DNA of 63,978 bases, from IMG/VR virus record IMGVR_UViG_3300049043_000233, positions 1 through 63,978 of that record; one strand, given 5' to 3'. Positions 1 to 63,978 of this stretch are shown piece after piece. Position numbers and translations under genes: made by a program. Within the stretch, counting starts at the first letter, position 1. Every line of letters begins with the position of its first letter. This DNA comes from a virus (lineage: Duplodnaviria; Caudoviricetes). The notes beneath the pieces were generated by a model. The model was not told where the DNA came from. It searched no databases and saw only the letters and a program-made list of their open reading frames with translations.

Positions 1-1885
1 CCAAGGTCGTGCCCCTGCCCGACCCGGCCCGGCTGCGGGTGGCCGCGGCGCGCGAGGCCCGCGTGGCCGTGGAGAGCGGCGTGCTCAGCGCCCTGCACGT
101 GCCTGGCGCCCACGGCGACGCCGCGTGTTACCTGGGCAACGGCATCGACGTGGGCACGCGCGAGGCGGGGGTCGCCCGCACGTGGACGTGAGCTTCGACG
201 TGCAGCTCGCGGAACCGACCTGGGCGGCGTGCGGGCGGACGTGACCGACTTCGGCTTCACGCTGCACGACTTCGGCTTCACGCTGTCGGAAGGACATGAG
301 CCTGGCCGAGTGCGACGACGGCGCGCCGGATTGAAGGAGTGCCGGTACCTGTGCAGCCTCGTCGAGGCCGGCGGGGACGTGCTCGGGAACATCTACGACC
401 TGTTCCAGTCGCAGCTCGACGACCTGCTGCGGCCGGCGCTCCAGAACCTGATCGACAACGTGCTGCAACAGCTCGGCGACCAGCCGCTGGCGGTCGTGGG
501 GCGGCTGCACCTGCACCTGGCCGCCTCGCTGCTGCCGTCGCTGGCCGACGCCTGGCCCTTCGACTTCCTGCTCGCGCCGAGCGCCGGCGGCCTGGTGGTG
601 CAGGCGGGCACCGGCGGCGGTGCCGATGGCGCCGAGCTCATGCTGGACGTGGGCCTGCGCTCGGGCGAGCACCCCTGCGTGCCTGCTCGCCGGCGCGGCG
701 GAGCCGGCGTTCCAGGCCGTGCCCCGCCGGCGCTCACGGGTGTGGGCGTGGACGGCCTGCCCTATCACCTCGGCTTCAGCGTGTCGGACGCCGTGGTCAA
801 CCGGGCGACGCGGGTCGGCTATCGAGCGGGCGCGCTGTGCCTGGTGCTGGACCTGAAGACGCTGGCATCGATCCGCGCGCCGAACCTGGACTCCAGCCTG
901 CTCGACCTGGCGCTGCCGGGCCTGACGGCGCTCACGCGGGGACCGCGACCGTTCATGCTCGTTGTGGAGCTGGGATTCCAGGCCGCCGACTTCGACCTGA
1001 TCCGGTTCCGGGAGGTCGTGCGGGCCGCAGGCGACGTGCTGCCGCGTGTGGGCCTGGACGTGCACCTGCCGCACCTGGTCTGTCGTTCTACGTGATGATT
1101 GAGGAGCGGTGGGTCCGCGTGTTCTCCGTGCGGACGGACGTGGACCTGGGGCTGGAGGTCCAGACGCCGACGCCGACGCAGCTGGCCCTGGCCGCCGCGC
1201 AACCGCAGATCGGAACGCTGGAAACCGCCTACGACGAGCCCGTTGCGGGTCAGAACCTGGATGCGATGCCAGCTTCTGCTGTCCCTGGCGCAGAGCTCGC
1301 TGCTCACGGAGGGCTGGCCTTCGACCTGCCCTTCGCGGGGCTCATCGAGCAGTTCGACGGGCTGTGCATCGACGCGGCATTGTGGATTCGTCGACCGCGG
1401 GCGGGCGACACCTGACGGCCGGGCTGCGACTCGCGGACACGCTCGGCGGCCCGCAACCGCTGGTGCGCGCCGAGGTCGACACGCGGGCCACGCTCGTCGA
1501 GCAGCGCGCCGGCACAGCCGTGGTGCAGGTCGAGGCCCCGGGCACCGCGCGCCCGCTGTATCAGTGGCGCTTCTGCCGCCGGCGGGCCCTGGAGCCCGCT
1601 TTTCACCGCGGACGCCGGGCGCATCGCGCTGCAAGCCGGGCGCCTGTGGCGGACGCCGCGCAGGTCGGTGGAGATCCGCGCTGTGGACGCCGCCGACCCG
1701 GACGCCGCGCCGGACCCGAACTGCGCAGGTCGCGCTCGCTCTGGGCCCGGAGTGGTCGAGCGCCCTGCTGCTGAGCTCCCCGAGCGCCGCCGGCTGCCAG
1801 TCCGGCCCCGGTCGCGGGGGGCCCGCCTCGGCGTTGCTCCTGGCGCTCGCCGTCCTTCTGCGCGGGCGCCGGCGCCGGGCCATGA
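1..1885 (+). CDS. Large secreted protein with C-terminal MYXO-CTERM-like sorting signal (5'-partial, broken by many frameshifts)
   Basis: Coding-like segments alternate between frames (229-1095, 339-1415 and others). The C-terminus GCQSGPGRGGPASALLLALAVLLRGRRRR (~1792-1880) fits the MYXO-CTERM pattern of GC, hydrophobic helix, Arg cluster. Confidence 0.55.
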
Positions 1886-3594
1886 TGCTGGTGGCCGGGA
1901 TCCTCGGGATCAAGCGGTTGCGGCGACAACGCCAAGGCCGACCGCACGCCCTGCACGGACACCTCGGAGTGCCCCGCGGGCCTGGTCTGCCTCGATGGCT
2001 TCTGCGAGCCCGTGCCGCACTGCGCGACCTCGGAGGACCTGCTGCCCGGCCTCGGAGTGCCGGCAGGGCGTGTGCTCGCCCGCCGCGTGCACGCACCGCG
2101 GACGCCGACTGCGCGGCCCCCAGCGAGTTGCTGGACGGCCTGTGCCAGCAGCGCCCCTGCGCCGGCGCGGCCGATTGCCCCCAGGGCGTGGCCGTGGGCG
2201 GTGGTACTGCCACCCCGGCCCCCCTGGCGGCCGGTGCGTCAGCAATCAGGTCTGCTTCGCGGATTCGATGTCTGCGCGCCCGTGGACTGCGCCGCGTGCC
2301 CGCCCGGTCAGGTCAAGCTCGCGGCGAACCCCGGCGACTTCCGCGGCCCGGCCTGCCCGCTGGACGAGGCCACCTGCGAGTGCGTCACCGCCCCGCCCGT
2401 GAACAGCAACGACATCGGCCGCCACGCCAGCATGGCCATCCGCCGTGGCGCTGGTGTTCGCCGCCTGGGACGCCGACTACGGCTATCTGGTGCTCGTCGA
2501 GGGCGTGGAGCGCGGCGAACTGCGCAAGACGTGGCTGGACGGCATCCCCGAGCAGGGCGAGGTGCAGGGCGACCCGGCTGGCCCCCGCCGCGGCATCACC
2601 ACGCCGGGCCCATCGCGGCCGCTACAGCAGCCTGATGGTGGACAACAAGGGCCGGCTGGTCATGGCCGACTACGACGCCAACGAGGGCGACCTGCGCTAC
2701 CTGCGGGACGACGGCGCCGGCAACTTCATCGCGCCCATTGTGGTGGACGCGCCGGCGACGTCCGCCGCTTCGCCCGCGTGCGCACGGACAGCCGGTCGCG
2801 GGTGCACATCGTCGCCCACGCGCCGCGCACGGCGGACGGGCAGACGGGCCTGCGCTACTCCGTCTCGCCGCACGGCGATCCGCAGGGGCCCGCGGACTTC
2901 TTCAACGAGACGATCGAGAGCGTGGCGCCGAGCCTGCCGAGCACCCCGCTCGTGGGCGACCCGGCCGACGGCACGGGCATCGCGCCCTGTCTGGCCATCG
3001 GGCCCGACGACCGCGCTTACGTCGCGTTCTACAACAGCCAGACGCGCCGGCTCACGCTGGCCGTGCAGGCCGCCGCGGGCTTTGCGCTGTATTCGTCGGC
3101 ACGCTCGCGCCCGCGCTGGCCGAGGACCCGAGCGAACGCTACGTGCGCTTCGCCGAGCACGACGTGGGGCGGTACTGCGACCTGATCGTGCGCCCCGACT
3201 CGACGCTCGCGCTGGTCTTCATGGACGCGGACACGCAGGCGCTGCTGCTGTACGAAGGCCCCGTGGAGGGCGGCGGCACGCTCTCGCTGGTGGACGCCGG
3301 CACGCCAGGGCAGCGCGGTTTCCTGGGCGCGGAACTGGCCCTGGCGCTGGACGTGCTCGGCGAGCCCGTCGTCGCGTATCAGGACCAGACGCAGAACGAC
3401 CTGCGCTGGACGGCAGCGGGGGCGTTTTCCTGCCCGGTCGATCCGTCGCGACGCCGGGGGCCCTGGGGTTCTACAATGGGCTGGCGATCGTCGCCGACAA
3501 GGTCGTGCTGGGCACCGTGGAGATGCGGGCCACCGCGACGGGACGCTCCGCGCTGTCGTTCGACGTTTTCCGCCTGGACCCACCGGCCAACTGA
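1882..3594 (+). CDS. Cys-rich putative lipoprotein with beta-propeller-like C-terminal region (frameshifted)
   Basis: Re-joined frames read GCGDNAKADRTPCTDTSECPAGLVCLDGFCEP, then repeats such as DIGRHASMA / GRYSSLMVD / DVGRYCDLIV / GFYNGLAIV, ending FDVFRLDPPAN* at 3594. Confidence 0.5.
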   Translation: MMLVAGILGIKRLRRQRQGRPHALHGHLGVPRGPGLPRWLLRARAALRDLGGPAARPRSAGRACARPPRARTADADCAAPSELLDGLCQQRPCAGAADCPQGVAVGGGTATPAPLAAGASAIRSASRIRCLRARGLRRVPARSGQARGEPRRLPRPGLPAGRGHLRVRHRPAREQQRHRPPRQHGHPPWRWCSPPGTPTTAIWCSSRAWSAANCARRGWTASPSRARCRATRLAPAAASPRRAHRGRYSSLMVDNKGRLVMADYDANEGDLRYLRDDGAGNFIAPIVVDAPATSAASPACARTAGRGCTSSPTRRARRTGRRACATPSRRTAIRRGPRTSSTRRSRAWRRACRAPRSWATRPTARASRPVWPSGPTTALTSRSTTARRAGSRWPCRPPRALRCIRRHARARAGRGPERTLRALRRARRGAVLRPDRAPRLDARAGLHGRGHAGAAAVRRPRGGRRHALAGGRRHARAARFPGRGTGPGAGRARRARRRVSGPDAERPALDGSGGVFLPGRSVATPGALGFYNGLAIVADKVVLGTVEMRATATGRSALSFDVFRLDPPAN

Positions 3595-3595
3595 C

Positions 3596-4401
3596 ATGCC
3601 CTTCTACGAAGTGTCGATTCACGAGTCCGTCGCCACCGTCGAAGCCACCCCGCCGACAAGCTCAACGCGCTCGACGCCGAGGCCTGGAATACCTGGGCCC
3701 CCTGATGCGCACGCTCGACGACGACCGCAGCGTGCGCGCTATTGTGCTGCGCGGGCGCGGCCGCGGTCTTCACCGCCGGCCTGGACGTGATGGACATCAT
3801 GGGCCGCCTGCCCGTGACGCCCGGCGCCCCGCCGGACGGCGAGCGCCAGGCGCGGCTGCAGGCGATGATCCCGCATGCAGGCCGCGGTGACCTCGCTGGA
3901 GCGCGGCGCGGGTGCCCTGCTCATCGCCGCCGTTCACGGCGCGTGCATCGGCGGCGGGGTGATGATCTACGGCCTGCGACATCCGCCTGTGTGCGGCGGA
4001 CGCCCGCTTCGGCGTGCGCGAGACGCGGCTGGCCATGGTGGCCATCTCGGCACGCTGCAGCGGCTGCCGGCGCTCGTCGGTCAGGGCATCGCCCGCGAAC
4101 TGGTGTTCAGCGGCCGGGACTTCGACGCCGCCTACGCCGAGCGCATCGGCCTGGTCAACCGCGTGCTGCCGGACGCCGATGCCTTCGCCGCCGCGGCACG
4201 CGCGCTCGCCCGCGAGATTGCCGACAACCCGCCGCTCGCCGGCAGGGCGCCAAGCAAGTGCTCAACGAGGCGCAACGCGGCATCGACCGGAGTCTGGAAT
4301 ACGTGGCCACGGTGGAACGTGGCGCACCTGCTGCTCCAGGATTCGGCGTCGCCGTGACGGCGTTCGTCACCAAGCAGAAACCCGAATTCGCCGGACGCTG
4401 A
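3596..4401 (+). CDS. Enoyl-CoA hydratase/isomerase (crotonase) family protein (frameshifted)
   Basis: Crotonase motifs across frames: FTAGLD, IAAVHGACIGGG, GTLQRLPALVGQGIARELVFSGRDFDA...ERIGLVNRV, AFVTKQKPEFAGR*. Confidence 0.85.
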
Positions 4402-4417
4402 CCGACAGGAGCCGCCC

Positions 4418-4790
4418 ATGGCCCACTTCATCGACGCCACCGTCATCCCCTCCGCCAAGCCCAAAATCATCCGCGAGTTCGCGCCGTGAACACCGAGACG
4501 GACGCGATCAGCATCGCCCAGATGGAGAGCCCCTCGGGCTGGGTCGAACTGGGCCAGTGCCCGGCCTTCGACGAGTACACCGTCGTCCTGCGGGCATGCT
4601 CCGCTGTCGCTTCGAGCAGAGCCACACGGACGTTTCCACGCTGGGCAGGCCATCCTGGTGGAGGCGGGCGAGTGGGTGCAGTACAGCACCCCGGGACCCG
4701 GACGGCGCGACCTACGTGGCCGTGTGCCGCCGGCCTTCACCCCGGCGTGCGCCCAACGCGACGAGGTCGAACGGACGGGGGTCGGTTTGC
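4418..4790 (+). CDS. Cupin domain protein (frameshifted; 3' end runs into the composition break)
   Basis: MAHFIDATVIPSAKPKIIREF..VNTETDAISIAQMESPSGWVELGQCPAFDEYTVVLRG...GEWVQYSTP...GATYVAVC, typical of small EutQ-like cupins. Confidence 0.7.
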
Positions 4791-4849
4791 CCCCATTGTG
4801 CGAATCCCACATTTAGAGGTTAATTTAAGGATTGCTACAGATCAGAAGC

Positions 4850-4873
4850 GCTAATCGATTAGCAATGCTAATC
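4850..4873. repeat. Overlapping palindromes GCTAATCGATTAGC and GATTAGCAATGCTAATC
   Basis: Three alternating copies of GCTAATC/GATTAGC read directly from the sequence. Confidence 0.8.
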
Positions 4874-4925
4874 ATAGAGCAGTAGTACGCCTGTTCTAGG
4901 CAGGGTGGGGGCGGGGCACCCCTTT

Positions 4926-5000
4926 CAGAAGCGACGTAATTTTTGAATGACTTTTTTCATCTCCCCTCCAGAATCGACGCTATTTTTGAACGACTTTTTT
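4926..5000 (+). repeat. Two imperfect 32-bp direct repeats
   Basis: CAGAAGCGACGTAATTTTTGAATGACTTTTTT (4926-4957) and CAGAATCGACGCTATTTTTGAACGACTTTTTT (4969-5000). Confidence 0.8.
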
Positions 5001-5102
5001 AGTCCTGTTTACTGCGATACATTTCACGATGGGGGGAGGGGAGAGGCTAGTGCGCACTGCGCGAACGAAGTGAGCGCACTGAGATGATCGCGCATTAAAG
5101 AT

Positions 5103-5141
5103 TTACGAGCACGTTCGTAATGGTTACGAGCACGTTTGTAA
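5103..5141. repeat. Tandem 18-bp quasi-palindromic operator/iteron-like repeats
   Basis: TTACGAGCACGTTCGTAA (5103-5120) and TTACGAGCACGTTTGTAA (5124-5141), with a degenerate third copy following. Confidence 0.75.
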
Positions 5142-5675
5142 ATTGCTCGTATTGTTCGTAAAAGAAGGGGCTTGTTTCAGGAGCCGCCTTAAGCGGCGTT
5201 GCTCGTCGCCCCTTCTTCCCATTGTTCTTTTTTAAGCGCCTTCGAGAATTAAGCCCTCCCAAGAGGGCGGTAAATAAAGGCGCTTTGGCTGTTTTCTATG
5301 GTATTGCTTTTGTTTTTTTCTTGGGCTATAGCTGCGCACACTTTCAGCAGCTTTTACTAACGCTCTCGCCGGAAGAAGAAAATGAAAGGATGATTGTGAG
5401 GAGGGAGCCCAGGAACATACGCCTTGGGGGCTATTGCTCGTAGGGCTCCTGGCGAAGGTTGCTTAAAAGAAGTAGTCGAGAGGAAGGTTGTGATGAAGAG
5501 CCGCTACGGAAGGAACGCTTTGGGCTCCCTCTCGAAGCGGCTCGGGCGAAGGTTGCTGAACTGCTCGCTACCAGCCTCTCGCGACAACGTACATACGCTG
5601 CGCCATATAGCTATTGTAATACGGCCCCCACGGTAAGTGGCGGGGAATTGGAGAGGTGGTAAGATTTGAGAGCAT

Positions 5676-6341
5676 TTGGTAAACCATGCAGTGGCCAACG
5701 ACTACGACTGTCTTGATGGGAGGTTTTGTTTTGTTCAATGGGAAAAGGACCAAGGTTTTGTTTGCTGCGTGTGGCGCACGCATGTTGAGGCCCTCAAGGA
5801 AAGCCTGTTCTCCTTTTTGAGCTATTGTCCCCAGCGCTTGGTGGTGCTAAAAGTTGTCAACGTGTCACTGCAGGAAGAGTTGATTCTCACTAAAAACCTT
5901 GACAGCATTGCTCCATCGAGCCCCTTTTCCCCATGGTGGAGGCCGAATAACGCCCTGCTTCAGCAGACCATTAGAGACTTACCTTGCCATTCAAGAGAGG
6001 CTCGTTTTCACATTGGCTACTACCAAGGAAGGCTATTGTGGAGACCAGGCCAAGACAGCAGTATTAGCAAAACGGCAAGGGAAGTCATCCTCGAAACCCT
6101 TGAGAGAATGGAAAGTCCCACAGCCCCTGCATCTCTGCAGCGCCTGTCAACTATTGCGCTGCCTCGCCAAACCATTTACAACACGTTGACTCAGCTTTAC
6201 AAGGAGGGTCTCGTTTATCGCCCAAACGAAGGCCTCTATGCTCTCACGCAAAGCGGATTGGCCTTTTGCCATCGCATGACAAAGGAGGGGCATGTTTGCA
6301 AAGGTGCTCGGTCCCTTAAGCCAGGGGCGGGCTTAGACTAA
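5676..6341 (+). CDS. Hypothetical protein with C-terminal winged-helix-like DNA-binding domain
   Basis: C-terminus LQRLSTIALPRQTIYNTLTQLYKEGLVYRPNEGLYALTQSG resembles a wHTH. Start is uncertain. Confidence 0.5.
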   Translation: MVNHAVANDYDCLDGRFCFVQWEKDQGFVCCVWRTHVEALKESLFSFLSYCPQRLVVLKVVNVSLQEELILTKNLDSIAPSSPFSPWWRPNNALLQQTIRDLPCHSREARFHIGYYQGRLLWRPGQDSSISKTAREVILETLERMESPTAPASLQRLSTIALPRQTIYNTLTQLYKEGLVYRPNEGLYALTQSGLAFCHRMTKEGHVCKGARSLKPGAGLD

Positions 6342-6352
6342 TTTCCTTTCCC

Positions 6353-6595
6353 ATGGCCTACACAGACAGTCGTTGCGATCTAGTAGAAGTGAGAGAGCAA
6401 TGGAGAGTGTATGTGCCTTCTGAACGCTCTTGGGATAAGGCCGTGAGAGAGCTTGAGCAAGCCATCAGGCCAGGAAAAACAAGCTTCTATCAGGCAGGCG
6501 CTTACACAGGCAGGCAAGGGCACCAAATGGACCTCATGAGCTGGGAGTTGACAAAAGGCGAGAACCAGCTACCCTGCTTGTATCCTGACTGGTGA
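6353..6595 (+). CDS. Hypothetical protein
   Basis: 80-aa ATG ORF in a co-oriented run. Confidence 0.5.
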   Translation: MAYTDSRCDLVEVREQWRVYVPSERSWDKAVRELEQAIRPGKTSFYQAGAYTGRQGHQMDLMSWELTKGENQLPCLYPDW

Positions 6596-6637
6596 AGCCG
6601 ATCAGGACCCTCTCCTGATTGGTGAAGCCGATCAGGA
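6583..6637. repeat. Two tandem 25-bp hairpin units (30-bp period)
   Basis: TCCTGACTGGTGAAGCCGATCAGGA (6583-6607) and TCCTGATTGGTGAAGCCGATCAGGA (6613-6637), each self-complementary around TGAAG. Confidence 0.85.
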
Positions 6638-6656
6638 CTCCCTCCGCACTTTTACC

Positions 6657-7037
6657 ATGCCTTACGAAGAAGAACTATTTGCTCTTGCCATGGACTTTAG
6701 CAATGATCCCGAGCTTCACGCCTTGAAAAAGCGCTTTAGTGGATGGTCAATTTGCAAGGACCATGCCACTGCTGCTGCTTTCGGCTATCTCGCAGCCATG
6801 CGTGATGTTGAAAAAGAGAGCGAAGAAGAAGACGTTTGTGTTTTTGACCACATTTGCACAATCATGGACCGGGTTCGCGACAAGCAACTAACTTCCGAAG
6901 AAGCCACTGAGCTCTCCTTGGGCTTGGTTTACAACTGGCTCAAAGAAGCCTTCGCTGAAGAAGGCTTTGCAGGTGATATTATTGGCTGTCTCAACGAAAA
7001 GTTTGAGCCGTTTGTGAAACCAGGCGTTATTTCGTAA
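6657..7037 (+). CDS. Hypothetical protein
   Basis: 126-aa acidic ORF with ATG start. Confidence 0.65.
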   Translation: MPYEEELFALAMDFSNDPELHALKKRFSGWSICKDHATAAAFGYLAAMRDVEKESEEEDVCVFDHICTIMDRVRDKQLTSEEATELSLGLVYNWLKEAFAEEGFAGDIIGCLNEKFEPFVKPGVIS

Positions 7038-7099
7038 CGATTGCTTCACTTTCCCTCCATCGTTTTGCCCTAGTCTTACTAAAAGACTGGGGCTTTATT

Positions 7100-7288
7100 G
7101 TGTTTGACGATCTACCAGCGCCTTTCATGGCAGGAGCCATCAAACTATGGCCTGTCCATTCAAGGGCGGAGTTTCAATGGTTTTGTGCTCATGAAGGCAA
7201 GCCTTACTATTTCAAAACCAAAAACGAAGCGTTGCTTTTTGCTCGTGACCGCCAAGCCATTGATGATGCAGAATTTCTTTGTGACTAG
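7100..7288 (+). CDS. Hypothetical phage protein
   Basis: 62-aa ORF with protein-like composition between two hairpins. Confidence 0.55.
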   Translation: MFDDLPAPFMAGAIKLWPVHSRAEFQWFCAHEGKPYYFKTKNEALLFARDRQAIDDAEFLCD

Positions 7289-7327
7289 CCAGCCCCAATT
7301 TGCGCTAGCCTGCCTTTTGCCAATTGC

Positions 7328-7347
7328 AGCCCGCTAAGCGGGCTTTT
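7328..7347 (+). terminator. Rho-independent terminator-like hairpin
   Basis: AGCCCGC-TAA-GCGGGCT followed by a T-run. Confidence 0.55.
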
Positions 7348-7355
7348 GTTGTCTT

Positions 7356-8804
7356 ATGAAGCTGAAAGAACAGGCAAAGTGCGAAAAGATTGCTCGCACT
7401 GGACGAGTGCAAAGCTGGATGGATGATTTGGAAGGCAGGCTTCCGGTGAGCTGCACTGTCTTCGTGGTGGAAGATTCAATGGAAGGAAAAGATGGCATTG
7501 AAGCATCGTGGCGTTTTGTTTCTCATGGTCTTCGCAATGGTGCTGGCGTTGCAGTGCATTTGTCCGAGCTGCGAGGGAAAGGTGAAGAAAATGGTAAGGG
7601 CCTGGTGGCTAGTGGGCCAGTAAGTTTTGGCAAGATTTATTCTGCGCTCAATGAAATCTTGCGTCGTGGTGGCGTCTACAAAAACGGCGCTGTTGTGCTT
7701 CATCTTGATTACAATCATCCCGACATCATTGATTTCATCAATGCTTCCCGTCAAGAACTTCCGTGGGTGAAGAGATGCGTGAATGTTGATGAGCAATTTC
7801 TTGAACAAGCTTCTGAAGAATTGATTGAGGCCTTGCTGAAAGGCATTGCTTCGGGCGATATTTGGCTAAACAAGATTCGTTACGATCGCAATGGAAAACG
7901 CATTCGTCCAAATGTCTGCCTCGAAGTTTATCTTCCTCATCGTGGCACTTGTCTTCTTCAGCATGTCAACATGGGTGCTTGTGGCATCAATGAACTAACA
8001 AATGTTTTTGTTGAAGGCATGCGGCAGCTTTGCGAGCTTCATGCCAATACTGGCGTGGGAGACACTGGCGAATACCTTCCCCCCTCCATTGACAAACAAG
8101 TGGGATTAGGCATGCTTGGCCTTGCTAATTTCTTGGCCATCCATGGCATCTCCTATAAGGACTTTGGTGATGCCCTGGAAGCCTATCTCGACGACGACCC
8201 CCACCCTTGGTGCCATTATTGGGGTGAGAAGCCTGCTGGAAAGGCCGTAGCAGCCCTTGGTCAAGCCATTCATGCTGCCGCCAATATCGCCAAGGCCCAC
8301 AAGATGGAACGAGCCTTCTGCATTGCCCCCACGGCTTCATGCTCCTATCGCTATCTCGATTCCAAAGGCTTCACGACTGCCCCTGAAATTGCCCCTCCCA
8401 TTGGAAGGCTTGTTGATCGGGACTCTGGCACTTTTGGCGTGGAGAGTTTTGACTATGGGGAAGTGGAAATTGCCGCTGAAGTGGGCTGGAATGTTTTCTT
8501 TAAGGTGGCAAATGGCATTGTTGAACTTTACCGGCGCACTGGTCTTTTCCATGGCTATTCGTTCAACACTTGGGGAGATCTCGTCACTTACGACCGAGAG
8601 TTCCTGGAGGATTGGCTAGAATCTTCTCAGACAAGCATGTACTATTCCCTGCAGGTTCTCCCGGACATGCAAAGGAAAGACGATGCTTATGCTGCCCTAG
8701 ACGACTCCTTTAAGAGCATGTTTGGCTTCGAGGACGACGAAGTCAAGGGAGAGGCTGTCGCTTGCAATGTAGAAGCTGGTTTCTGTAGTGCATGCGCTGA
8801 ATGA
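7356..8804 (+). CDS. nrdA: Ribonucleotide reductase alpha subunit, compact cyanophage (P-SSP7/P60-like) class I type
   Basis: PVSCTVF (Cys), NVCLE (thiyl radical N-C-E), IAPTASCS, SMYY and C-terminal CSAC. No ATP cone. Confidence 0.9.
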   Translation: MKLKEQAKCEKIARTGRVQSWMDDLEGRLPVSCTVFVVEDSMEGKDGIEASWRFVSHGLRNGAGVAVHLSELRGKGEENGKGLVASGPVSFGKIYSALNEILRRGGVYKNGAVVLHLDYNHPDIIDFINASRQELPWVKRCVNVDEQFLEQASEELIEALLKGIASGDIWLNKIRYDRNGKRIRPNVCLEVYLPHRGTCLLQHVNMGACGINELTNVFVEGMRQLCELHANTGVGDTGEYLPPSIDKQVGLGMLGLANFLAIHGISYKDFGDALEAYLDDDPHPWCHYWGEKPAGKAVAALGQAIHAAANIAKAHKMERAFCIAPTASCSYRYLDSKGFTTAPEIAPPIGRLVDRDSGTFGVESFDYGEVEIAAEVGWNVFFKVANGIVELYRRTGLFHGYSFNTWGDLVTYDREFLEDWLESSQTSMYYSLQVLPDMQRKDDAYAALDDSFKSMFGFEDDEVKGEAVACNVEAGFCSACAE

Positions 8805-8875
8805 TTTTCTCTCCATAGTTCGTTTATGAGGGGAGTTATCTCCCTTTTTTATTCCTTCCCATCGCTTAATGAAAA

Positions 8876-9627
8876 ATGGTTGCTGCTGTTCAAGAATCCG
8901 CCCCGTCTCCCTATGCAAATGTTCTTGAGAAAAACGCGCATGGCAGGCCGTACCAGTGGCAAAGGGCACGGTTACGGAAGGAGCCGAGAGCACACTGTTC
9001 AAGGCCCTTGCCTTGCGCCATCTAGAGATTCCAGTGAAGGAGCTGCTCGAAGAAGGCATGCAGCGGGAACTTCCTTCCACGCCTGGCATCATCGAAGCAC
9101 TGCGTTCCAACCAAGAAGACGAAGATCGCCACCTTGAAGCGCTTGATTACGTGGCCATGGCTCACGGAACCAGTGCAAAGGCCGAGCGAGAAGTGCTCAG
9201 CATCTTGAAAGCATGGGAGGATCACCCTGCCCACCCCATCCTTAAGGCAGGCATTCTTGAGCGTTCTGTCTTTTTCGTGGCACTTCCTTTCTTCCGGCAG
9301 ACTGGTGATGTGGGCATGCGCACTGTCTCGCAAGACATTTCGAGAGATGAACGAGTTCATACAGTGATCAATGCCATGGTGAGCAAGGAGCTGGGCGAGA
9401 AAGAAAGCCAGAGCCTCGACAAGCTTCGTGCCGCCACTGTGGCATGGCTCTTCGACGACCTTGGCGCTTCCTCTAATCAATGGTTGGAGAAAGACTTCTG
9501 GCTGCGTCAGTCGCAGAGTTTGTTCTGGACTGGCAAGGCTCCCGAGATGGCTGCCACGCGCAGCAGCCGTTGTCCCGCGTTCTTCGAAAGCCCGAACACT
9601 TCGCTTCCAAATTACTCTAGGCAATAA
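8876..9627 (+). CDS. nrdB: Ribonucleotide reductase beta subunit (ferritin-like); one homopolymer frameshift near 8930
   Basis: Ligand motifs RHLEIPV, DEDRH, LERSVF, DERVH. Adding one A in GAGAAAAACGC restores an N-terminus MVAAVQESAPSPYANVLEKKRAWQAVPVAKG. Confidence 0.8.
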
Positions 9628-9844
9628 TACCTAGCGACAATGCCTCATGGTATGGGCTATAGTGACAAGCGACGGAGGGCAAGCCTCTGCTCGTCACTGG
9701 CGTCCCCATTGCCGGATGACCTTCACGCTTGCTCCATCGTCAACCCTGCGGTAGTCTCACCGTCCCGCGTTCTTTGATCGCCCTAGGGAGAACAAGACAA
9801 ACACCCCCTAAGCCTCTCAACGATGCTCAAACCTGGGGGTCACT

Positions 9845-9911
9845 GGGAAAGCTAAGACAGCGCTAGGCCCTAGAGCCTAGAAGAGCAGGGTGCAATTCCC
9901 AGCCTTTCCCC
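9845..9911 (+). ncRNA. tRNA-like element with minimal D-arm
   Basis: Acceptor stem GGGAAAG/CTTTCCC, hairpin CTAGGC-CCTAGA-GCCTAG, T-arm-like GGG-TGCAATT-CCC. Non-canonical, so not called a tRNA. Confidence 0.45.
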
Positions 9912-9944
9912 TTTTGCTACATTGGAAGCCCAGCTCTTCCTGCA

Positions 9945-10163
9945 TTGGTTCGTTATCGAATAAAACAACGGCCATCCCTTATTCGTCCATGGGAGCCAGT
10001 ATTTGACGTGGAAGAGCGAGTGTGGTGGTGGTGGGAGAGTCGAGGATTTGCATTTTTAACTCTCGATGCAGCCCTTGATCGTTTGCAAGAGATTAGTGAA
10101 GCGCCTCCTCCTGTGGAACGCAAGATTATTTATGAAAAGCATGAGCCCCCATTTTTCCTCTAA
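9945..10163 (+). CDS. Hypothetical protein
   Basis: 72-aa ORF with TTG start. Confidence 0.5.
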   Translation: MVRYRIKQRPSLIRPWEPVFDVEERVWWWWESRGFAFLTLDAALDRLQEISEAPPPVERKIIYEKHEPPFFL

Positions 10164-10166
10164 ATC

Positions 10167-10724
10167 ATGAGCGCCTTTGTCACTTCAGACTTACACCTGG
10201 ATCATGCCAAGATCCTGGAGTTTGACAGGCCTGATGGCTCAGCAATGCGTCCATATTCCTGCCTGGAAGAAATGCAGCAGGATTTAGAAGAACGATGGAA
10301 CCGCAAAATTCATAAAGGCGATACTGTGTATTGCCTGGGTGATATTGCCTTTTCCAAAACTGGCCTGCGACTTATGGAGCGGTTCAATGGGAGAAAAGTG
10401 CTCATTGCGGGCAATCATGATCGCCTCCCAGCCAAGCTCTATCTTCAATACTTTGACGACATTCGCGGGGCTTATTTCCATCAAGGGGACAGCACCATGC
10501 TTGGTGGCCTAATCTTCACGCACATTCCCGTGCATCCCGACAATCTGCGCGGCCATTATTTAGGCAACGTGCATGGCCACTTGCATTGTCACCAAGTGAT
10601 AAGGGATGGTCAAGTGGATCGTCGTTATTTCAACGCTTGCTTGGAAAGAAATGACTTTGAGCCGGTAGCATTGGAATGCATAAAGGCTTATTTCAAAGCC
10701 AATGGAAGAGCGTCGGACGTTTGA
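10167..10724 (+). CDS. Calcineurin-like metallophosphoesterase
   Basis: SDLH, LGD, GNHD, THIP and HGHLH motifs. Confidence 0.9.
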   Translation: MSAFVTSDLHLDHAKILEFDRPDGSAMRPYSCLEEMQQDLEERWNRKIHKGDTVYCLGDIAFSKTGLRLMERFNGRKVLIAGNHDRLPAKLYLQYFDDIRGAYFHQGDSTMLGGLIFTHIPVHPDNLRGHYLGNVHGHLHCHQVIRDGQVDRRYFNACLERNDFEPVALECIKAYFKANGRASDV

Positions 10725-10920
10725 CACTCCCATCCGCTCACGATGGAACGCGCCCATTCATAATTGCTTGAAAGCCATTGACGCCCACACTGAGCTTTAT
10801 TTCCTCCATCGTGATCCCTGGCATTTAGAAAAGGCTGCAATGCTCAGAAGTTATCTTCATGAGCTTAAAACCTACATTCATCTGCAAGAAGAAAAGGCCC
10901 GCCGAAACGAGCCTCTGTAG
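10702..10920 (+). CDS. Hypothetical phage protein
   Basis: 72-aa ORF overlapping the phosphoesterase stop. Confidence 0.6.
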   Translation: MEERRTFDTPIRSRWNAPIHNCLKAIDAHTELYFLHRDPWHLEKAAMLRSYLHELKTYIHLQEEKARRNEPL

Positions 10921-11131
10921 CTCAAAGACTACAAGCAGAGTGTTCCCGCATTAGGGAATCAATGGGGTGCGGCCCCAACATTCTGAAGGAAGAGACCAAA
11001 CGCTTCTACTCGTCTGATCACGGAATCCACAAGGGAGCAGCATTGACGAGAATGCTGAAAACCATTGGCCAATGGGCTCCGGCCGGAAGCGAAATCAGCA
11101 TAGCACCATTTGAGCATTTGCTGACAACTGG

Positions 11132-11260
11132 TTAGAACACTTCGCTCCAATACACAGCGGCTCCTTCGTGAAACAAGCGTCGATTATGCCTGCGGGCTTC
11201 ATGAAACGGCACGACAAGCTGATGCCTCTGTCCATGGAGGCTATAAAACAAGCGCACCAT
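11132..11260 (-). CDS. Small hypothetical protein (42 aa, not in ORF track)
   Basis: MVRLFYSLHGQRHQLVVPFHEARRHNRRLFHEGAAVYWSEVF*, starting 2 nt after the stop of the upstream minus-strand gene. Confidence 0.45.
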   Translation of the reverse strand: MVRLFYSLHGQRHQLVVPFHEARRHNRRLFHEGAAVYWSEVF

Positions 11261-11262
11261 GG

Positions 11263-11505
11263 CTAGACGTCGTAGTCTTTACAGCCAGGACACCCAGGGC
11301 ATTCTTCACAACGCTTTTTCCAGAAAGAGCCGTCCTGTCCATCGTCGAGCATGGAATGGTAGTCTTCCAGCAGATGTTCGTAGGCGGCCTTGGCGAGGCG
11401 CGATTCTTCGCTCAATGGACCAAAATTCTTGCCAGCCTCTTCTATGGCATCAGCAGCCTGCATGGCCCAGGCCAAGGCATCTTCGGCGGCAGGAGAAAGG
11501 GCCAT
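11263..11505 (-). CDS. Hypothetical protein with C-terminal Cys cluster
   Basis: 80 aa ending FWKKRCEECPGCPGCKDYDV. Confidence 0.6.
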   Translation of the reverse strand: MALSPAAEDALAWAMQAADAIEEAGKNFGPLSEESRLAKAAYEHLLEDYHSMLDDGQDGSFWKKRCEECPGCPGCKDYDV

Positions 11506-11529
11506 GAAAACAAAAGAATCTCTTACAGT

Positions 11530-11706
11530 TTAAGCCTGCTCCGTTTCATTGCGCTTAAACGTTTTGTGAGCGTCTTCCAACTTGGGCAGCAAGAAGGGAC
11601 GATAAGCATGCTCGGCAGCCAAAAGCTGCAGGGCAGTTTGTCTGTCGCTTTGCAAGAGGGCAAGAAGAAAAGCTAGCTCTTGCCTTGATAATTCAACATT
11701 GATCAT
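11530..11706 (-). CDS. Small hypothetical protein (58 aa, not in ORF track)
   Basis: MINVELSRQELAFLLALLQSDRQTALQLLAAEH..., filling the gap downstream of the terminase. Confidence 0.5.
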   Translation of the reverse strand: MINVELSRQELAFLLALLQSDRQTALQLLAAEHAYRPFLLPKLEDAHKTFKRNETEQA

Positions 11707-11755
11707 TTTTCACTACTGGTGAAATTTCAGCAATTGTTGAAAATTCTAAGACCAA

Positions 11756-13135
11756 TCATCGAACCAGACTATTCAGCCAATCAATATCGTTGTCTTTTGA
11801 TGCTTCGAGGATGGCGGCGGCAAGCGCAAAGGCATAGTCATCCACGCCCACTTCTTTACCACCAGTGACTGCCCATTGACCACTTGCTCGATAAATGACA
11901 CTTAGGTTTTTGAGTTGAGTGATGGCCTTTTGATGAGGGTAGAGTTCGATAAGGCCTGCGTTAAATAGTTCCTTCATTTTGCTAAATGCCTTCATCTTTG
12001 TGCTCACTGACCAGGCAAGTTCTGCAATGGGAAAATCTTTAGAAAGGTTTTGGATGATAAAGCTGCTGTTGAACTGGTCAAGCACAATGCTTTGGAACTC
12101 ATAAATGCGGTGGTGCTCCTTAATCCATTCCTCCACTTTGGCCATATTCACTTCTTTTTTCCCATTGATCTCAAAATCAGGCTCAAAAGCATGAAACTTG
12201 TCAATGACCAGTCTTTCGCCTTCATAGTGAACAATGCAAGCCGTGTAATCGTCCCTACCTACGCCACCTCGGGCTGGGTCCAAGGAAAGCACATAGGTGC
12301 CAGTAAATTCCTTTTCTGGAAACAGAATGCTACGTTCTTTATTGATTGCAGCCTCCACCACCTCTGAAGCCAACAAGGAGGAATTGTTTTTCGCAAACTG
12401 AGCTCCATATTCCACCCAAAATTTGTCGGGATCTCTTTTGAGTTCGGCATCCAGGAAGGGACATCCCCATGGCAAGTTGATATTGACCTCCCACGTTGGG
12501 AGATTAACGGCTTGCATGAAGGGAAACTCTCCCGATTGGGCTTCGCAGTAGTGCTGGTAAAACAGGCCATCGGTGAGCCATGGAGAGGAAAGCTCTAAGA
12601 TGCGACCGTGCTGTCCAAACTGAGCAATAGAGGGGGAAAGTGCTTGGTAAATGGCGGATGCACCACGGTTTGCATCACCTTCAATGGCGAAACTAAGCTC
12701 GTCCATGATGAGCATGACAACTGCTTTACCACGAGAAGCGCGAGCCGATGCAGGGATGGCCTGAAATACGCAATTGTTGCTCGTCTCGATTTCCGTGGCG
12801 GTTTCCCTTGTGATTTCATTGGCCAGCGGACTGTCCATTAACAACTGGCGAATGTTATTCAGCGCAAGTTTGGCCTGACTTTGGTCGTTGGCGATGGTAA
12901 GGACGTACCACTTTTCCGACTTTCTCACTCTTCGTCGATAATGATCTTCAAGCACAAAGCAAGCGTAAAGAGCAGCAATAGACGCCATAAGCGTTTTACC
13001 GCAGCGTCTTCCAAGCGCCCACACGGCATGGGTTTTATTGCCTCCAAAATAAGCGTCAAGAATACGCTTTTGTTCGGGCCATAGTGTTAAGTGGAGTACA
13101 TGCTGCGCAAAATCGCTGCATTTAAGATCGGCCAT
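11756..13135 (-). CDS. terL: Terminase large subunit
   Basis: Walker A GRRCGKT, Walker B LIMDE, coupling motif LSSP, nuclease acidic residues SLDPA...DD and DDYAFA. Confidence 0.92.
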   Translation of the reverse strand: MADLKCSDFAQHVLHLTLWPEQKRILDAYFGGNKTHAVWALGRRCGKTLMASIAALYACFVLEDHYRRRVRKSEKWYVLTIANDQSQAKLALNNIRQLLMDSPLANEITRETATEIETSNNCVFQAIPASARASRGKAVVMLIMDELSFAIEGDANRGASAIYQALSPSIAQFGQHGRILELSSPWLTDGLFYQHYCEAQSGEFPFMQAVNLPTWEVNINLPWGCPFLDAELKRDPDKFWVEYGAQFAKNNSSLLASEVVEAAINKERSILFPEKEFTGTYVLSLDPARGGVGRDDYTACIVHYEGERLVIDKFHAFEPDFEINGKKEVNMAKVEEWIKEHHRIYEFQSIVLDQFNSSFIIQNLSKDFPIAELAWSVSTKMKAFSKMKELFNAGLIELYPHQKAITQLKNLSVIYRASGQWAVTGGKEVGVDDYAFALAAAILEASKDNDIDWLNSLVR

Positions 13136-13138
13136 AAA

Positions 13139-13624
13139 TCATAGAAGGGTGCCAATAGGACGCAGGAATGCTTTTGGAACAAAATACGCCGGGCGCCCTC
13201 GTGCCGGATCGGCCCAGAACTTTTCCTCCATCGCCTCACTTCCCCAGCACCAGCCATGGATGAGAGTCTTTTGGTTTTCAATCGTCACAAGTACAAAACG
13301 CTTTCGAGGATCCTCTTGCCTCTGGACGATAAGATCGTATGAGTGCTTTGAACGGGTTTTCACATCAATGCCAGGGAGATCGTCGCTACCACGCTTAGCC
13401 TCGGTCTCCTTGAAAAGATGCTCTTTCATCCCCAAGTAGCTGGCCACGGCCATTTCGCCTGCCGCTCCAAGCAAATGCACCTCCAAAGCTTTGTCGCCAA
13501 ACCGTGGCCCTTTATTTCGGCCACGAAGCCCTTTTGCTTCATTGACGGCCTGTCGTCTCATTCCCTCCTCCATCGCTTGCTTCCTTTCCTCGTCGGAGAA
13601 GATAAATTCGATGGGGGTGGGCAT
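13139..13624 (-). CDS. Conserved phage protein, possible PD-(D/E)XK fold
   Basis: GAAGEMAVA...DDLPGIDVKTR pattern. Start placed at MPTPIEF. Confidence 0.55.
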   Translation of the reverse strand: MPTPIEFIFSDEERKQAMEEGMRRQAVNEAKGLRGRNKGPRFGDKALEVHLLGAAGEMAVASYLGMKEHLFKETEAKRGSDDLPGIDVKTRSKHSYDLIVQRQEDPRKRFVLVTIENQKTLIHGWCWGSEAMEEKFWADPARGRPAYFVPKAFLRPIGTLL

Positions 13625-13660
13625 AAAGAAATCAAACACCGTATCAATGGTAGCCACATT

Positions 13661-13673
13661 TAGAATGAAAGCA
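13661..13673 (+). promoter_or_regulatory. Putative promoter element TAGAATGAAAGCA upstream of the portal
   Basis: An identical 13-mer sits 27-28 nt before the ATG of both the portal and the tape measure. It contains -10-like TAGAAT. Confidence 0.55.
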
Positions 13674-13687
13674 AGCCTGTTGTGTGA

Positions 13688-15763
13688 ATGATGTCGGAAG
13701 AATCAATGGATCTGGGGCATGCCACGGCTCTTGGCCTGCGTGCCGATGGCCTTGCCAACGCGCTCACTGGCATGGGCATCGCCGGTCGGGACAAGAGCAT
13801 GTCCACCACGACGCAGCCAATTGTTTTCCTGGCACAAGAGGAGTTAGAGGGGCTTTATGGTGAATGGCTGCCCAGACGCATCGTCGATATTTACGCCGAG
13901 CAAGCCACGCGCAAGGGGTTCAAGGTGCTGTTTGGCGGAGAAGGTGCAGCCGCCGAGGAAGTGGTGGGCATTGAGCAAGTGATCGAGGACTTGTACATCC
14001 TTGAGAACTTCATGCTTGCCGCCAAGAATTCCAGGCTCTATGGCGGAGCAGTGCTGCTTCTATACATTGATGACGGGCGAGCGGCTGACCAGCCAGTGGA
14101 CAAGAGCAAGATTTATCGCGTGGAAGGCATGGAAGTGCTGGATCGTTGGCAGATTGCGCCAATCATCAACGAAGACAATCTCTACGACTATGCCAAGGCA
14201 ACTTATTACCAAATCATCTCTGGCGATCTCATTAACCAACCACAGTTGACAAAAATCCACAAGGATAGGATTTTGAGGTTTGATGGTGACTGGCTTCCCT
14301 ATCGCATTCGACAAAGGAACTATGGGTGGGGAATGAGCAGTTTGCAGACTGTCTATGAGAGCTTTAGACACTATTGGACTGGTCTTAATAGTGCGGCCAC
14401 CCTGCTGAGTGAGTTTGATATTTTTGTGCATAAGATTCGCGGCCTTTCGCAAATGCTTGCTGCAGGAAAAGAAAAGGATGTGCGCGATCGCTTGGTGCTT
14501 AATGATATGAGCAAGAGTGTGTATCGCGGCTATGCCATTGACGCGGAGAAAGAAGAGCTTGCTTTTATCAGCAGGAATTTTGGGGGCGTAGGAGAAATTC
14601 TTGAGAAAATGCGCGTCGATATTATTGGCGCTTCCAAGATTCCTCACACTGTGTTGTTTGGGGAAAGTCCTAGCGGTCTTGGTTCTACCGGCAGGAGCGA
14701 AGAGAGAGACTTTGCCAAGACGCTGGCGGACTACCAACAATCCACTTTCCATCGCCCTCTCAAAAAGCTGATGACTTACATCATGCTGAGCAAAACAGGG
14801 CCGACCAATGGACGAGTGCCGGAATCATGGCGTATCTCCTTCAATGATTTGTTTGAGCTGAATGAAAGGGAAAAGGCCGACGTGAGGGCTCGTGTGGCGG
14901 CCGTAGACGGGCGTTATATCCAGCTTGGCGTGCTGACTCCCAAGGAGGTGGCGGATGCCCGCTATGGGGGCTCTGAGTGGTCAATGGAGCTTACTCTTGA
15001 TCCATCGGTGGTTAGAGAACTGCCGGTTCAAGGAGGGGGTGGTTCCACTCAGAAAGGGGGTGGTTTTGCCGTGCCCCCTGGTGGTCGTGATCCCCTGAAT
15101 CAAGAAAATGGCACACTTCCAATGGATAGGAGCAGGGAGGTTCAAGATGAAGCTGGCCTGTTTCTTGAGCGCGATTTAGAACATGCCCGTGGAGACATTC
15201 AGTTCAAAGACAAAGACCTTCATCAGCAAGCTATTGCAGCGGCCAAGGCTAAGTTCAAGGTGTGGCCAAGCGCTTATGCCAGTGGCTATATGGTTCAAAA
15301 ATATAAAGAACTATACAAGCAAAAGCACGGTTCGGGCAGTGGCTTTAAGGGAGACGATGGTGATATTGCCGTGGATGATCTTGATCAATGGTTCAAGGAA
15401 GAATGGGTGAGGATTGGCGCCAATGGGGAGATTATTGGCGCTTGCGGTGGGCGCAGCGAGAAAGAGGGCAAGCCAAAGTGCTTGCCAAAGGCAAAGGCCG
15501 AAGCGATGAGCAAAGAAGAAAGGCAGACGATCGTGGCTCGCAAGCGCAAGGCCGACCCCAATCCAGAGCGCAAGGGAGCGGCCAAGATGGTCAGCAGCAA
15601 AGTGGACGCCATCGAGCCCGTGAAAGTGGAAGGCCTCATGCTTGGAGACATTGATGAGGCCGCCTTTATTAGCGAAGCTGACATTGATACGGCCTTGAAA
15701 CAATGGAAAGAGGAAGCGCCCGAACGGTTTAAGGACATCCTGGAAGCTAGCGATGCTGAATGA
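13688..15763 (+). CDS. Portal protein (DUF1073/HI1409 type) with long C-terminal extension
   Basis: ADGLANALTGMG, RRIVDIYAEQATRKG, IHKDRILRFDG, IPHTVLFGESPSG. About 230 extra residues follow the portal core. Confidence 0.88.
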   Translation: MMSEESMDLGHATALGLRADGLANALTGMGIAGRDKSMSTTTQPIVFLAQEELEGLYGEWLPRRIVDIYAEQATRKGFKVLFGGEGAAAEEVVGIEQVIEDLYILENFMLAAKNSRLYGGAVLLLYIDDGRAADQPVDKSKIYRVEGMEVLDRWQIAPIINEDNLYDYAKATYYQIISGDLINQPQLTKIHKDRILRFDGDWLPYRIRQRNYGWGMSSLQTVYESFRHYWTGLNSAATLLSEFDIFVHKIRGLSQMLAAGKEKDVRDRLVLNDMSKSVYRGYAIDAEKEELAFISRNFGGVGEILEKMRVDIIGASKIPHTVLFGESPSGLGSTGRSEERDFAKTLADYQQSTFHRPLKKLMTYIMLSKTGPTNGRVPESWRISFNDLFELNEREKADVRARVAAVDGRYIQLGVLTPKEVADARYGGSEWSMELTLDPSVVRELPVQGGGGSTQKGGGFAVPPGGRDPLNQENGTLPMDRSREVQDEAGLFLERDLEHARGDIQFKDKDLHQQAIAAAKAKFKVWPSAYASGYMVQKYKELYKQKHGSGSGFKGDDGDIAVDDLDQWFKEEWVRIGANGEIIGACGGRSEKEGKPKCLPKAKAEAMSKEERQTIVARKRKADPNPERKGAAKMVSSKVDAIEPVKVEGLMLGDIDEAAFISEADIDTALKQWKEEAPERFKDILEASDAE

Positions 15764-16430
15764 TCTTGCTCACTTCACGGCATCAATACTGGCCAGCAGG
15801 ATGGATGCTGAATGGTCTTATGATCAGCGTTCTGGACGCTATCGCGATGAAAAGGGCAAGTTTCTCAGCAAGGCCGCAGTGGAGAAGCTTGTTGACAGGC
15901 GCATTGACACGCTTGACGCATCATTGCGCCGCTTCACTCGCATGTTGATTGATGAGCAAATTACGCTTGACCAGTGGCAGGGCAGTGTCAGGGAATCGCT
16001 TAAGGCTGCTCATATTCAGACAGCGCTTGTGGGCTATGGCGGTAGAGCCAATATGGGCAGTGCGGAGTATGGGCGCATCGGTCAGCGCCTTCGTGAAGAA
16101 TACACTTATCTTCAAAGTTTTGCTCGGGACCTGCTTTCTGGGAATGTTTCTGCTCCCATGGCTCTGGCTCGCATTGGCTTATACGCTCAAAGCGTTCGTG
16201 GTTCTTACTGGCAGGGAGCCGAGCTTCGGCAGCAGCAGCAAGGCTACAGCCTCATGCAACGCATCCTGGACAGCCAAGCCAAGCACTGCGACGATTGTCT
16301 CCGCTATGCCGCCCAAGGCATAGTTTCCCTTGGAACTTTGCCACTGCCCGGCCGTCGCTGCGAATGCGGGGCCAGATGCCGATGCAGTGTGCGCTATTTC
16401 AGGCAGCAACCAGCCACGGTGCCAGTTTGA
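15753..16430 (+). CDS. Head morphogenesis / minor head protein (Mu gpF/SPP1 gp7-like)
   Basis: Directly after the portal. Contains HCDDC...LPLPG..CEC..RCRC. Confidence 0.7.
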   Translation: MLNDLAHFTASILASRMDAEWSYDQRSGRYRDEKGKFLSKAAVEKLVDRRIDTLDASLRRFTRMLIDEQITLDQWQGSVRESLKAAHIQTALVGYGGRANMGSAEYGRIGQRLREEYTYLQSFARDLLSGNVSAPMALARIGLYAQSVRGSYWQGAELRQQQQGYSLMQRILDSQAKHCDDCLRYAAQGIVSLGTLPLPGRRCECGARCRCSVRYFRQQPATVPV

Positions 16431-16466
16431 ACTTGCCCACTAGGATCTAGCGAGATTCTTTTCCTT

Positions 16467-18362
16467 GTGGCTACTATTCTTTACGCTGGTGATGCAGGGT
16501 GTCAAACGGGCTTTGGGCGTGTGGCCGAATATCTGCTTCCGGCGCTTGCCGAAAAGCATGACGTGCATGTACTTGCCGTAAATTGGCACGGGGACCCATC
16601 GCCACTGCAGAAATGCTGCAAGATGTATCCCGCCATGGCTCATGGCACCGATCCCTTTGGCTCTCATCGCATTGGCGAACTGCTGCAGGTGATCAAACCA
16701 GACTTGGTGTGGGTGACAAATGACATTTGGTGCGCCATCAATCTATGGGAGGCGGCTAAACCATTCCAGGAAAGCCTTGGCTTCAAATGGTTTGTCTACA
16801 CGCCGATCGACAGTTATGGCATCTTTCCCGAGCTGCTTCCAGCGCTTGAACAGTGGGACGGCATTGCCACCTACACTCGTTTTGGCGCCGAAGAAATTGA
16901 AAAGATTGGTTACAAGGATACAATCCGCATCATCGGCCACGGCACCGACTTTTCAAAATTCTTCCCACTAGACCGAGCTGCATGCCGCAAAGAGCTTGGA
17001 GTGCCGGAGGATGTCTTTATTGTGTTCAATGGCAACAGGAACCAACCTCGCAAGCGCATTGATCTGACCATCAAGGGCTTCGTCAAGTTTGCAAAAGACA
17101 AGCCCGATGCTCGACTGTGGCTCAATATGGGCAAAAAAGACATGGGCTGGGACCTCGTGCCACTATTCAAGAGAGTGGCAAGAGACGAGGGTTACGATCC
17201 TACTGGCAAGCTCATTCTTACCAGTCCGCATTTTTCAACAGACAACTGCCTTCCCATTGAACAGCTCAACAAGGTGTACAACGCAGTGGACATTGGCGTG
17301 AACACCTGCATTGGCGAGGGTTGGGGGCTGGTTAATACGGAGCATGCTGCCACGGGGGTGGCTCAATTGGTGCCGGATCATACCAGCCTCAAAGAAATCT
17401 TTTACGACGTGCCCAGAATTGCCTGTCATGGTTCGGAAACCGACAGGAACTATGGTCTTGAAAGGCCCTTGCCAGAGCCTGATAGCATGGCCCTGCTTCT
17501 CGATCACTACTATCGCGATCGCAGTCTCCTGAAGCAGGCAGGGGATTGGTGCTATCAGCGCATGCACGAAGAACCGCTCACCTGGCCCTTCATTCAAAAG
17601 CAAATGCTCGCCACTATCAGGGAACTGCTCGTCAAAACCAAGAAAACCGCCGTCAAGGGCTTCGCAAAAAAGACTGAGGGCCAGGGAACCACGCACTTCC
17701 CTGGCCGCTCTTCTCAGTGGCTTGACTTCAGCGAAGGCCAAGCCGTGTTTTGCATTAGCCTGCTAAACGATGAAAGGCGTCCTAGATTCGCGGCGTCCAT
17801 GGAAAAAATTGGACAACAGTTTGTATGGTGGACGGCCGTAGATGGTCGAGGGCTATCTAGGAAGGAGATGAGTGCCATGAGTCAGGTGCCAATTGAATGG
17901 GAGATAGACGACGACAAAGATGTGTTGCATCGCGTGGGAGAGGCCGCATTGATTGCCTCTTCCATTGGCCTCTGGACCCATGCCAAGGAGCAAGGTTTGG
18001 ACCATTTAGTGGTCCTTGAGGATGACACAGAGGTGATGCGTAAGCTAGTGCTCGAAGTGCCGGATGATGCTGATTTGGTGTTCTTTAATGATCGCAGCGT
18101 GCGAAACAAGGAAGGGCTCACTTGGGGATATGTTTGCGGCACCGATGGCTATTTGGTGACGAAGCAAGGTCTTGATAAGCTTTTGAAGATTTTTTCAACA
18201 ATGTACTTGCCACTTGATTTGCAAATGATCGCCAACATGGAAAGCATGCGCGATTCCAACCATCATCTTTTTGGTTATAGGCGAGAGCACCTGCCTCTTT
18301 TGAAAAGCTATACGCATCCCCCCATTGCATTTCACAAAGATTCACCATCACGCATCCGATGA
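16467..18362 (+). CDS. Glycosyltransferase: N-terminal GT4 (GT-B) fused to C-terminal GT25-like domain
   Basis: TGFGRVA, NRNQPRKR, GEGWGLVNTEHAA (EX7E) in the N-terminal part. CISL...RR, AVDG, VVLEDD, GTDGYLVT, PLD in the C-terminal part. Confidence 0.85.
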   Translation: MATILYAGDAGCQTGFGRVAEYLLPALAEKHDVHVLAVNWHGDPSPLQKCCKMYPAMAHGTDPFGSHRIGELLQVIKPDLVWVTNDIWCAINLWEAAKPFQESLGFKWFVYTPIDSYGIFPELLPALEQWDGIATYTRFGAEEIEKIGYKDTIRIIGHGTDFSKFFPLDRAACRKELGVPEDVFIVFNGNRNQPRKRIDLTIKGFVKFAKDKPDARLWLNMGKKDMGWDLVPLFKRVARDEGYDPTGKLILTSPHFSTDNCLPIEQLNKVYNAVDIGVNTCIGEGWGLVNTEHAATGVAQLVPDHTSLKEIFYDVPRIACHGSETDRNYGLERPLPEPDSMALLLDHYYRDRSLLKQAGDWCYQRMHEEPLTWPFIQKQMLATIRELLVKTKKTAVKGFAKKTEGQGTTHFPGRSSQWLDFSEGQAVFCISLLNDERRPRFAASMEKIGQQFVWWTAVDGRGLSRKEMSAMSQVPIEWEIDDDKDVLHRVGEAALIASSIGLWTHAKEQGLDHLVVLEDDTEVMRKLVLEVPDDADLVFFNDRSVRNKEGLTWGYVCGTDGYLVTKQGLDKLLKIFSTMYLPLDLQMIANMESMRDSNHHLFGYRREHLPLLKSYTHPPIAFHKDSPSRIR

Positions 18363-19298
18363 ATTCCCGTCTCAAGAACGTTCAAATTCAAACACAAGCA
18401 GCATGCAATGCAAATTGTGTGTTTTGTCCATGGATAGAAAGTTGGCATCATTCCAACTATGGAGTGATGGATAGGCAATTGTTTTCGCGGATTCTCGACA
18501 TGCTTTTGCCATGGAAAGCCAACATTGAAGATGGAGGAAAGATTTGCCCCTATCTCATGCAAGAGCCTTTTGTTGATAAACGCATTTTTGAACTGTGCGA
18601 AGAAATTCAAGAGAAGTTTCCAGGGGCACTTCTAGAGCTTTCAACAAATGGAGCTCTACTATCAAAAGATAATACTGATCGTCTAATTCCTTTGCTTGAG
18701 GGCAGGCCCCACGAGATTTGGGTGAGCCATCATGGCATTGATAAAGCGTCGCATGAGGAGATTATGAAGATCAATCATGAGCGATCCACTGCCAATCTTC
18801 TCCATTTGATCAAAGAAGCCAAGGGAAGGCTCAACGTTCGAGTGCGTGGCAGCGGTTCTTCTCGCACGGGCATTGGACGTCATTGGTTCTCTCGGCAGGA
18901 ATACTTTGCTTATTGGTATAAGCTCTCGCAAGATCATGGCTTTGATTTGTCTTGGATTGATCTTGACTATTTCACCTACCATGATCGGGCGGGCACAATC
19001 AAGCGGGATGAACGCAGTGCAGGGGACAATAATTTTGGCATTGTGAGAGACATTGGTCCCAATGCTCCTTTCCATTGCAGCCGTCTTGACGAATGGCTTC
19101 ACATCATGTGGAATGGTGACATTCGCTTGTGCTGCATGGATTACCACGCAGAAGTGAAATTGCCCAACCTCAATGAAATGACGATTGAGGAATACTATCG
19201 AGGGAATGATTTTGCTGGCATTGCCGCACAAGTGACAGGGCGGCAGCAGAGTGCCGATGATTTCATTTGCAAAAGATGCACTGAGCCCGGGAGGCTAA
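18359..19298 (+). CDS. Radical SAM protein with SPASM/twitch domain
   Basis: CNANCVFC, EP, STNG, C...IMWNGDIRLCCMD...CKRC. It probably ends CTEPGG*, with one extra G near 19290 fusing it to the next gene in the ORF track. Confidence 0.8.
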
Positions 19299-19330
19299 AA
19301 TACAATGCAAAGCCAGACTTCGCCTTGACC

Positions 19331-20352
19331 ATGGAGTGTCCTTCTTGCATTGTTGACTCCTCGGTCAACCGTGAACACCATCGATATGCCATTGCCAACG
19401 CAATGCTTGGCCCCGCTGATCCATCGCTCCCTAATGCCGCCTTCTGGAAAGAACTGGCAAAGCGATGGGAAGTGGGGCTGGCAGATGCTCTTTCTCGTCG
19501 TTGCAACAACTGCGAAAACTATATTGACACGCAGCAAATTCAAGAATGTATTCAACGACATGGATCGTTTGACATTACAAGTCTTGGTGGTGCCTTTCGC
19601 GACATGGGAGACGCTAGTGGATATTGCACGCTTTATGACATCACCTGTACAGCAAGCAGGGTTTGTGTAGACTGGGAAGCTGGTGGACCCATTACCACTT
19701 TTAAAGAAGGATCAAGCGCCATGGAAGAAGCGACAAACGATCGCGCAGACGCCAAAAAGATGTCTGCAAAGCAGAAGAAGATTTCTGAGGTTATGCGTGA
19801 GTTCAAAGAGGGAAAACTTAAAAGCAGCAGCGGTCAACCAATTACTAATTACAAACAGGCCGTGGCCGTAGCCCTGTCAGAAGCGGGCATGGCAATGAAG
19901 AAAAAGGACGCCAGTGAAGACTATTTGCGTGGATTCATCCAGCAAATTTTACAGGAAGAAGAGGCCATGCAGGAAGAAGGCGATAATACCTGCCCAAAGG
20001 ACTGAGGGGCGACGCCGAATCATTTTCCCCTCCATCGTCTGTTCGTGCCGCAGCGCGTCGTGGCCTCGAACTTCGCAGGAAATATGGCAAAGGCGGACTG
20101 ACCACTCAGGAGGCAGGCAAGCAGGGCATTGGTAGTGGCGTGGCAAGAGCCACTAGCTTGGCCAATGGCGAAGCCGTGAGTTACGAGACGATTAAGCGCA
20201 TGGCCGCATTCTTCTCTCGCCACGAAAAGAATAAAGGTGGAGGAGAAAATGACGCTGGATATATAGCGTGGGAATTATGGGGCGGAAACGCGGGAAGGTC
20301 GTGGGCGTCACGCATCATTAAGATGGTGGAAAGTCGTCGTCAAGGACAATGA
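19331..20352 (+). CDS. Multi-domain head-module protein: Cys-rich domain and KISEVMREFKEGKLKSSSG domain (stop 20005), plus a -1-frame extension to 20352
   Basis: ATG at 19331. CNNC...GYC..C..C domain. The -1 frame is open from CCCAAAG (19993) through PPSSVRAAARRGLE...GYIAWELWGG to 20352. Confidence 0.6.
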
Positions 20353-20657
20353 GCGAATACGTCCGGGTGATTGAGGAAGAAGAAGAAGATGGCATTGGCC
20401 TAATGAAGGCGCTTGCCATTTTGTCCGCTCACGAACATCGCGGCACTTCTCATTGGCGATTGATTGAACAACAGCATTTCAAGAATGGGCGTCTTGACGA
20501 AACTCATATTTTTGTGGAAACCTTCTACGAGAAGCCCGACGAACACTTTGAACCAGTAAAGATGCTTACCTTCGAGGCCGAGGCCATTGCCAAGGCTTAT
20601 GTCATGGAAAGCATTGAGGCTCAAATTCGTGATCTTCAAGACGATGACGATGACTGA
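20349..20657 (+). CDS. Hypothetical phage protein
   Basis: 102-aa acidic ORF with ATGA overlap. Confidence 0.65.
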   Translation: MSEYVRVIEEEEEDGIGLMKALAILSAHEHRGTSHWRLIEQQHFKNGRLDETHIFVETFYEKPDEHFEPVKMLTFEAEAIAKAYVMESIEAQIRDLQDDDDD

Positions 20658-20932
20658 CCAGCGTTCAAAACAAAACTAGGCATTCCCAATAGCCAAAGCA
20701 CCGACACTCCATATACGCCACTGAGGGTGGCAAGTTGCACTGCCGAGGGTTCTGTTTCGGCTCGTTCCATGCGGCAGTAAGTGCTTGCCCCAATATGAAG
20801 CTCCTTGGCAATGGCTCGCTGAGAAAGTCCACTGTTTAGTCGCGCATCTCGTAGCCGTTCGGCCACGACTAGCTTGCGCTGGTGATGAGGCATCCGCAGA
20901 GCGTTGGTGCTGCTGGCCATCAAAAACCGCAT
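20636..20932 (-). CDS. XRE-family helix-turn-helix regulator
   Basis: RLRDARLNSGLSQRAIAKELHIGASTYCRMERAETEPS...VSVLWLLG. Confidence 0.85.
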   Translation of the reverse strand: MRFLMASSTNALRMPHHQRKLVVAERLRDARLNSGLSQRAIAKELHIGASTYCRMERAETEPSAVQLATLSGVYGVSVLWLLGMPSFVLNAGQSSSSS

Positions 20933-20994
20933 TTTCTGTGCCGCCTATGGGACAAATGTTTTGATTATTGTAAACCATTGGCTAGTTTTATACC

Positions 20995-22185
20995 ATGAGC
21001 GAAACTTCTTTTCGTTACGATGTTGCGCCGATCGAGCGTTATGAGATGACCCCTGAGGGTTATCTCCGCGCTTGGGCAACCATCGCACGCACTGGTGTGC
21101 AAATGTACACCGATGCCGATGGTTCCGTTCGTCGCGAATATCGTCCAGCGGAAGAAGTAAGTTCGCCAGAGAGCCTCGCTTCCTTTGCGGGCAAGGCTGT
21201 CACTCTCGAACATCCCCCCATTCTTCTTGATAGCGCCAACACGAAAAACTATCAAATTGGTTTTTCTGGCACTGAAGTGGTTTATGACAACGGCTTTGTT
21301 CGTGCTGTCATGACCATTACGGATAAGGACGCCATCGAAAAGATCATGCGCGGCGATGCAAAAGAAGTCAGTGCCGGCTATAGGGTTGAATTTGACCCTA
21401 CGCCCGGCGTTGCGGATACAGGCGAGAATTACGATGGCATCCAACGGATGATCAATGGTAATCACATTGCCGTGGTTCGCAGGGGTCGGGCTGGCCCACA
21501 GGTGAAGCTTCATCTAGATCGTCTAGATGCCGCAGATCCATCATTACTTTCCATTGAGGACCCATCTATGACTGCAAAAGTCAATTTTGATGGCGCCGAG
21601 TTTGAGGTGAGCGAGAGCGTTGCTCTGGCGATCACTAAAGAACGCGAAGACGCCAAGATGTCCTACGAGGACATGAAGAAGAAGTACGATGCCATGATGG
21701 CCGAAGCTTCCAAAATGAAGGAAGAAATGGATGCCATGGGCAAAGAGATGAAGGGCAAATGCGATGCCGCTGAAGGTCGCGCTGATGCCTTGGAGCAAGA
21801 ACTGGAAGCCGCCAAGGCCGATCTGGAAGCTGCTGCTCAAGTGAATGTTGATTCGCTTGTTGAGGAGCGTTTTGCTCTGATTGATAAAGCTCGCGCCACC
21901 CTGGATAGCGAGTTTGATTTCACCGGCAAAAAAGCTCGTGAAATCATGGAAGCCGCCATTAAGGCGGTGCGTGGCGACTCTTTTGATCTGTCGGAGCGTT
22001 CCGACGATTACGTGGAAGCCATGTTTGACACTCTGGCCGAGTCCGCTCATAGCGATTCTGCCACCACCGATGAGCTGCGCAAAGCCGTTGCTTCCATCGC
22101 CACTCCTGCTTCTGCACCGTCTTCCTACATGGAGCGCCTGCAGAACGCCTGGAAGACCCCCCTTTCCATCTCCAAGGAGCGCTGA
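20995..22185 (+). CDS. DUF2213 prohead protease/scaffold protein
   Basis: TPEGYL, ARTGVQ.Y, VTLEHP, EVSAGY, NHIAVVRRGRAG, followed by a coiled-coil scaffold region. Confidence 0.88.
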   Translation: MSETSFRYDVAPIERYEMTPEGYLRAWATIARTGVQMYTDADGSVRREYRPAEEVSSPESLASFAGKAVTLEHPPILLDSANTKNYQIGFSGTEVVYDNGFVRAVMTITDKDAIEKIMRGDAKEVSAGYRVEFDPTPGVADTGENYDGIQRMINGNHIAVVRRGRAGPQVKLHLDRLDAADPSLLSIEDPSMTAKVNFDGAEFEVSESVALAITKEREDAKMSYEDMKKKYDAMMAEASKMKEEMDAMGKEMKGKCDAAEGRADALEQELEAAKADLEAAAQVNVDSLVEERFALIDKARATLDSEFDFTGKKAREIMEAAIKAVRGDSFDLSERSDDYVEAMFDTLAESAHSDSATTDELRKAVASIATPASAPSSYMERLQNAWKTPLSISKER

Positions 22186-22188
22186 TCC

Positions 22189-22752
22189 ATGGCCGTCACT
22201 TTTACCCCTTCGGGCACGGCTGCTGCAGGTGGTGTTCAGCAAAGCTATGCGCTTGAGCTGACTGCCCTTCAGGAAGGCCAACTGTCCGACATCCGCGACA
22301 ACACCATTGGCACCTATATCAATGAGACGGGTGCTGTCATTCCCTTTGGCAATATCGTCACCTTTGCTAGTGGCGGCACTGTTGCCAACTCCGCTAAGAC
22401 CATCAGTGGCACCTCTGAAACCGTGGTGGGTGTTAATGTTCTCACCTATGTAGACGAGAAAGCTGCCGACGCCAACAGCCGTCCCGGCGTGAAAGCCGCT
22501 CAGGCAATGAACGTGGCTAACGAAGGTGCAGTGGCCATGTATGTGCATGGTTCCGTCACCCCGGCTACTGCCGTGCGTGTGATCCACACAGCCACTGGCG
22601 TGCAGTACGCGGGTCAACTGCGTAGCGCATCGCTTTCGGGCAAGACTGCTGTTCTCTCGAACGCTCGTTATCTCACTTCCGTCACCGGCTCTGGCCTGGC
22701 GATCGTTGAGTTTAACGGTCCTGCCTTCACCCTCACCGCTGACAATTCCTGA
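22189..22752 (+). CDS. Capsid decoration/cement protein
   Basis: Sits between scaffold and capsid. Small-residue-rich beta protein with IPFG motif. Confidence 0.7.
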   Translation: MAVTFTPSGTAAAGGVQQSYALELTALQEGQLSDIRDNTIGTYINETGAVIPFGNIVTFASGGTVANSAKTISGTSETVVGVNVLTYVDEKAADANSRPGVKAAQAMNVANEGAVAMYVHGSVTPATAVRVIHTATGVQYAGQLRSASLSGKTAVLSNARYLTSVTGSGLAIVEFNGPAFTLTADNS

Positions 22753-22766
22753 TAGGAGGCCCTCCC

Positions 22767-23672
22767 ATGTCTGATTTTCGTATGGATGAAGCGGGTCTGT
22801 TTCTCTCGCGTCAGCTTGAGTACATCCGCCCGCAGGTGTTTGAGATTCAGTACGCTGACATCAAATACCCCACTATCCTGCCCGTGACCAGCGAGGCTGG
22901 TCCTGGCGCACAAACCTTCACCTACCGCATCATGGATGCCACGGGTGATTTCAAGGTGATTTCCGACGCCGCCGATGATCTGCCTCGTGCCGACATCAGC
23001 CAAACCGAGAAGAGCATCAACATCCGCTCGATCGGTGGTTCGTTTGGCTACACCGTTCAAGAACTTCGTGCTGCACAAATGGCGAATATCGCCCTTGAGC
23101 AGCGTCGCGCTTCCGCCGTTCGTCGTGCTTACGAAGAAAAAGTGGAAGGCATTGCCATGTTCGGTGAGTCCTCCGTTGGCTTGGCTGGTTTCTTCAACAA
23201 TTCCACGGTTGACCTTGTGGTTGCCGATAAGTGGTTCACCGATAGCGGCACCACTGCTCAGGAAATGCTTGAGCTTTTGAACTATGGCGTGACTGCCATT
23301 GTCAATGGCTCGCAAATGAAAGAAGAGCCCGACACTATCCTCATGCCCTTTGAGGATTACAGCAAGGTGAGCACCACTCGTAATAGCGATTCTTCGGATG
23401 TCACTGTGCTGGAATATTTCCTGCGCACCAACCCTTACATCCGCAACGTTGAGCCCATCAACCAGCTCAAAGCTGGCAACGGCTCGCTTACCAAGAACCG
23501 CATGGTCGTGTACAAGCGCGATCCTCAGAAGGTGCAACTGCACCTGCCCCAACCCCTTGAACTGTTCCCCCCTCAACAGCGCGGTCTGGAATTCATCGTT
23601 CCCGCCCATGCTCGCGTGGGTGGCGTGGCCCTCTACTACCCCAAGAGCGTCATTTACGTTCAAGATAACTGA
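22767..23672 (+). CDS. Major capsid protein (DUF2184, HK97 fold)
   Basis: FLSRQLEYI, YTVQELRAA, RMVVY.RDP, ARVGGV..YYP. GGAGG RBS and strong codon bias. Confidence 0.9.
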   Translation: MSDFRMDEAGLFLSRQLEYIRPQVFEIQYADIKYPTILPVTSEAGPGAQTFTYRIMDATGDFKVISDAADDLPRADISQTEKSINIRSIGGSFGYTVQELRAAQMANIALEQRRASAVRRAYEEKVEGIAMFGESSVGLAGFFNNSTVDLVVADKWFTDSGTTAQEMLELLNYGVTAIVNGSQMKEEPDTILMPFEDYSKVSTTRNSDSSDVTVLEYFLRTNPYIRNVEPINQLKAGNGSLTKNRMVVYKRDPQKVQLHLPQPLELFPPQQRGLEFIVPAHARVGGVALYYPKSVIYVQDN

Positions 23673-23720
23673 GCATGAAAGGGGCGTTAAGCTGATTAGC
23701 AGTTCTTATCGAACATTTCC

Positions 23721-24107
23721 ATGTTGATCGCTTATCGCCCCGAGCTCGAAAATCCGCCTCGTGAAGGGGGACTCGGCGTCATTACAGACGTTGGCATGAT
23801 CCAGCTCAGTCCGGGAGTGAATTCAGACGTGCCAGAAACCAAATGGGCTCAGGCACGTAGCAATGCAACCGTCAAGCGTCTTCTGGCGATTGGCGCCATT
23901 GAAGAGCTGAAAGACACTCCCACTGTTCAGGACATCCCCCAGAAGGTATCCACCCTTGTCGATCTTTCACTTTCCGACGCAATCCGCATGATTGAAATCA
24001 TGCACGATGAAGAACAGCTTCAAAGCTGGAAAAAAGTGGAAGGGCGGGTGAGGGTGCGCAATGCCATCAGCAAGCGTCTTGAGGCCATTCGCATTGGGAA
24101 AGCCTAA
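23721..24107 (+). CDS. Hypothetical virion-associated protein
   Basis: 128-aa ORF after the capsid gene. Confidence 0.65.
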   Translation: MLIAYRPELENPPREGGLGVITDVGMIQLSPGVNSDVPETKWAQARSNATVKRLLAIGAIEELKDTPTVQDIPQKVSTLVDLSLSDAIRMIEIMHDEEQLQSWKKVEGRVRVRNAISKRLEAIRIGKA

Positions 24108-24109
24108 TC

Positions 24110-24421
24110 ATGGCCGTCACCTATGCCAGCTTCTTAGATCGCTTCCCCGAATTCACTCCCCATCCATCGGGCATTGTGAATGGGGCCATCACAGAGGCAG
24201 CGGCTGATGTTGGCGACGTTTTCGGCAATCAAGCCGATCGCGCAACCAAGCACCTAGCCGCACACATTATTGCCATTCAACTTGCACAAATGGGCATTCA
24301 AATTGGTGCCACGGATGGCAAGGTTTATGGCAAAGGACTTGAAGCCACTCAATATGGCCAAGAGTTCAAACGCATGCTTGAAACCGTCGTTGGTGCTTCT
24401 TCAATTGGTTTTGTTGTATGA
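24110..24421 (+). CDS. Head-tail adaptor (DUF4054-like)
   Basis: FLDRFPEF...HLAAH...TQYGQEF. Confidence 0.75.
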   Translation: MAVTYASFLDRFPEFTPHPSGIVNGAITEAAADVGDVFGNQADRATKHLAAHIIAIQLAQMGIQIGATDGKVYGKGLEATQYGQEFKRMLETVVGASSIGFVV

Positions 24422-24807
24422 CCAACTCCCTTGCGCCACTTGCTAATGCCACCCTGGTGTGGCAAGTTGCGTCTGGGTATGTGGCCGACAATACCACTGG
24501 CAATTATGTGGCCATGGCAACTGGCATCACATACCATGCCTCGTTGAAGCAAAAGCAGAATCCTCGTTTTGATTATTTGCTTGGGGCTGATAATACGGCA
24601 GTGTACATGGAAGGAAGGCTAACTTCACCATTAGCCCTTTCCGGCATCACTCCTGGAAGCTCCGCTGCAGCAACAATCAATGGGAGGGAAGGACGGTTTG
24701 AACTGTTGCCCAACGAGCAAATTGCTGAACACTATTGGCAGTTTCTCGGCACGCCAATCCGGGGCATTTTTAGACTGGTTGGCAAAGGAAGCGTTCAGAA
24801 CGTCTGA
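24418..24807 (+). CDS. Putative head-closure protein
   Basis: Size and position after the adaptor. Confidence 0.5.
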   Translation: MTNSLAPLANATLVWQVASGYVADNTTGNYVAMATGITYHASLKQKQNPRFDYLLGADNTAVYMEGRLTSPLALSGITPGSSAAATINGREGRFELLPNEQIAEHYWQFLGTPIRGIFRLVGKGSVQNV

Positions 24808-24844
24808 CGCTTAACCACTTTCTCTTTCCATTGAGGATCTTCTC

Positions 24845-25423
24845 ATGCTCTATCATCCCACCGAGCTGGTTAAGAGCCAAGACGTTATTGTGCGCGTTGG
24901 CTCCGTTATCACTGCTTCTGGTCGTCCCGTTATCACCCAGAGTGGCGCCACTTTTACTGTTAGCGGCGCTCCCACCCTCTACACTCTTCAAGCTGCCACC
25001 ACAGCTTCTGTTGCCTTCAACGATGGCAACACAGAGTTCTATCTGCTGGGCGGCGGCGGCTTCTCGGACAGCGTGATCGTCACTTCGCAGGCCACTGCCT
25101 CTATCACTTCTTATTTTCAGAAGGATGTGGACGGTACGACCTTCGTACCCGATAGTTTCGACGAAGCCTTCCAGGTGATCGCCACCGGTCGTTACGACAA
25201 GACTGCTGAAGTGTATGTCGAAATCAACAAGCAACTTGGCTCAAGCGGCACCACGTTTTACTACGATCGCGTGGCCTATGTGGGTCGCGTGATGAACTAC
25301 AACGAGAATTATCCTGCCGATAACCTCGTGGAGGTCACCTTTGATTTGATCAGTCGCGGTCGTATTGGCATTCACCAGGCCGCCACCTCATCGGGCAGCA
25401 TCATTCCGTCAGCTCCCAACTGA
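24845..25423 (+). CDS. Putative major tail (tube) protein
   Basis: Thr/Ser-rich beta protein with high-expression codon bias, ending ADNLVEVTFDLISRG, followed by a terminator. Confidence 0.7.
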   Translation: MLYHPTELVKSQDVIVRVGSVITASGRPVITQSGATFTVSGAPTLYTLQAATTASVAFNDGNTEFYLLGGGGFSDSVIVTSQATASITSYFQKDVDGTTFVPDSFDEAFQVIATGRYDKTAEVYVEINKQLGSSGTTFYYDRVAYVGRVMNYNENYPADNLVEVTFDLISRGRIGIHQAATSSGSIIPSAPN

Positions 25424-25445
25424 TCTTTCCATCGTTTTTCTTGCT

Positions 25446-25473
25446 AGCCTCTCCATATGGAGGGGCTTTTTTT
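25446..25473 (+). terminator. Rho-independent terminator
   Basis: AGCCTCTCC-ATAT-GGAGGGGCT followed by a T-run. Confidence 0.8.
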
Positions 25474-25884
25474 ATGAACATTCTTCAGCTTAGGGAGGTG
25501 GTCACCGATCTCCTTGGCGCCGCCCCTAATTTAATCGGCACCTATATCCTCCCCAACAACAGCACGATTCCGGCAGTGTATGTGGTGGGACAAAAAAGCG
25601 TGCCTTCAGAGTGGAAGGTGACTGGCCTAGAGGTGACCATGCGTCAATATCCAGAGCCGCGTCCGCGTTCGCCCATGGGCGGGACAGTGAAGGTGCGGCA
25701 ATTGTGGGAAGTTGTTCTTATGCAATATGAACCAAGTGGCAAACAAATCAGTGATGCTATGGACCGAATGGTTAGGCGGTTTCCAGATTGTAATTTGCGA
25801 TTTTTTCCTGGCAATGATGTGGCTTATGAGCGCTGTCGCATTGTCATTCCAGACTTGATTTTGCGCCCTCTTTATCGCGAATGA
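25474..25884 (+). CDS. Putative tail terminator/neck protein
   Basis: ATG at 25474; position in the tail module. Confidence 0.5.
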   Translation: MNILQLREVVTDLLGAAPNLIGTYILPNNSTIPAVYVVGQKSVPSEWKVTGLEVTMRQYPEPRPRSPMGGTVKVRQLWEVVLMQYEPSGKQISDAMDRMVRRFPDCNLRFFPGNDVAYERCRIVIPDLILRPLYRE

Positions 25885-26360
25885 GTATTTTTACAATTAC
25901 AGGGGCAAGGGTGATCAATGCTCAAGTGATTGAGCGCAAGTTAGCTCAGGCTTTTAATGCTTGGACCAGGGAAAATGTGAACGATCATTTTTATGATCAA
26001 TTCCACAATCCAATCTGGGCCTACGATAGGGAAACGAAGCGCAAAAATCCCAATGCCCCTATAAGACTTGCGCAAGCCGGAGCTCTTAGGGATATTGTCG
26101 ATTATGGTGAGCTCTACAAGAGTGGCGAAAGAAGCTATGCGATTAGCGAGACAGGCTCAGGACCTTCTGCACACTGGAGTTGGGATGCTCGCGGAGATTC
26201 TGGCTATTACTATGCCCGAGATGTACACGAAGGAGAGGGCACCAGTGCTGGCAATCCACGACAATGGACTGATGACGTGGCAATGCCATTGAAATTTAAC
26301 AGTAGTTTGCTCAGAAAGGAACTGTTAGACCGCATTCGCGCAACTTTCTTGGGATCATGA
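25881..26360 (+). CDS. Putative tail completion protein (HK97 gp10-like)
   Basis: RDIVDYGELYKS...YARDVHEG...PRQW. Confidence 0.55.
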   Translation: MSIFTITGARVINAQVIERKLAQAFNAWTRENVNDHFYDQFHNPIWAYDRETKRKNPNAPIRLAQAGALRDIVDYGELYKSGERSYAISETGSGPSAHWSWDARGDSGYYYARDVHEGEGTSAGNPRQWTDDVAMPLKFNSSLLRKELLDRIRATFLGS

Positions 26361-26608
26361 AAATTGATTACCTGCACAGCCTCGACGAGACGGTTCACGC
26401 AATTAACTGCGTCGCTGATGGCGCCGCCATGGAGGTGGGTATTCTCTGTCTTATTTCCTGCAAGCGGCCGACCATTAGAATTGCGAACGACTACCATTCT
26501 TTTCTCGTTGAAGTGCCTCCTCAGTTTCGCTCAAGCTTTGAGCGAGTGAAGGTATTCAACGCTCTCCTTAACATTCTCGATCATGAGCAAGTACAGTTTT
26601 CTGCTTGA
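26357..26608 (+). CDS. Hypothetical protein
   Basis: 83-aa ORF with ATGA overlap. Confidence 0.55.
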   Translation: MKIDYLHSLDETVHAINCVADGAAMEVGILCLISCKRPTIRIANDYHSFLVEVPPQFRSSFERVKVFNALLNILDHEQVQFSA

Positions 26609-27128
26609 GACCAAAGAAGAAGGCTTTTGCGAGCTGTCGCCCAGTCTTCGTCTTAAAAAATTTGGCGGATGGTTAGTGGCCGAAGCAATCGAGCAAGAAG
26701 AAATTGGCCGCATTCAGAGCCAGGCAACAATCAAGGCCGTGCAACTAGCAAAACGCATTGCCACTGTTAAGGGCATTGACCTGGACGAAGCTTTCACCCT
26801 TCTTCAGGGCGGTGGGCATATTTCCGAGGCTGAACTGCTTGCAGATTTCACGGAAGAAACCCTGGGCATGCTGTCCAATAGCTCGTCTGTAGAAGCGACC
26901 AACGCACGCATGGTCACCGCCTTCATTCGTTCTCGGGGGCAAGGGTTGATTGACGGAGAGTGGCAAGATATTGCGGACTGGAGTAGTGAGGATACGGCTA
27001 TGCTACCGCGTCGCGTCACCGCACAAGTGGTTGATTTTATTGCCTCCGAGCAGGCGGCTGAAGTCAAGGAGGCTGGAGAAGCAAAAAAAGCGCAGAAGAA
27101 AACTACGGTTCAGTCGCGGAACAGTTAG
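26583..27128 (+). CDS. Tail assembly chaperone (lambda gpG-like)
   Basis: Upstream of the tape measure. Slippery A AAA AAA at 27083-27089. Confidence 0.7.
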   Translation: MSKYSFLLETKEEGFCELSPSLRLKKFGGWLVAEAIEQEEIGRIQSQATIKAVQLAKRIATVKGIDLDEAFTLLQGGGHISEAELLADFTEETLGMLSNSSSVEATNARMVTAFIRSRGQGLIDGEWQDIADWSSEDTAMLPRRVTAQVVDFIASEQAAEVKEAGEAKKAQKKTTVQSRNS

Positions 27129-27550
27129 AGGCAAGGGCTAGAAAGTTTCTGGCCTCGTTGACCAACTGGAACGATTTGTACTTTCGCCTGTCTTCATCCG
27201 ACTTCAGGGATGATCGATGGAGCGCAAAGAATTTTGGCAGGCAGCGAATGACCGACGTTCAAGCTGCATTGAAATATCTTGAAAAGCACGAAGCCGCAAA
27301 GTATAACATTCAAAGCATAGCCGTGGCAAAACTAGGTACAATGGCATCCGGCATGATGGGAGGCAAGAAAAGCGCCATCAAGCCAGAGCATTTCTTGCCC
27401 TTTGATACCAAAGCAATACGCAAGGATGATGGCGTGACAGATGAAAGTCTGTTAGTGCTACAGCGTTTAATGAAGACGAGAATACTTAATGGAAAGATAA
27501 TCGCCCTACTGGCTGATGAGCTCAAGGCCTTTGCTGGGCGAAATCAATAG
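27083..27550 (+). CDS. Tail assembly chaperone gpT-like part, reached by -1 frameshift
   Basis: The -1 frame is open from 27083 into the 27158-27550 ORF. Confidence 0.65.
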   Translation, partial: KKSAEENYGSVAEQLEARARKFLASLTNWNDLYFRLSSSDFRDDRWSAKNFGRQRMTDVQAALKYLEKHEAAKYNIQSIAVAKLGTMASGMMGGKKSAIKPEHFLPFDTKAIRKDDGVTDESLLVLQRLMKTRILNGKIIALLADELKAFAGRNQ

Positions 27551-27559
27551 TGGCGACTA

Positions 27560-27572
27560 TAGAATGAAAGCA
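27560..27572 (+). promoter_or_regulatory. Second copy of TAGAATGAAAGCA, upstream of the tape measure
   Basis: Exact match to 13661-13673 at nearly the same distance from the ATG. Confidence 0.55.
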
Positions 27573-27587
27573 TAGTGGTCGTGTAAA

Positions 27588-30500
27588 ATGGCAGCCGAAA
27601 GCGCAGAACTTCAGCTAAGGGTAAGTCTTGACCTTACAACACTGCGTCGTCAACTTGCCGGCATTGGCACCGAACTGAGCGGGCAAGGCCTTAATCTGCC
27701 TATTGGGTTTGACAGAAAAAGTATTAGTTCTGAATTTCAACGACTCCGCACGTATGTAGGCAATAAAAAATTCAACATTGAAATCAATACAAATTTAAGC
27801 GGTGAAATTGATAAGGCTAAAAATCTAGCCGAAGCAATCAATCAACTTTCAAAAGCTACGCGGGGATTATCTGGTATCAGCAGTGCCGCTGGACCACAGG
27901 GGTTGCGTGGCCTGATTCTTGATGAAAATACCTCACGCAAACAACTTCAAGCACTATACAAATTTGCGCGAGCAGCAAACCTTCCTTTTCAGGAATTAGC
28001 GCGAGGAGCAGCTTCGTCTACCGAAGATTTGAAGCGAGTTTTATTTGCCGGTTTTGGTTCTATTGGTGATGATGCAAAGGCGGGGATTTCCAATGCCCTC
28101 AAAGATGCCGATAGCACGCTGGCTAAACTTGGCCGCGATATGGGAGAGGCATTACTTGGAGGTCTTAGGACTGATCTCGGCATTGCTTCGCCATCAAAAG
28201 AAACTGCAAAATTAGGCAAATTTGCTGCCGAAGGTTTCGAAAAAGGCTTTATAGCCGGCATGATCAAAGCCGAACGCACTATTGCCAGAGCAGTAAGCAA
28301 TGCAGTGATTGGCGCTATTTATGAGGGTTTGACTACTGCTGGCAACATCGCTCCGGCGTTTGCTCCACTAGAACGAGCTCTGGCAGCGCAGATTAGACAG
28401 TCATTCCAACGCGCAATGCACGACGGCATAAAGGGATCAATCTTGCCCGGTGCTCAAGGTGGATTGCTTGGATTGCTTGGTGGCGGGGCGACTGGTGCAG
28501 CCATTGGCGGAGCACGCGCACTTGGAGGGGCGGCGACCGCTGGCCTATCCAGTCTGGCAGGTGGTGGTAGGTTTGAGATGGCCAAGCAACTAGGGCGTCT
28601 AACCATTGGCGATACCTCTGGTTTGACCAACTTTGTGCAAGATGCCACCGCTCAGGCGATGCACCAAGCATTTAGCACGGGCACATTAGGGGCATTGATT
28701 GGCGCTGCTGCAGTGGGCGGAGTGGCTGGTTCTTCCGGCTTTGTCCGAGGGGCCATTGGCTCTTTAACGCGCCAGATTCTTGAAGGCATTGCCGACAGGA
28801 TTCTAGCTGGCATCGCTTCAATTACTAGCGGCGATATTGGCCCCGCAATGGGGCGATTATCACAGGCAATTATCAACGTATTGGTCAGAGACCTGGAAAG
28901 ACGTGTTCAGTCAATGAACATTTCTTTCCCATCGATGCTTCCCGCCCTGCCTCCGGCTTATAGAGGGCTCCCTCAAGCCGGCGGCAATGCCTTTGGCGCT
29001 CTGCCCCCGGCATATCGAGGACTTCCGGGAAGAACCACTTCTGCGTTGCCTCCAGCTTACAGAGGTTTGCCGATGGGAGGGTTTGATTTTGCGGCAATGG
29101 GTGCAATGCCGCAAGGTGGCACAGGCGATAATCAAGGAGGTAAAATCGTCTCCCTTCAAAGTGGATTTATTGTTTCCATGCGCGAGCGTTTTGCTCGTGC
29201 TGCGGAACGCTATTTATTTGGCATTGAAACACAAGTAGTTGACTTGTTTGATTCAGCAGAAGCTGCTGTGCGTGTAAAGATAGATCAGGCTATGGCTCGC
29301 CTTGAATCGCAAATCAGGGCAGGTATGGCGCAAAAAGTTTCCGTGCGCGATTTGGGTAATGTTGTCCAGCCTGCCCTGCCTGGTGCTGTCCCGAAACGTC
29401 AACTAGCACTTCCCGCTGCGGGAGGAACGGGGGAGGTGGAAAGATGCCACCCGCAGGAGGAGGATTTGTTCCGCCCGATGGTTTTCCTGTCGAAGGCATG
29501 CTTGCTCCTAGCCGCCCATATAGACCGGCCCAAACAGAATTGGGCACAGGTTATTTTGCGGCGGGAAAGGCAATCAAGTCTTTTGGGGAAGAATATAATA
29601 AAATTAGGGGTTTTTTGAATCAAAATAAACTTCCGCTGGGAGGCGCCATTGCGGAGGTTGGGGATGAGTTTGGGGTGGCACTAAAGCAGGTTTTCTTGTA
29701 TGGTGCTGCTTACAAAGCGTTGGCTTTCTTTACTGATCTACCAAATCAAGCTTTTGACGCCGCAAAGGCATTAGCCACGTATCAGAATCAACTTAAAGCA
29801 GTTACTAGTGCTACAGGCACTTTTGAGCAATCTACCGCTTTTGTTGAAAATTTGGCTCAGCGTTTTAACGTGCCCCTCGAAAGTGCGCGTCAAGGCTTTG
29901 TCAAACTATATGCTTCAATGGAGCCCGCTGGATTTAGCCAGCAAGAAATCGAAGGATTGTTTACAGGAATTTCCAAGGCAACGGCTGCTTTTGGTCTAAG
30001 CGCAGATCAGGTGGATCGGGTTAATTATGCTTTTGCGCAAATGGCTAGCAAAGGCCAAATCATGGCCGAGGAAGTCAAGGGGCAACTTGGTGACGTGCTT
30101 CCGGGAGCCTTGGCATTGTTTGCCAAGGCTGCCCAAATGAGCATCCCAGAATTTTCCAAGGCGATGGAAGATGGGGCCTTCAAGGCGCAAGCAATGCAAC
30201 AGGTGTTGGGAAATGTCGCAATTTTAATGAACAATAAATTCGGCCCTGCCGCGCAATTGGCCTCCAAAACCCTGCAGGGTGCGTTGAATGAAATACAAAA
30301 TAATTTGAAATTGATGTACGAAAGCTTTACTCCTATTGTGAATGGTTTTGCTTCTGCATTTGGCCCGGCCGCAAATAGTTTGATCAAAGATATTACCACT
30401 ACCATCAAGGTTCTCACTGGCTCTTTTGTCAAGGGTGGCGACGGCCTCGCAACACTTTCTCCGCGAGCTCTGGCTTTTTATGGCATCATTCAACAACTAA

Positions 30501-33500
30501 AACCAGCAATTCAAGCTGCGGCAATTTCAATAGGCAATTTGGCATCAACATTTGCACAGCTTGCCCCGCTAATTTTTACTACCATTGAAGCCGTCTTGAG
30601 ATTTATCGCTTCCCCCTGGGTCGCTTTGCAATTATTGCGACTGCGGCTATTACTGCATTAAATGGTGCCATTACGCTGCTCACCAACGTTGGTCTTTTGC
30701 CAGCGTTAAGTGCTGTTTACAAATTTATCGGTAGCCTCATGGCGATTCCTGCTGCTTCTGGTATCGCTCGACTTGCCTTGGTTGGCCTCAAACTTGCCAT
30801 AACTGGACTATTTGTTGGAGCGATACTCATTGGCCTTGATTTTGTCATTGGAAAGATTTTTGGGATCGGGGAAGCCGCCAACGAAGCGAAGGGTAAAACG
30901 AGAGAATTGGCTTACACCTTAAACGAAATGGCAAACCTCGGGGATATTCCGGGATTGGCCCGTAAAAGGCAAGAAGCGGAGAATGAGGTAATTATTGCCG
31001 AAAGATTGCTGCAGACTTACCAAAAAATGCAGAAGGTTGGTGCGATGATGGGCTGGCAGTCTCTGACCCAACAAGAAAAACAATTTCTCAAAGAGTTTGG
31101 GGCCAAGGATATTGTTGGACAAGCTCGAGGAATTACGCCGGAAGCAGGTGTTGCGTTTGCGGAAAACAAGCTTACTGCGGCCATGGAGAAGAGAGGTCTT
31201 GCGCAAAAAGCCCTGGAAGCGGCGCAGCGAGCGTCCGATCGTGAACGTCAAAAATCAGAACAACAATTACAAAAAATTACCTTTTCGGGTGAAGACCAAA
31301 AGAAAAAATCTCTTGAAAGCTATTACAGCCTTCAGGATCAACTTGCCAAGAATTTTACCCAAGCAGAGATTGAGCGCATTGAAGGTTCTCATGAGCACAG
31401 GGTGAAAATGATGAATCTTTTCTATGACTTGGAAGAGGCTCGGGCAAATAGTTTTCAAAAGGAAACCATTCGTTTCCATAAAGAAGTGTTTAACATCTTG
31501 GCTGATCAAAACTCAATGATGCTGAAGGCTTCCAGTCGAGTTATGGAAGCACGTGGCAGCGTTTCCGGGGCGTATTTGCAAGGAAATATTGGCCCCACCA
31601 GTACCGGCCCCCATTTTGACGTGAAAAAAGTTGGTGGAGGATACTTTCCAAGAAATTATCTTGATCCCTACGTGCAAGTTAACGGACGACCACTTTCCAG
31701 TGGCACGACGGTGCCAGGAGGCACTTTTGCTGGCCATCAGAGGAGAGGTAGCCATGGGTGGGACTATGCATTTGGCGAGGGGCGCTTTGCGGCCACCCTG
31801 GCCGGTGGTGCTCAATGGATGGAAGGCTCCAAAACTGCGCATGGCGAACAGCGACGATTCAAGCTTCCGTCTGGCGAAGAGTTTCAATTTCTTCATGGGC
31901 GTTCGGAAGGCATTGGAGCAGGTGCCCCCAGGCGCGTACCCGGCAGCGAAAAGCGTGATGTTATTGCACAACAAAAAGAACAACTTGCGCTTCAAAGTCA
32001 AATTAACGTAGGCAGGCAGCAGGAGGCGCAAACGATTGAGCGCCTTAAATTGGCCATTGAAAATTATGTGGCCTCTTTAGTGCCAACTGCCGAGCAAGAG
32101 CTACAAAATCAAATTTTGCAAAAGCGACTTGAGCTAACCTCTTCCATTGCCTCCCCTGAAATTCTTGCGGCGCAAACCAGTTACGCTGAGCAGGAAATGA
32201 AAATTGCAACCGCTATTGAGCTTAACAATCAGAGGATCGCTAAACTTTCAACGGAAGTTGACAAGAATGGAAACCTCTATCCAAGTGCGGCGCAAAAAAT
32301 TGCAGTTTTCAGTAAGGCAAATGTTGATCTTCAGCGGTCTCTTCCTGCTTCGCAAATTCAACTTTTAACCAACGAAATACTAAAGCAGTCACTCGCCCTG
32401 AAGGAAAGACTGCAATCCTCCCAGCGAGACGCGGAAGATAGAAGAAAGCTTAACCAGCTAATTATTGGAGGACTCTCGGAAGAGGCGGCTCAGGCAAAAA
32501 TCACGGCCGATCGATTAAGAGAAGACTACGCGACAGCTTTAGGAATTGCCAATGAAGTGGTCAAAAAATACTCTGATGAGCTTGAGATTTTGAATTTGCG
32601 AAAAGCGCAGGGTATTGCATTGACAAAAGGAGAAACAGACGAATACAATCGCCTCAGTGAAATTCTCGGGAAAGCCTTGCGGGCTCGGCAAGACTTGCAA
32701 GGGAAGGGGCCGGGAATCGCAAGCACGGCTCAAGGCATAGAACAGGTAGCAAAACCAAAGCCTGGGGATGCGATTGCCCAGGGTATTGCAGATGCTCAGA
32801 AAAAATTAAATGACCTGACGAATGTAGAAAAGCAAGTGGTTGCTGGAGCCAATGCCATTGGCGGAGCTTTTGGTCAAGCATTTAAGGACATCGCTAGTGG
32901 TTCAAAAACCGTGCAAGAATCCCTCGCCTCGATGTTCCAGAGCATTGCTGATCATTTCATTGACATGGCCGCGCAAATTATCACGCAAATGCTGGTTATG
33001 TACACGCTTAAGGCAGTTCTTGGCCTCTTTGGCGCTGTCGGTGGTCTTGGCTCGTTAGGAGGGGGTGGCGGTTTTGGCGATTTTACGGGTGGTTCGTTCT
33101 CCGCCGGAACCATGACCGTTCCTGGACTGGAAGGGGCTGGCGCACTCTCGGGAATATCCCCATTTAGTTATGCCGGTGTTAAGTTTGCCGACGGTGGCTT
33201 CGTTACCGGCCCAACGCAAGCACTAATTGGCGAAGGTGGTCAGCCCGAATACATCATCCCCGCCAGCAAAATGCAAGCCGCCATGTCGCGCTATTCTGCT
33301 GGTGCTCGCGGGGCCGCCGTCATCCCAGGCGGTGGAGAAAGCAATGGAGGGCCAACGAGCGGGCTTCCCCTTGATGCCTCCTCCATTGACATTCGTTATA
33401 GCGTGGAGCGCATCAACAGCGTTGATTATGTGACCGCAGACCAGTTCCAGCGTGGCATGGCCCAAGCTGCCCAGCAAGGCGCTCAGCAAGGCGAACAGCG

Positions 33501-33558
33501 CACACTCCGCCGCCTGCAGCAATCGCGCTCCACCCGTAGCCGCCTTGGCATGAGCTAA
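27588..33558 (+). CDS. Tape measure protein (split by indels near 29435 and 30615) with internal M23-like domain
   Basis: LGIASPSK, tape-measure domain AFAQMASKGQIMAEEVKGQLGD, C-terminal FADGGFVTGPTQALIGEGGQPEYIIP. Three consecutive ORFs. Confidence 0.88.
28947..29072 (+). repeat. Three LPPAYRGLP peptide repeats in the tape measure
   Basis: Identical 9-mer peptide with synonymously diverged DNA. Confidence 0.85.
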
Positions 33559-34046
33559 TGGACACTAGCTTCCGCTCCGAGATTGCCCTCGGCCACATGC
33601 TCACCTTCAAGCCACGCACAGACGGTGCTGCGCCGCTGTATTTCCAGAACTTCTGGATGAACGAAAACGTAAGTTACAACGGCAACAGTCACGGCTTCCT
33701 GCCTTTTGGCTTCTCTGGCATGACGGTCAACCGCAGCGGCGACAACCAGTCCACGCAACTTGGACTACCAAACAACTCACTCAGCCGGAGTTGGTCGTCC
33801 ACGATCGTCGAGGGCGCCTGGGTGGTGCTAGTGGACATGCTCATGCTCAACCCTGACAACAAGGCCGACTACCGCCTGCTCAGCTCCTACGCCGGGCAGG
33901 TGTCTGGCGCCATTTGGAGCGACAGTGATCTGCGCCTGGAGGTGTCGTCTGTGCTGGATGCCGTAGGGGGTGACGTGCCACGCCGCCGTATCACGGAGGA
34001 TGTTTTCGGGCCGCTGCCAACAACAGCGCAAGTCCGTCTGGGGTGA
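33558..34046 (+). CDS. Minor tail protein (gpL/DUF1833-like)
   Basis: FLPFGFSG...LDAVGGDVPRR, directly after the tape measure. Confidence 0.6.
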   Translation: MDTSFRSEIALGHMLTFKPRTDGAAPLYFQNFWMNENVSYNGNSHGFLPFGFSGMTVNRSGDNQSTQLGLPNNSLSRSWSSTIVEGAWVVLVDMLMLNPDNKADYRLLSSYAGQVSGAIWSDSDLRLEVSSVLDAVGGDVPRRRITEDVFGPLPTTAQVRLG

Positions 34047-34426
34047 TGTACGACCTCATCGGACGGCCGTACAGGCTAGGCGCTGACGGCACCGACGCCG
34101 ATGGTGCGCTCGACTGCATCCACCTCGTTTATGCCGTGCTGGAGCGCCTCTCCATTGCCACACCAGCATTTAACCCGGCCTGGTACGACGGTAGTCCTCG
34201 TCTTGTGTTGACGGCGCTTGCCAAATGGGGCCACCGCATCAAGGAGCCAGCGTATAATGGGGATGTGGTCCTTGTATCACAACAGAATTACGCTTTTGGT
34301 GTGGCTTGGCAGGACGGCATTTTACTGACGGCAGCAATGGTCAACCGCGTGGAATGGCGCCCATTTCGAGCCATACCAGTTTGCCGCTGCTATCGCAGCA
34401 ACTGCTTCCCTATGAGCACGACCTAA
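34043..34426 (+). CDS. NlpC/P60-like tail assembly protein (gpK-like)
   Basis: LIGRPYRLG...LDCIHLV. The catalytic His position appears replaced (YAFGV). Confidence 0.65.
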   Translation: MMYDLIGRPYRLGADGTDADGALDCIHLVYAVLERLSIATPAFNPAWYDGSPRLVLTALAKWGHRIKEPAYNGDVVLVSQQNYAFGVAWQDGILLTAAMVNRVEWRPFRAIPVCRCYRSNCFPMSTT

Positions 34427-37400
34427 TCGCCCAACTGGGCTGTAGCAAAGAAGAATATCTTCAATTTAAGGAGCAGATTGCTTGGCTCAGCCGCGAACGC
34501 CCGGCCGAGTATGCGCACATTCCAGACGTACAGAACGAGACTACAGCAATCGTCTTGTTTATTGTCGGGCTTGTTTTGCAAGGCGCTTCATATTTGCTTG
34601 CCCCAAAACCGCCAGCGGCTCAAAAGCAAATTGAAAACCGCAGCCTTGACAGCATCGTCGGCCGGGATCGCTTTGCCCCCACCTACGGCTTTCAAAGCAA
34701 CCAAGAACTAACGCGCTACGGCGAAACGATTCCCATTGTCTTCGCCCGGCAGCGATACCTCCAACTGCCGCCCAACCGCAGCGACTTTTCCTACGTCGGC
34801 GGCATCATGATCAGCCCCAAGCTGGTCTGGAGCCGCATGTACTCATGGGGCGGCTACCAAGCTGTCGAACTGGTGTTTGCAGTGGGGCAATCGCCCATTT
34901 CACGAGGCCCGTACGACTCAGAAGCCGCACGCAACGAGGACCGCGCTGGCATCTACCTTGGCCAGTCCCCCCTCGACACGCTGCAAGAGTCTGATTTTCG
35001 CTGGTACTACTACTCAGGCGGTGAGCCTGTACCAGGCGGCTCCATCTATCGCCCCACCACCTACGACAACAACCCCAATACCACGGGCGAGAGTCGTCTA
35101 CTGGGCCGCCACAATCGCTACGGCACCTTTTGGATTGGCGAGGCCGCCACTGACGATGCCTTCCGCATCCACGCATCCAGCGGCTCCGAAAGCGCAGGCT
35201 TCAGCCATAGTTATTCGCTCACCAACCGCGCCACCTTCGGCGTATACAACGGTTTGCCCAACGGCACGCCTTACCGCTTGAACTGGGAAGATCGTCCCCT
35301 ACCCCTGGCGCATCCTCTGAGCAAGCTGGCCAAGCGCCATACGGCCAAACGATTCCAGATTGCAGGCAACCCCAAGATGGCTGGCGTGGGACGCAACTAC
35401 GCCCGGCAGTTTGGCATTATCGCGTTCAATGGGCAAGAAATTGCACCAGCAGATCGTAACCACGGCGTCAAGGCAGACGTGCGTGTTGGAGACAAAATCA
35501 CAATCATCTACAACGAAGGCCGCGTTCGAGACGAACTATATTACGACATCAACAATCCAGATATTGTCAGAAACAGAAAAGACGGCTATGCCAACCCCGA
35601 TGTCAATTCTCTCGACAACAAACAAATCCGCGATGCCATTCAGGCGGAGCACGAGCAACAAGACGACTTGCTAAAAGTTGGCACCAAATGGATGATTGGC
35701 AACTGCATCTTCCAAGTGGAATCAAGGAGCCCAGCAAATGCCGTTTACGATCGCCTAGATACAGACGCACGTAATGTAATTCTTGTGTGCAAAGAAGTGT
35801 TTGATGGCGACGTTGGCAAAGTTGGAGTTTGCCACCGAGGTTTTATCAACACCGACACTAATTTGCCAGAAGGTCCAGAAGGACGCATTTACGACATCGG
35901 CCAGTCCTGGTTCCCCGTCTGCAAAGCAGACATTGCCTCATTCCAGAACAGCAGAAGCTGCAACGTAACGGAAATCGGCATCAAGAGCAACGTCTGGAAC
36001 AAACTCAACGGCATCTGCAACTTTAAGTCGGTGCCGTCAGTTGAAAAACTGCGGGCATACGACGTTCAAAACATTGCCCTAACTGCCGGAACGAACCAGT
36101 CTTACATTCAGCGAGCTTCATTCTTCGACGTATATGTCAGGCCAGCAAATCAATCGTATGCCTTCAACTCGGGCTGGGAAAAACTCAACGACTTTCCCAT
36201 TGCCATTGTTGGCTCCGCCCCGCAGGATCAGTTCAACTCAATTCGCATTGCCCATACATTTGGCCAGTACGAGTTTCGTCTGCGCCCCATCACTTCTGGC
36301 GAGCTGAACCACGTGCGGAATGACGATGGCGCCTATACCACGGCGGTCATCAATGGGAAGTCTGTGCTTGGCCCTTGCTACAGACTTTACACGGAAGGTG
36401 CCATTGCTCCAGACAAAACTGAATACATTTCCTATGTAAAGGCAACCAAGTATGGCGCCTTCACTTTGTTCATGATGGCAAAAGCAGAGAGCCTTAGGAA
36501 TCTCGCTCTGGCGCCAGAAATGATTCAGCAACCCCAGCACTTCGGGCTCCATCACAGTTTCCACACCGGCTCCATCTCGCGTGAAGTTCTTGAGAGCCGT
36601 CGCCTCTGATGCTCCTGATGTTAGTGCCACTCCATTCAGAATTCAGTAACGGCATCACAAAAACAATCGACAAAGATCCAGACCCCCGTGGCGCAGAACA
36701 CGACCGTTTTTACAACGTTCCAACAACGCCTTACTTCCCCATTAATGTAGGAGACACATATACCTTTTCGGATGCAGATAGCACCGCCCTTAGCTACAAC
36801 CAAGGTGGACGAATTGTCCGTTTGAAAATGAAACTGCGTGTATTCAATACCCCTGAAACATACAATCCTCCAGCCAACTATCTAAGCTATTGGTGGGAAA
36901 TCCTAGAGCCAGACAACATTGAAATCTTGCAACTTACCGGCTCGTGGAATGGTGGCGATACGTTTGCAATCCGTGGAACATTGCGCAATCAAAAGCCAAT
37001 TGATTATTTATTCGAGATTGTTCCGCCAGTTCCAATCACAATTAACCAAACACTGACTGGCGATCGCGTGTTTGAAGGCAACGTTGGCATTGCCGAGGTG
37101 TCGCACTATGGCTCGCTCATCTCGCGCAGTTGTGACAATGGGCCAGAGCATGAGATTGTCTATATCAACGAAGCAGTGGCGGTGCGCAATAACACGCCCG
37201 CAAGCTACACCGGCTGCGCCATGGCTGGCCTCAAGCTCCGCAGCACGCCCGAACTAAACCAGCTCGAACAGCTCCATATCTACGCCAAGTACGGCATGGC
37301 CGTAGTAAACCTACGCCGCACATCTGCGGGCAATGTCATTGAAACGGGGCCAGACTCATCCAATATCTTCACCGATCTTGCCTACTACCTGCTCACTAAC

Positions 37401-38391
37401 ACGCAAACAGGCGCCGGTAGCCTCGTCAGCGACTCCCTGATTGACAAGGCTCAATTTGCCCGCACTGGTTCATTCCTGAGAAGCCAATTTCCTGTTCTTT
37501 GATGATGTCATCACAGAACCACAAAACCTGCGCGAATACCTAGCCCGCATCAGCACATCTCTCCTCTGCAATCTCGTCATGCGCGGCGGCAAGTTTTCAA
37601 TTGAACCAGCCCTTCCCATTGACCCATCCCGCAACTACACCATGTTTGACGTGCCGGTGCCAATCTCCGGCATCTTCACCGAGGGCAACATCATTGAAGA
37701 TTCGTTCCAGTTGGAATATGTGCCCGCGCAGGAGCGACTGCCCATTCGAGCAGCAGTGCGCTATCGCACGGAACTGCCCAACCGCTTCCCGCAAGAGCAA
37801 ACCACAGTCGTCTATTACACCGACCAGCCCAACGGCCCGCTGGAAGATTTCAATTTCACCCACATCACCAGCCGTTACCACGCCGAACTGTTCGCCAAAT
37901 ACGCCCTGAGTGCCCGCCGCAACCGCACCCACGCCGTCACCTTCCAGACCTTGCCCTACGGCCTGTCGCTGGCACCTGGTGACTTCATCCGCGTGGTCAC
38001 GCAATCTGGCTACTACGAGCCCGGCAGTTCAGGCATCATTAAAAACGATGGAGCCATCATCACGCCCGCCACGCTCACCAACGGCCAGTCGCTGCAGGTG
38101 TACTTCTGGGACCGCAGCGACAATCAAGTGAATGAGAGTTCGATCACTGTCACGCTGCGCGACGGTCAACCTTTTGCAGACAAACTATTTGGCTCCATCT
38201 TTGCCATCAGAAATACAACCACGCGCAATCTTGTGTATATGGTTGACTCTATTGACCTTGACGAAGATGGCTTGGCTCGCATTACTGCCAGCTACTTCCC
38301 CGTGGATAGCAATGGGTACAGCGTTGTCGCTAATGAGCTAAAACCTTCTTACAATGGATTTACGGTGGTAAGTGACCTGTCGCCGGATTGA
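34354..38391 (+). CDS. Central tail tip / host-specificity protein (gpJ-like), split by indels
   Basis: YGETIPIVF, GQYEFRLRP, SNIFTDLAYYLL, IFTEGNIIEDSF, LAPGDFIRV. ORFs 34306-36609, 36609-37502 and 37579-38391 join up. Confidence 0.8.
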
Positions 38392-38768
38392 TGACGCTTC
38401 CCAACCTCCGACCATCAAGCCGCACCTTCACGCCTGGTGACTACCCGGTGAAACTGTTCCGCAGCCAAAACGGCGCCGAGGCCCGCATCCTCTACGGCAA
38501 CAAGCGCATTGGCGGCACCCTCGAACTCACCTACCAAAACATCAGCGACTCCGACGCCGACTCGTTCCTTTCTGGTTACGACACCGCCAAAGGCACCTTC
38601 GCCTCGTTTGATCTGCCCGAAAACGCTCGTGCTGGCTGGACCGGCAGCTCTTCGTTTTTTGTGCCACAGGCAGGGCTGCGTTATCGTTATGCAGAGAGCC
38701 CCGACATTGCCAGCGTCAAGCCAGGTAGAAGCACCGTCACCGTTCGCCTCATCGTCACCACGTCATGA
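38388..38768 (+). CDS. Minor tail protein (distal-tail/gpM-like)
   Basis: LELTYQNI...GTFASFDLP...YRYAESP. Confidence 0.6.
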   Translation: MMTLPNLRPSSRTFTPGDYPVKLFRSQNGAEARILYGNKRIGGTLELTYQNISDSDADSFLSGYDTAKGTFASFDLPENARAGWTGSSSFFVPQAGLRYRYAESPDIASVKPGRSTVTVRLIVTTS

Positions 38769-39175
38769 GCAAGTTCTACACCGGCAAAGACGGCACACTC
38801 AGCATTGCTGGAGCCAGCCAAGTAAAGGTGACCACCTGGTCACTGCAAGCCGACTTGGACATGCTCGAAACCACCACGCTTGGTGACGACAACCGCAGCT
38901 ATACGCCTGGCATCCGTGCATTCAGTGGATCAGCCACGCTGTTGTATTACGCCGACGATGCAGGCCGCAACGATGCCGCCACGCAAGTGCAGCGCGTCAT
39001 CAGCACTGGCGCCCCCAGCACTTCCCCCATTGCTCTTGTTCTTGGCCTTGCGGGCAAAACCGTATCCCTTAATGCCTTTATCACCAGCGCATCGTATGGC
39101 GCAAGCGTGGGCGAAGTGGTAAGCGCCCAGATTAGCTTCCAAGGCACTGGCGCATTGACGGGAGTGGCCTTGTAA
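38765..39175 (+). CDS. Tail-tube-fold minor tail protein
   Basis: TGKDG...WSL...LETTTLGD..RSYTPG...SGS...ISFQGTG. Confidence 0.6.
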   Translation: MSKFYTGKDGTLSIAGASQVKVTTWSLQADLDMLETTTLGDDNRSYTPGIRAFSGSATLLYYADDAGRNDAATQVQRVISTGAPSTSPIALVLGLAGKTVSLNAFITSASYGASVGEVVSAQISFQGTGALTGVAL

Positions 39176-40059
39176 TGTCCACCTACCTCGGCGCCTACGG
39201 CCGCGTGGCGCTCCGCCGCAAAAGCACCGCAGGCGAATACCAATCCACCATCAACCCCAGCGATGTCAACGCCACTCGCCGCCGGTTCAGTTTTGACTTC
39301 GAGCCTGGGTTTCTGATTAGTGGCGATCAAGTGGAGATTGCCAGCACCAACGGCGCGGTGCTGGATTTTGTTGGCACCGATGGATGGGCCAATGGCACCA
39401 AGCAAAAAGCAGGCAAGTGGTTTGTCTTCGTTGACGACCTTGGCGGCATCAGGCTTTACAGCACCTTCACAGCTTCCCTCGATGGTGAAGTGAATACAGC
39501 CATCACGCTTTCCTCCATCGCCACTGCCATTCCCATTCGCGTGAAGGTGGAAAATGCCAGCTTCCGCTTGCTTGGAGCTGTCAGCTCTTACGAGATCAAC
39601 ACCAACCGTGAAGTGATTGACGTGACGGCGCTGTCGGAAGAGTTCCGCACGCAGTACAGCAGCCTCATGTCCGGCTCGGGCCGTCTTTCCTGCCACTGGG
39701 ACTACCTCGACTCCACCGTCGAAACCGGCAATTATCTGCTCCAACTGATCCTGCGCACGGAAGTGGGCAGCGAGTTTGACGCAGAACTATTCGTCAAAAC
39801 GGAAAACTATTCACCAACGGGCCAACAAAACGAACTGAACGATAAAATCTACTACAGTATTAGTGGTGTCATTACAAATGCAGCAGTTGCATTTCAGCCT
39901 GGCACGATCGTCGAGGTGACGGCAGACTTCATCACCACCGGCCCCATCCACCTCCGCACTGGCGTTGGAGCACTCAGCTACCTGCTGCAGGAGAACGGCG
40001 ATAGACTGAAACTAGAGCAAGATGCCAGCTCGTATTTGCTTCTGGAGCAGGAGGCTTAA
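39175..40059 (+). CDS. Minor tail protein with C-terminal tail-tube-like domain
   Basis: YEINTNREVIDVTALSEEFR...SGSG...FITTGPI. Confidence 0.6.
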   Translation: MSTYLGAYGRVALRRKSTAGEYQSTINPSDVNATRRRFSFDFEPGFLISGDQVEIASTNGAVLDFVGTDGWANGTKQKAGKWFVFVDDLGGIRLYSTFTASLDGEVNTAITLSSIATAIPIRVKVENASFRLLGAVSSYEINTNREVIDVTALSEEFRTQYSSLMSGSGRLSCHWDYLDSTVETGNYLLQLILRTEVGSEFDAELFVKTENYSPTGQQNELNDKIYYSISGVITNAAVAFQPGTIVEVTADFITTGPIHLRTGVGALSYLLQENGDRLKLEQDASSYLLLEQEA

Positions 40060-40062
40060 CCC

Positions 40063-42717
40063 TTGTCCGACCTGAAAATTACTGAGCTTCAGGCGCTTGC
40101 CGGGGCAGACCTCGCCGCTACTGACGCGCTGGCTGTTGCCGATCTTAGCGCTAGTGAAACCAAGAAGATCACGGTTGCCGACCTGATTGCTTACGGCGCC
40201 GACCTCATCAGCAACGCTGAAATCCCAAGCGCCAAGATCAGCTTTGCTGCTGGCTCGATCGTTGCAGCGTCCTTGGCATCTGATTCGGTGACGACGGCCA
40301 AGATTGCCGCCGATGCCGTTACTGCCGCCAAACTAGCCGACCAATCCTCTTGCATTGTCGCCGCTGATCTCGCAGCTCTCCAAGCAGTCACGGGCGACTT
40401 TATCGGCCAACTCGGCCTGGCCATTGACACCACCAAGATCTATCTCTGGCGCAACTCCACGTGGAACGCCGTCAAGGCCGCTGGTTCGATCAATACCATC
40501 TCGGCCGATACCAGCGGCATCGTCAATATCACAGTAAGCACCAGCGGCGACACGGCCACCGTCGGCACCAGCCTCGACAACACTGGGGCTGCGGGACAGT
40601 TTCTTGCGGGCCCCACTGGTTCGGCGGGCGCCGTCAGCTACCGCACCATCGCTGGCGCTGATCTGCCCACGGCCACAACAAGCGCCAAGGGCGGGGTGAT
40701 CATCAATGGTGGCGGCCTGACGATGAGCGGCGACACGGCCGTCATCAACAACACTGTCACGCCCGTCACCGACGCGCTGCGGAAGATCAGTTACAACGCC
40801 CAGGGCCTCATCACTGCCAGCACGGCAGTGGCTGGCACGGACCTGCCTCTCGCAACAAGCGTCCTCACTGGCGCCATGCGTCCCGGCACCGGCCTGAGCG
40901 TCAACGGCAGCGGCGTGCTCAATCATGCCAATAGCGTTGCAGGCGCCACGCAAAACGGCATCACCTTTGATGCCCAGGGCCATATCACTAGTGCCACGGC
41001 TTTGGTGGCAGCCGATATTCCTGAGATTCCGGCGTCCAAGATCACAAGTGGCACGCTCGCGGTCAATTTGATCGGCACCAATGCCATTACTGGTGCAAAA
41101 CTCGCCAACTACTCAACAGTTAAGTTTGGCGGCGCTGGCTCGACTGCAGGCGTTGTTACATTCCCAACGCCCGACTTTAACGGCCAGCAGTTCTTTGACA
41201 CGACAAACGGCGACCTCTATCTGTTCGACGGTAACGCCTGGCAGCCAATTACCGTCATCTCCGGCGACTTGGTGTATGCAGGTGCTTATAACGCCAATAC
41301 TAATCGAGTGATTAGCGTTACCACGCAGGGCTCTGCCGCTGGTTTTGTCGTTGGTAGTGCGCTGCCTGCTGCATCAGCAAGCAACCTCCGTTACTACGTG
41401 GTGGTTTCGGATTCTGGCACAGGCGTGGCTCCGGCACCGTCAGTGGCCTTGGCCCCGCCTGACATGCTGGTGTCTAACGGCGCCACGTATGACCACATTG
41501 ACGTGTCGAACGCTATTGCGGGCCAAACTGCCAGCAACATCAGCGTCATCCCTTATGGCAACATCGCCGCCACCAATGCGCAAACTGCTATTCAGGAGCT
41601 TGACGATGAAAAGCTAGCCAAAGCCGGAGGTGTGGTCACTGGCGAACTGCTCATTGGCACAACCGGCACATTCGGCTTTGAAGGTTCCACTGCCAATGCC
41701 TACGAAACCTATTTGGCGGTCGTCGATCCCACGGCAGACCGGACTATTACTTTTCCTGATGCCACCGGCACGGTTGTGCTTTCTGGCGCCATCGTCAATG
41801 CCGACATCAACGCCAGTGCCGCCATTGCCTATAGCAAACTTAGCCTGACTGGCTCAATCGTCAATGCCGACATTAATGCCAGTGCAGCAATCACCTACGG
41901 CAAGCTCAGTCTCACTGGAAGCATCGTCAACGCCGATGTCAATGCCTCTGCCGCCATTGCCTATAGCAAACTCAGTTTGACGGGCAGTATCGTCAATGCT
42001 GACATTGGTGCTTCTGCAGCCATTGCCGACACCAAGCTCGCCACCATCTCAACAGCGGGCAAGGTCAGCAACTCGGCTACGACCGCCACCAATGCGAACA
42101 CGGCCAGCGCGATTGTCGCCCGCGATGCCTCAGGCAACTTCTCCGCTGGCACCATCTCTGCAGCCCTGACGGGCAATGCCAGCACAGCCACGGCACTGGC
42201 CACGGCTCGCAACATCCAGGGCGTTGCGTTCGATGGCACCGCTGCAATCACCGTTGTCACGGCTGGCTCGGGCATCTCAGTAGCAGGCACCGCTGTGACC
42301 AACACCGGCGTGTTGAGTGTCAATGGCAACACGGGCGCCATCACCAACGTGGCGGTCACCAACACGGCGCAGTCGTTCACGGCTGCCCAACGAGGCACCA
42401 TCAGCGCCCTCGGCGCCCTGTCGGCTGGAACAACAACGCTGGACTTTGCCACAGCCAATAACTTTAGCTTCAGCCTTCCCGCTGGAGGCACTGTGACCTT
42501 GGCCACGCCAAGCAATATCACCGCTGGTCAAAGTGGATGTATTGTCATCACGCAAAACTCTGGCACTGCCGCCACCGTTGCTTATTCGACTGCATGGAAA
42601 TGGAAAGGCGGTGCACCGTCTGTAAGTACGACGCTCAGCAGTGTCAATGTGATTGCCTACTTTGTAGAATCCACTAGCCGTATTACGGCACAACTCCTCG
42701 ACAACACCGTCACCTGA
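40063..42717 (+). CDS. Long tail fibre protein
   Basis: MSDLKITEL start, Ala/Thr/Gly/Ser-rich, fibre motifs (VTTAKIAADAVT, FDAQGHITS, ATALATARNI), C-terminal ITAGQSG domain. Confidence 0.85.
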   Translation: MSDLKITELQALAGADLAATDALAVADLSASETKKITVADLIAYGADLISNAEIPSAKISFAAGSIVAASLASDSVTTAKIAADAVTAAKLADQSSCIVAADLAALQAVTGDFIGQLGLAIDTTKIYLWRNSTWNAVKAAGSINTISADTSGIVNITVSTSGDTATVGTSLDNTGAAGQFLAGPTGSAGAVSYRTIAGADLPTATTSAKGGVIINGGGLTMSGDTAVINNTVTPVTDALRKISYNAQGLITASTAVAGTDLPLATSVLTGAMRPGTGLSVNGSGVLNHANSVAGATQNGITFDAQGHITSATALVAADIPEIPASKITSGTLAVNLIGTNAITGAKLANYSTVKFGGAGSTAGVVTFPTPDFNGQQFFDTTNGDLYLFDGNAWQPITVISGDLVYAGAYNANTNRVISVTTQGSAAGFVVGSALPAASASNLRYYVVVSDSGTGVAPAPSVALAPPDMLVSNGATYDHIDVSNAIAGQTASNISVIPYGNIAATNAQTAIQELDDEKLAKAGGVVTGELLIGTTGTFGFEGSTANAYETYLAVVDPTADRTITFPDATGTVVLSGAIVNADINASAAIAYSKLSLTGSIVNADINASAAITYGKLSLTGSIVNADVNASAAIAYSKLSLTGSIVNADIGASAAIADTKLATISTAGKVSNSATTATNANTASAIVARDASGNFSAGTISAALTGNASTATALATARNIQGVAFDGTAAITVVTAGSGISVAGTAVTNTGVLSVNGNTGAITNVAVTNTAQSFTAAQRGTISALGALSAGTTTLDFATANNFSFSLPAGGTVTLATPSNITAGQSGCIVITQNSGTAATVAYSTAWKWKGGAPSVSTTLSSVNVIAYFVESTSRITAQLLDNTVT
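41791..42040 (+). repeat. About four tandem 66-bp (22-aa) repeats IVNADINASAAIAYSKLSLTGS
   Basis: Units start at 41791, 41857, 41923 and 41989. Confidence 0.9.
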
Positions 42718-42843
42718 TGCTGGTCCCGGAAGCGCCAATCCTCTTCTGCTGCAAAGCACTGCTGCTGCGGCTGGCTACAGCATCCCCAGAAGCCTGAGAT
42801 TCAATAGTAGTGACAGTGGTTACGAGCCTCAAGAAACTGTTAA
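42717..42843 (+). pseudogene. Truncated duplicate of the 5' end of the LamG/SPRY tail gene
   Basis: MLVPGSANPLLLQSTAAAAGYSIPRSLRFNSSDSGY (one missing C) versus MTIPGSANPLLLTAAATAGGYSISRSLRFNSADSAY at 43366. Confidence 0.85.
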
Positions 42844-42856
42844 TCGCATCCGCAAG

Positions 42857-43369
42857 ATGCCTCCACTCGGCTTCTTTCAAGAGCGACTGGAATACAACGC
42901 GGAAACTGGTAAGTTCACTTGGTTGGGCGATTTCAATGCCAAGCGCGTTGGTCGGAGGGCTGGTACGACTGTTGGGGTCAAGGGCTACAGAACAATTACA
43001 ATCAAAAAGCGCCGCTTTTACGAGCACCGGATTGCGTGGTACATGATGACCGGCGAAGATCCTACGAGTTTTGAAATTGATCACATTAACGGTGACAAAA
43101 CTGACAACCGTTTTTGTAACCTGCGGCTTGCCACCAGTCAAACAAACAAAGCTAACTGCAAGTTGACTGCAAACAACAGTTCTGGCTTCAAGGGAGTTCA
43201 TGCCCGTGGATCTCGCTGGATCGCTGGCATTACTCATAACCGCAAAATGATTCACATCGGCATGTTCAAAACTGCAGAAGAGGCTGCCCGTGCTTACGAC
43301 GCCAAAGCCGTTGAACTTTTTGGTGAATACGCTTTGACAAACGCTCAACTGCAGGAGGTGGCAGCATGA
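42857..43369 (+). CDS. HNH homing endonuclease with AP2 DNA-binding domain
   Basis: HRIAW...IDHINGDKTDNRFCNLR, SGFKGV...W.A.I...IG.F.TAEEAARAYD. Confidence 0.92.
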   Translation: MPPLGFFQERLEYNAETGKFTWLGDFNAKRVGRRAGTTVGVKGYRTITIKKRRFYEHRIAWYMMTGEDPTSFEIDHINGDKTDNRFCNLRLATSQTNKANCKLTANNSSGFKGVHARGSRWIAGITHNRKMIHIGMFKTAEEAARAYDAKAVELFGEYALTNAQLQEVAA

Positions 43370-46129
43370 CTATTCCAGGAAGCGCAAATCCCCTGCTCTT
43401 GACAGCCGCCGCAACTGCGGGAGGCTATTCAATTTCTCGATCCTTGCGGTTCAATTCCGCAGACTCGGCGTATTTGTCCCGCACCCCGGCATCGGCGGGC
43501 AACAGGCGCACTTGGACCTGGGCGGGGTGGGTGAAGCGGAGTGCGTTGGGCAGCATTCAAATCTTGATGAGTGTTGAGGGTAATTCAGACAGCACGACCG
43601 CACAGTTTTGGTTTAGCTCTGACGATAAATTTCGATTTGGCATTGAAACCGCTGATATTTTTGCTTCAAACGCGGTTTTTCGTGATTGCTCCGCCTGGTA
43701 TCACATAATTTTTGCGTTTGACGCTACAAATGCAACAAGCGCGGACAGAATGATTTTGTATGTAAATAACGTCCGTCAAACAACGTCAACATATACAGCC
43801 CCGAGCAACACTGATTATGGATTCAATAGGGCATCAGCAATTCATGTAATAGGCAGGCGCCAAAACAATGCGGACTGGTATTTCAATGGATACTTGGCCG
43901 ACGTATTTATGGTGGATGGCCTCCAACTTGCTCCCAGCAGCTTCGGTGCATTTGACGCCAACGGCATCTGGCAGCCCAAGGCCTACACTGGCACCTACGG
44001 CACCAACGGCTTCCAACTCAAGTTTGCCGACAACAGCAACAACACCGCCACCACATTAGGGAAGGACACTAGTCCCAATGGGAACAACTGGACGCCGAAT
44101 AATTTCCAGGTTTCTAATACTCCTTACGCAAGTTATGCCACTGGAGGCACAAATGTAAAAGCAGTATTTGATGGCTATGCCGACCTTGATCATCGCAATT
44201 TTTTAAGCAGTTCACAAGTTTTTGAATTTGCTTATACACCGGGGCTTGCGTACTCATCAAAAATTGAAATATGGGCATACACAGGTAACGCAACGGACGG
44301 AGCAACAAGTTATCAAATTAATAACAGCGGTTCTTACACAAACTTTAGCGCCGATGGTACATGGGGATGGCTGACAGTAGCAACCGGAAGCGGAACCTTA
44401 ACAAACTTAAAGTACAAAAACAATGCAAACGGAACCGGCATATCTTTTATTGCGGCTATTCGTATTGACTCGACAACGATATTGATTGATGATTCGAGCC
44501 GCATCGACTCCCTCGTGGATTCGCCTACGAATGGCACCGCATCCAGCGGCGGCGATGCTGGTGGAACCGTGGTGGGGAATTACTGCTGCTGGAACGCACT
44601 TGATAATGCGGGAACTCTTGCCAATGGGAACCTTGACTTCAGCCAAAGTTCAGCGGCGTTTAGAAATGTTCGCTCAACGTTTGCCATGTCTTCAGGCAAG
44701 TGGTACTGGGAAGGAACTTTATCCACACTTGGCGGCGCTGCTTATATTGGTATTGGCACAGCAGCAGCAAGTCTCACCGTAAATATTGGCGCATCAGATA
44801 CTTGGGGCTATGTAAATGATGGCAAAAAACAATCAGGCAACACGGCTTCTGTTACCTATGGAGCAAGCTATACAACAGGCGACATAATTGGTGTTGCATT
44901 TGACGCAGACAACGGCACGCTTACATTTTACAAAAACGGAACAAGCCAAGGGCAAGCATATTCTGGCCTCACCTCTGGACCATACTTTTTTATGGTCACT
45001 GGATATAACGGAACGTTATGGGCTGCAAATTTTGGGCAAAGGGCATTTCAAACAGCAGCGCCTGCGAACCATAAAGGAGTCTGCACCGCCAACCTGCCCA
45101 CGCCCACGATCCTTAAGGGCAGCGATTACTTCGACACCAAGCTCTACACCGGCAACGGCAGCACCCAGACAATTAGTGGGCTTGCCTTCGAGCCTGACTT
45201 TGTTTGGGTAAAAAATAGAAGCAGAAGTAGCTATAACGCGCTCCAAGATATTGTCAGAGGATTTGGCAATACATTATTATCTTCAAATGCCACCAATGCA
45301 GAAGCATTTAGCGACGACGGCACAATTAGTGCTGCTACTTCTAATGGTTTTACAGTTTATTATGGTGGCGGCGGCAATACCGGAACAAATACAAACAAGA
45401 ACAATGATAGTTATGTTGGATGGGCGTGGGACGCTGGAACTACAACATCGTCCAACGGATCAGGCAGCATCACTTCTACGGTGAGGGCTAACGCTAGTGC
45501 GGGGTTTAGTGTTGTCGGGTGGACCGGGAATGGTTCGAGTGGGGCGACTGTCGGCCACGGACTAGGTGTAACACCTGGAATGGTAATTATCAAAAACAGA
45601 GACAGCACGGCTTCATTTCGGTGGATCGTCTGGCATCAGTCAATTTCTCAGGCCGTACAATCCAGTTCAACCATTCAACTAACTTCGATAAATAATGTCC
45701 TGTTCTTAGACACAACGTTGGGGCAGTACAATTATTCATTTGACGGCCAGATAAACGGCAGCGCTCAAAATGATCGCCTACTGCTTCGCCCCAGTAGTCG
45801 GGTACAGTAATGGGTTCAGCTACACAGGCAACGGATCGACAGATGGCAGCTTTGTGTATCTCGGATTTAGGCCCAAGCTGGTGTTAATTAAAAGAAGCGA
45901 TTCAACTGGCAACTGGTACTTATGGGATACCGTGCGAAATACGTACAACGTTGTTGGCGAGGAGCTGTATCCAAACCTTTCTAATGCAGCAGCAACAGCA
46001 ACGGATTTAGATCTTCTGAGTAACGGATTTAAACTGCGAAGCACTACCGCTGATTTCAATGCTTCAGGCGGTACTTTTATTGGATTTGCGTGGGCGGAAA
46101 ATCCGTTTAGTATCAGCCGTGCCCGTTAA
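43366..46129 (+). CDS. Tail/receptor-binding protein with ConA/LamG and SPRY domains (frameshift near 45768)
   Basis: WTWAGWVKR, WYHI, FNGYLAD (LamG); SSGKWYWE, GDIIGVAFDADNGTLTFYKNG (SPRY); YTGNGS repeats; ends AENPFSISRAR*. Confidence 0.85.
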
Positions 46130-46853
46130 AGACCTTGCCGGACAACGTTTTGGCAAAATTCGCGTAATCAATCGCGCTCCTAGCGGTTCACGTTGGCAGA
46201 CGCGCTGGAACTGCATTTGCGATTGCGGCAATGCAAAAGTAATGCAAGCCAGCAACTTGACCACTGGAAAAAGCAAAAGCTGTGGTTGTGAATCTGAAAA
46301 AGCAAGGTACACGAATAACGCAAAGGCAAAACTTAGCGAAAAACAAGTGCGTGAAAAATGCAACAAACATGGATTCGACTACCTGCGCGGCTTTAACGGA
46401 ATCCAGAAAAAGGCTTGGTTCCGATGCCAAGAGTGTGAACACGAGTTTGCCATGAAGGCCGAAAAAGTAATTTATGGCGTCAATCAGTGCCCTCAGTGCA
46501 GCATTGGTAGCCACGGATACCTGAACGAAAAGTTTTTTGATGAACGCCCCGAACTTCGTGATATTCCCTGCACGGTTTACCTACTAAAGCTGCGCAACAA
46601 AGACGAAGAATTTTGGAAAATAGGCATCACAAGGCGCACGGTTGCCAAACGTATGTACCAGATTCCCTACGAACTGGTCGAAAGCGAAACCGTCGAAACG
46701 ACTTTTTGGAACGCCTACCTGCTAGAAAAAGATTTCAAGCGGGCAATCAAACGGTATCGCTACACTCCAGCCATTGACTTTGGGGGCTGGACCGAGTGTT
46801 TTCAGCCCGCCCCACAAGAGAACAAGACCAGTGGGGGCTTGACACCGTGGTAA
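46119..46853 (+). CDS. Putative homing endonuclease (zinc ribbons plus GIY-YIG-like C-terminus)
   Basis: DLAGQRFG...W.C.CDCG...SCGC, CQEC/CPQC, VYLLKL...WKIGIT...GWTECF. Confidence 0.7.
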   Translation: MPVKDLAGQRFGKIRVINRAPSGSRWQTRWNCICDCGNAKVMQASNLTTGKSKSCGCESEKARYTNNAKAKLSEKQVREKCNKHGFDYLRGFNGIQKKAWFRCQECEHEFAMKAEKVIYGVNQCPQCSIGSHGYLNEKFFDERPELRDIPCTVYLLKLRNKDEEFWKIGITRRTVAKRMYQIPYELVESETVETTFWNAYLLEKDFKRAIKRYRYTPAIDFGGWTECFQPAPQENKTSGGLTPW

Positions 46854-46913
46854 TGTGGTAAGGCAGCGGCGCGTCAACGCCCTGCCCCATGACCGCCGAT
46901 TGGAGGATCGACG

Positions 46914-47186
46914 ATGACCCAAGATTACACGCATCCCATTACGCCACTGCCAGAGCTGGTGCAGCAGTGGTATGACAAAGCCAAAAAGGACCCATGTGGC
47001 CCAATTAACTGGATTGCCGTTAAGGCTGCACAGTGGGGATCGGACCAGGAGCTGGAGGCGTGCGTTGAATGGCTAGATCGAGAGGGTTGGTCTGGTGAAT
47101 CTAGGCAACTCCGCGCCGCCCGCCGTCCTCTTACTCCCCCTGAGACTATTGAAGTCGACGGATTTACATACAAGCTTGTGCGATGA
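46914..47186 (+). CDS. Hypothetical accessory protein
   Basis: GGAGG RBS; HPITPLPELVQQW...QWGSDQELEACVEWL. Confidence 0.7.
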   Translation: MTQDYTHPITPLPELVQQWYDKAKKDPCGPINWIAVKAAQWGSDQELEACVEWLDREGWSGESRQLRAARRPLTPPETIEVDGFTYKLVR

Positions 47187-47247
47187 TTATCACCTATGAA
47201 GCTCACATAGCTGCACTCGCCCACCGACTTGAGCATCATTGGAATCC

Positions 47248-47763
47248 ATGACTGATCCACGCGACTTGATCCAGCGGTTGGCTGATGAGCTGGAAAAACT
47301 TGACGATCATTATTCTGCCCAGTTGTTTGATCTGCTTGACGAAGCCCGCGCATACCTCGCCCAACCGGAGCCCGAGGGTCCAACGGATGAAGAGATTCTT
47401 GCGCTATCTGGTAAGTACTTTATTTACAGAGGCGACTCGATGGGTGACCGGTTTATTCCAATATCTATCGGCCCTTCATTTGAGCTAAGTCAACAGATGG
47501 TTGATTTTGCCCGCGCCATCCTTGCTTGTTACGGCCACCAGCGCCCCACGCCCCTCTCTCTCACTGAGCGCCAGCCGACTGAAGCGGACTGCGATGCGAA
47601 GGGTAGGTGCTGGTGGGGGCGTTCATCGGATGAGATGTGCAATCCCGATTGGTTTCTAGCGAGTCGCGCTGAAGTTGAGAAGTTTTGCGATGGCTGGCCT
47701 CCCAGCGTGTTTCTCCCCCACTGGGCGCTGCCGACGCCTAACCCCACTAGCGAAACACACTAA
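47248..47763 (+). CDS. Hypothetical accessory protein
   Basis: MTDPRDLIQRLADEL...AQPEPEGPTDEE...DCDAKGRCWW...LPHWALP. Confidence 0.7.
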   Translation: MTDPRDLIQRLADELEKLDDHYSAQLFDLLDEARAYLAQPEPEGPTDEEILALSGKYFIYRGDSMGDRFIPISIGPSFELSQQMVDFARAILACYGHQRPTPLSLTERQPTEADCDAKGRCWWGRSSDEMCNPDWFLASRAEVEKFCDGWPPSVFLPHWALPTPNPTSETH

Positions 47764-47954
47764 TGACTACAACTACCAGCGACCTTCTTGAAAAACTATC
47801 TGACGCATGGTGTAATGCTTTGCAGTCGGATCTAGAGCACGGTGTTAGTTGCTTAAATGCAAGGGCCGCCACTGAGTTCCATCAGAAATACAAAGCAATC
47901 TCAGCGTTTGGAGAGATGCTTAATGACCTTTACATCGAGTATTGCGATGACTGA
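47763..47954 (+). CDS. Hypothetical accessory protein
   Basis: TAATG overlap with the upstream gene. Confidence 0.6.
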   Translation: MTTTTSDLLEKLSDAWCNALQSDLEHGVSCLNARAATEFHQKYKAISAFGEMLNDLYIEYCDD

Positions 47955-48222
47955 ACTTTCACCAGCAGCGCAGGCAGTGCTTGATGGCGCCAAGCGTGCC
48001 AACTGTTATCGAGACGTTGATTTTATGGATGAATCTCGCTGGATTGCCGCCGCCGCCCTTGAGGCACTGGCGGATCAGGTGGTGCCGCATGAACACGAAC
48101 CACCATGTGGAGAAGGTGAGCCGTGGCCCCAGGGTTACCAATTGATGCGCGATGCCCAATGGGAAAAGTGCCAACAGCTTCGCGCCAAAATCCTCGCCAT
48201 CGCCGCCGAGCTGCGCCAATGA
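47947..48222 (+). CDS. Hypothetical accessory protein
   Basis: MTELSPAAQAVLD...ILAIAAEL, overlapping the upstream stop. Confidence 0.65.
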   Translation: MTELSPAAQAVLDGAKRANCYRDVDFMDESRWIAAAALEALADQVVPHEHEPPCGEGEPWPQGYQLMRDAQWEKCQQLRAKILAIAAELRQ

Positions 48223-48282
48223 TTTTTCGACGATTGAACTGAGTCGCTAACCCTGTTCTAAACTTCTACACAACACACAACA

Positions 48283-48609
48283 ATGTCTGAAACTGTTTCT
48301 GTGACCACTATTTGTATTAACGGCGTTGACTATGTTCGCGCTGATTCTGTGCCTGCTGCTCAGCCCAATGGCAACCGCGCCGTGGTTGTTGTTGATCGTG
48401 GCTGGATTTTTGCTGGTGATGTGAGCCGTGAAGACGGTCGCATTCGTCTGAGTCGTGCTGTATGGGTGTTCCGCTGGGAATCTTGCGGTTTTGCCAAGGT
48501 GATTGAGGACCCCTCTAATGCCGATGTCCGCCCTATGGCTGACGTGGACATTCCCGAAGGAGCTGAAATCTTTTGCGTACCCGTAAGCGATAATTGGGGG
48601 CTTGGTTGA
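48283..48609 (+). CDS. Conserved phage hypothetical protein
   Basis: INGVDYVRADS...VVVDRGWIFAG...VFRW, a type usually paired with a Gly-repeat ORF. Confidence 0.7.
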   Translation: MSETVSVTTICINGVDYVRADSVPAAQPNGNRAVVVVDRGWIFAGDVSREDGRIRLSRAVWVFRWESCGFAKVIEDPSNADVRPMADVDIPEGAEIFCVPVSDNWGLG

Positions 48610-48812
48610 TGTTTAGGCCAATCGGCTACGGCAACGGCTACGGCTACGGCTACGGCGACGGCAACGGCTACGGCTACGGCAACGGCTACGGCAACGGCTA
48701 CGGCTACGGCTACGGCAACGGCTACGGCTACGGCTACGGCAACGGCAACGGCAACGGCAGCGGCAACGGCAGCGGCACGTGCAGTCCTAATCGCGGCAGG
48801 AGGATAAAATGA
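48609..48812 (+). CDS. Gly-Tyr/Gly-Asn repeat protein
   Basis: TGATG overlap. GGCTAC/GGCAAC hexamer array at ~48624-48776. Confidence 0.6.
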   Translation: MFRPIGYGNGYGYGYGDGNGYGYGNGYGNGYGYGYGNGYGYGYGNGNGNGSGNGSGTCSPNRGRRIK

Positions 48813-48839
48813 TCAACCCCAGAAGACGCTTCCACTTCT

Positions 48840-49396
48840 ATGCGTGTTCTTATTGCTTGTGAATACAGCGGGCGTGTACGCGACGCTTTTGCCGCCAAGG
48901 GCTGGGACGCTTGGAGCTGTGATCTACTTCCTTCAGAGAGAGAGGTAATCATTACCAGGGACCAGTCGAAGAGATCCTCAGTCAGCACTGGGATTTACTA
49001 ATTGCCCATCCACCTTGTACACATCTGGCCGTCAGCGGTGCTCGCTGGTTCAAAGACAAACAGGCCGAACAACAGACAGCACTGGATTTTGTGCGGCTAC
49101 TACTCAACGCACCAGTGAAACGCATTGCTCTTGAAAATCCGGTTTCAATAATTTCAAGTCGCATCCGTAAACCTGACCAAATCATTCAACCTTGGCAATT
49201 TGGTCACGGTGAGACAAAAGCCACCTGTTTATGGCTTAAAAATCTGCCTAAGTTAAAGCCTACATGCGTCGTTGATGGACGCGAAAATAGAGTTCACAGG
49301 ATGCCCCCTAGTCCAGATCGCTGGAAAGAGCGAAGTCGCACTTACACTGGAATTGCAGAAGCCATGGCGGCTCAATGGGGCAGCCAGCCCTCCTAG
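48840..49396 (+). CDS. Short phage-type DNA cytosine methyltransferase (frameshift in an AG run near 48940)
   Basis: MRVLIACEYSG, WSCDL, AHPPCT (motif IV PC), LENPV (motif VI), RSRTY.GIA.AMA.QWG. Confidence 0.8.
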
Positions 49397-49405
49397 TCAC
49401 CCTCC

Positions 49406-50260
49406 CTACAGAGTCGGCATTTCATATTCTTGCGTTGTGTTGCAATAGTGTTTCCAGATCACCTCTGCACTATTGCCAGCCCACTTTGCCACCTGTGCCA
49501 CTGGAATGCCGGCTTCAATCCAGCGGCTGATTGCCGTGTGACGCAAGTCGTATGGCCTGTAACGATGCGTGGTTAAACCTGCAGCATGAAGCTCTTTGGC
49601 TCGATCGTAGAAGTAACTCTGAAATGAATAACGGTTGTATGGAAACACATATTCATCATTTTTCTCCATCGCATCCAATATCTCAAGCGTCCTACCGTTT
49701 AACGGCACGAGCCTTTTTTTGTTTGTTTTTGTTGAGTTTTTGAGACCATGGGTGAGAGTGTAGTTGCAGTGAACAAGTAATTTCTCATCTTTTACGTCTT
49801 CCCATCGAACCGCTCTCACCTCACCAGTGCGCATGGCCGTTTGAAGCATGAACTCTGCAAACAACGACCATCGTGCTCCCCCTGGGATTTGCTTCGCCTC
49901 CAAGGCGGCCATGAGCACGGAGGTTTCATTGCGAGGAATGACAATCACCTCCTCGTCTGTCTGCGGAGGCTTGGGCATGCGAAAAGTGGTAATTGGATTG
50001 CGCTCAAGATAAGCAATATCCTCGCTGCTCACCCATCGATACAGACTTTTAATGTACATGGCCACCCTTCTGCTTGACTTTACGGGCTTCTGCCCCAGCA
50101 CCCATGCCATCACCTGCCTGCCTTCCTTCAGGTCGGTAATTGGGCAACGGGCCAACCATTTATCCATTTGCCGATAGTCGGCTATCAAACTTGTAGGACA
50201 CAGGGTCACTGCTCGCTCTGCCTTGAAAGCACTCCAGGCCTCTTGCAGGGTGGGTGTCAT
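49406..50260 (-). CDS. Tyrosine recombinase/integrase lacking an arm-binding domain
   Basis: MRTGE (Arg), STKTNK (Lys), PYDLRHT, WAGNS...KHY (Tyr). Likely start MTPTLQEAW at 50260. Confidence 0.9.
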   Translation of the reverse strand: MTPTLQEAWSAFKAERAVTLCPTSLIADYRQMDKWLARCPITDLKEGRQVMAWVLGQKPVKSSRRVAMYIKSLYRWVSSEDIAYLERNPITTFRMPKPPQTDEEVIVIPRNETSVLMAALEAKQIPGGARWSLFAEFMLQTAMRTGEVRAVRWEDVKDEKLLVHCNYTLTHGLKNSTKTNKKRLVPLNGRTLEILDAMEKNDEYVFPYNRYSFQSYFYDRAKELHAAGLTTHRYRPYDLRHTAISRWIEAGIPVAQVAKWAGNSAEVIWKHYCNTTQEYEMPTL

Positions 50261-50324
50261 TTTGAATGTGTTAGCGTGGAATGCAAGTAGAATACAGCCA
50301 CAGGTTCCCGCCGTCCACACTTCT

Positions 50325-50831
50325 ATGTTCATTCTTGATGGCCGCCCGCTGAGCCCAGACGTGCCCTTCACGCACGACGACATTCAATATCCGGCTAACT
50401 GGGTCAGACTCGCTACGCCCGAAGAGCGCGAGGCCATCGGCATCACCGAGGTGCCCGACCCTGAGCCTTACGACCAGCGGTTCTACTGGGGACCCGGACT
50501 GCCCAAGGATCACGATCAACTCGTCGAGCAGTGGACCGCTACCACACGCACCACCGCCAACACCCTGCTGCAGCCAACGGACTGGGTGATTATCCGCGAG
50601 GCCGATAACGGCAAACCCGCTGATCCAGCGATAAAAGCCTGGCGCGAAGACATCCGCCTAGCCACGGGCGTCAAGGTCACGGCCATCAAACAAACAGCCG
50701 ACACCGACGCGCTTGCCGCATACATTACAAGCGCCGCCTACAGCACCTGGCCCAACAATTCTGATGTTCCCATTGCCCCTCCCTCCGGTGGCGATGAATT
50801 TTCCACTAACAGCGTGAGCGGTGGTTTCTGA
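50325..50831 (+). CDS. Tail fibre assembly chaperone-like protein
   Basis: MFILDGRPL...QYPANW...YDQRFYW...LL.PTDW...WR..IR. Confidence 0.65.
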   Translation: MFILDGRPLSPDVPFTHDDIQYPANWVRLATPEEREAIGITEVPDPEPYDQRFYWGPGLPKDHDQLVEQWTATTRTTANTLLQPTDWVIIREADNGKPADPAIKAWREDIRLATGVKVTAIKQTADTDALAAYITSAAYSTWPNNSDVPIAPPSGGDEFSTNSVSGGF

Positions 50832-50965
50832 TGGCAGTCAAAAGCAAGGCAGGAGCGGCAAGCTCAAAGCGAATTATCATTAGCAAACCCAAGAAAACCA
50901 AACAAGGCAATGGCCAGCACAGCAAGCCAAGCCATGGGAGAAAGTTAAAGATTGGTCAAGGCTGA
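50831..50965 (+). CDS. Small basic protein (44 aa, not in ORF track)
   Basis: MAVKSKAGAASSKRIIISKPKKTKQGNGQHSKPSHGRKLKIGQG*, TGATG overlap. Confidence 0.55.
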   Translation: MAVKSKAGAASSKRIIISKPKKTKQGNGQHSKPSHGRKLKIGQG

Positions 50966-51015
50966 TTGACGATGGTCAAACGAGGGACTAGGCTTTACCC
51001 TGGTCCTTTTTTACG

Positions 51016-51273
51016 ATGACCCTCGTAAACTCCATTTCCTTTTCCCATCGCTTTTCTGACAATAAGCTCGGCCGAGATACTTGCGCCTACCAAGAAATCA
51101 ATCACACATATAGTGGCGACACTGCCACTGCCATCACCCGTGCATATTTTCAGTTCATGATGGCTTGCGGATATGCCCAGCAAAGCGTTATTGAAGCAAT
51201 GTTTTCCATTGCCACTGAATACGAGGAAGCGTATTTGCCTGAAAAGACTAGGATGGATGTAAGTGATGATTGA
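51016..51273 (+). CDS. Hypothetical protein
   Basis: 85-aa ATG ORF. Confidence 0.6.
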   Translation: MTLVNSISFSHRFSDNKLGRDTCAYQEINHTYSGDTATAITRAYFQFMMACGYAQQSVIEAMFSIATEYEEAYLPEKTRMDVSDD

Positions 51274-52511
51274 ACACCGTGGGACAAGTAAAGCGCAACG
51301 GCGAGCAGTTTGAGACGCACATAGAAGCGGATCATCGCGGGCAAGTGTTACAAAGTGGCCCCGATAGTGGCATGTTTGATGCCTTTGCTCGCCAGCGCTT
51401 TAGCCAGCCATACACACTGTTTGAAAGTATGATGCGCCATTCCAAGCGCACTGATTTATGGGCCGAACAGTTGGTTGGCAGTGGTAGCGTAAGCTTTATC
51501 GCCGCTGAAAGCTCTGCTGAACTCAGAACCACCACTGCATCTGGCGATACAGTCATTCGCAGGAGCAGGAGGTATTTGCCTTACCAGCCCGGCAAGAGCC
51601 TATTGATTTTTGCCAGTTTCGTGGGCAATGCGCCAACGGCTGGATTGGTGCAGGAAATAGGGTATTTTGATGGGAGCAATGGCATCATTCTTAGAGCCAG
51701 TGGCACCACTCTTCAGCTTGTCATTCGCAGTTCAGCGAGCGGGAGTGTTCAGGAAACCGTTGTCAATCAAGCATCTTGGAACATTGACACTTTTGATGCA
51801 CTGAACTTTGCCAAGGCCAACATTTTTGTGGCCGATTTGGAATGGTTAGGAGTGGGACGTGTGAGGGCTGGCTTTGTCGTTGATGGCGAAATCCGCTATT
51901 GCCATGAGTTCAATCATGCCAATTCAGTGGATGCCGTTTATATGAGCTCGGCTATTTTGCCAGTTTCCTACCGCATTTACAATTCCTCCTCCATTGCTTC
52001 TAACGCTGCGCTCACGCAAATTTGCTCAACCGTGATCAGTGAAGGTGGCTACCAGCCAGTGGGAGCCATTTATCTTGGCGGAAGGGGAGCAGGCACGTTT
52101 TCTGCCATTTCCAGCGAAACACTTGTTGCTGCCATTCGTATGGCCAGTGGCCGCACCGACAATGTGATCATGCCAGCACAGGTGGACGTGAGCCTTGGTG
52201 GCAATCCGGCGTCGAATGTGGTGGCGGAATGGCGACTGCGTCTCAATCCAACGATTAGCGGCTCTTGGAGCGCCGCTGCCAACGGTCGAGGCAACGTGGA
52301 AGTTATGAGTAGCGGCACGGTGAGCGGAGGCACAATTGTTGGAGGAGGGTTGGTGGCGTCACGATCGGACGTGGCCTTTAGCCCCGAAAACGCTTTGGCA
52401 CTAAGCCTGGGAAGGGAGGTCGATGGCACAAGTGATGTGTTGGCCTTGACTGTTCAATGCAGTTCCTCGGAAAACGCAACAGGTTTGCTTGGCTGGAGAG
52501 AGCTGGTATAG
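51270..52511 (+). CDS. Putative virion structural protein (beta-rich, ConA-like)
   Basis: DAFAR.R.SQP.TLF, YQPGKS, DLEWLGVGRVR.GF, STVISEGG motifs. Confidence 0.65.
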   Translation: MNTVGQVKRNGEQFETHIEADHRGQVLQSGPDSGMFDAFARQRFSQPYTLFESMMRHSKRTDLWAEQLVGSGSVSFIAAESSAELRTTTASGDTVIRRSRRYLPYQPGKSLLIFASFVGNAPTAGLVQEIGYFDGSNGIILRASGTTLQLVIRSSASGSVQETVVNQASWNIDTFDALNFAKANIFVADLEWLGVGRVRAGFVVDGEIRYCHEFNHANSVDAVYMSSAILPVSYRIYNSSSIASNAALTQICSTVISEGGYQPVGAIYLGGRGAGTFSAISSETLVAAIRMASGRTDNVIMPAQVDVSLGGNPASNVVAEWRLRLNPTISGSWSAAANGRGNVEVMSSGTVSGGTIVGGGLVASRSDVAFSPENALALSLGREVDGTSDVLALTVQCSSSENATGLLGWRELV

Positions 52512-52533
52512 TTGAGCTTCTTACTGGACTGCC

Positions 52534-52797
52534 ATGCTTGAAGACGCACGCTATGACCACAAAAAAGCCCAAGAAGAGGCCATTGGCGAAGCATTGATGG
52601 AGCTTCTTGGTTGTTCTGGAGGCAGCAGCGAAGCAGCATATGAAGCGATTGTTGCTGCGATTGATGGGTGGCTAAAGTACCACCAAACGGAAATGAACAA
52701 GTGGAAAGCTCTTCTGCAGATGGTGACCGGCCCGACGGACGAGCGTTGCTTGACTCCCCAGAATTCAAGCAATTGCAAGCATCTCTTAGAGCTTTGA
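52534..52797 (+). CDS. Hypothetical protein
   Basis: 87-aa ORF; 3' end uncertain. Confidence 0.5.
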   Translation: MLEDARYDHKKAQEEAIGEALMELLGCSGGSSEAAYEAIVAAIDGWLKYHQTEMNKWKALLQMVTGPTDERCLTPQNSSNCKHLLEL

Positions 52798-53039
52798 GCG
52801 CACAACAGTGCGCCGAGGATCAAGCGTGGTGGGACAGTCTTGATTACAACTCACGAGCGCAAGCATTTCGCCAGATTTGCAAACTTATTCACAAGGCTGA
52901 AGTGGAGAAGCGCAGCACCTACCGTTTTGCCATGTATGAGGTATTTGATCTGGACTATGGGGATGGGCTAGACCACTATATGACTTTACATAATTTGCTT
53001 AGCAGGGCCACGGACTCGCCCGGTTATTCCAGCTTGTAA
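52668..53039 (+). CDS. Hypothetical protein (true start probably further downstream)
   Basis: WWDSL...AF...KLIHKAE...TYR..MYEVF. Confidence 0.5.
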   Translation: MAKVPPNGNEQVESSSADGDRPDGRALLDSPEFKQLQASLRALSAQQCAEDQAWWDSLDYNSRAQAFRQICKLIHKAEVEKRSTYRFAMYEVFDLDYGDGLDHYMTLHNLLSRATDSPGYSSL

Positions 53040-53413
53040 GTGATGCGCAGCTCCCCTCCGAGAGCTTTCACTTCATCAGAAGCATCGGCGGCGGCTTCGG
53101 TGATGATCATCACGCTTGGCACTGAAGCATCTGGCACTGGAATGATTGTGGACCTCGGGAAAAGCTCCTGAGCCTTTGCTGCGAGCCTTTCTGAGCGCTG
53201 CTGCTTCTCTTCTTTGTCCCATTGCTCCACCAATGCCTTAGCTTGCTTGTCAACGGCTTGGAGCGTGGCCTGGGTTTTCCATTCTGTCCATGCAGGACGG
53301 CACCAATCAAGCAGTTGCTTGTACCACCATTTAGAGACAATGGAAGGGAAGCGTTTGGCTGTTTCAAGGGCCAGTTCGTAACAAACGGCCAAAAACCAAC
53401 GTTCCCTCTCCAT
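53024..53413 (-). CDS. Hypothetical protein in lysis module
   Basis: ATG at 53413, just downstream of the endolysin. Confidence 0.55.
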   Translation of the reverse strand: MERERWFLAVCYELALETAKRFPSIVSKWWYKQLLDWCRPAWTEWKTQATLQAVDKQAKALVEQWDKEEKQQRSERLAAKAQELFPRSTIIPVPDASVPSVMIITEAAADASDEVKALGGELRITYKLE

Positions 53414-53417
53414 TGCT

Positions 53418-54359
53418 CTATCCCTCTTGATAGACGCTGACAAAAATTGTTCCTTTCTTCGCGAGAGGAAGGATTTTGTCGCGCAAATCAATGTTATGAG
53501 CGCGAACGCAACCATAAGTTGGGAATAGTTTCTGCTCTGGAGCCCATGCACCAGGCCATCCACATGCAGAGCCCCCACCATGAATCATGATTCCAGCCCT
53601 TCCATTATCAGCTTCTTGATTCTCTAGCTCAATCAAATCAAAGCTATACCAGCCATAGGCCATGAGAGTGCGATCGTATTGGGTTTTTTCTCGATTGATC
53701 TCATAGTCCTTGTAGATGGTGCCCACTTTATACAGGCCAGGAGGCGTGTCAGAATTTTGAACCTTCCATTCAGAATCGCTATGCTGCCCACGAGCGAGGC
53801 ATGGAATCATCCACAAAAGACTGCCATCAAAGGCAAACGCCTTCATTGTTTCACTAGCATCATTGACAATCAAATGAGAATCACCAGCCTTAAAGCCAAA
53901 ATCTTGGGGACGTCTCTTGGGACCAATCATTGTAGTTTTTGTGGATTCGGGAGAGTATTCTTTCATTAGCCTTGAGAGCTTTGCTGGATACCCGGGATCA
54001 GTGGCATAGCTTTGCTGATAAAGCATGCGAGCCGCTGCATAGCGATTGGGAGCATTATTGACTCCCTTGAACTGGCGATAGTCTTTGTACCAGCGAGTGA
54101 TGAGAAATTCAATGCAGGCTTCAAGGCTCGGAAAGTCAATGAAACCCGCCTTAATTACCACCCATTTCCCATCGTAAAACTCCTTTGTCGAGACAGTTGT
54201 ACCGTCTCCTTTGAGGCCAAGGAAGTTGTTTTGACCAGAAGTGTGCTTGCCAAAACCACTTTCAAGGCAGCATTGAGCCGCCACGAGCTCTGGGAAGCGA
54301 GCGCCGCGATAGCGGGCCACTTCAAAGCATCGATTCCAGAAAGCCTGTTCGGCTGACAC
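53418..54359 (-). CDS. Endolysin: GH73 glucosaminidase/FlgJ-like domain plus YkuD-like L,D-transpeptidase domain
   Basis: AAQCCLESGFG, NNFLGLK, YATDPGY in the N-terminal part. DTPPGLY...IMIHGGG...TYGCVR in the C-terminal part. Confidence 0.85.
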   Translation of the reverse strand: MSAEQAFWNRCFEVARYRGARFPELVAAQCCLESGFGKHTSGQNNFLGLKGDGTTVSTKEFYDGKWVVIKAGFIDFPSLEACIEFLITRWYKDYRQFKGVNNAPNRYAAARMLYQQSYATDPGYPAKLSRLMKEYSPESTKTTMIGPKRRPQDFGFKAGDSHLIVNDASETMKAFAFDGSLLWMIPCLARGQHSDSEWKVQNSDTPPGLYKVGTIYKDYEINREKTQYDRTLMAYGWYSFDLIELENQEADNGRAGIMIHGGGSACGWPGAWAPEQKLFPTYGCVRAHNIDLRDKILPLAKKGTIFVSVYQEG

Positions 54360-54362
54360 TGC

Positions 54363-54506
54363 TCAGTCCTTCACGCGAAAGACGGCCTTCAGACCAGCCA
54401 TGGAAAGCTGGATGAGGTTGTTGCTCTTCCAGGGAGTGTGTTGAATCACTTGGTCCAGGGCGGCAATGATGATGCCACCAACAACGAACCATTCAGCGCC
54501 GGACAT
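54363..54506 (-). CDS. Small membrane protein, holin candidate (47 aa, not in ORF track)
   Basis: MSGAEWFVVGGIIIAALDQVIQHTPWKSNNLIQL..., directly upstream of the endolysin. Confidence 0.55.
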   Translation of the reverse strand: MSGAEWFVVGGIIIAALDQVIQHTPWKSNNLIQLSMAGLKAVFRVKD

Positions 54507-54530
54507 GAGAAGAAAAGCGTTTCTTTCAGC

Positions 54531-54740
54531 TTAGCGGTTGATTTCAAGCGAGCGCACCCTGGCCTCCAGCTCTTTCATATTGTTCGTCAGTGCATCTAGC
54601 TTTTCAATGACAGTTTCCACTTGTTCGGCAATGCGAGCCTGCTGCATGCCAATGCCAACCATCGTTCCTCCAGTGGCCAGAAGCATGCCGGCCGTCACAC
54701 TTACTGCCAAATTGGCGAGCTGCTCTTGCCAGCTTTTCAC
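54531..54740 (-). CDS. Membrane-anchored coiled-coil protein (lysis-associated?)
   Basis: Hydrophobic N-terminus followed by a heptad region. Confidence 0.55.
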   Translation of the reverse strand: MKSWQEQLANLAVSVTAGMLLATGGTMVGIGMQQARIAEQVETVIEKLDALTNNMKELEARVRSLEINR

Positions 54741-54830
54741 TGTTTCCGGGCGATTGTCCTTTACATTCTAGGGCCATCACAAAGATGATCCTGGGCGTTT
54801 AGGCTAAGAGCAGGACAGCTATTTGCTGCT

Positions 54831-55313
54831 ATGAAGCAAAACAATGGCACTGAAGATCTTCTCTTTTCACTGTCTGTTTTGCGCCCTGGAGAGGCCAAGC
54901 GCCGCTTTCGAAAAAGCATTTTTGAAGATTATCCGCTGCGAGGCCCTTTGGGCCATTGCGCCTGTGCCTATTGCGGCAAGTGGAACGAGAAACTAACCAT
55001 TGATCATATTGTTCCAAAAAGCAAAGGAGGGCCACATTTTGCTAAGTGGAACAGTGCTCCTTGTTGCCTCACTTGCAATGCGGCCAAGAGCAATTTGCCC
55101 TTGTTTGAATGGTGGAGGCCTCAGGCGTTTTGGACAGTCCAGCGCGAAGAGGCGCTGATGAGCTGGATACATGCTCATAGTTTCATTAGCGCACATAGTC
55201 CCATTGGCAGTTGGGAAGAATGGATGCAAGAAACACAACGCATTGTGCCCATTCATGAAGCCAAAGAAAAAGCGGCTCGATTGTGGCCGCTTTCTTTATG
55301 CTTGGCTAGTTAA
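54831..55313 (+). CDS. HNH endonuclease
   Basis: CAYCG...TIDHIVPKSKGG...N..PCC..CN..KS. Confidence 0.88.
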   Translation: MKQNNGTEDLLFSLSVLRPGEAKRRFRKSIFEDYPLRGPLGHCACAYCGKWNEKLTIDHIVPKSKGGPHFAKWNSAPCCLTCNAAKSNLPLFEWWRPQAFWTVQREEALMSWIHAHSFISAHSPIGSWEEWMQETQRIVPIHEAKEKAARLWPLSLCLAS

Positions 55314-55654
55314 TAGGCGAAAACATTTCAGGCGGCCCTTGTCTAACAGTGGGCAATGGACAGAAACCGTCGGGACATCCGCTAATCATATAGTCATCGG
55401 GATCGTGGCGGCTGATATATTCGCTCACGCTTCTGCCTCGCTCATCGTCTTCCTTGAGAGCAATGAGGCGGTCCAGATACCATCGTGCCTTCTTCAAATC
55501 TTCACTGCCTCTTTTTCTCGAACCGCCAAAGGTATTTGATGCAATTGCCCTTGAGAAAGCCCTTGAATGCTTCGGGGCTCATGGAAGCCTCCAATGCTTC
55601 AATACATTCAATGGCGCCAGAGGTGTAGTGCGATGGATTGATGGGATCGTTCAT
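55306..55654 (-). CDS. DUF3310 (SaV-like) protein, frameshifted near 55505
   Basis: MNDPINPSHYTSGAIECIEALEASM...GFLKGNCIKYLWR...LKKARWYLDRL. Confidence 0.8.
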
Positions 55655-55656
55655 GA

Positions 55657-56370
55657 TCAAAATTGGTAGTTGTTGGCAGAAAAAGCATAGAAGGCCTCGG
55701 GGGCCACATCTCTGCCGAGTTCAATCAAGGCGTCGGCATAGGCCACGATTTCTCCCTGTGCTCCGTCTCCCTTGCGAAGACTGATGAAATGAAACAACGC
55801 TTGTAGGGAACAGGTCCAGACAAAACTTGTATAGAGAGCAGAGGGAAGAACGGCGCGAGCCTGCTCCTTGCTCACCCCCATTGCCAAAAGCTCTTCGTAA
55901 GCGGCTTTGGAGGTGCTGAGGGCCTCGCGAAAGAAGAAAGAGGCACGATCCTGTGCTGCTGCGGGGAGGGGGCCTGCAGAGGCTTGGCGGTTGCTTTCGC
56001 TTTGTCGCAGGAACTGACGAGGCACGTAAAACTCTGCATCTTCCGCTGAGCAATAGCGAAAGCTTTTTTCGTTCCAGCCCAGTTGATCATCCACGTAGGT
56101 GGAGGCAACCGTGTGCTTCCACCATTGCCTGGCGACGAAGAGAGGAGCCTTCACTTTCCATTTGAACACCACCCCTCGAAACGGGCTGGTATGGTGCTCG
56201 CGAGCTAGGTAGGACAAAAGCTTCGCGTCTCGTTCTGTCCACTGCCTGGATTGAGCTTCAAAGCTTTGTCTAGCATCATTGACCACAGACAAGCTATTGC
56301 CCATGGAGTCAATGAGCATCAGATGGCTTTTGCCATCTCGCAAGGGATCAATCATTCTTTGATGAGGCAT
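55657..56370 (-). CDS. thyX: FAD-dependent thymidylate synthase
   Basis: HTSPFR, PLFVARQWWKH, NEKSFRY, EQARAVLP, FISLR, AQGEI. Confidence 0.92.
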   Translation of the reverse strand: MPHQRMIDPLRDGKSHLMLIDSMGNSLSVVNDARQSFEAQSRQWTERDAKLLSYLAREHHTSPFRGVVFKWKVKAPLFVARQWWKHTVASTYVDDQLGWNEKSFRYCSAEDAEFYVPRQFLRQSESNRQASAGPLPAAAQDRASFFFREALSTSKAAYEELLAMGVSKEQARAVLPSALYTSFVWTCSLQALFHFISLRKGDGAQGEIVAYADALIELGRDVAPEAFYAFSANNYQF

Positions 56371-56545
56371 TGGCCGATGGAACGGGAGCAATCAGAGAGC
56401 GAAATGAAAGGACAACCACCACCCACTGCCAATAGGCCAAGGTCAAGCCAGGCAGCAGCCACGAGGCGCATAAAGATAGCAGCCATGCTCTAAGACAGAG
56501 AATGAGCACGCCAGCAATCAACACGCCAATCTCAGGGGAGCTCAT
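56348..56545 (-). CDS. Small membrane protein
   Basis: Two hydrophobic segments. Confidence 0.5.
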   Translation of the reverse strand: MSSPEIGVLIAGVLILCLRAWLLSLCASWLLPGLTLAYWQWVVVVLSFRSLIAPVPSANASSKND

Positions 56546-56726
56546 GGTTCATTGGTTGAAATTGCCACTGTACCAGCTTGACAAGCAAATGCTTGCTCGC
56601 CTCTGGCATTTTCACTTTCTTTTCCATTGTCTGCTCTTTCATGCGCAAATTCTCCCAGGAAATCAAGGGCATCAATGGCTTTTCCATTGCACGGTTTGGA
56701 CGGCCGGAGCACTGTACGGCTTCCAC
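56532..56726 (-). CDS. Hypothetical protein
   Basis: 64-aa ORF in a minus-strand run. Confidence 0.35.
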   Translation of the reverse strand: MEAVQCSGRPNRAMEKPLMPLISWENLRMKEQTMEKKVKMPEASKHLLVKLVQWQFQPMNHELP

Positions 56727-56818
56727 GCCATTTTCGCAACGACCGACCAGGGTGGTTCGGCATCTTTCACCGCCGCCAAAGCGCCATCCTCTAGCCTATA
56801 ACCAAGGAGGCATTAGCA

Positions 56819-57181
56819 ATGAAATTCATGATTCCCGTGGATGTGGTTGGTTACAATGGCCAAAAGTATCATGCGGCCATGGGACCCTTTGAGCATTCGC
56901 CGGAGAGGGAATTTGCTTTAACGGTGAACAAGAAGGCCATTGAAGAGTGCAGTGACTTGCGCCAACTTAAGCCAGTGGCACAAAATCTGCTGGAAGGATG
57001 GTCTTCCATGCATACGGCCCTGCAATCAATGATGCTAGAAAACATGCAGCTTCGGCAAGCCTTGGCCAAAAAGGATCTTGATCTCAAGGCCGCTGATCAG
57101 CTTATGAATGAGGCCGCTGAGATTGTGCAGCGATGTGCGAAGCAATCACAGCGAGCCAGGCCGCGTCTTTGGCCATGGTAG
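56819..57181 (+). CDS. Hypothetical coiled-coil protein
   Basis: GGAGG RBS, 120 aa. Confidence 0.6.
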   Translation: MKFMIPVDVVGYNGQKYHAAMGPFEHSPEREFALTVNKKAIEECSDLRQLKPVAQNLLEGWSSMHTALQSMMLENMQLRQALAKKDLDLKAADQLMNEAAEIVQRCAKQSQRARPRLWPW

Positions 57182-57482
57182 ACGTGAGGAGAAAAATTGT
57201 CCAGCCACTCGTATAGGCAAGATTATATTTCTTGCAATCTCGCTCATAGCCAGAGCCAGTGACGTGGCGGCCACGACTATAAACACCACCCTGTATTTCG
57301 ATGCCAGTGCGAGAGTCGGGGTGAGCAAAGTCAAGACGATACCTCTTTGAGCGTTTACTTCGGGAATAGCGCTCTTGATAGTCCAGTTCCCATGCCGTAA
57401 TGTCTGAGAATTCTCTTTCAAGAATCAAGCGGGGATAATGCGCTTGCCAAAGGCTGAGAAATTGGTCTTCAAGAGCGCTCAA
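57102..57482 (-). CDS. PD-(D/E)XK endonuclease (DUF559/Vsr-like)
   Basis: YRLDFAHP...IEIQGG...GRH...D..KYN.A...GW. Confidence 0.8.
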   Translation of the reverse strand: MSALEDQFLSLWQAHYPRLILEREFSDITAWELDYQERYSRSKRSKRYRLDFAHPDSRTGIEIQGGVYSRGRHVTGSGYERDCKKYNLAYTSGWTIFLLTSTMAKDAAWLAVIASHIAAQSQRPHS

Positions 57483-57485
57483 AGC

Positions 57486-58079
57486 CTAAACGGCAGCTAG
57501 ATGCACCTTAGCGCCCTGTTTTTGGTAATGACCCTCGTAAGGCCTGTCAACAGTGCCACAACGGAAAAACACCACTTGTGCAATGCCTTCATTAGCATAG
57601 ATGCGCATGGGAAATGATGTGGGGTTGACGAGGCACATGGTCAAATGACCAGACCAGCCGGGTTCAATGGGAAGAATGTTGGCAATGAGACCAATGCGAC
57701 CATAGGTGCTTTTGCCTTCGCACAAGGCAAAAATGTCATTGGGCATGCAGAAATGTTCAAGACTTACACCAAGGCCAAAGCTATTGGGAGGCAAAACGAA
57801 CCATGCACCATCCGTTCCGTGGTTGAGAATGGCGGGATAGGGACTGGCTTCTTGCAACTTCGGGTTGAGGGTGGGCTTGTCTTGTTTCCTGAATGATTTC
57901 CCATCGAAAACCATGAGTTCACGAGGCGAAAGCCTGATGTCATATCCGGCTTGCGACAAGCCATAGCTAATGGCCTTTGTGCCGTCATCAAGCGTGCGAC
58001 GCTTTTCGCCCACGTAGGGCATGAGAAGATCGTTTTCAGCAAGAAGGCTGATTTCGCGGTCGTTGAGGAGCATGGTCAA
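57486..58079 (-). CDS. dcd: dCTP deaminase
   Basis: ISYGLS..GYDIRL, GKSTYGR.G, IEPGWSG, YANEGIAQ, YQKQ. Confidence 0.9.
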   Translation of the reverse strand: MTMLLNDREISLLAENDLLMPYVGEKRRTLDDGTKAISYGLSQAGYDIRLSPRELMVFDGKSFRKQDKPTLNPKLQEASPYPAILNHGTDGAWFVLPPNSFGLGVSLEHFCMPNDIFALCEGKSTYGRIGLIANILPIEPGWSGHLTMCLVNPTSFPMRIYANEGIAQVVFFRCGTVDRPYEGHYQKQGAKVHLAAV

Positions 58080-58151
58080 TTTGGGAGGACGAGAGAAATC
58101 AAGAAATAGCCAATCAGAAAGCCAATAGCAAAAGCAAGCATGTATTCCATG

Positions 58152-58176
58152 AAAAGAAAGGGCGCCGAAGCGCCCT
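58152..58176 (-). terminator. Terminator-like hairpin
   Basis: AGGGCGC-CGAA-GCGCCCT with a T-rich tract on the minus strand, after the 58185-58439 gene. Confidence 0.6.
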
Positions 58177-58184
58177 GGCGATCT

Positions 58185-58439
58185 TCAGAAAAAGTCGTTG
58201 CCGCCGCCCGTGGCTTCATTCACCCAGACGCTGGCATAGCCCTTGGCGCCGTCTTTCTGGCCCTTGAGCTTGACGCTGCCGGTGTAGCCAGGGGCGCGAT
58301 CAGAAGTGCGCTTGGTGTTTTCCCACACGGCCATGTCGAGGGAATAGTTGCCACGCTCGTTGGGACCGGCTTGTTTCAGAGCGTTGAGCACATCGGGGGT
58401 GAGGTCGATGGCGGCAGTAATGGGAGGCTTTCCAGCCAT
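58185..58439 (-). CDS. Small putative ssDNA-binding protein
   Basis: APGYTGSV motif and acidic/aromatic tail (NDFF), in the recombination cluster. Confidence 0.5.
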   Translation of the reverse strand: MAGKPPITAAIDLTPDVLNALKQAGPNERGNYSLDMAVWENTKRTSDRAPGYTGSVKLKGQKDGAKGYASVWVNEATGGGNDFF

Positions 58440-58510
58440 GGTGTTTCTCCTTGGGAGTAATGGAGCCCCTGTTCAGGGCCTGCTCATCTTACCGTCAATG
58501 AATCAGTTTG

Positions 58511-59275
58511 TCACCCTCTGTCCATTGTGAGCGTAAAGGCCTTGTCCCCTGGATAAAAGGCCTGGAAGTAGCGCTTGACGGTGTCCTCCATAATCCGCTG
58601 CTGACTCACTAGCTCAAAGCCATTCAAATGGACCGTCTGCAACGAGGGCTGACTGTTTTCATCTTCTGGATCAAAGCAGGCAATTGCGCACCAGGCCTCA
58701 TCAATAGGCGTGTCGTACATTTGCTCTGCTGCCATTGAATAGGCTCCCAACTGCCGCTTGTAATCAGCCAGTTGATAATCAGGTTTCTCCTTGTAGCTGG
58801 TTTTCCAGTCGATCAATGCAACTGAGCCATCATTCATTTTTGCCACCATATCTAGCGTGCCGCTATATCCTCGTTGCTGATCAAGATCAAACCAGGACAC
58901 AGCACTTTCGACAAGCACTGGTTCTTTAATGTGTTCAAGAAAGGGATCAATGGCAGTGAAATATGGTTTCCAATCCAATGCCTTTTCGAGATGGTGTTCA
59001 ATGTCTTCTCCATTGAACCAATCCTCGAGAACACCATGAAGCCAGGTGCCACGATTAGCGGCAAGGCGGGTGCGACGGTTTGCTTCGTCATCTCCAACGC
59101 GCTTGCGCCAATTGACCAGAGCCATAATTTTTGCCACTGGTGCCATGGAAGAGAGCACGGTGGTCACGGAGGGAAGCACCATGCCTTCGGGCACATTTGG
59201 AAAACTTTCGCAAATATAGTGGCGCTTACCATTGAGGCTAATGCGCTTGGGCTCGAAGCGTTCAAACGAGGGCAT
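58511..59275 (-). CDS. PD-(D/E)XK exonuclease
   Basis: PSVTTVL, RGTWLH, YSGTLD...IDWKTS, QLGAY. Confidence 0.85.
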   Translation of the reverse strand: MPSFERFEPKRISLNGKRHYICESFPNVPEGMVLPSVTTVLSSMAPVAKIMALVNWRKRVGDDEANRRTRLAANRGTWLHGVLEDWFNGEDIEHHLEKALDWKPYFTAIDPFLEHIKEPVLVESAVSWFDLDQQRGYSGTLDMVAKMNDGSVALIDWKTSYKEKPDYQLADYKRQLGAYSMAAEQMYDTPIDEAWCAIACFDPEDENSQPSLQTVHLNGFELVSQQRIMEDTVKRYFQAFYPGDKAFTLTMDRG

Positions 59276-59444
59276 GGTCCCGGCCAGGGCAAGATCGTAG
59301 CAAGCCACTATGGCCCCTATCGGTTGGGAATGCAATAGCCTCCACTGCTGTAATAGCCGAGAGGGCACGATCCATTTTTAATAATGGGCTGCTGACAGGC
59401 GATTGCTGGGGCGCAAAGCAGAACGATGGAAATGAGAATGGTTT

Positions 59445-59687
59445 TCATGATGAAACGGAGGAAAGGTCGTAGGAATCAACAATGGCACCAGTGTCCCTGT
59501 TCCAGCAGGTGTTGCAGTCGGGGCATTGATAGGCAATGCAGCGATCCTGCTGTAATGAGCTAATGGCAATCACCCTTGAGAACCATTCGCTATTTCCAAA
59601 TAGCCAACGACTTTTCTTGGGGATGCGCTTGTCGTGCCAAAGCGATCCGCACTCTGGACAGTGTTTCAAATCAGGCAAAGAGATCAT
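59445..59687 (-). CDS. Zinc-ribbon hypothetical protein
   Basis: CPEC...CPDC. Confidence 0.55.
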   Translation of the reverse strand: MISLPDLKHCPECGSLWHDKRIPKKSRWLFGNSEWFSRVIAISSLQQDRCIAYQCPDCNTCWNRDTGAIVDSYDLSSVSS

Positions 59688-59771
59688 CGAAATTCTCTTG
59701 TAGGGGATGGTTGAGGCGATCGGCCACCACTGCGCCCGCAAACACTGTTGCGAGCGCGGCTGCTGCCAGGT

Positions 59772-60715
59772 CTACTTTTTTCCCTCCACAAACACCTCCA
59801 CGCCTTTGATGGCTGCAGCAACATCCCCCTCAATGCAAATGGCACGCAGGCAGTCAATCTCCTTAGCCATGTCCGTCTTGGTGATTTTGATGCCCTGATT
59901 TTTTGTCCAAGCGGTGACCATGGTGGTCACGACATTGGCAAACATGGCCTTATCCTGAATGTCATCGCCTTTTGCAAGTCCCAGGGCCTCAAGAGCATTC
60001 TTGCAGGCCATCATGCTTGTGCGCCGATCTGCCAGGCCCAGGGGGTTGGCCTCTCCGAAGCTAAGAAGCGCTGCCTTGCCATCAAACTCACTGGCTCCAT
60101 TGGCGGGAGTAATCCCTCCTTCTCCAGCAGTTGAAACAGGAGCTTTAGCTCCTTCCGTCTCCTTCTTTGTCCGCGAAGGAGGCTTCGGGCCTTCCTGTTG
60201 GAGCGGGAGTTTGGGCGTTGCTTCTTCATCGGCTTTGGGAATGTCTTCACCTGCGTAGAGTTTGAGGCCAAGGCCTGTGAAGGTGGCAATGGCCTTTACG
60301 CTGGCGCGTTGGATGTTGTCGCTGACAGCACGAGCATCGAGTTGCTTAAGGGCCTTGTGCGTGTTGTCCATGAGCGGAAACACCAGCGCAGGCGTGCGCT
60401 TGATGCCGTCCGTCAGATAGGGACGCAGCAGCCAACAGCCCTCTTGGCCAAATACGGGCCAACCAGCACTGCTTTGCTCAAAGGCCACGAAAAAGCCAGG
60501 GAATTGCTCCTTGAGGTAGCGAAAGGCAAAGGGCCATGACAAATAGGATAGGCCTTTGTAGTTCTTTTCTACGTGCTCTCCAATGGGAAGCTCGTAGGCC
60601 TTCGTGAAGGCTTCTGGACTGATCTCCAAGGGGCGAAAATGCCGAGATGGCGCTCGGTCATCATTGCAATTGATGTTTCATCCATGGAAAAATCCTCAGG
60701 GCGATAGGTGAGCAT
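59772..60715 (-). CDS. Sak/DUF1071 (Rad52-like) single-strand annealing protein; probable indel near 60630
   Basis: HVEKN..GLSYLSW..A, FPLMDN, QRASVKAIA..GLGLKLYAGEDIP. Confidence 0.8.
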
Positions 60716-60723
60716 GGTGTGTT

Positions 60724-60906
60724 TCATTCGGCCTCTTGGGGCTCCGGGAAGTTAAGACCAGTGAACACTTCGTAAACGCCGTCTTGGTTGATTTCCACCA
60801 CGGCGGTACCAATTTTTACGCCAGTGTCCTCCTCAAACATGCGCAACACGGCAACCAAATGCGTGTCGAGCTCATTGAGCCTGATAGTAAATTCTTCAAG
60901 ATTCAT
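60724..60906 (-). CDS. Hypothetical protein
   Basis: 60 aa, ATGA overlap. Confidence 0.55.
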   Translation of the reverse strand: MNLEEFTIRLNELDTHLVAVLRMFEEDTGVKIGTAVVEINQDGVYEVFTGLNFPEPQEAE

Positions 60907-61169
60907 GATGCCTCCTTGTCGGAATCAAGCTTGTAGTGATTGTCATAAAAGATGACCACCTTTTGCGCCTTTTCGCCTTCATAAAAGGACAGGCTCTTGC
61001 CGGGCAGGGGCCAGTCATCAACAAGGCGAATGTCGCTGATGCCTTCAGTGGCATCTTCGTCGTAACCCTCATCGAGGGCCGTTTCTTCAAAGCACAGAAG
61101 CACTTCGGCATCGGGACCGGCTTGCGTGACTGCTTTATTCAAAAGCTCCAACAGTTCTTTAAGAATCAT
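60903..61169 (-). CDS. Hypothetical protein
   Basis: 88-aa acidic ORF. Confidence 0.6.
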   Translation of the reverse strand: MILKELLELLNKAVTQAGPDAEVLLCFEETALDEGYDEDATEGISDIRLVDDWPLPGKSLSFYEGEKAQKVVIFYDNHYKLDSDKEAS

Positions 61170-61172
61170 TGT

Positions 61173-61412
61173 TCAATCCTGATAAAAAAGGCAGGCAAAA
61201 TGAGACGGAATGCTTTCGTCCGCATCCTCTTCCTCCGCCAATGAATCGCCCGGCAGATCATCGCCACCACGCAAAATGCGAAGTTTCAGGCTGTGCATTT
61301 CGCTCTCTTCGTCTATATCGCGAGCATAGGCTTCCGAATAGGCGCCAACAGTCATGTCGCCATATTTTTCAATGGCTTTGTTGCAAAGAGAAATGAGTTT
61401 AGAGAGTTTCAT
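61173..61412 (-). CDS. Hypothetical protein, weakly similar to 60903-61169
   Basis: MKLSKLISLCNKAIEKYGD versus MILKELLELLNKAVTQAGPD; both contain LPG.SL and end near FY. Confidence 0.55.
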   Translation of the reverse strand: MKLSKLISLCNKAIEKYGDMTVGAYSEAYARDIDEESEMHSLKLRILRGGDDLPGDSLAEEEDADESIPSHFACLFYQD

Positions 61413-61692
61413 GGGGAACAATGGAGAAATCAGTGACCTCAGGCCAGGCACCATCAGAAAAGACAAACCGCCCTTCTGAAATGTGCTGGCAGCGAATGAG
61501 GCGCTCAAGGGTTTCTGAGCGAGACAAGCCGGCCTCTTGGGCAATGAGACCAAGATGGCCATAGGCTTGGTTTGATAGCGTGAAGTGACGGCGTTGCTTG
61601 CCGCCTTCATAGGGGCTCTTGGGCAATGGCGCTCCCACGGGGAACTTGCCCACAATAGGCCCACCATGCCCCTGTGCAAGCCCTGCTCCCAT
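61399..61692 (-). CDS. Ribbon-helix-helix-like DNA-binding protein
   Basis: RHFTLSNQAYGHL..IA...GLSRSETLERLIR; divergent from the primase. Confidence 0.55.
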   Translation of the reverse strand: MGAGLAQGHGGPIVGKFPVGAPLPKSPYEGGKQRRHFTLSNQAYGHLGLIAQEAGLSRSETLERLIRCQHISEGRFVFSDGAWPEVTDFSIVPHETL

Positions 61693-61799
61693 TAGCGCTG
61701 CTTATGCAGGGGCCGCTTTGATCAGTGGCTCTGCTGGTTTGGTTGCAACTGCTCGGCCTGGCTGCCATGATGGGGAGCGCTTCCTCTTGCCCTTGCTGG

Positions 61800-63759
61800 A
61801 TGGCTTTTTCCATTCTTGACCACCTCGAACAGCTCGAAGCCAGCAACGAGCCAGGAAAATTCGTTTGCCCAGCGTGTGGCGGCAACGACTTCACTGTCAA
61901 CAAGAACACTGGCGGCTACAACTGTTGGCACGATCCCTCTCCCGCCCACAGGGCCGAAATCAGGGACAAGCTCGCTCCCCTCACGCGCTGGGAGAAGCCA
62001 CCCCGCGAGGCTGGTCTTCATCACTTCCCCTATTTCAACAGAAAAGGAGAGGAGATTGTCATTGTCCATCGTGATGATTCGTCCGGCAGCAAACGCATTT
62101 GGCAAGATTTTCCAACCATCGAGGCTGGCGCGGCCAACCACAAAACTCAGCTTCAAGAAATAAAGGCCAACATTCTGCCCTATCGCTTTCTGGAGGCTAA
62201 GGCCGAAAGCGACAAGAGCGGACTGCCTATTTTCATTGTCGAAGGAGAGCTCACTTGTGAGGCCGTTTGGGCCGTTGGACTGCCTGCCGTCACCTTCCTT
62301 GGTGGCAGCAAACAATACCGCACCAACGGCGACTATTCCTCTCTGTTTCGGAATTGCAAAATTGTCCTGTGTCCAGACAGGGATGAGCAGGGCGTGGCCT
62401 TCATGGCCGAAATCGCTTCCGATAATCCAGGGGCAAGCTGGCTTTATGCCGATCCTCGCTCATGGGAATGGGAAAACCTTCCATCGGGCAACGGCTACGA
62501 CCTTGCTGACTACATTGAAGAGGGCGTCACCAAAGGACGATTTACTTTCCTCCATTGGACCATGCCGCCACAAGGGACGAGATGGCAAGCCCTCCTATGA
62601 AGAAATCATTTCTACCATTGAGAACTTCGTCGGTCTGTATGCCAACGATGCTCGTATTGCCTACGAGGCGGCCAATTGGCTAGAGCAACGTGGGCTCAAG
62701 ATGAGCCAGCAAAACATTGACAAAATCGTCGAGGAGGCCAAGGGTCGCATTCATGGTCGCGAAGAAATTGAAACCATTGACGCCTTGACCATCGCCCAAG
62801 CAGACAAGGCTAGGGAATGGTTGATTGCTGGCATCATGCCCCTTGGAAGCGTGATGCTACTGGCAGCATCGGGCGGCACTGGTAAAAGCACCGTTGCTTA
62901 CAACTGGGCTCTCAACGTGGCATTGGGAGAGCGATGGAGCGGAAGAAGGTGCATGCAGGGCAAGAGCCTCATCATTCAAAGCGACGAGCCCCTCGTGGAC
63001 ACCAGCGAGAAACTGGGCGTCATTGGCTATCAAGACGCTGGTCTGGAGCCCGGCACGATTGCCTTCTGGGAGAACTGGCGCTTCGCCCATATGAAACAGC
63101 TCGAAGACTACGTGAGGAAACACCGCCCCTTGTTCGTCACCATTGATTCCCTTACTGCCTGCCTTGCCGGCATGAACGTGGACCTCGTGAAGAGCAACGC
63201 TGGTGATGTCATTTATGGTCTTCGGGACATTGCCAACACTTACAAATGCTCCATCCTCATCCTTCACCATTTGAACAAAAGCGGAGGCTTGCGAGATTCA
63301 ACTAGCTTCGTAGATAATGTGAGCGAAGTGGTGAAACTCACCCGCGATGAACAAAATTACGACCCCAATCAGTTCATTCTTGAATGGATGAAGAGCAGGA
63401 GTGGACTCACTGGTAAGCATGTGCTGAAGCGGGATAGCTTGAACTATGGCTGGCAATACGCTGGACCCATTGGCGGATCTCTAGAGGAACTAGACAAGGT
63501 GGTCAGTGCCATTGAAATGCGAAAGAACGAGCGCTTCAGTAAACAGCAAGTTTCGAGCCTCACGGGGTCATGGGATATTGCCTCGACGGCAAAGATGCTT
63601 GAAGTGGCAAGAAGGCAAGGTCTAATTACTAGCAGTTTTGTTAATGGTCTCAATGGAGAAAAGACAAGGATGTACCACTCGTGGGACTTCGTTGAGCCTG
63701 ATTTTTCCATTGACACTGCTTCGGCTGCAAGCAAGCCTGACGATGATGAATTTTTCTAG
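61800..63759 (+). CDS. Primase-helicase (Zn finger, TOPRIM, RecA-like AAA helicase); frameshift near 62535
   Basis: CPAC..C, IVEGE, PDRDEQG, GYDLAD; ASGGTGKS, VTIDSL, LHHLNK. Confidence 0.88.
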
Positions 63760-63978
63760 ACTGTTGACAAAGCAAAATCATCATGAAACTCTGGCAATCG
63801 GAAGATCAAAGCAATCAGGAAGCGTCCCCAGCAATTGATGTGCCCAAGGAAATCATCGAGGCCGTTGTTGAAGAAGAACAAAATGAAGAAGCCTCGGGCA
63901 TGGGGTTTGGACTGGGAAAGTAGGCTTCTGTCGTGCCTGATCTTCCTTTTCTTGTTGCTTCATGCTCTGGAGGATGGT

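Follow-up and report, generated by a model that had tools for sequence, protein, structure and literature searches.

The slot between the tail-fibre gene and the conserved gene at 50325 of this cyanophage-like virus from a lake holds genes that are present or absent from one relative to the next; a short sequence, the joint, recurs at their junctions, homology breakpoints fall on joints, and all of this is independent of the integrase gene that also lies there. We consider it probable (about 0.6) that the slot is a hyperplastic island of accessory genes with portable joints, in which the integrase, a tyrosine recombinase, is cargo and not the engine; it looks like cargo because integrase-less relatives carry joints and the same gene families. 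The first-pass annotation had described a cassette array beside a recombinase of an integron- or shufflon-like system; its observation was partly confirmed, and its interpretation is partly supported. The island occupies a fixed slot in a widespread lineage of freshwater cyanosiphovirus-like phages, and outside the recombinase gene the window (the whole stretch of 63,978 nucleotides analysed) resembles S-CBS4, with a major capsid protein 86% identical. The phage encodes a Sak-like annealing protein (59772–60629) and an exonuclease (58511–59368). The first 4.8 kb of the contig have a GC content of 73% and look foreign.

Small co-oriented genes fill positions 46,914 to 49,396, with the fibre gene and a homing-endonuclease gene on their left and the convergent recombinase on their right (Table 1); the ORFs of the proposed block of at least seven such genes were confirmed. 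The fibre gene is frame-shifted, with two reading frames that switch near 45760–45770, and its stop is the left anchor of the hot spot according to synteny in relatives. The endonuclease-like gene that follows, probably a free-standing homing endonuclease, varies in presence, with homologues among the integrase loci in L004 and L030 only, and the class A joint overlaps its final codons. In the leader beyond this joint, two hairpins were predicted, the second of which covers the GGAGG ahead of the ATG; the RNAalifold consensus of 13 sequences has 21 pairs, with double changes in 3. The F3 family was found again in relatives both with and without integrase, and homology between L028 and the window begins at 47741, the left end of the shared block, at the 47742 site. 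The methyltransferase, which has a weak PADLOC match to type II methyltransferases, changes frame in an (AG)5 tract (48935–48944), where a Logan contig agrees with the window. The position homologous to the right-edge joint, beside the integrase stop, is conserved in relatives, and the product of the right anchor is 30% identical to an S-CRES3 protein annotated as 'tail fiber assembly protein'. No promoter-like or terminator-like sites above chance were found in 45800–51000.

Table 1. Features of the island and its flanks (positions in the window).
Feature	Position	Strand	Remarks
Tail-fibre gene, LamG/SPRY + DUF7483	43366..46129	+	PF00622 and PF24299 split between two ORFs; phrog_19943, phrog_24898
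T5orf172 / treble-clef zinc-finger endonuclease-like gene	46059..46853	+	PF10544, PF14311, phrog_681
Class A joint, array left edge	46810..46827	+	C-rich hexamer, stop-like triplet, nine bases, then C
Leader of c46914-family gene	46828..46913	+	81–92% DNA identity in relatives
Cassette gene F2 (phrog_32006), 90 aa	46914..47186	+	1–3 copies per array in relatives, with integrase or not
Cassette gene c47239, 174 aa, without family	47239..47763	+	Homologues in integrase-less L046, L095
Joint-like site, moderate score	47742..47762	+	Abuts ATG 47763; rank 57 of 117,920
Cassette gene F13, 63 aa	47763..47954	+	86% identity to L028
Cassette gene F3, 91 aa	47947..48222	+	Start overlaps preceding stop
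Cassette gene, 108 aa	48283..48609	+	Without family; no relative among loci
Gly/Tyr/Asn repeat ORF	48594..48812	+	12-nt tandem repeat 48599–48806; putative coding
Class B joint + pyrimidine spacer	48817..48839	+	Abuts ATG 48840; rank 2
DNA methyltransferase, two frames	48840..49396	+	phrog_757 on both halves
Class B joint, array right edge	49388..49408	+	Between methyltransferase stop and opposite-strand integrase stop
Tyrosine recombinase, PF00589 / phrog_1	49406..50383	-	Convergent with array; 284–325 aa
Conserved gene, right anchor of hot spot	50325..50831	+	Directly after fibre gene in most relatives

The joint is ~20 nt long and consists of a C-rich hexamer, then a stop codon (usually that of the upstream gene), nine bases, CT and a few pyrimidines, after which comes the next ATG. 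We ranked the 117,920 18-mers of the window, both strands included, with matrices trained only on relatives. The class A site at 46810–46827 ranked first in the whole window (with the first matrix it scored 19.3, the next best 13.4); this strongest site, which falls within the endonuclease gene near its 3' terminus, had been missed by the first-pass annotation. The site at 48817–48834 ranked second, with a class B score of 23.6 (60 null simulations peaked at 17.8), 49388–49405 ranked ninth (class B score 15.8) and 47742–47759 ranked 57th. All the site strings quoted earlier occur at their coordinates, and by these ranks three of the five proposed junction sites (47748, 48821 and 49394) are real, whereas the site at 48242 (rank 11,169) and the half-site before 50325 (50311; rank 48,740) are background. 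A TAG-N9-CTA at 48614 also falls in the background (rank 22,806). The proposed enrichment against shuffles was found for TAG-N9-CTA, with five occurrences in the window, three of which lie in the region (shuffle mean 0.27; none of 300 shuffles reached three), but not for the looser WAG-N9-CTW, whose five occurrences against 2.2 expected were reached by 8% of 500 shuffles and are not significant. The 3–5-nt inverted arms that had been taken as the key feature are not what is conserved; the conserved part is asymmetric.

The gene content of the slot ranges from 0 to ~10 genes among relatives and the order differs too, in line with the variable, cassette-like array first described. Some relatives have a nearly empty slot (23–77 nt from the fibre stop to the start of the 50325 gene); elsewhere it contains a homing-endonuclease gene, ~1–10 small ORFan genes (F2, F3 and others), a methyltransferase and a reversed integrase gene beside 50325. 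Among 29 integrase loci, the fibre and integrase stops are 18–36 nt apart in ~10 distinct loci and separated by 0.1–3.2 kb of differing genes in the remainder. L004 has no array at this point, and its endonuclease gene and class A joint directly adjoin the integrase stop; the window's copies of this gene and joint (79% DNA identity over 471 nt) are 2.57 kb away from the integrase, and the array fills the interval. F21 and its joint abut the integrase in L027 and are 1.6 kb from it in L030, and the F21 block shared by these loci (203 nt, 94% identical) terminates exactly past the CT. One spacer connects unrelated pairs: F2 and F3 in L026, F21 and a 24-codon ORF in L030, and, in the window, the repeat ORF and the methyltransferase. 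Of 19 distinct variants, 15 match the joint pattern in the 18 nt that follow the integrase stop; in two more the joint is shifted, by 12 nt and by 33 nt, another has a degenerate form and the last has no joint. As had been suggested, the short motif recurs at array edges and at some internal junctions, and several homology breakpoints coincide with it: 24 of 106 homology-block ends, a count in which shared breakpoints enter more than once, were no more than 10 nt away from a joint, whereas random positions gave 7.7 ± 2.6 (maximum 20 in 2000 draws). This is an approximately threefold enrichment, and 82 ends lie elsewhere.

A search with 50325 returned 166 relatives, of which the best 80 were kept, and these gave 50 distinct integrase-less loci that could be evaluated. 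The joint was present at the same spot in 31 of them, the background rate being 49 hits per 914.5 kb of strand. Thirty-one of the 50 were near-empty, and the class A joint occurred in 14 of these; the remaining 19 held inserts of 0.16–1.7 kb (class A in 17, class B in 13), which included homologues of F2 (9 hits), F3 (2) and c47239 (1). Insert size varied inside starred integrase-less clades, with 56 nt in L070, 736 nt in L044 and 1330 nt in L046, and from 68 to 953 nt across L090, L101, L089, L094, L081 and L110. On the 50325 tree, built on 165 columns of one protein that may itself recombine, the integrase is found in 17 rows and absent from 52, with at least 11 changes of its presence, five of them forced by starred branches. 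A joint lay within 40 nt of the integrase stop in 25 of 70 further integrase loci that could be evaluated, and none was found in 45 (loci with and without integrase were gathered by different queries, and the top 80 were examined from each, out of 166 and out of at least 256). These results do not support the proposals that the neighbouring recombinase acquires or rearranges the genes and that recombinase and array form a pair.

The true start of the recombinase is likely Met42 (50260), which would give 284 aa as in S-LBS1. The protein is made up of a helical core-binding domain and a catalytic one; an additional N-terminal domain was not found, in agreement with the arm-binding domain having been described as missing. 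Its position and orientation in the slot are constant, and its divergence broadly tracks that of 50325. These two features would fit an old integrase with many losses, a possible history in which the integrase-less arrays were inherited from, or exchanged with, integrase-bearing phages. In L008, L018 and L004, joint-like sequence abuts the integrase start too, and the gene is bracketed by joints, an arrangement that can be claimed both for cargo and for an active recombinase.

If the island is independent of its integrase, new gene combinations would arise during co-infection by recombination between joints and between conserved flanks. The likely agent would be the Sak-type annealing protein with the exonuclease of the phage, or repair after cleavage by the resident homing endonucleases. 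The joint may also be retained for stop-to-start translational coupling in an operon free of above-chance internal promoters and terminators, and the integrase would be either an ordinary integrase or a gene with some other role. Counting against this reading, a joint of ~20 nt offers little length for homologous recombination to be efficient, and no intermediate of recombination was observed.

An alternative that we regard as unlikely is that the joint is an expression signal only, in which the end of one gene is followed by a spacer that couples it to the next start, and that the variation comes from illegitimate recombination, homing-endonuclease traffic and selection for diversity beside a host-range gene. 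It would explain why the stop triplet actually terminates the preceding gene in all 13 listed class B sites of relatives and at the methyltransferase end, with the next ATG 12–14 nt further on in five junctions, and it agrees with the lack of internal promoters and terminators, with the two homing-endonuclease-type genes (Pfam/phrog matches) that flank the fibre gene and with the block ends found away from joints. However, unrelated genes share their final two codons and the spacer behind them, a sign of a common portable sequence and not of convergence; the threefold excess of block ends at joints also opposes it, as does the conservation of the class A joint as a non-coding stretch flanked by genes with products just 50–80% identical, even where no ATG closely follows. 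An integron-like mode, in which the recombinase treats joints as simple sites and moves cassettes, its own gene among them, out of or into the array, appears improbable to us. The joints are direct repeats (32 in fibre sense, 2 opposite), as cassette excision needs, they abut the integrase stop in most variants, with that stop where the CT-A triplet would be, and L027 and L026 match the junction products predicted for insertion of a circle into a site. The two-domain architecture resembles that of simple-site recombinases, the patchy distribution is expected of a mobile cassette, the searches gave no integrated copy, tRNA or bacterial flank for this family, and the passages on lysogeny in the S-LBS1 report (PMC6157547) show none for that phage. 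The enzyme could act in cis, or in trans at co-infection, the integrase-less arrays then being earlier or trans products. Nevertheless, joints and arrays are present, and arrays vary, in integrase-less loci and clades, and the joint is absent from most of the further integrase loci. By eye, the joint has no dyad symmetry or inverted binding elements around a 6–8-bp overlap. The island has no attC-like hairpins or repeats, its intergenic gaps being 14–60 nt, and the sequences beside the integrase have no k-mer in common from one context to the next (the most frequent 8-mer, found in 21 of 83 loci, is coding sequence of a neighbouring gene).

Very improbable, in our view, is an ordinary temperate module that integrates into a host chromosome through an attP in or beside the island, with the small genes as morons next to it. 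The family assignment of the integrase agrees with it, as do the putative catalytic positions, which we take to be Arg, Lys and Tyr and which are invariant in 13–14 relatives, and the GC-rich start of the contig could be host flank. Against this, one genome for each of 185,579 species contained no integrated copy, the only two hits being phage-like MAG contigs; no tRNA was found in 38 loci, and all 12 sampled contexts consisted of phage genes. Pfam and phrog searches of the 23 ORFs of 42.8–56.4 kb gave no hit to a repressor or excisionase, as the first-pass annotation had stated. The GC junction is 44.6 kb away from the integrase and falls in the replication region, where two relatives hold 17–18 kb of phage genes, and it looks like a misjoin. 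Because integrase-less phages keep the class A joint, it is not an integrase-specific attP. None of the points named as able to refute the original proposal does so: gene content is not fixed, breakpoints are linked to the motif, and an attP/attB pair was not found.

Among known systems, the promoter–stem-loop elements (PeSLs) of T4-type phages, whose shuffling role is also said to have been treated by Comeau et al. in 2014, mediate modular shuffling in hyperplastic regions, as set out in the passages of Arbiol et al. (2010; PMC2839356) on these regions. As portrayed there, PeSL regions are likewise clusters of small non-essential ORFans in fixed slots between conserved genes, with a short conserved motif in direct orientation between genes at which insertions, deletions and replacements end, and with no dedicated site-specific recombinase required. 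By the same passages, PeSLs are composite early promoters plus terminator stem-loops in T4-like phages, for which mini-circles were shown, whereas the joint has no promoter- or terminator-like features, includes a stop codon, lies 12–14 nt before the next start and belongs to siphovirus-like phages. The nearest named relative of the recombinase is the integrase of Synechococcus phage S-LBS1 (64% identical, 284 aa), for which no integration or induction is shown in the passages of Zhong et al. (2018; PMC6157547) on integrase, attP and lysogeny. That gene likewise follows a tail-fibre gene inside the structural module, but it is co-oriented with the fibre gene and its stop carries no joint, whereas the gene described here is convergent.

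An identity as integron or shufflon was not borne out by the features looked for. As in integrons, a tyrosine recombinase gene adjoins a co-oriented series of small genes that are unrelated to one another, a site recurs at the ends of the cassettes, and array content differs between relatives. However, an integron array diverges from the 5' end of its recombinase gene, whereas this one meets the 3' end convergently; attC-type imperfect palindromes and a hit to the integron-integrase model were not found, and arrays and sites also occur without the recombinase. Like shufflons and fibre-inversion systems (Rci/sfx; Gin, Cin), the locus has its recombinase gene adjoining a host-range (fibre) gene. 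Those enzymes invert alternative C-terminal segments of fibre or pilin genes between inverted repeats, whereas the sites here are direct, and no alternative fibre segments in inverse orientation were found at the locus. In lambdoid and other temperate phages, morons lie between conserved late genes and short conserved boundary sequences are used for exchange. The island shares with this mosaicism the insertion of accessory genes between conserved late genes and the short boundary sequences, and differs from it in that many cassettes are stacked in one slot and the same joint is repeated within one array.

The window comprises an entire linear virus record of IMG/VR (63,978 bp), which CheckV estimates to be 89% complete; from about 4.8 kb onward it corresponds to a siphovirus-like phage with a GC content of about 50%. 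It carries structural genes (terminase, portal, protease, capsid, tape-measure and tail) as well as genes for metabolism and replication (ribonucleotide reductase, ThyX, dCTP deaminase, a Sak-like annealing protein, an exonuclease and a primase/helicase). The major capsid protein shares 86% identity with its counterpart in Synechococcus phage S-CBS4, the recombinase is 64% identical to the integrase of S-LBS1, a freshwater Synechococcus phage, and 85% of the sampled words of the region were found in one run labelled lake water metagenome. The reading frames described in the first-pass annotation were recovered at their positions, and those that delimit or fill the space between the fibre gene stop and gene 50325 (hereafter the slot) are listed in the table.

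Genes of the slot and its flanks in the window
Feature	Position	Strand	Remark
SPRY/DUF7483 fibre gene	43366-46129		two reading frames
T5orf172/zinc-finger endonuclease-like gene	46059-46853
Seven small co-oriented ORFs	46914 to 49396		last is a DNA methyltransferase in two frames
PF00589 recombinase	49406-50383	(-)	convergent with the array
Gene 50325	50325-50831

The junctions were compared in 29 loci obtained from a recombinase search of viral contigs. We observed that the 18 nt after the integrase stop fit one pattern in 15 of 19 distinct sequence variants; of the remaining four, two carry it shifted by 12 or 33 nt, one has a degenerate form and one is without it. Read in the sense of the fibre gene, this junction motif, or joint, consists of a C-rich hexamer, a stop triplet, nine bases and CT, and the integrase stop codon, on the other strand, directly follows the nine bases in place of CT. 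Two classes can be distinguished, class A after the fibre or endonuclease gene and class B after cassette genes. Across 13 arrays, 32 joints lie in the fibre sense and 2 weak matches in the opposite one. No dyad symmetry of the joint was seen by eye on the junction sequences, and no longer direct or inverted repeats bracketing the cassettes were found beyond a 12-nt tandem repeat. Promoter-like sites (2 vs. 3.9 expected) and terminator-like sites (5 vs. 6.1 expected) occur in the island stretch, none of them at a joint.

Using a matrix built from the relatives alone, the best match in the whole window was 46810-46827 (score 19.3 vs. 13.4 for the next), which is the left edge of the array and had escaped the first-pass annotation. 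The class B matrix from the relatives gave scores of 23.6 at 48817 and 15.8 at 49388; in 60 simulated genomes the maximum was 17.8 and the 95th percentile 14.9. When both matrices were rebuilt from the site coordinates in the relatives and the 117,920 18-mers were ranked, 46810 came first, 48817 second, 49388 ninth and 47742 fifty-seventh, and chance was rejected as the source of these sites, more weakly for the last. All the site strings quoted in the first-pass annotation are present in the sequence, and the ranking upholds its sites at 48821 and 49394 (48817 and 49388 in the ranking) and, less strongly, the one at 47748 (47742). Its site at 48242 (rank 11,169) and its half-site before gene 50325 (50311, rank 48,740) belong to the background, as does the TAG-N9-CTA at 48614 (rank 22,806). 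The strict form TAG-N9-CTA is enriched, with 3 occurrences in the region and 5 in the window against a shuffle mean of 0.27 (0 of 300 shuffles reached 3); for the looser WAG-N9-CTW the enrichment was not significant (5 vs. 2.2 expected).

A class-B-like sequence (score 12.7-14.6) is also found inside the fibre gene, at 45789-45806 of the window, where it encodes APVVGY, and about 340 nt before the fibre stop in four relatives (L006, L013, L030 and L010). In another, L014, what is left of the final eight codons of the fibre gene stands beside the joint, and a different 509-aa protein follows. Swapping of the fibre C-terminus may use the same short homologies as the joints.

The content and order of the array, whose variability had been proposed as a check, do differ between relatives. 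About ten of the distinct integrase loci have only 18-36 nt, with a class A joint, between the stops of the fibre gene and the integrase; in the others this distance is 0.1-3.2 kb. The cleanest pair is formed by L004 and the window, which share the endonuclease gene and the class A joint (79% identity over 471 nt): in L004 these abut the integrase stop, and in the window they are followed by a 2.57 kb array, a class B joint and then the integrase stop. A window-like layout, with a class A joint at the fibre side, is present in L006, L013, L026, L027 and L030, all of which except L013 also have a class B joint at the integrase side. The cassette families F2 (the c46914 family, named after the start of the window gene; phrog_32006), F3 (the c47857 family), F13, F21 and F22 recur in differing number and order. 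One and the same stop-to-ATG spacer joins three unrelated pairs, namely F2 and F3 in L026, F21 and a 24-codon ORF in L030, and the repeat ORF and the methyltransferase in the window. In L027 the integrase is directly adjoined by F21 and its joint, which in L030 are found 1.6 kb away from it; the F21 block common to both (203 nt, 94% identity) ends just after CT. The homology block shared by the window and L028 begins at 47741, on the 47742 site.

The proposal that breakpoints fall at the motif holds for a part of them. Among homology blocks of at least 60 nt inside seven arrays, 24 of 106 block ends, which are not independent of each other, were located within 10 nt of a joint, compared with 7.7 ± 2.6 under random placement (maximum 20 in 2000 draws), and 82 were located elsewhere. 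Three window junctions, F2-c47239, F13-F3 and c48283-repeat ORF, have no joint. Logan contigs of sequencing run X1 match the window across the region in fragments 0.3-2.9 kb long, and in the assembled contigs of the two runs used, X1 and X2, neither a join across the array nor a circle junction was found.

A search with gene 50325, the conserved right anchor of the slot, gave 166 relatives, and most of the best 80 of them are without a recombinase gene; the integrase-bearing and integrase-less sets were collected by different queries. In most integrase-less loci gene 50325 begins 23-77 nt after the fibre gene, which leaves no room for a recombinase gene. Both the fibre end and the start of gene 50325 are visible in 50 distinct integrase-less loci from these best 80. 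The slot is near-empty in 31 of the 50, and 14 of these 31 keep the class A joint; the other 19 contain inserts of 0.16-1.7 kb, accompanied by a class A joint in 17 and by a class B joint in 13. The inserts include homologues of F2 (9 matches), F3 (2) and c47239 (1), the background for such homologues outside the slot being 49 matches in 914.5 kb of strand. The array is thus independent of the recombinase gene in cis, and the claim that the adjacent recombinase drives it was not borne out. Conversely, the integrase census gave at least 256 metagenome stretches, the best 80 of which yielded 71 distinct further loci, 70 of them judgeable downstream: only 25 of these 70 have a joint within 40 nt of the integrase stop, and 26 of the further loci are without gene 50325 upstream at the threshold used. 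Motif and recombinase therefore each occur alone.

The presence of the recombinase was mapped on a quick IQ-TREE tree of the 50325 protein (78 rows, one short protein), where 17 rows have it and 52 do not, the window's nearest rows being among the latter. At least 11 changes are required, 5 of which are forced by starred branches. Insert length varies within starred integrase-less clades, with 56, 736 and 1330 nt in one (L070, L044, L046) and 68, 161, 293, 613, 824 and 953 nt in another (L090, L101, L089, L094, L081, L110). A joint-like sequence also abuts the start of the recombinase in L008 and L018 (score 16.8) and in L004 (by eye, matrix score 3.3), so that the recombinase gene looks like one more slot insert in some lineages. 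In L029 (10001-10342) only integrase residues 1-94 and 265-325 are encoded, owing to an internal deletion, and the joint beside them is intact; judging from its sequence, the gene seems to be decaying here, which would fit repeated loss.

The recombinase product is probably 284 aa long, as its alignments with the relatives and with the S-LBS1 protein begin at Met42. It matches PF00589 (65.5 bits) and phrog_1. In the NCBIfam scan (E <= 0.01) it matched only XerD, XerC, PRK00283 and XerA, weakly in each case (27-32 bits vs. cut-offs of 220-335), and no integron-integrase model. Conserved R, K, R and Y columns, which we take to be the catalytic residues, are invariant in 13-14 relatives. A search for solved relatives of the integrase found none with the single sequence and one weak match, 3nkh (E = 0.005), with a profile. 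The structure model, of low confidence (pLDDT 58, from 14 sequences), predicts four N-terminal helices (residues 5-78) followed directly by the catalytic domain; its best fold matches were XerA, lambda Int residues 75-356 and Tn1549 Int, and IntI (2a3v) ranked 38th. No Pfam N-terminal integrase domain was detected at E <= 0.01 in a search for an arm-binding domain, and the description of the recombinase as arm-less is consistent with this absence and with the weak model.

A first scan for integrated copies, covering one genome for each of 185,579 species, returned nothing, and a profile scan of the same species returned two MAG contigs with an S-LBS1-like phage arrangement. As for a tRNA-linked att site, the window and 38 loci contain 0 tRNAs. 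In 12 of 12 other integrase contexts sampled (L149, L161, L168, L173, L178, L186, L191, L193, L195, L138, L136 and L118) the neighbours are phage genes, including those for endolysin, tail fibre, sigma factor, HNH endonuclease, ferredoxin and dCTP deaminase, and never bacterial genes or a tRNA. No site common to the integrase flanks in all contexts was found, exact 8- or 10-mers reaching at most 21 of 83 loci, and the most widespread of these k-mers correspond to the joint, the fibre end or the 50325 coding sequence. For S-LBS1, mitomycin C induction is reported to have given no evidence of integration (PMC6157547).

Several observations concern individual genes around the slot. The methyltransferase changes frame inside an (AG)5 tract (48935-48944), where the frame on the upstream side closes with ...PSERE and the second one continues as GNHYQGPVEEIL...; a Logan contig of run X1 matches the window there. 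The change could reflect a repeat prone to slippage, acting as an on/off switch, or a pseudogene, or else a read error common to both assemblies. The Gly/Tyr/Asn repeat ORF (72 aa) is made of twelve copies of a 12-nt tandem unit (48599-48806), and since run X2 has many short contigs on this stretch alone, the repeat is common in other organisms. The leader that precedes genes of the c46914 family (window 46850-46913) is more conserved than the genes themselves and was also found in 12 relatives (L006, L013, L027, L030, L035, L041, L044, L046, L076, L081, L091 and L110). RNAalifold predicts two hairpins in it, with 21 pairs, 3 of which show changes on both sides, and the GGAGG that precedes the ATG lies within the second predicted hairpin. 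The leader, which matched no Rfam family, is a candidate cis-regulatory RNA. Regarding a defence or anti-defence role of the cargo, PADLOC gave nothing beyond weak methyltransferase matches, and for the 174-aa protein the leads from the Atlas all stayed below 0.9. Two HNH endonuclease genes (42857-43369 and 54831-55313) flank the fibre-lysis region; the protein of the former is 98% identical to the L028 copy despite an identity of only about 40% in the neighbouring fibre genes, which points to recent homing.

Other observations concern the quality of the assembly. Window positions 1-4820 have 73% GC, compared with about 50% elsewhere, with a sharp fall at about 4800-4820, and encode, across five frame segments, a copy of the hypothetical protein P0001 (1325 aa). 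This stretch gave no Pfam or PHROG matches, and one of its ORFs had no match in the phage collection; a search for relatives of the gene across the GC junction (5676-6341) found none. At the place of the GC junction, between the helicase and RNR-beta, two relatives contain 17-18 kb of phage genes. The GC-rich left end is probably an assembly misjoin, and given these genes a host flank is less likely. The fibre gene changes frame at 45760-45770 beside an A-run that relatives read straight through, the tape-measure gene (27588-33558) is split in three ORFs, and RNR alpha (7356-8804) is also split. Together with the frame changes of the left end, these interruptions suggest assembly indel errors.

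With its slot, its pattern of presence and absence, its joints in direct orientation and its breakpoints on joints, the region is best interpreted as a hyperplastic island that occupies a fixed slot downstream of a host-range gene. Exchange would occur between joints and between the conserved flanks during co-infection, and its agents would likely be the phage's Sak-type annealing protein and exonuclease or, alternatively, break repair following cleavage by the homing endonucleases that reside there. The joint may be retained because it doubles as a stop-to-start coupling spacer, in line with the lack of promoter or terminator excess. The position of the recombinase beside a joint is striking, and no att site is known for it; both points favor an integron-like system in which the recombinase acts in trans, or acted before its loss. 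We consider such a system improbable, given that inserts persist and vary where the recombinase gene is lacking. A further proposal is a new phage gene-cassette system, in which the joints would define mobile cassettes stacked in one fibre-side slot of a widespread freshwater phage lineage. The small arm-less recombinase, never seen integrated in a host, would itself be a joint-bracketed cassette and would catalyse cassette excision and insertion in cis and, during co-infection, in trans for phages lacking it; we give this proposal little credence.

If the hyperplastic island is the correct reading, it would be a clear case of modular shuffling at a short portable junction outside T4-like phages, placed in the host-range gene neighbourhood of abundant lake phages (166 contigs with gene 50325 and at least 256 metagenome stretches with the integrase). 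It would provide a testable sequence rule for the entry and exit points of accessory genes, and the F2 and F3 ORFan families, the methyltransferase and the integrase would all be exchangeable cargo. The results also sharpen the question raised by S-LBS1 about the role of an integrase family that resides in the fibre-lysis region of many phages and has never been seen integrated. That a recombinase gene lies beside an array does not count as evidence for a driving role, and the decisive control is the relatives without the gene.

When compared with known systems, the region departs from integrons in several respects. IntI proteins are a clade of their own, marked by an additional segment of the catalytic domain, and neither the NCBIfam scan nor the fold ranking of the low-confidence model places the window recombinase among them. 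In integrons, attI is at the 5' side of intI and the array is divergent, whereas here the array abuts the 3' end of the recombinase and converges with it, and the 5' end overlaps gene 50325. Each integron cassette ends on its 3' side with an attC site, an imperfect inverted repeat about 57-141 nt long; in contrast, the intergenic gaps of the window range from -98 to 60 nt. No local inverted repeats were found in the region, the best arms being 70-78% complementary and kilobases apart, and an Rfam scan of 42-52 kb gave one chance-level sRNA match and nothing else. Moreover, integron content depends on the integrase, and here arrays are present in 19 of 50 integrase-less loci and vary within such clades. 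Shufflons and invertible fibre segments have inverted sites that enclose alternative fibre or pilin C-terminal segments; here all joints but two weak matches share the fibre sense, and the genes between them are unlike the fibre gene. With the int-attP module of temperate phages, the region shares a tyrosine integrase whose catalytic core appears intact from its PF00589 match and invariant R, K, R and Y; the arm-binding N-terminal domain of heterobivalent integrases is absent according to Pfam and the low-confidence model. The closest known system is the PeSL-type hyperplastic region of T4-type phages (PMC2839356), which undergoes modular shuffling. Exchange between adjacent PeSL motifs also gives rise to mini-circles. 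The PeSL motif combines a sigma-70 promoter and a terminator stem-loop, whereas the window joint is about 20 nt long and has neither; nonetheless, insertions, deletions and replacements that end at the motif occur here as well, as seen between L004 and the window, L027 and L030, and L028 and the window.
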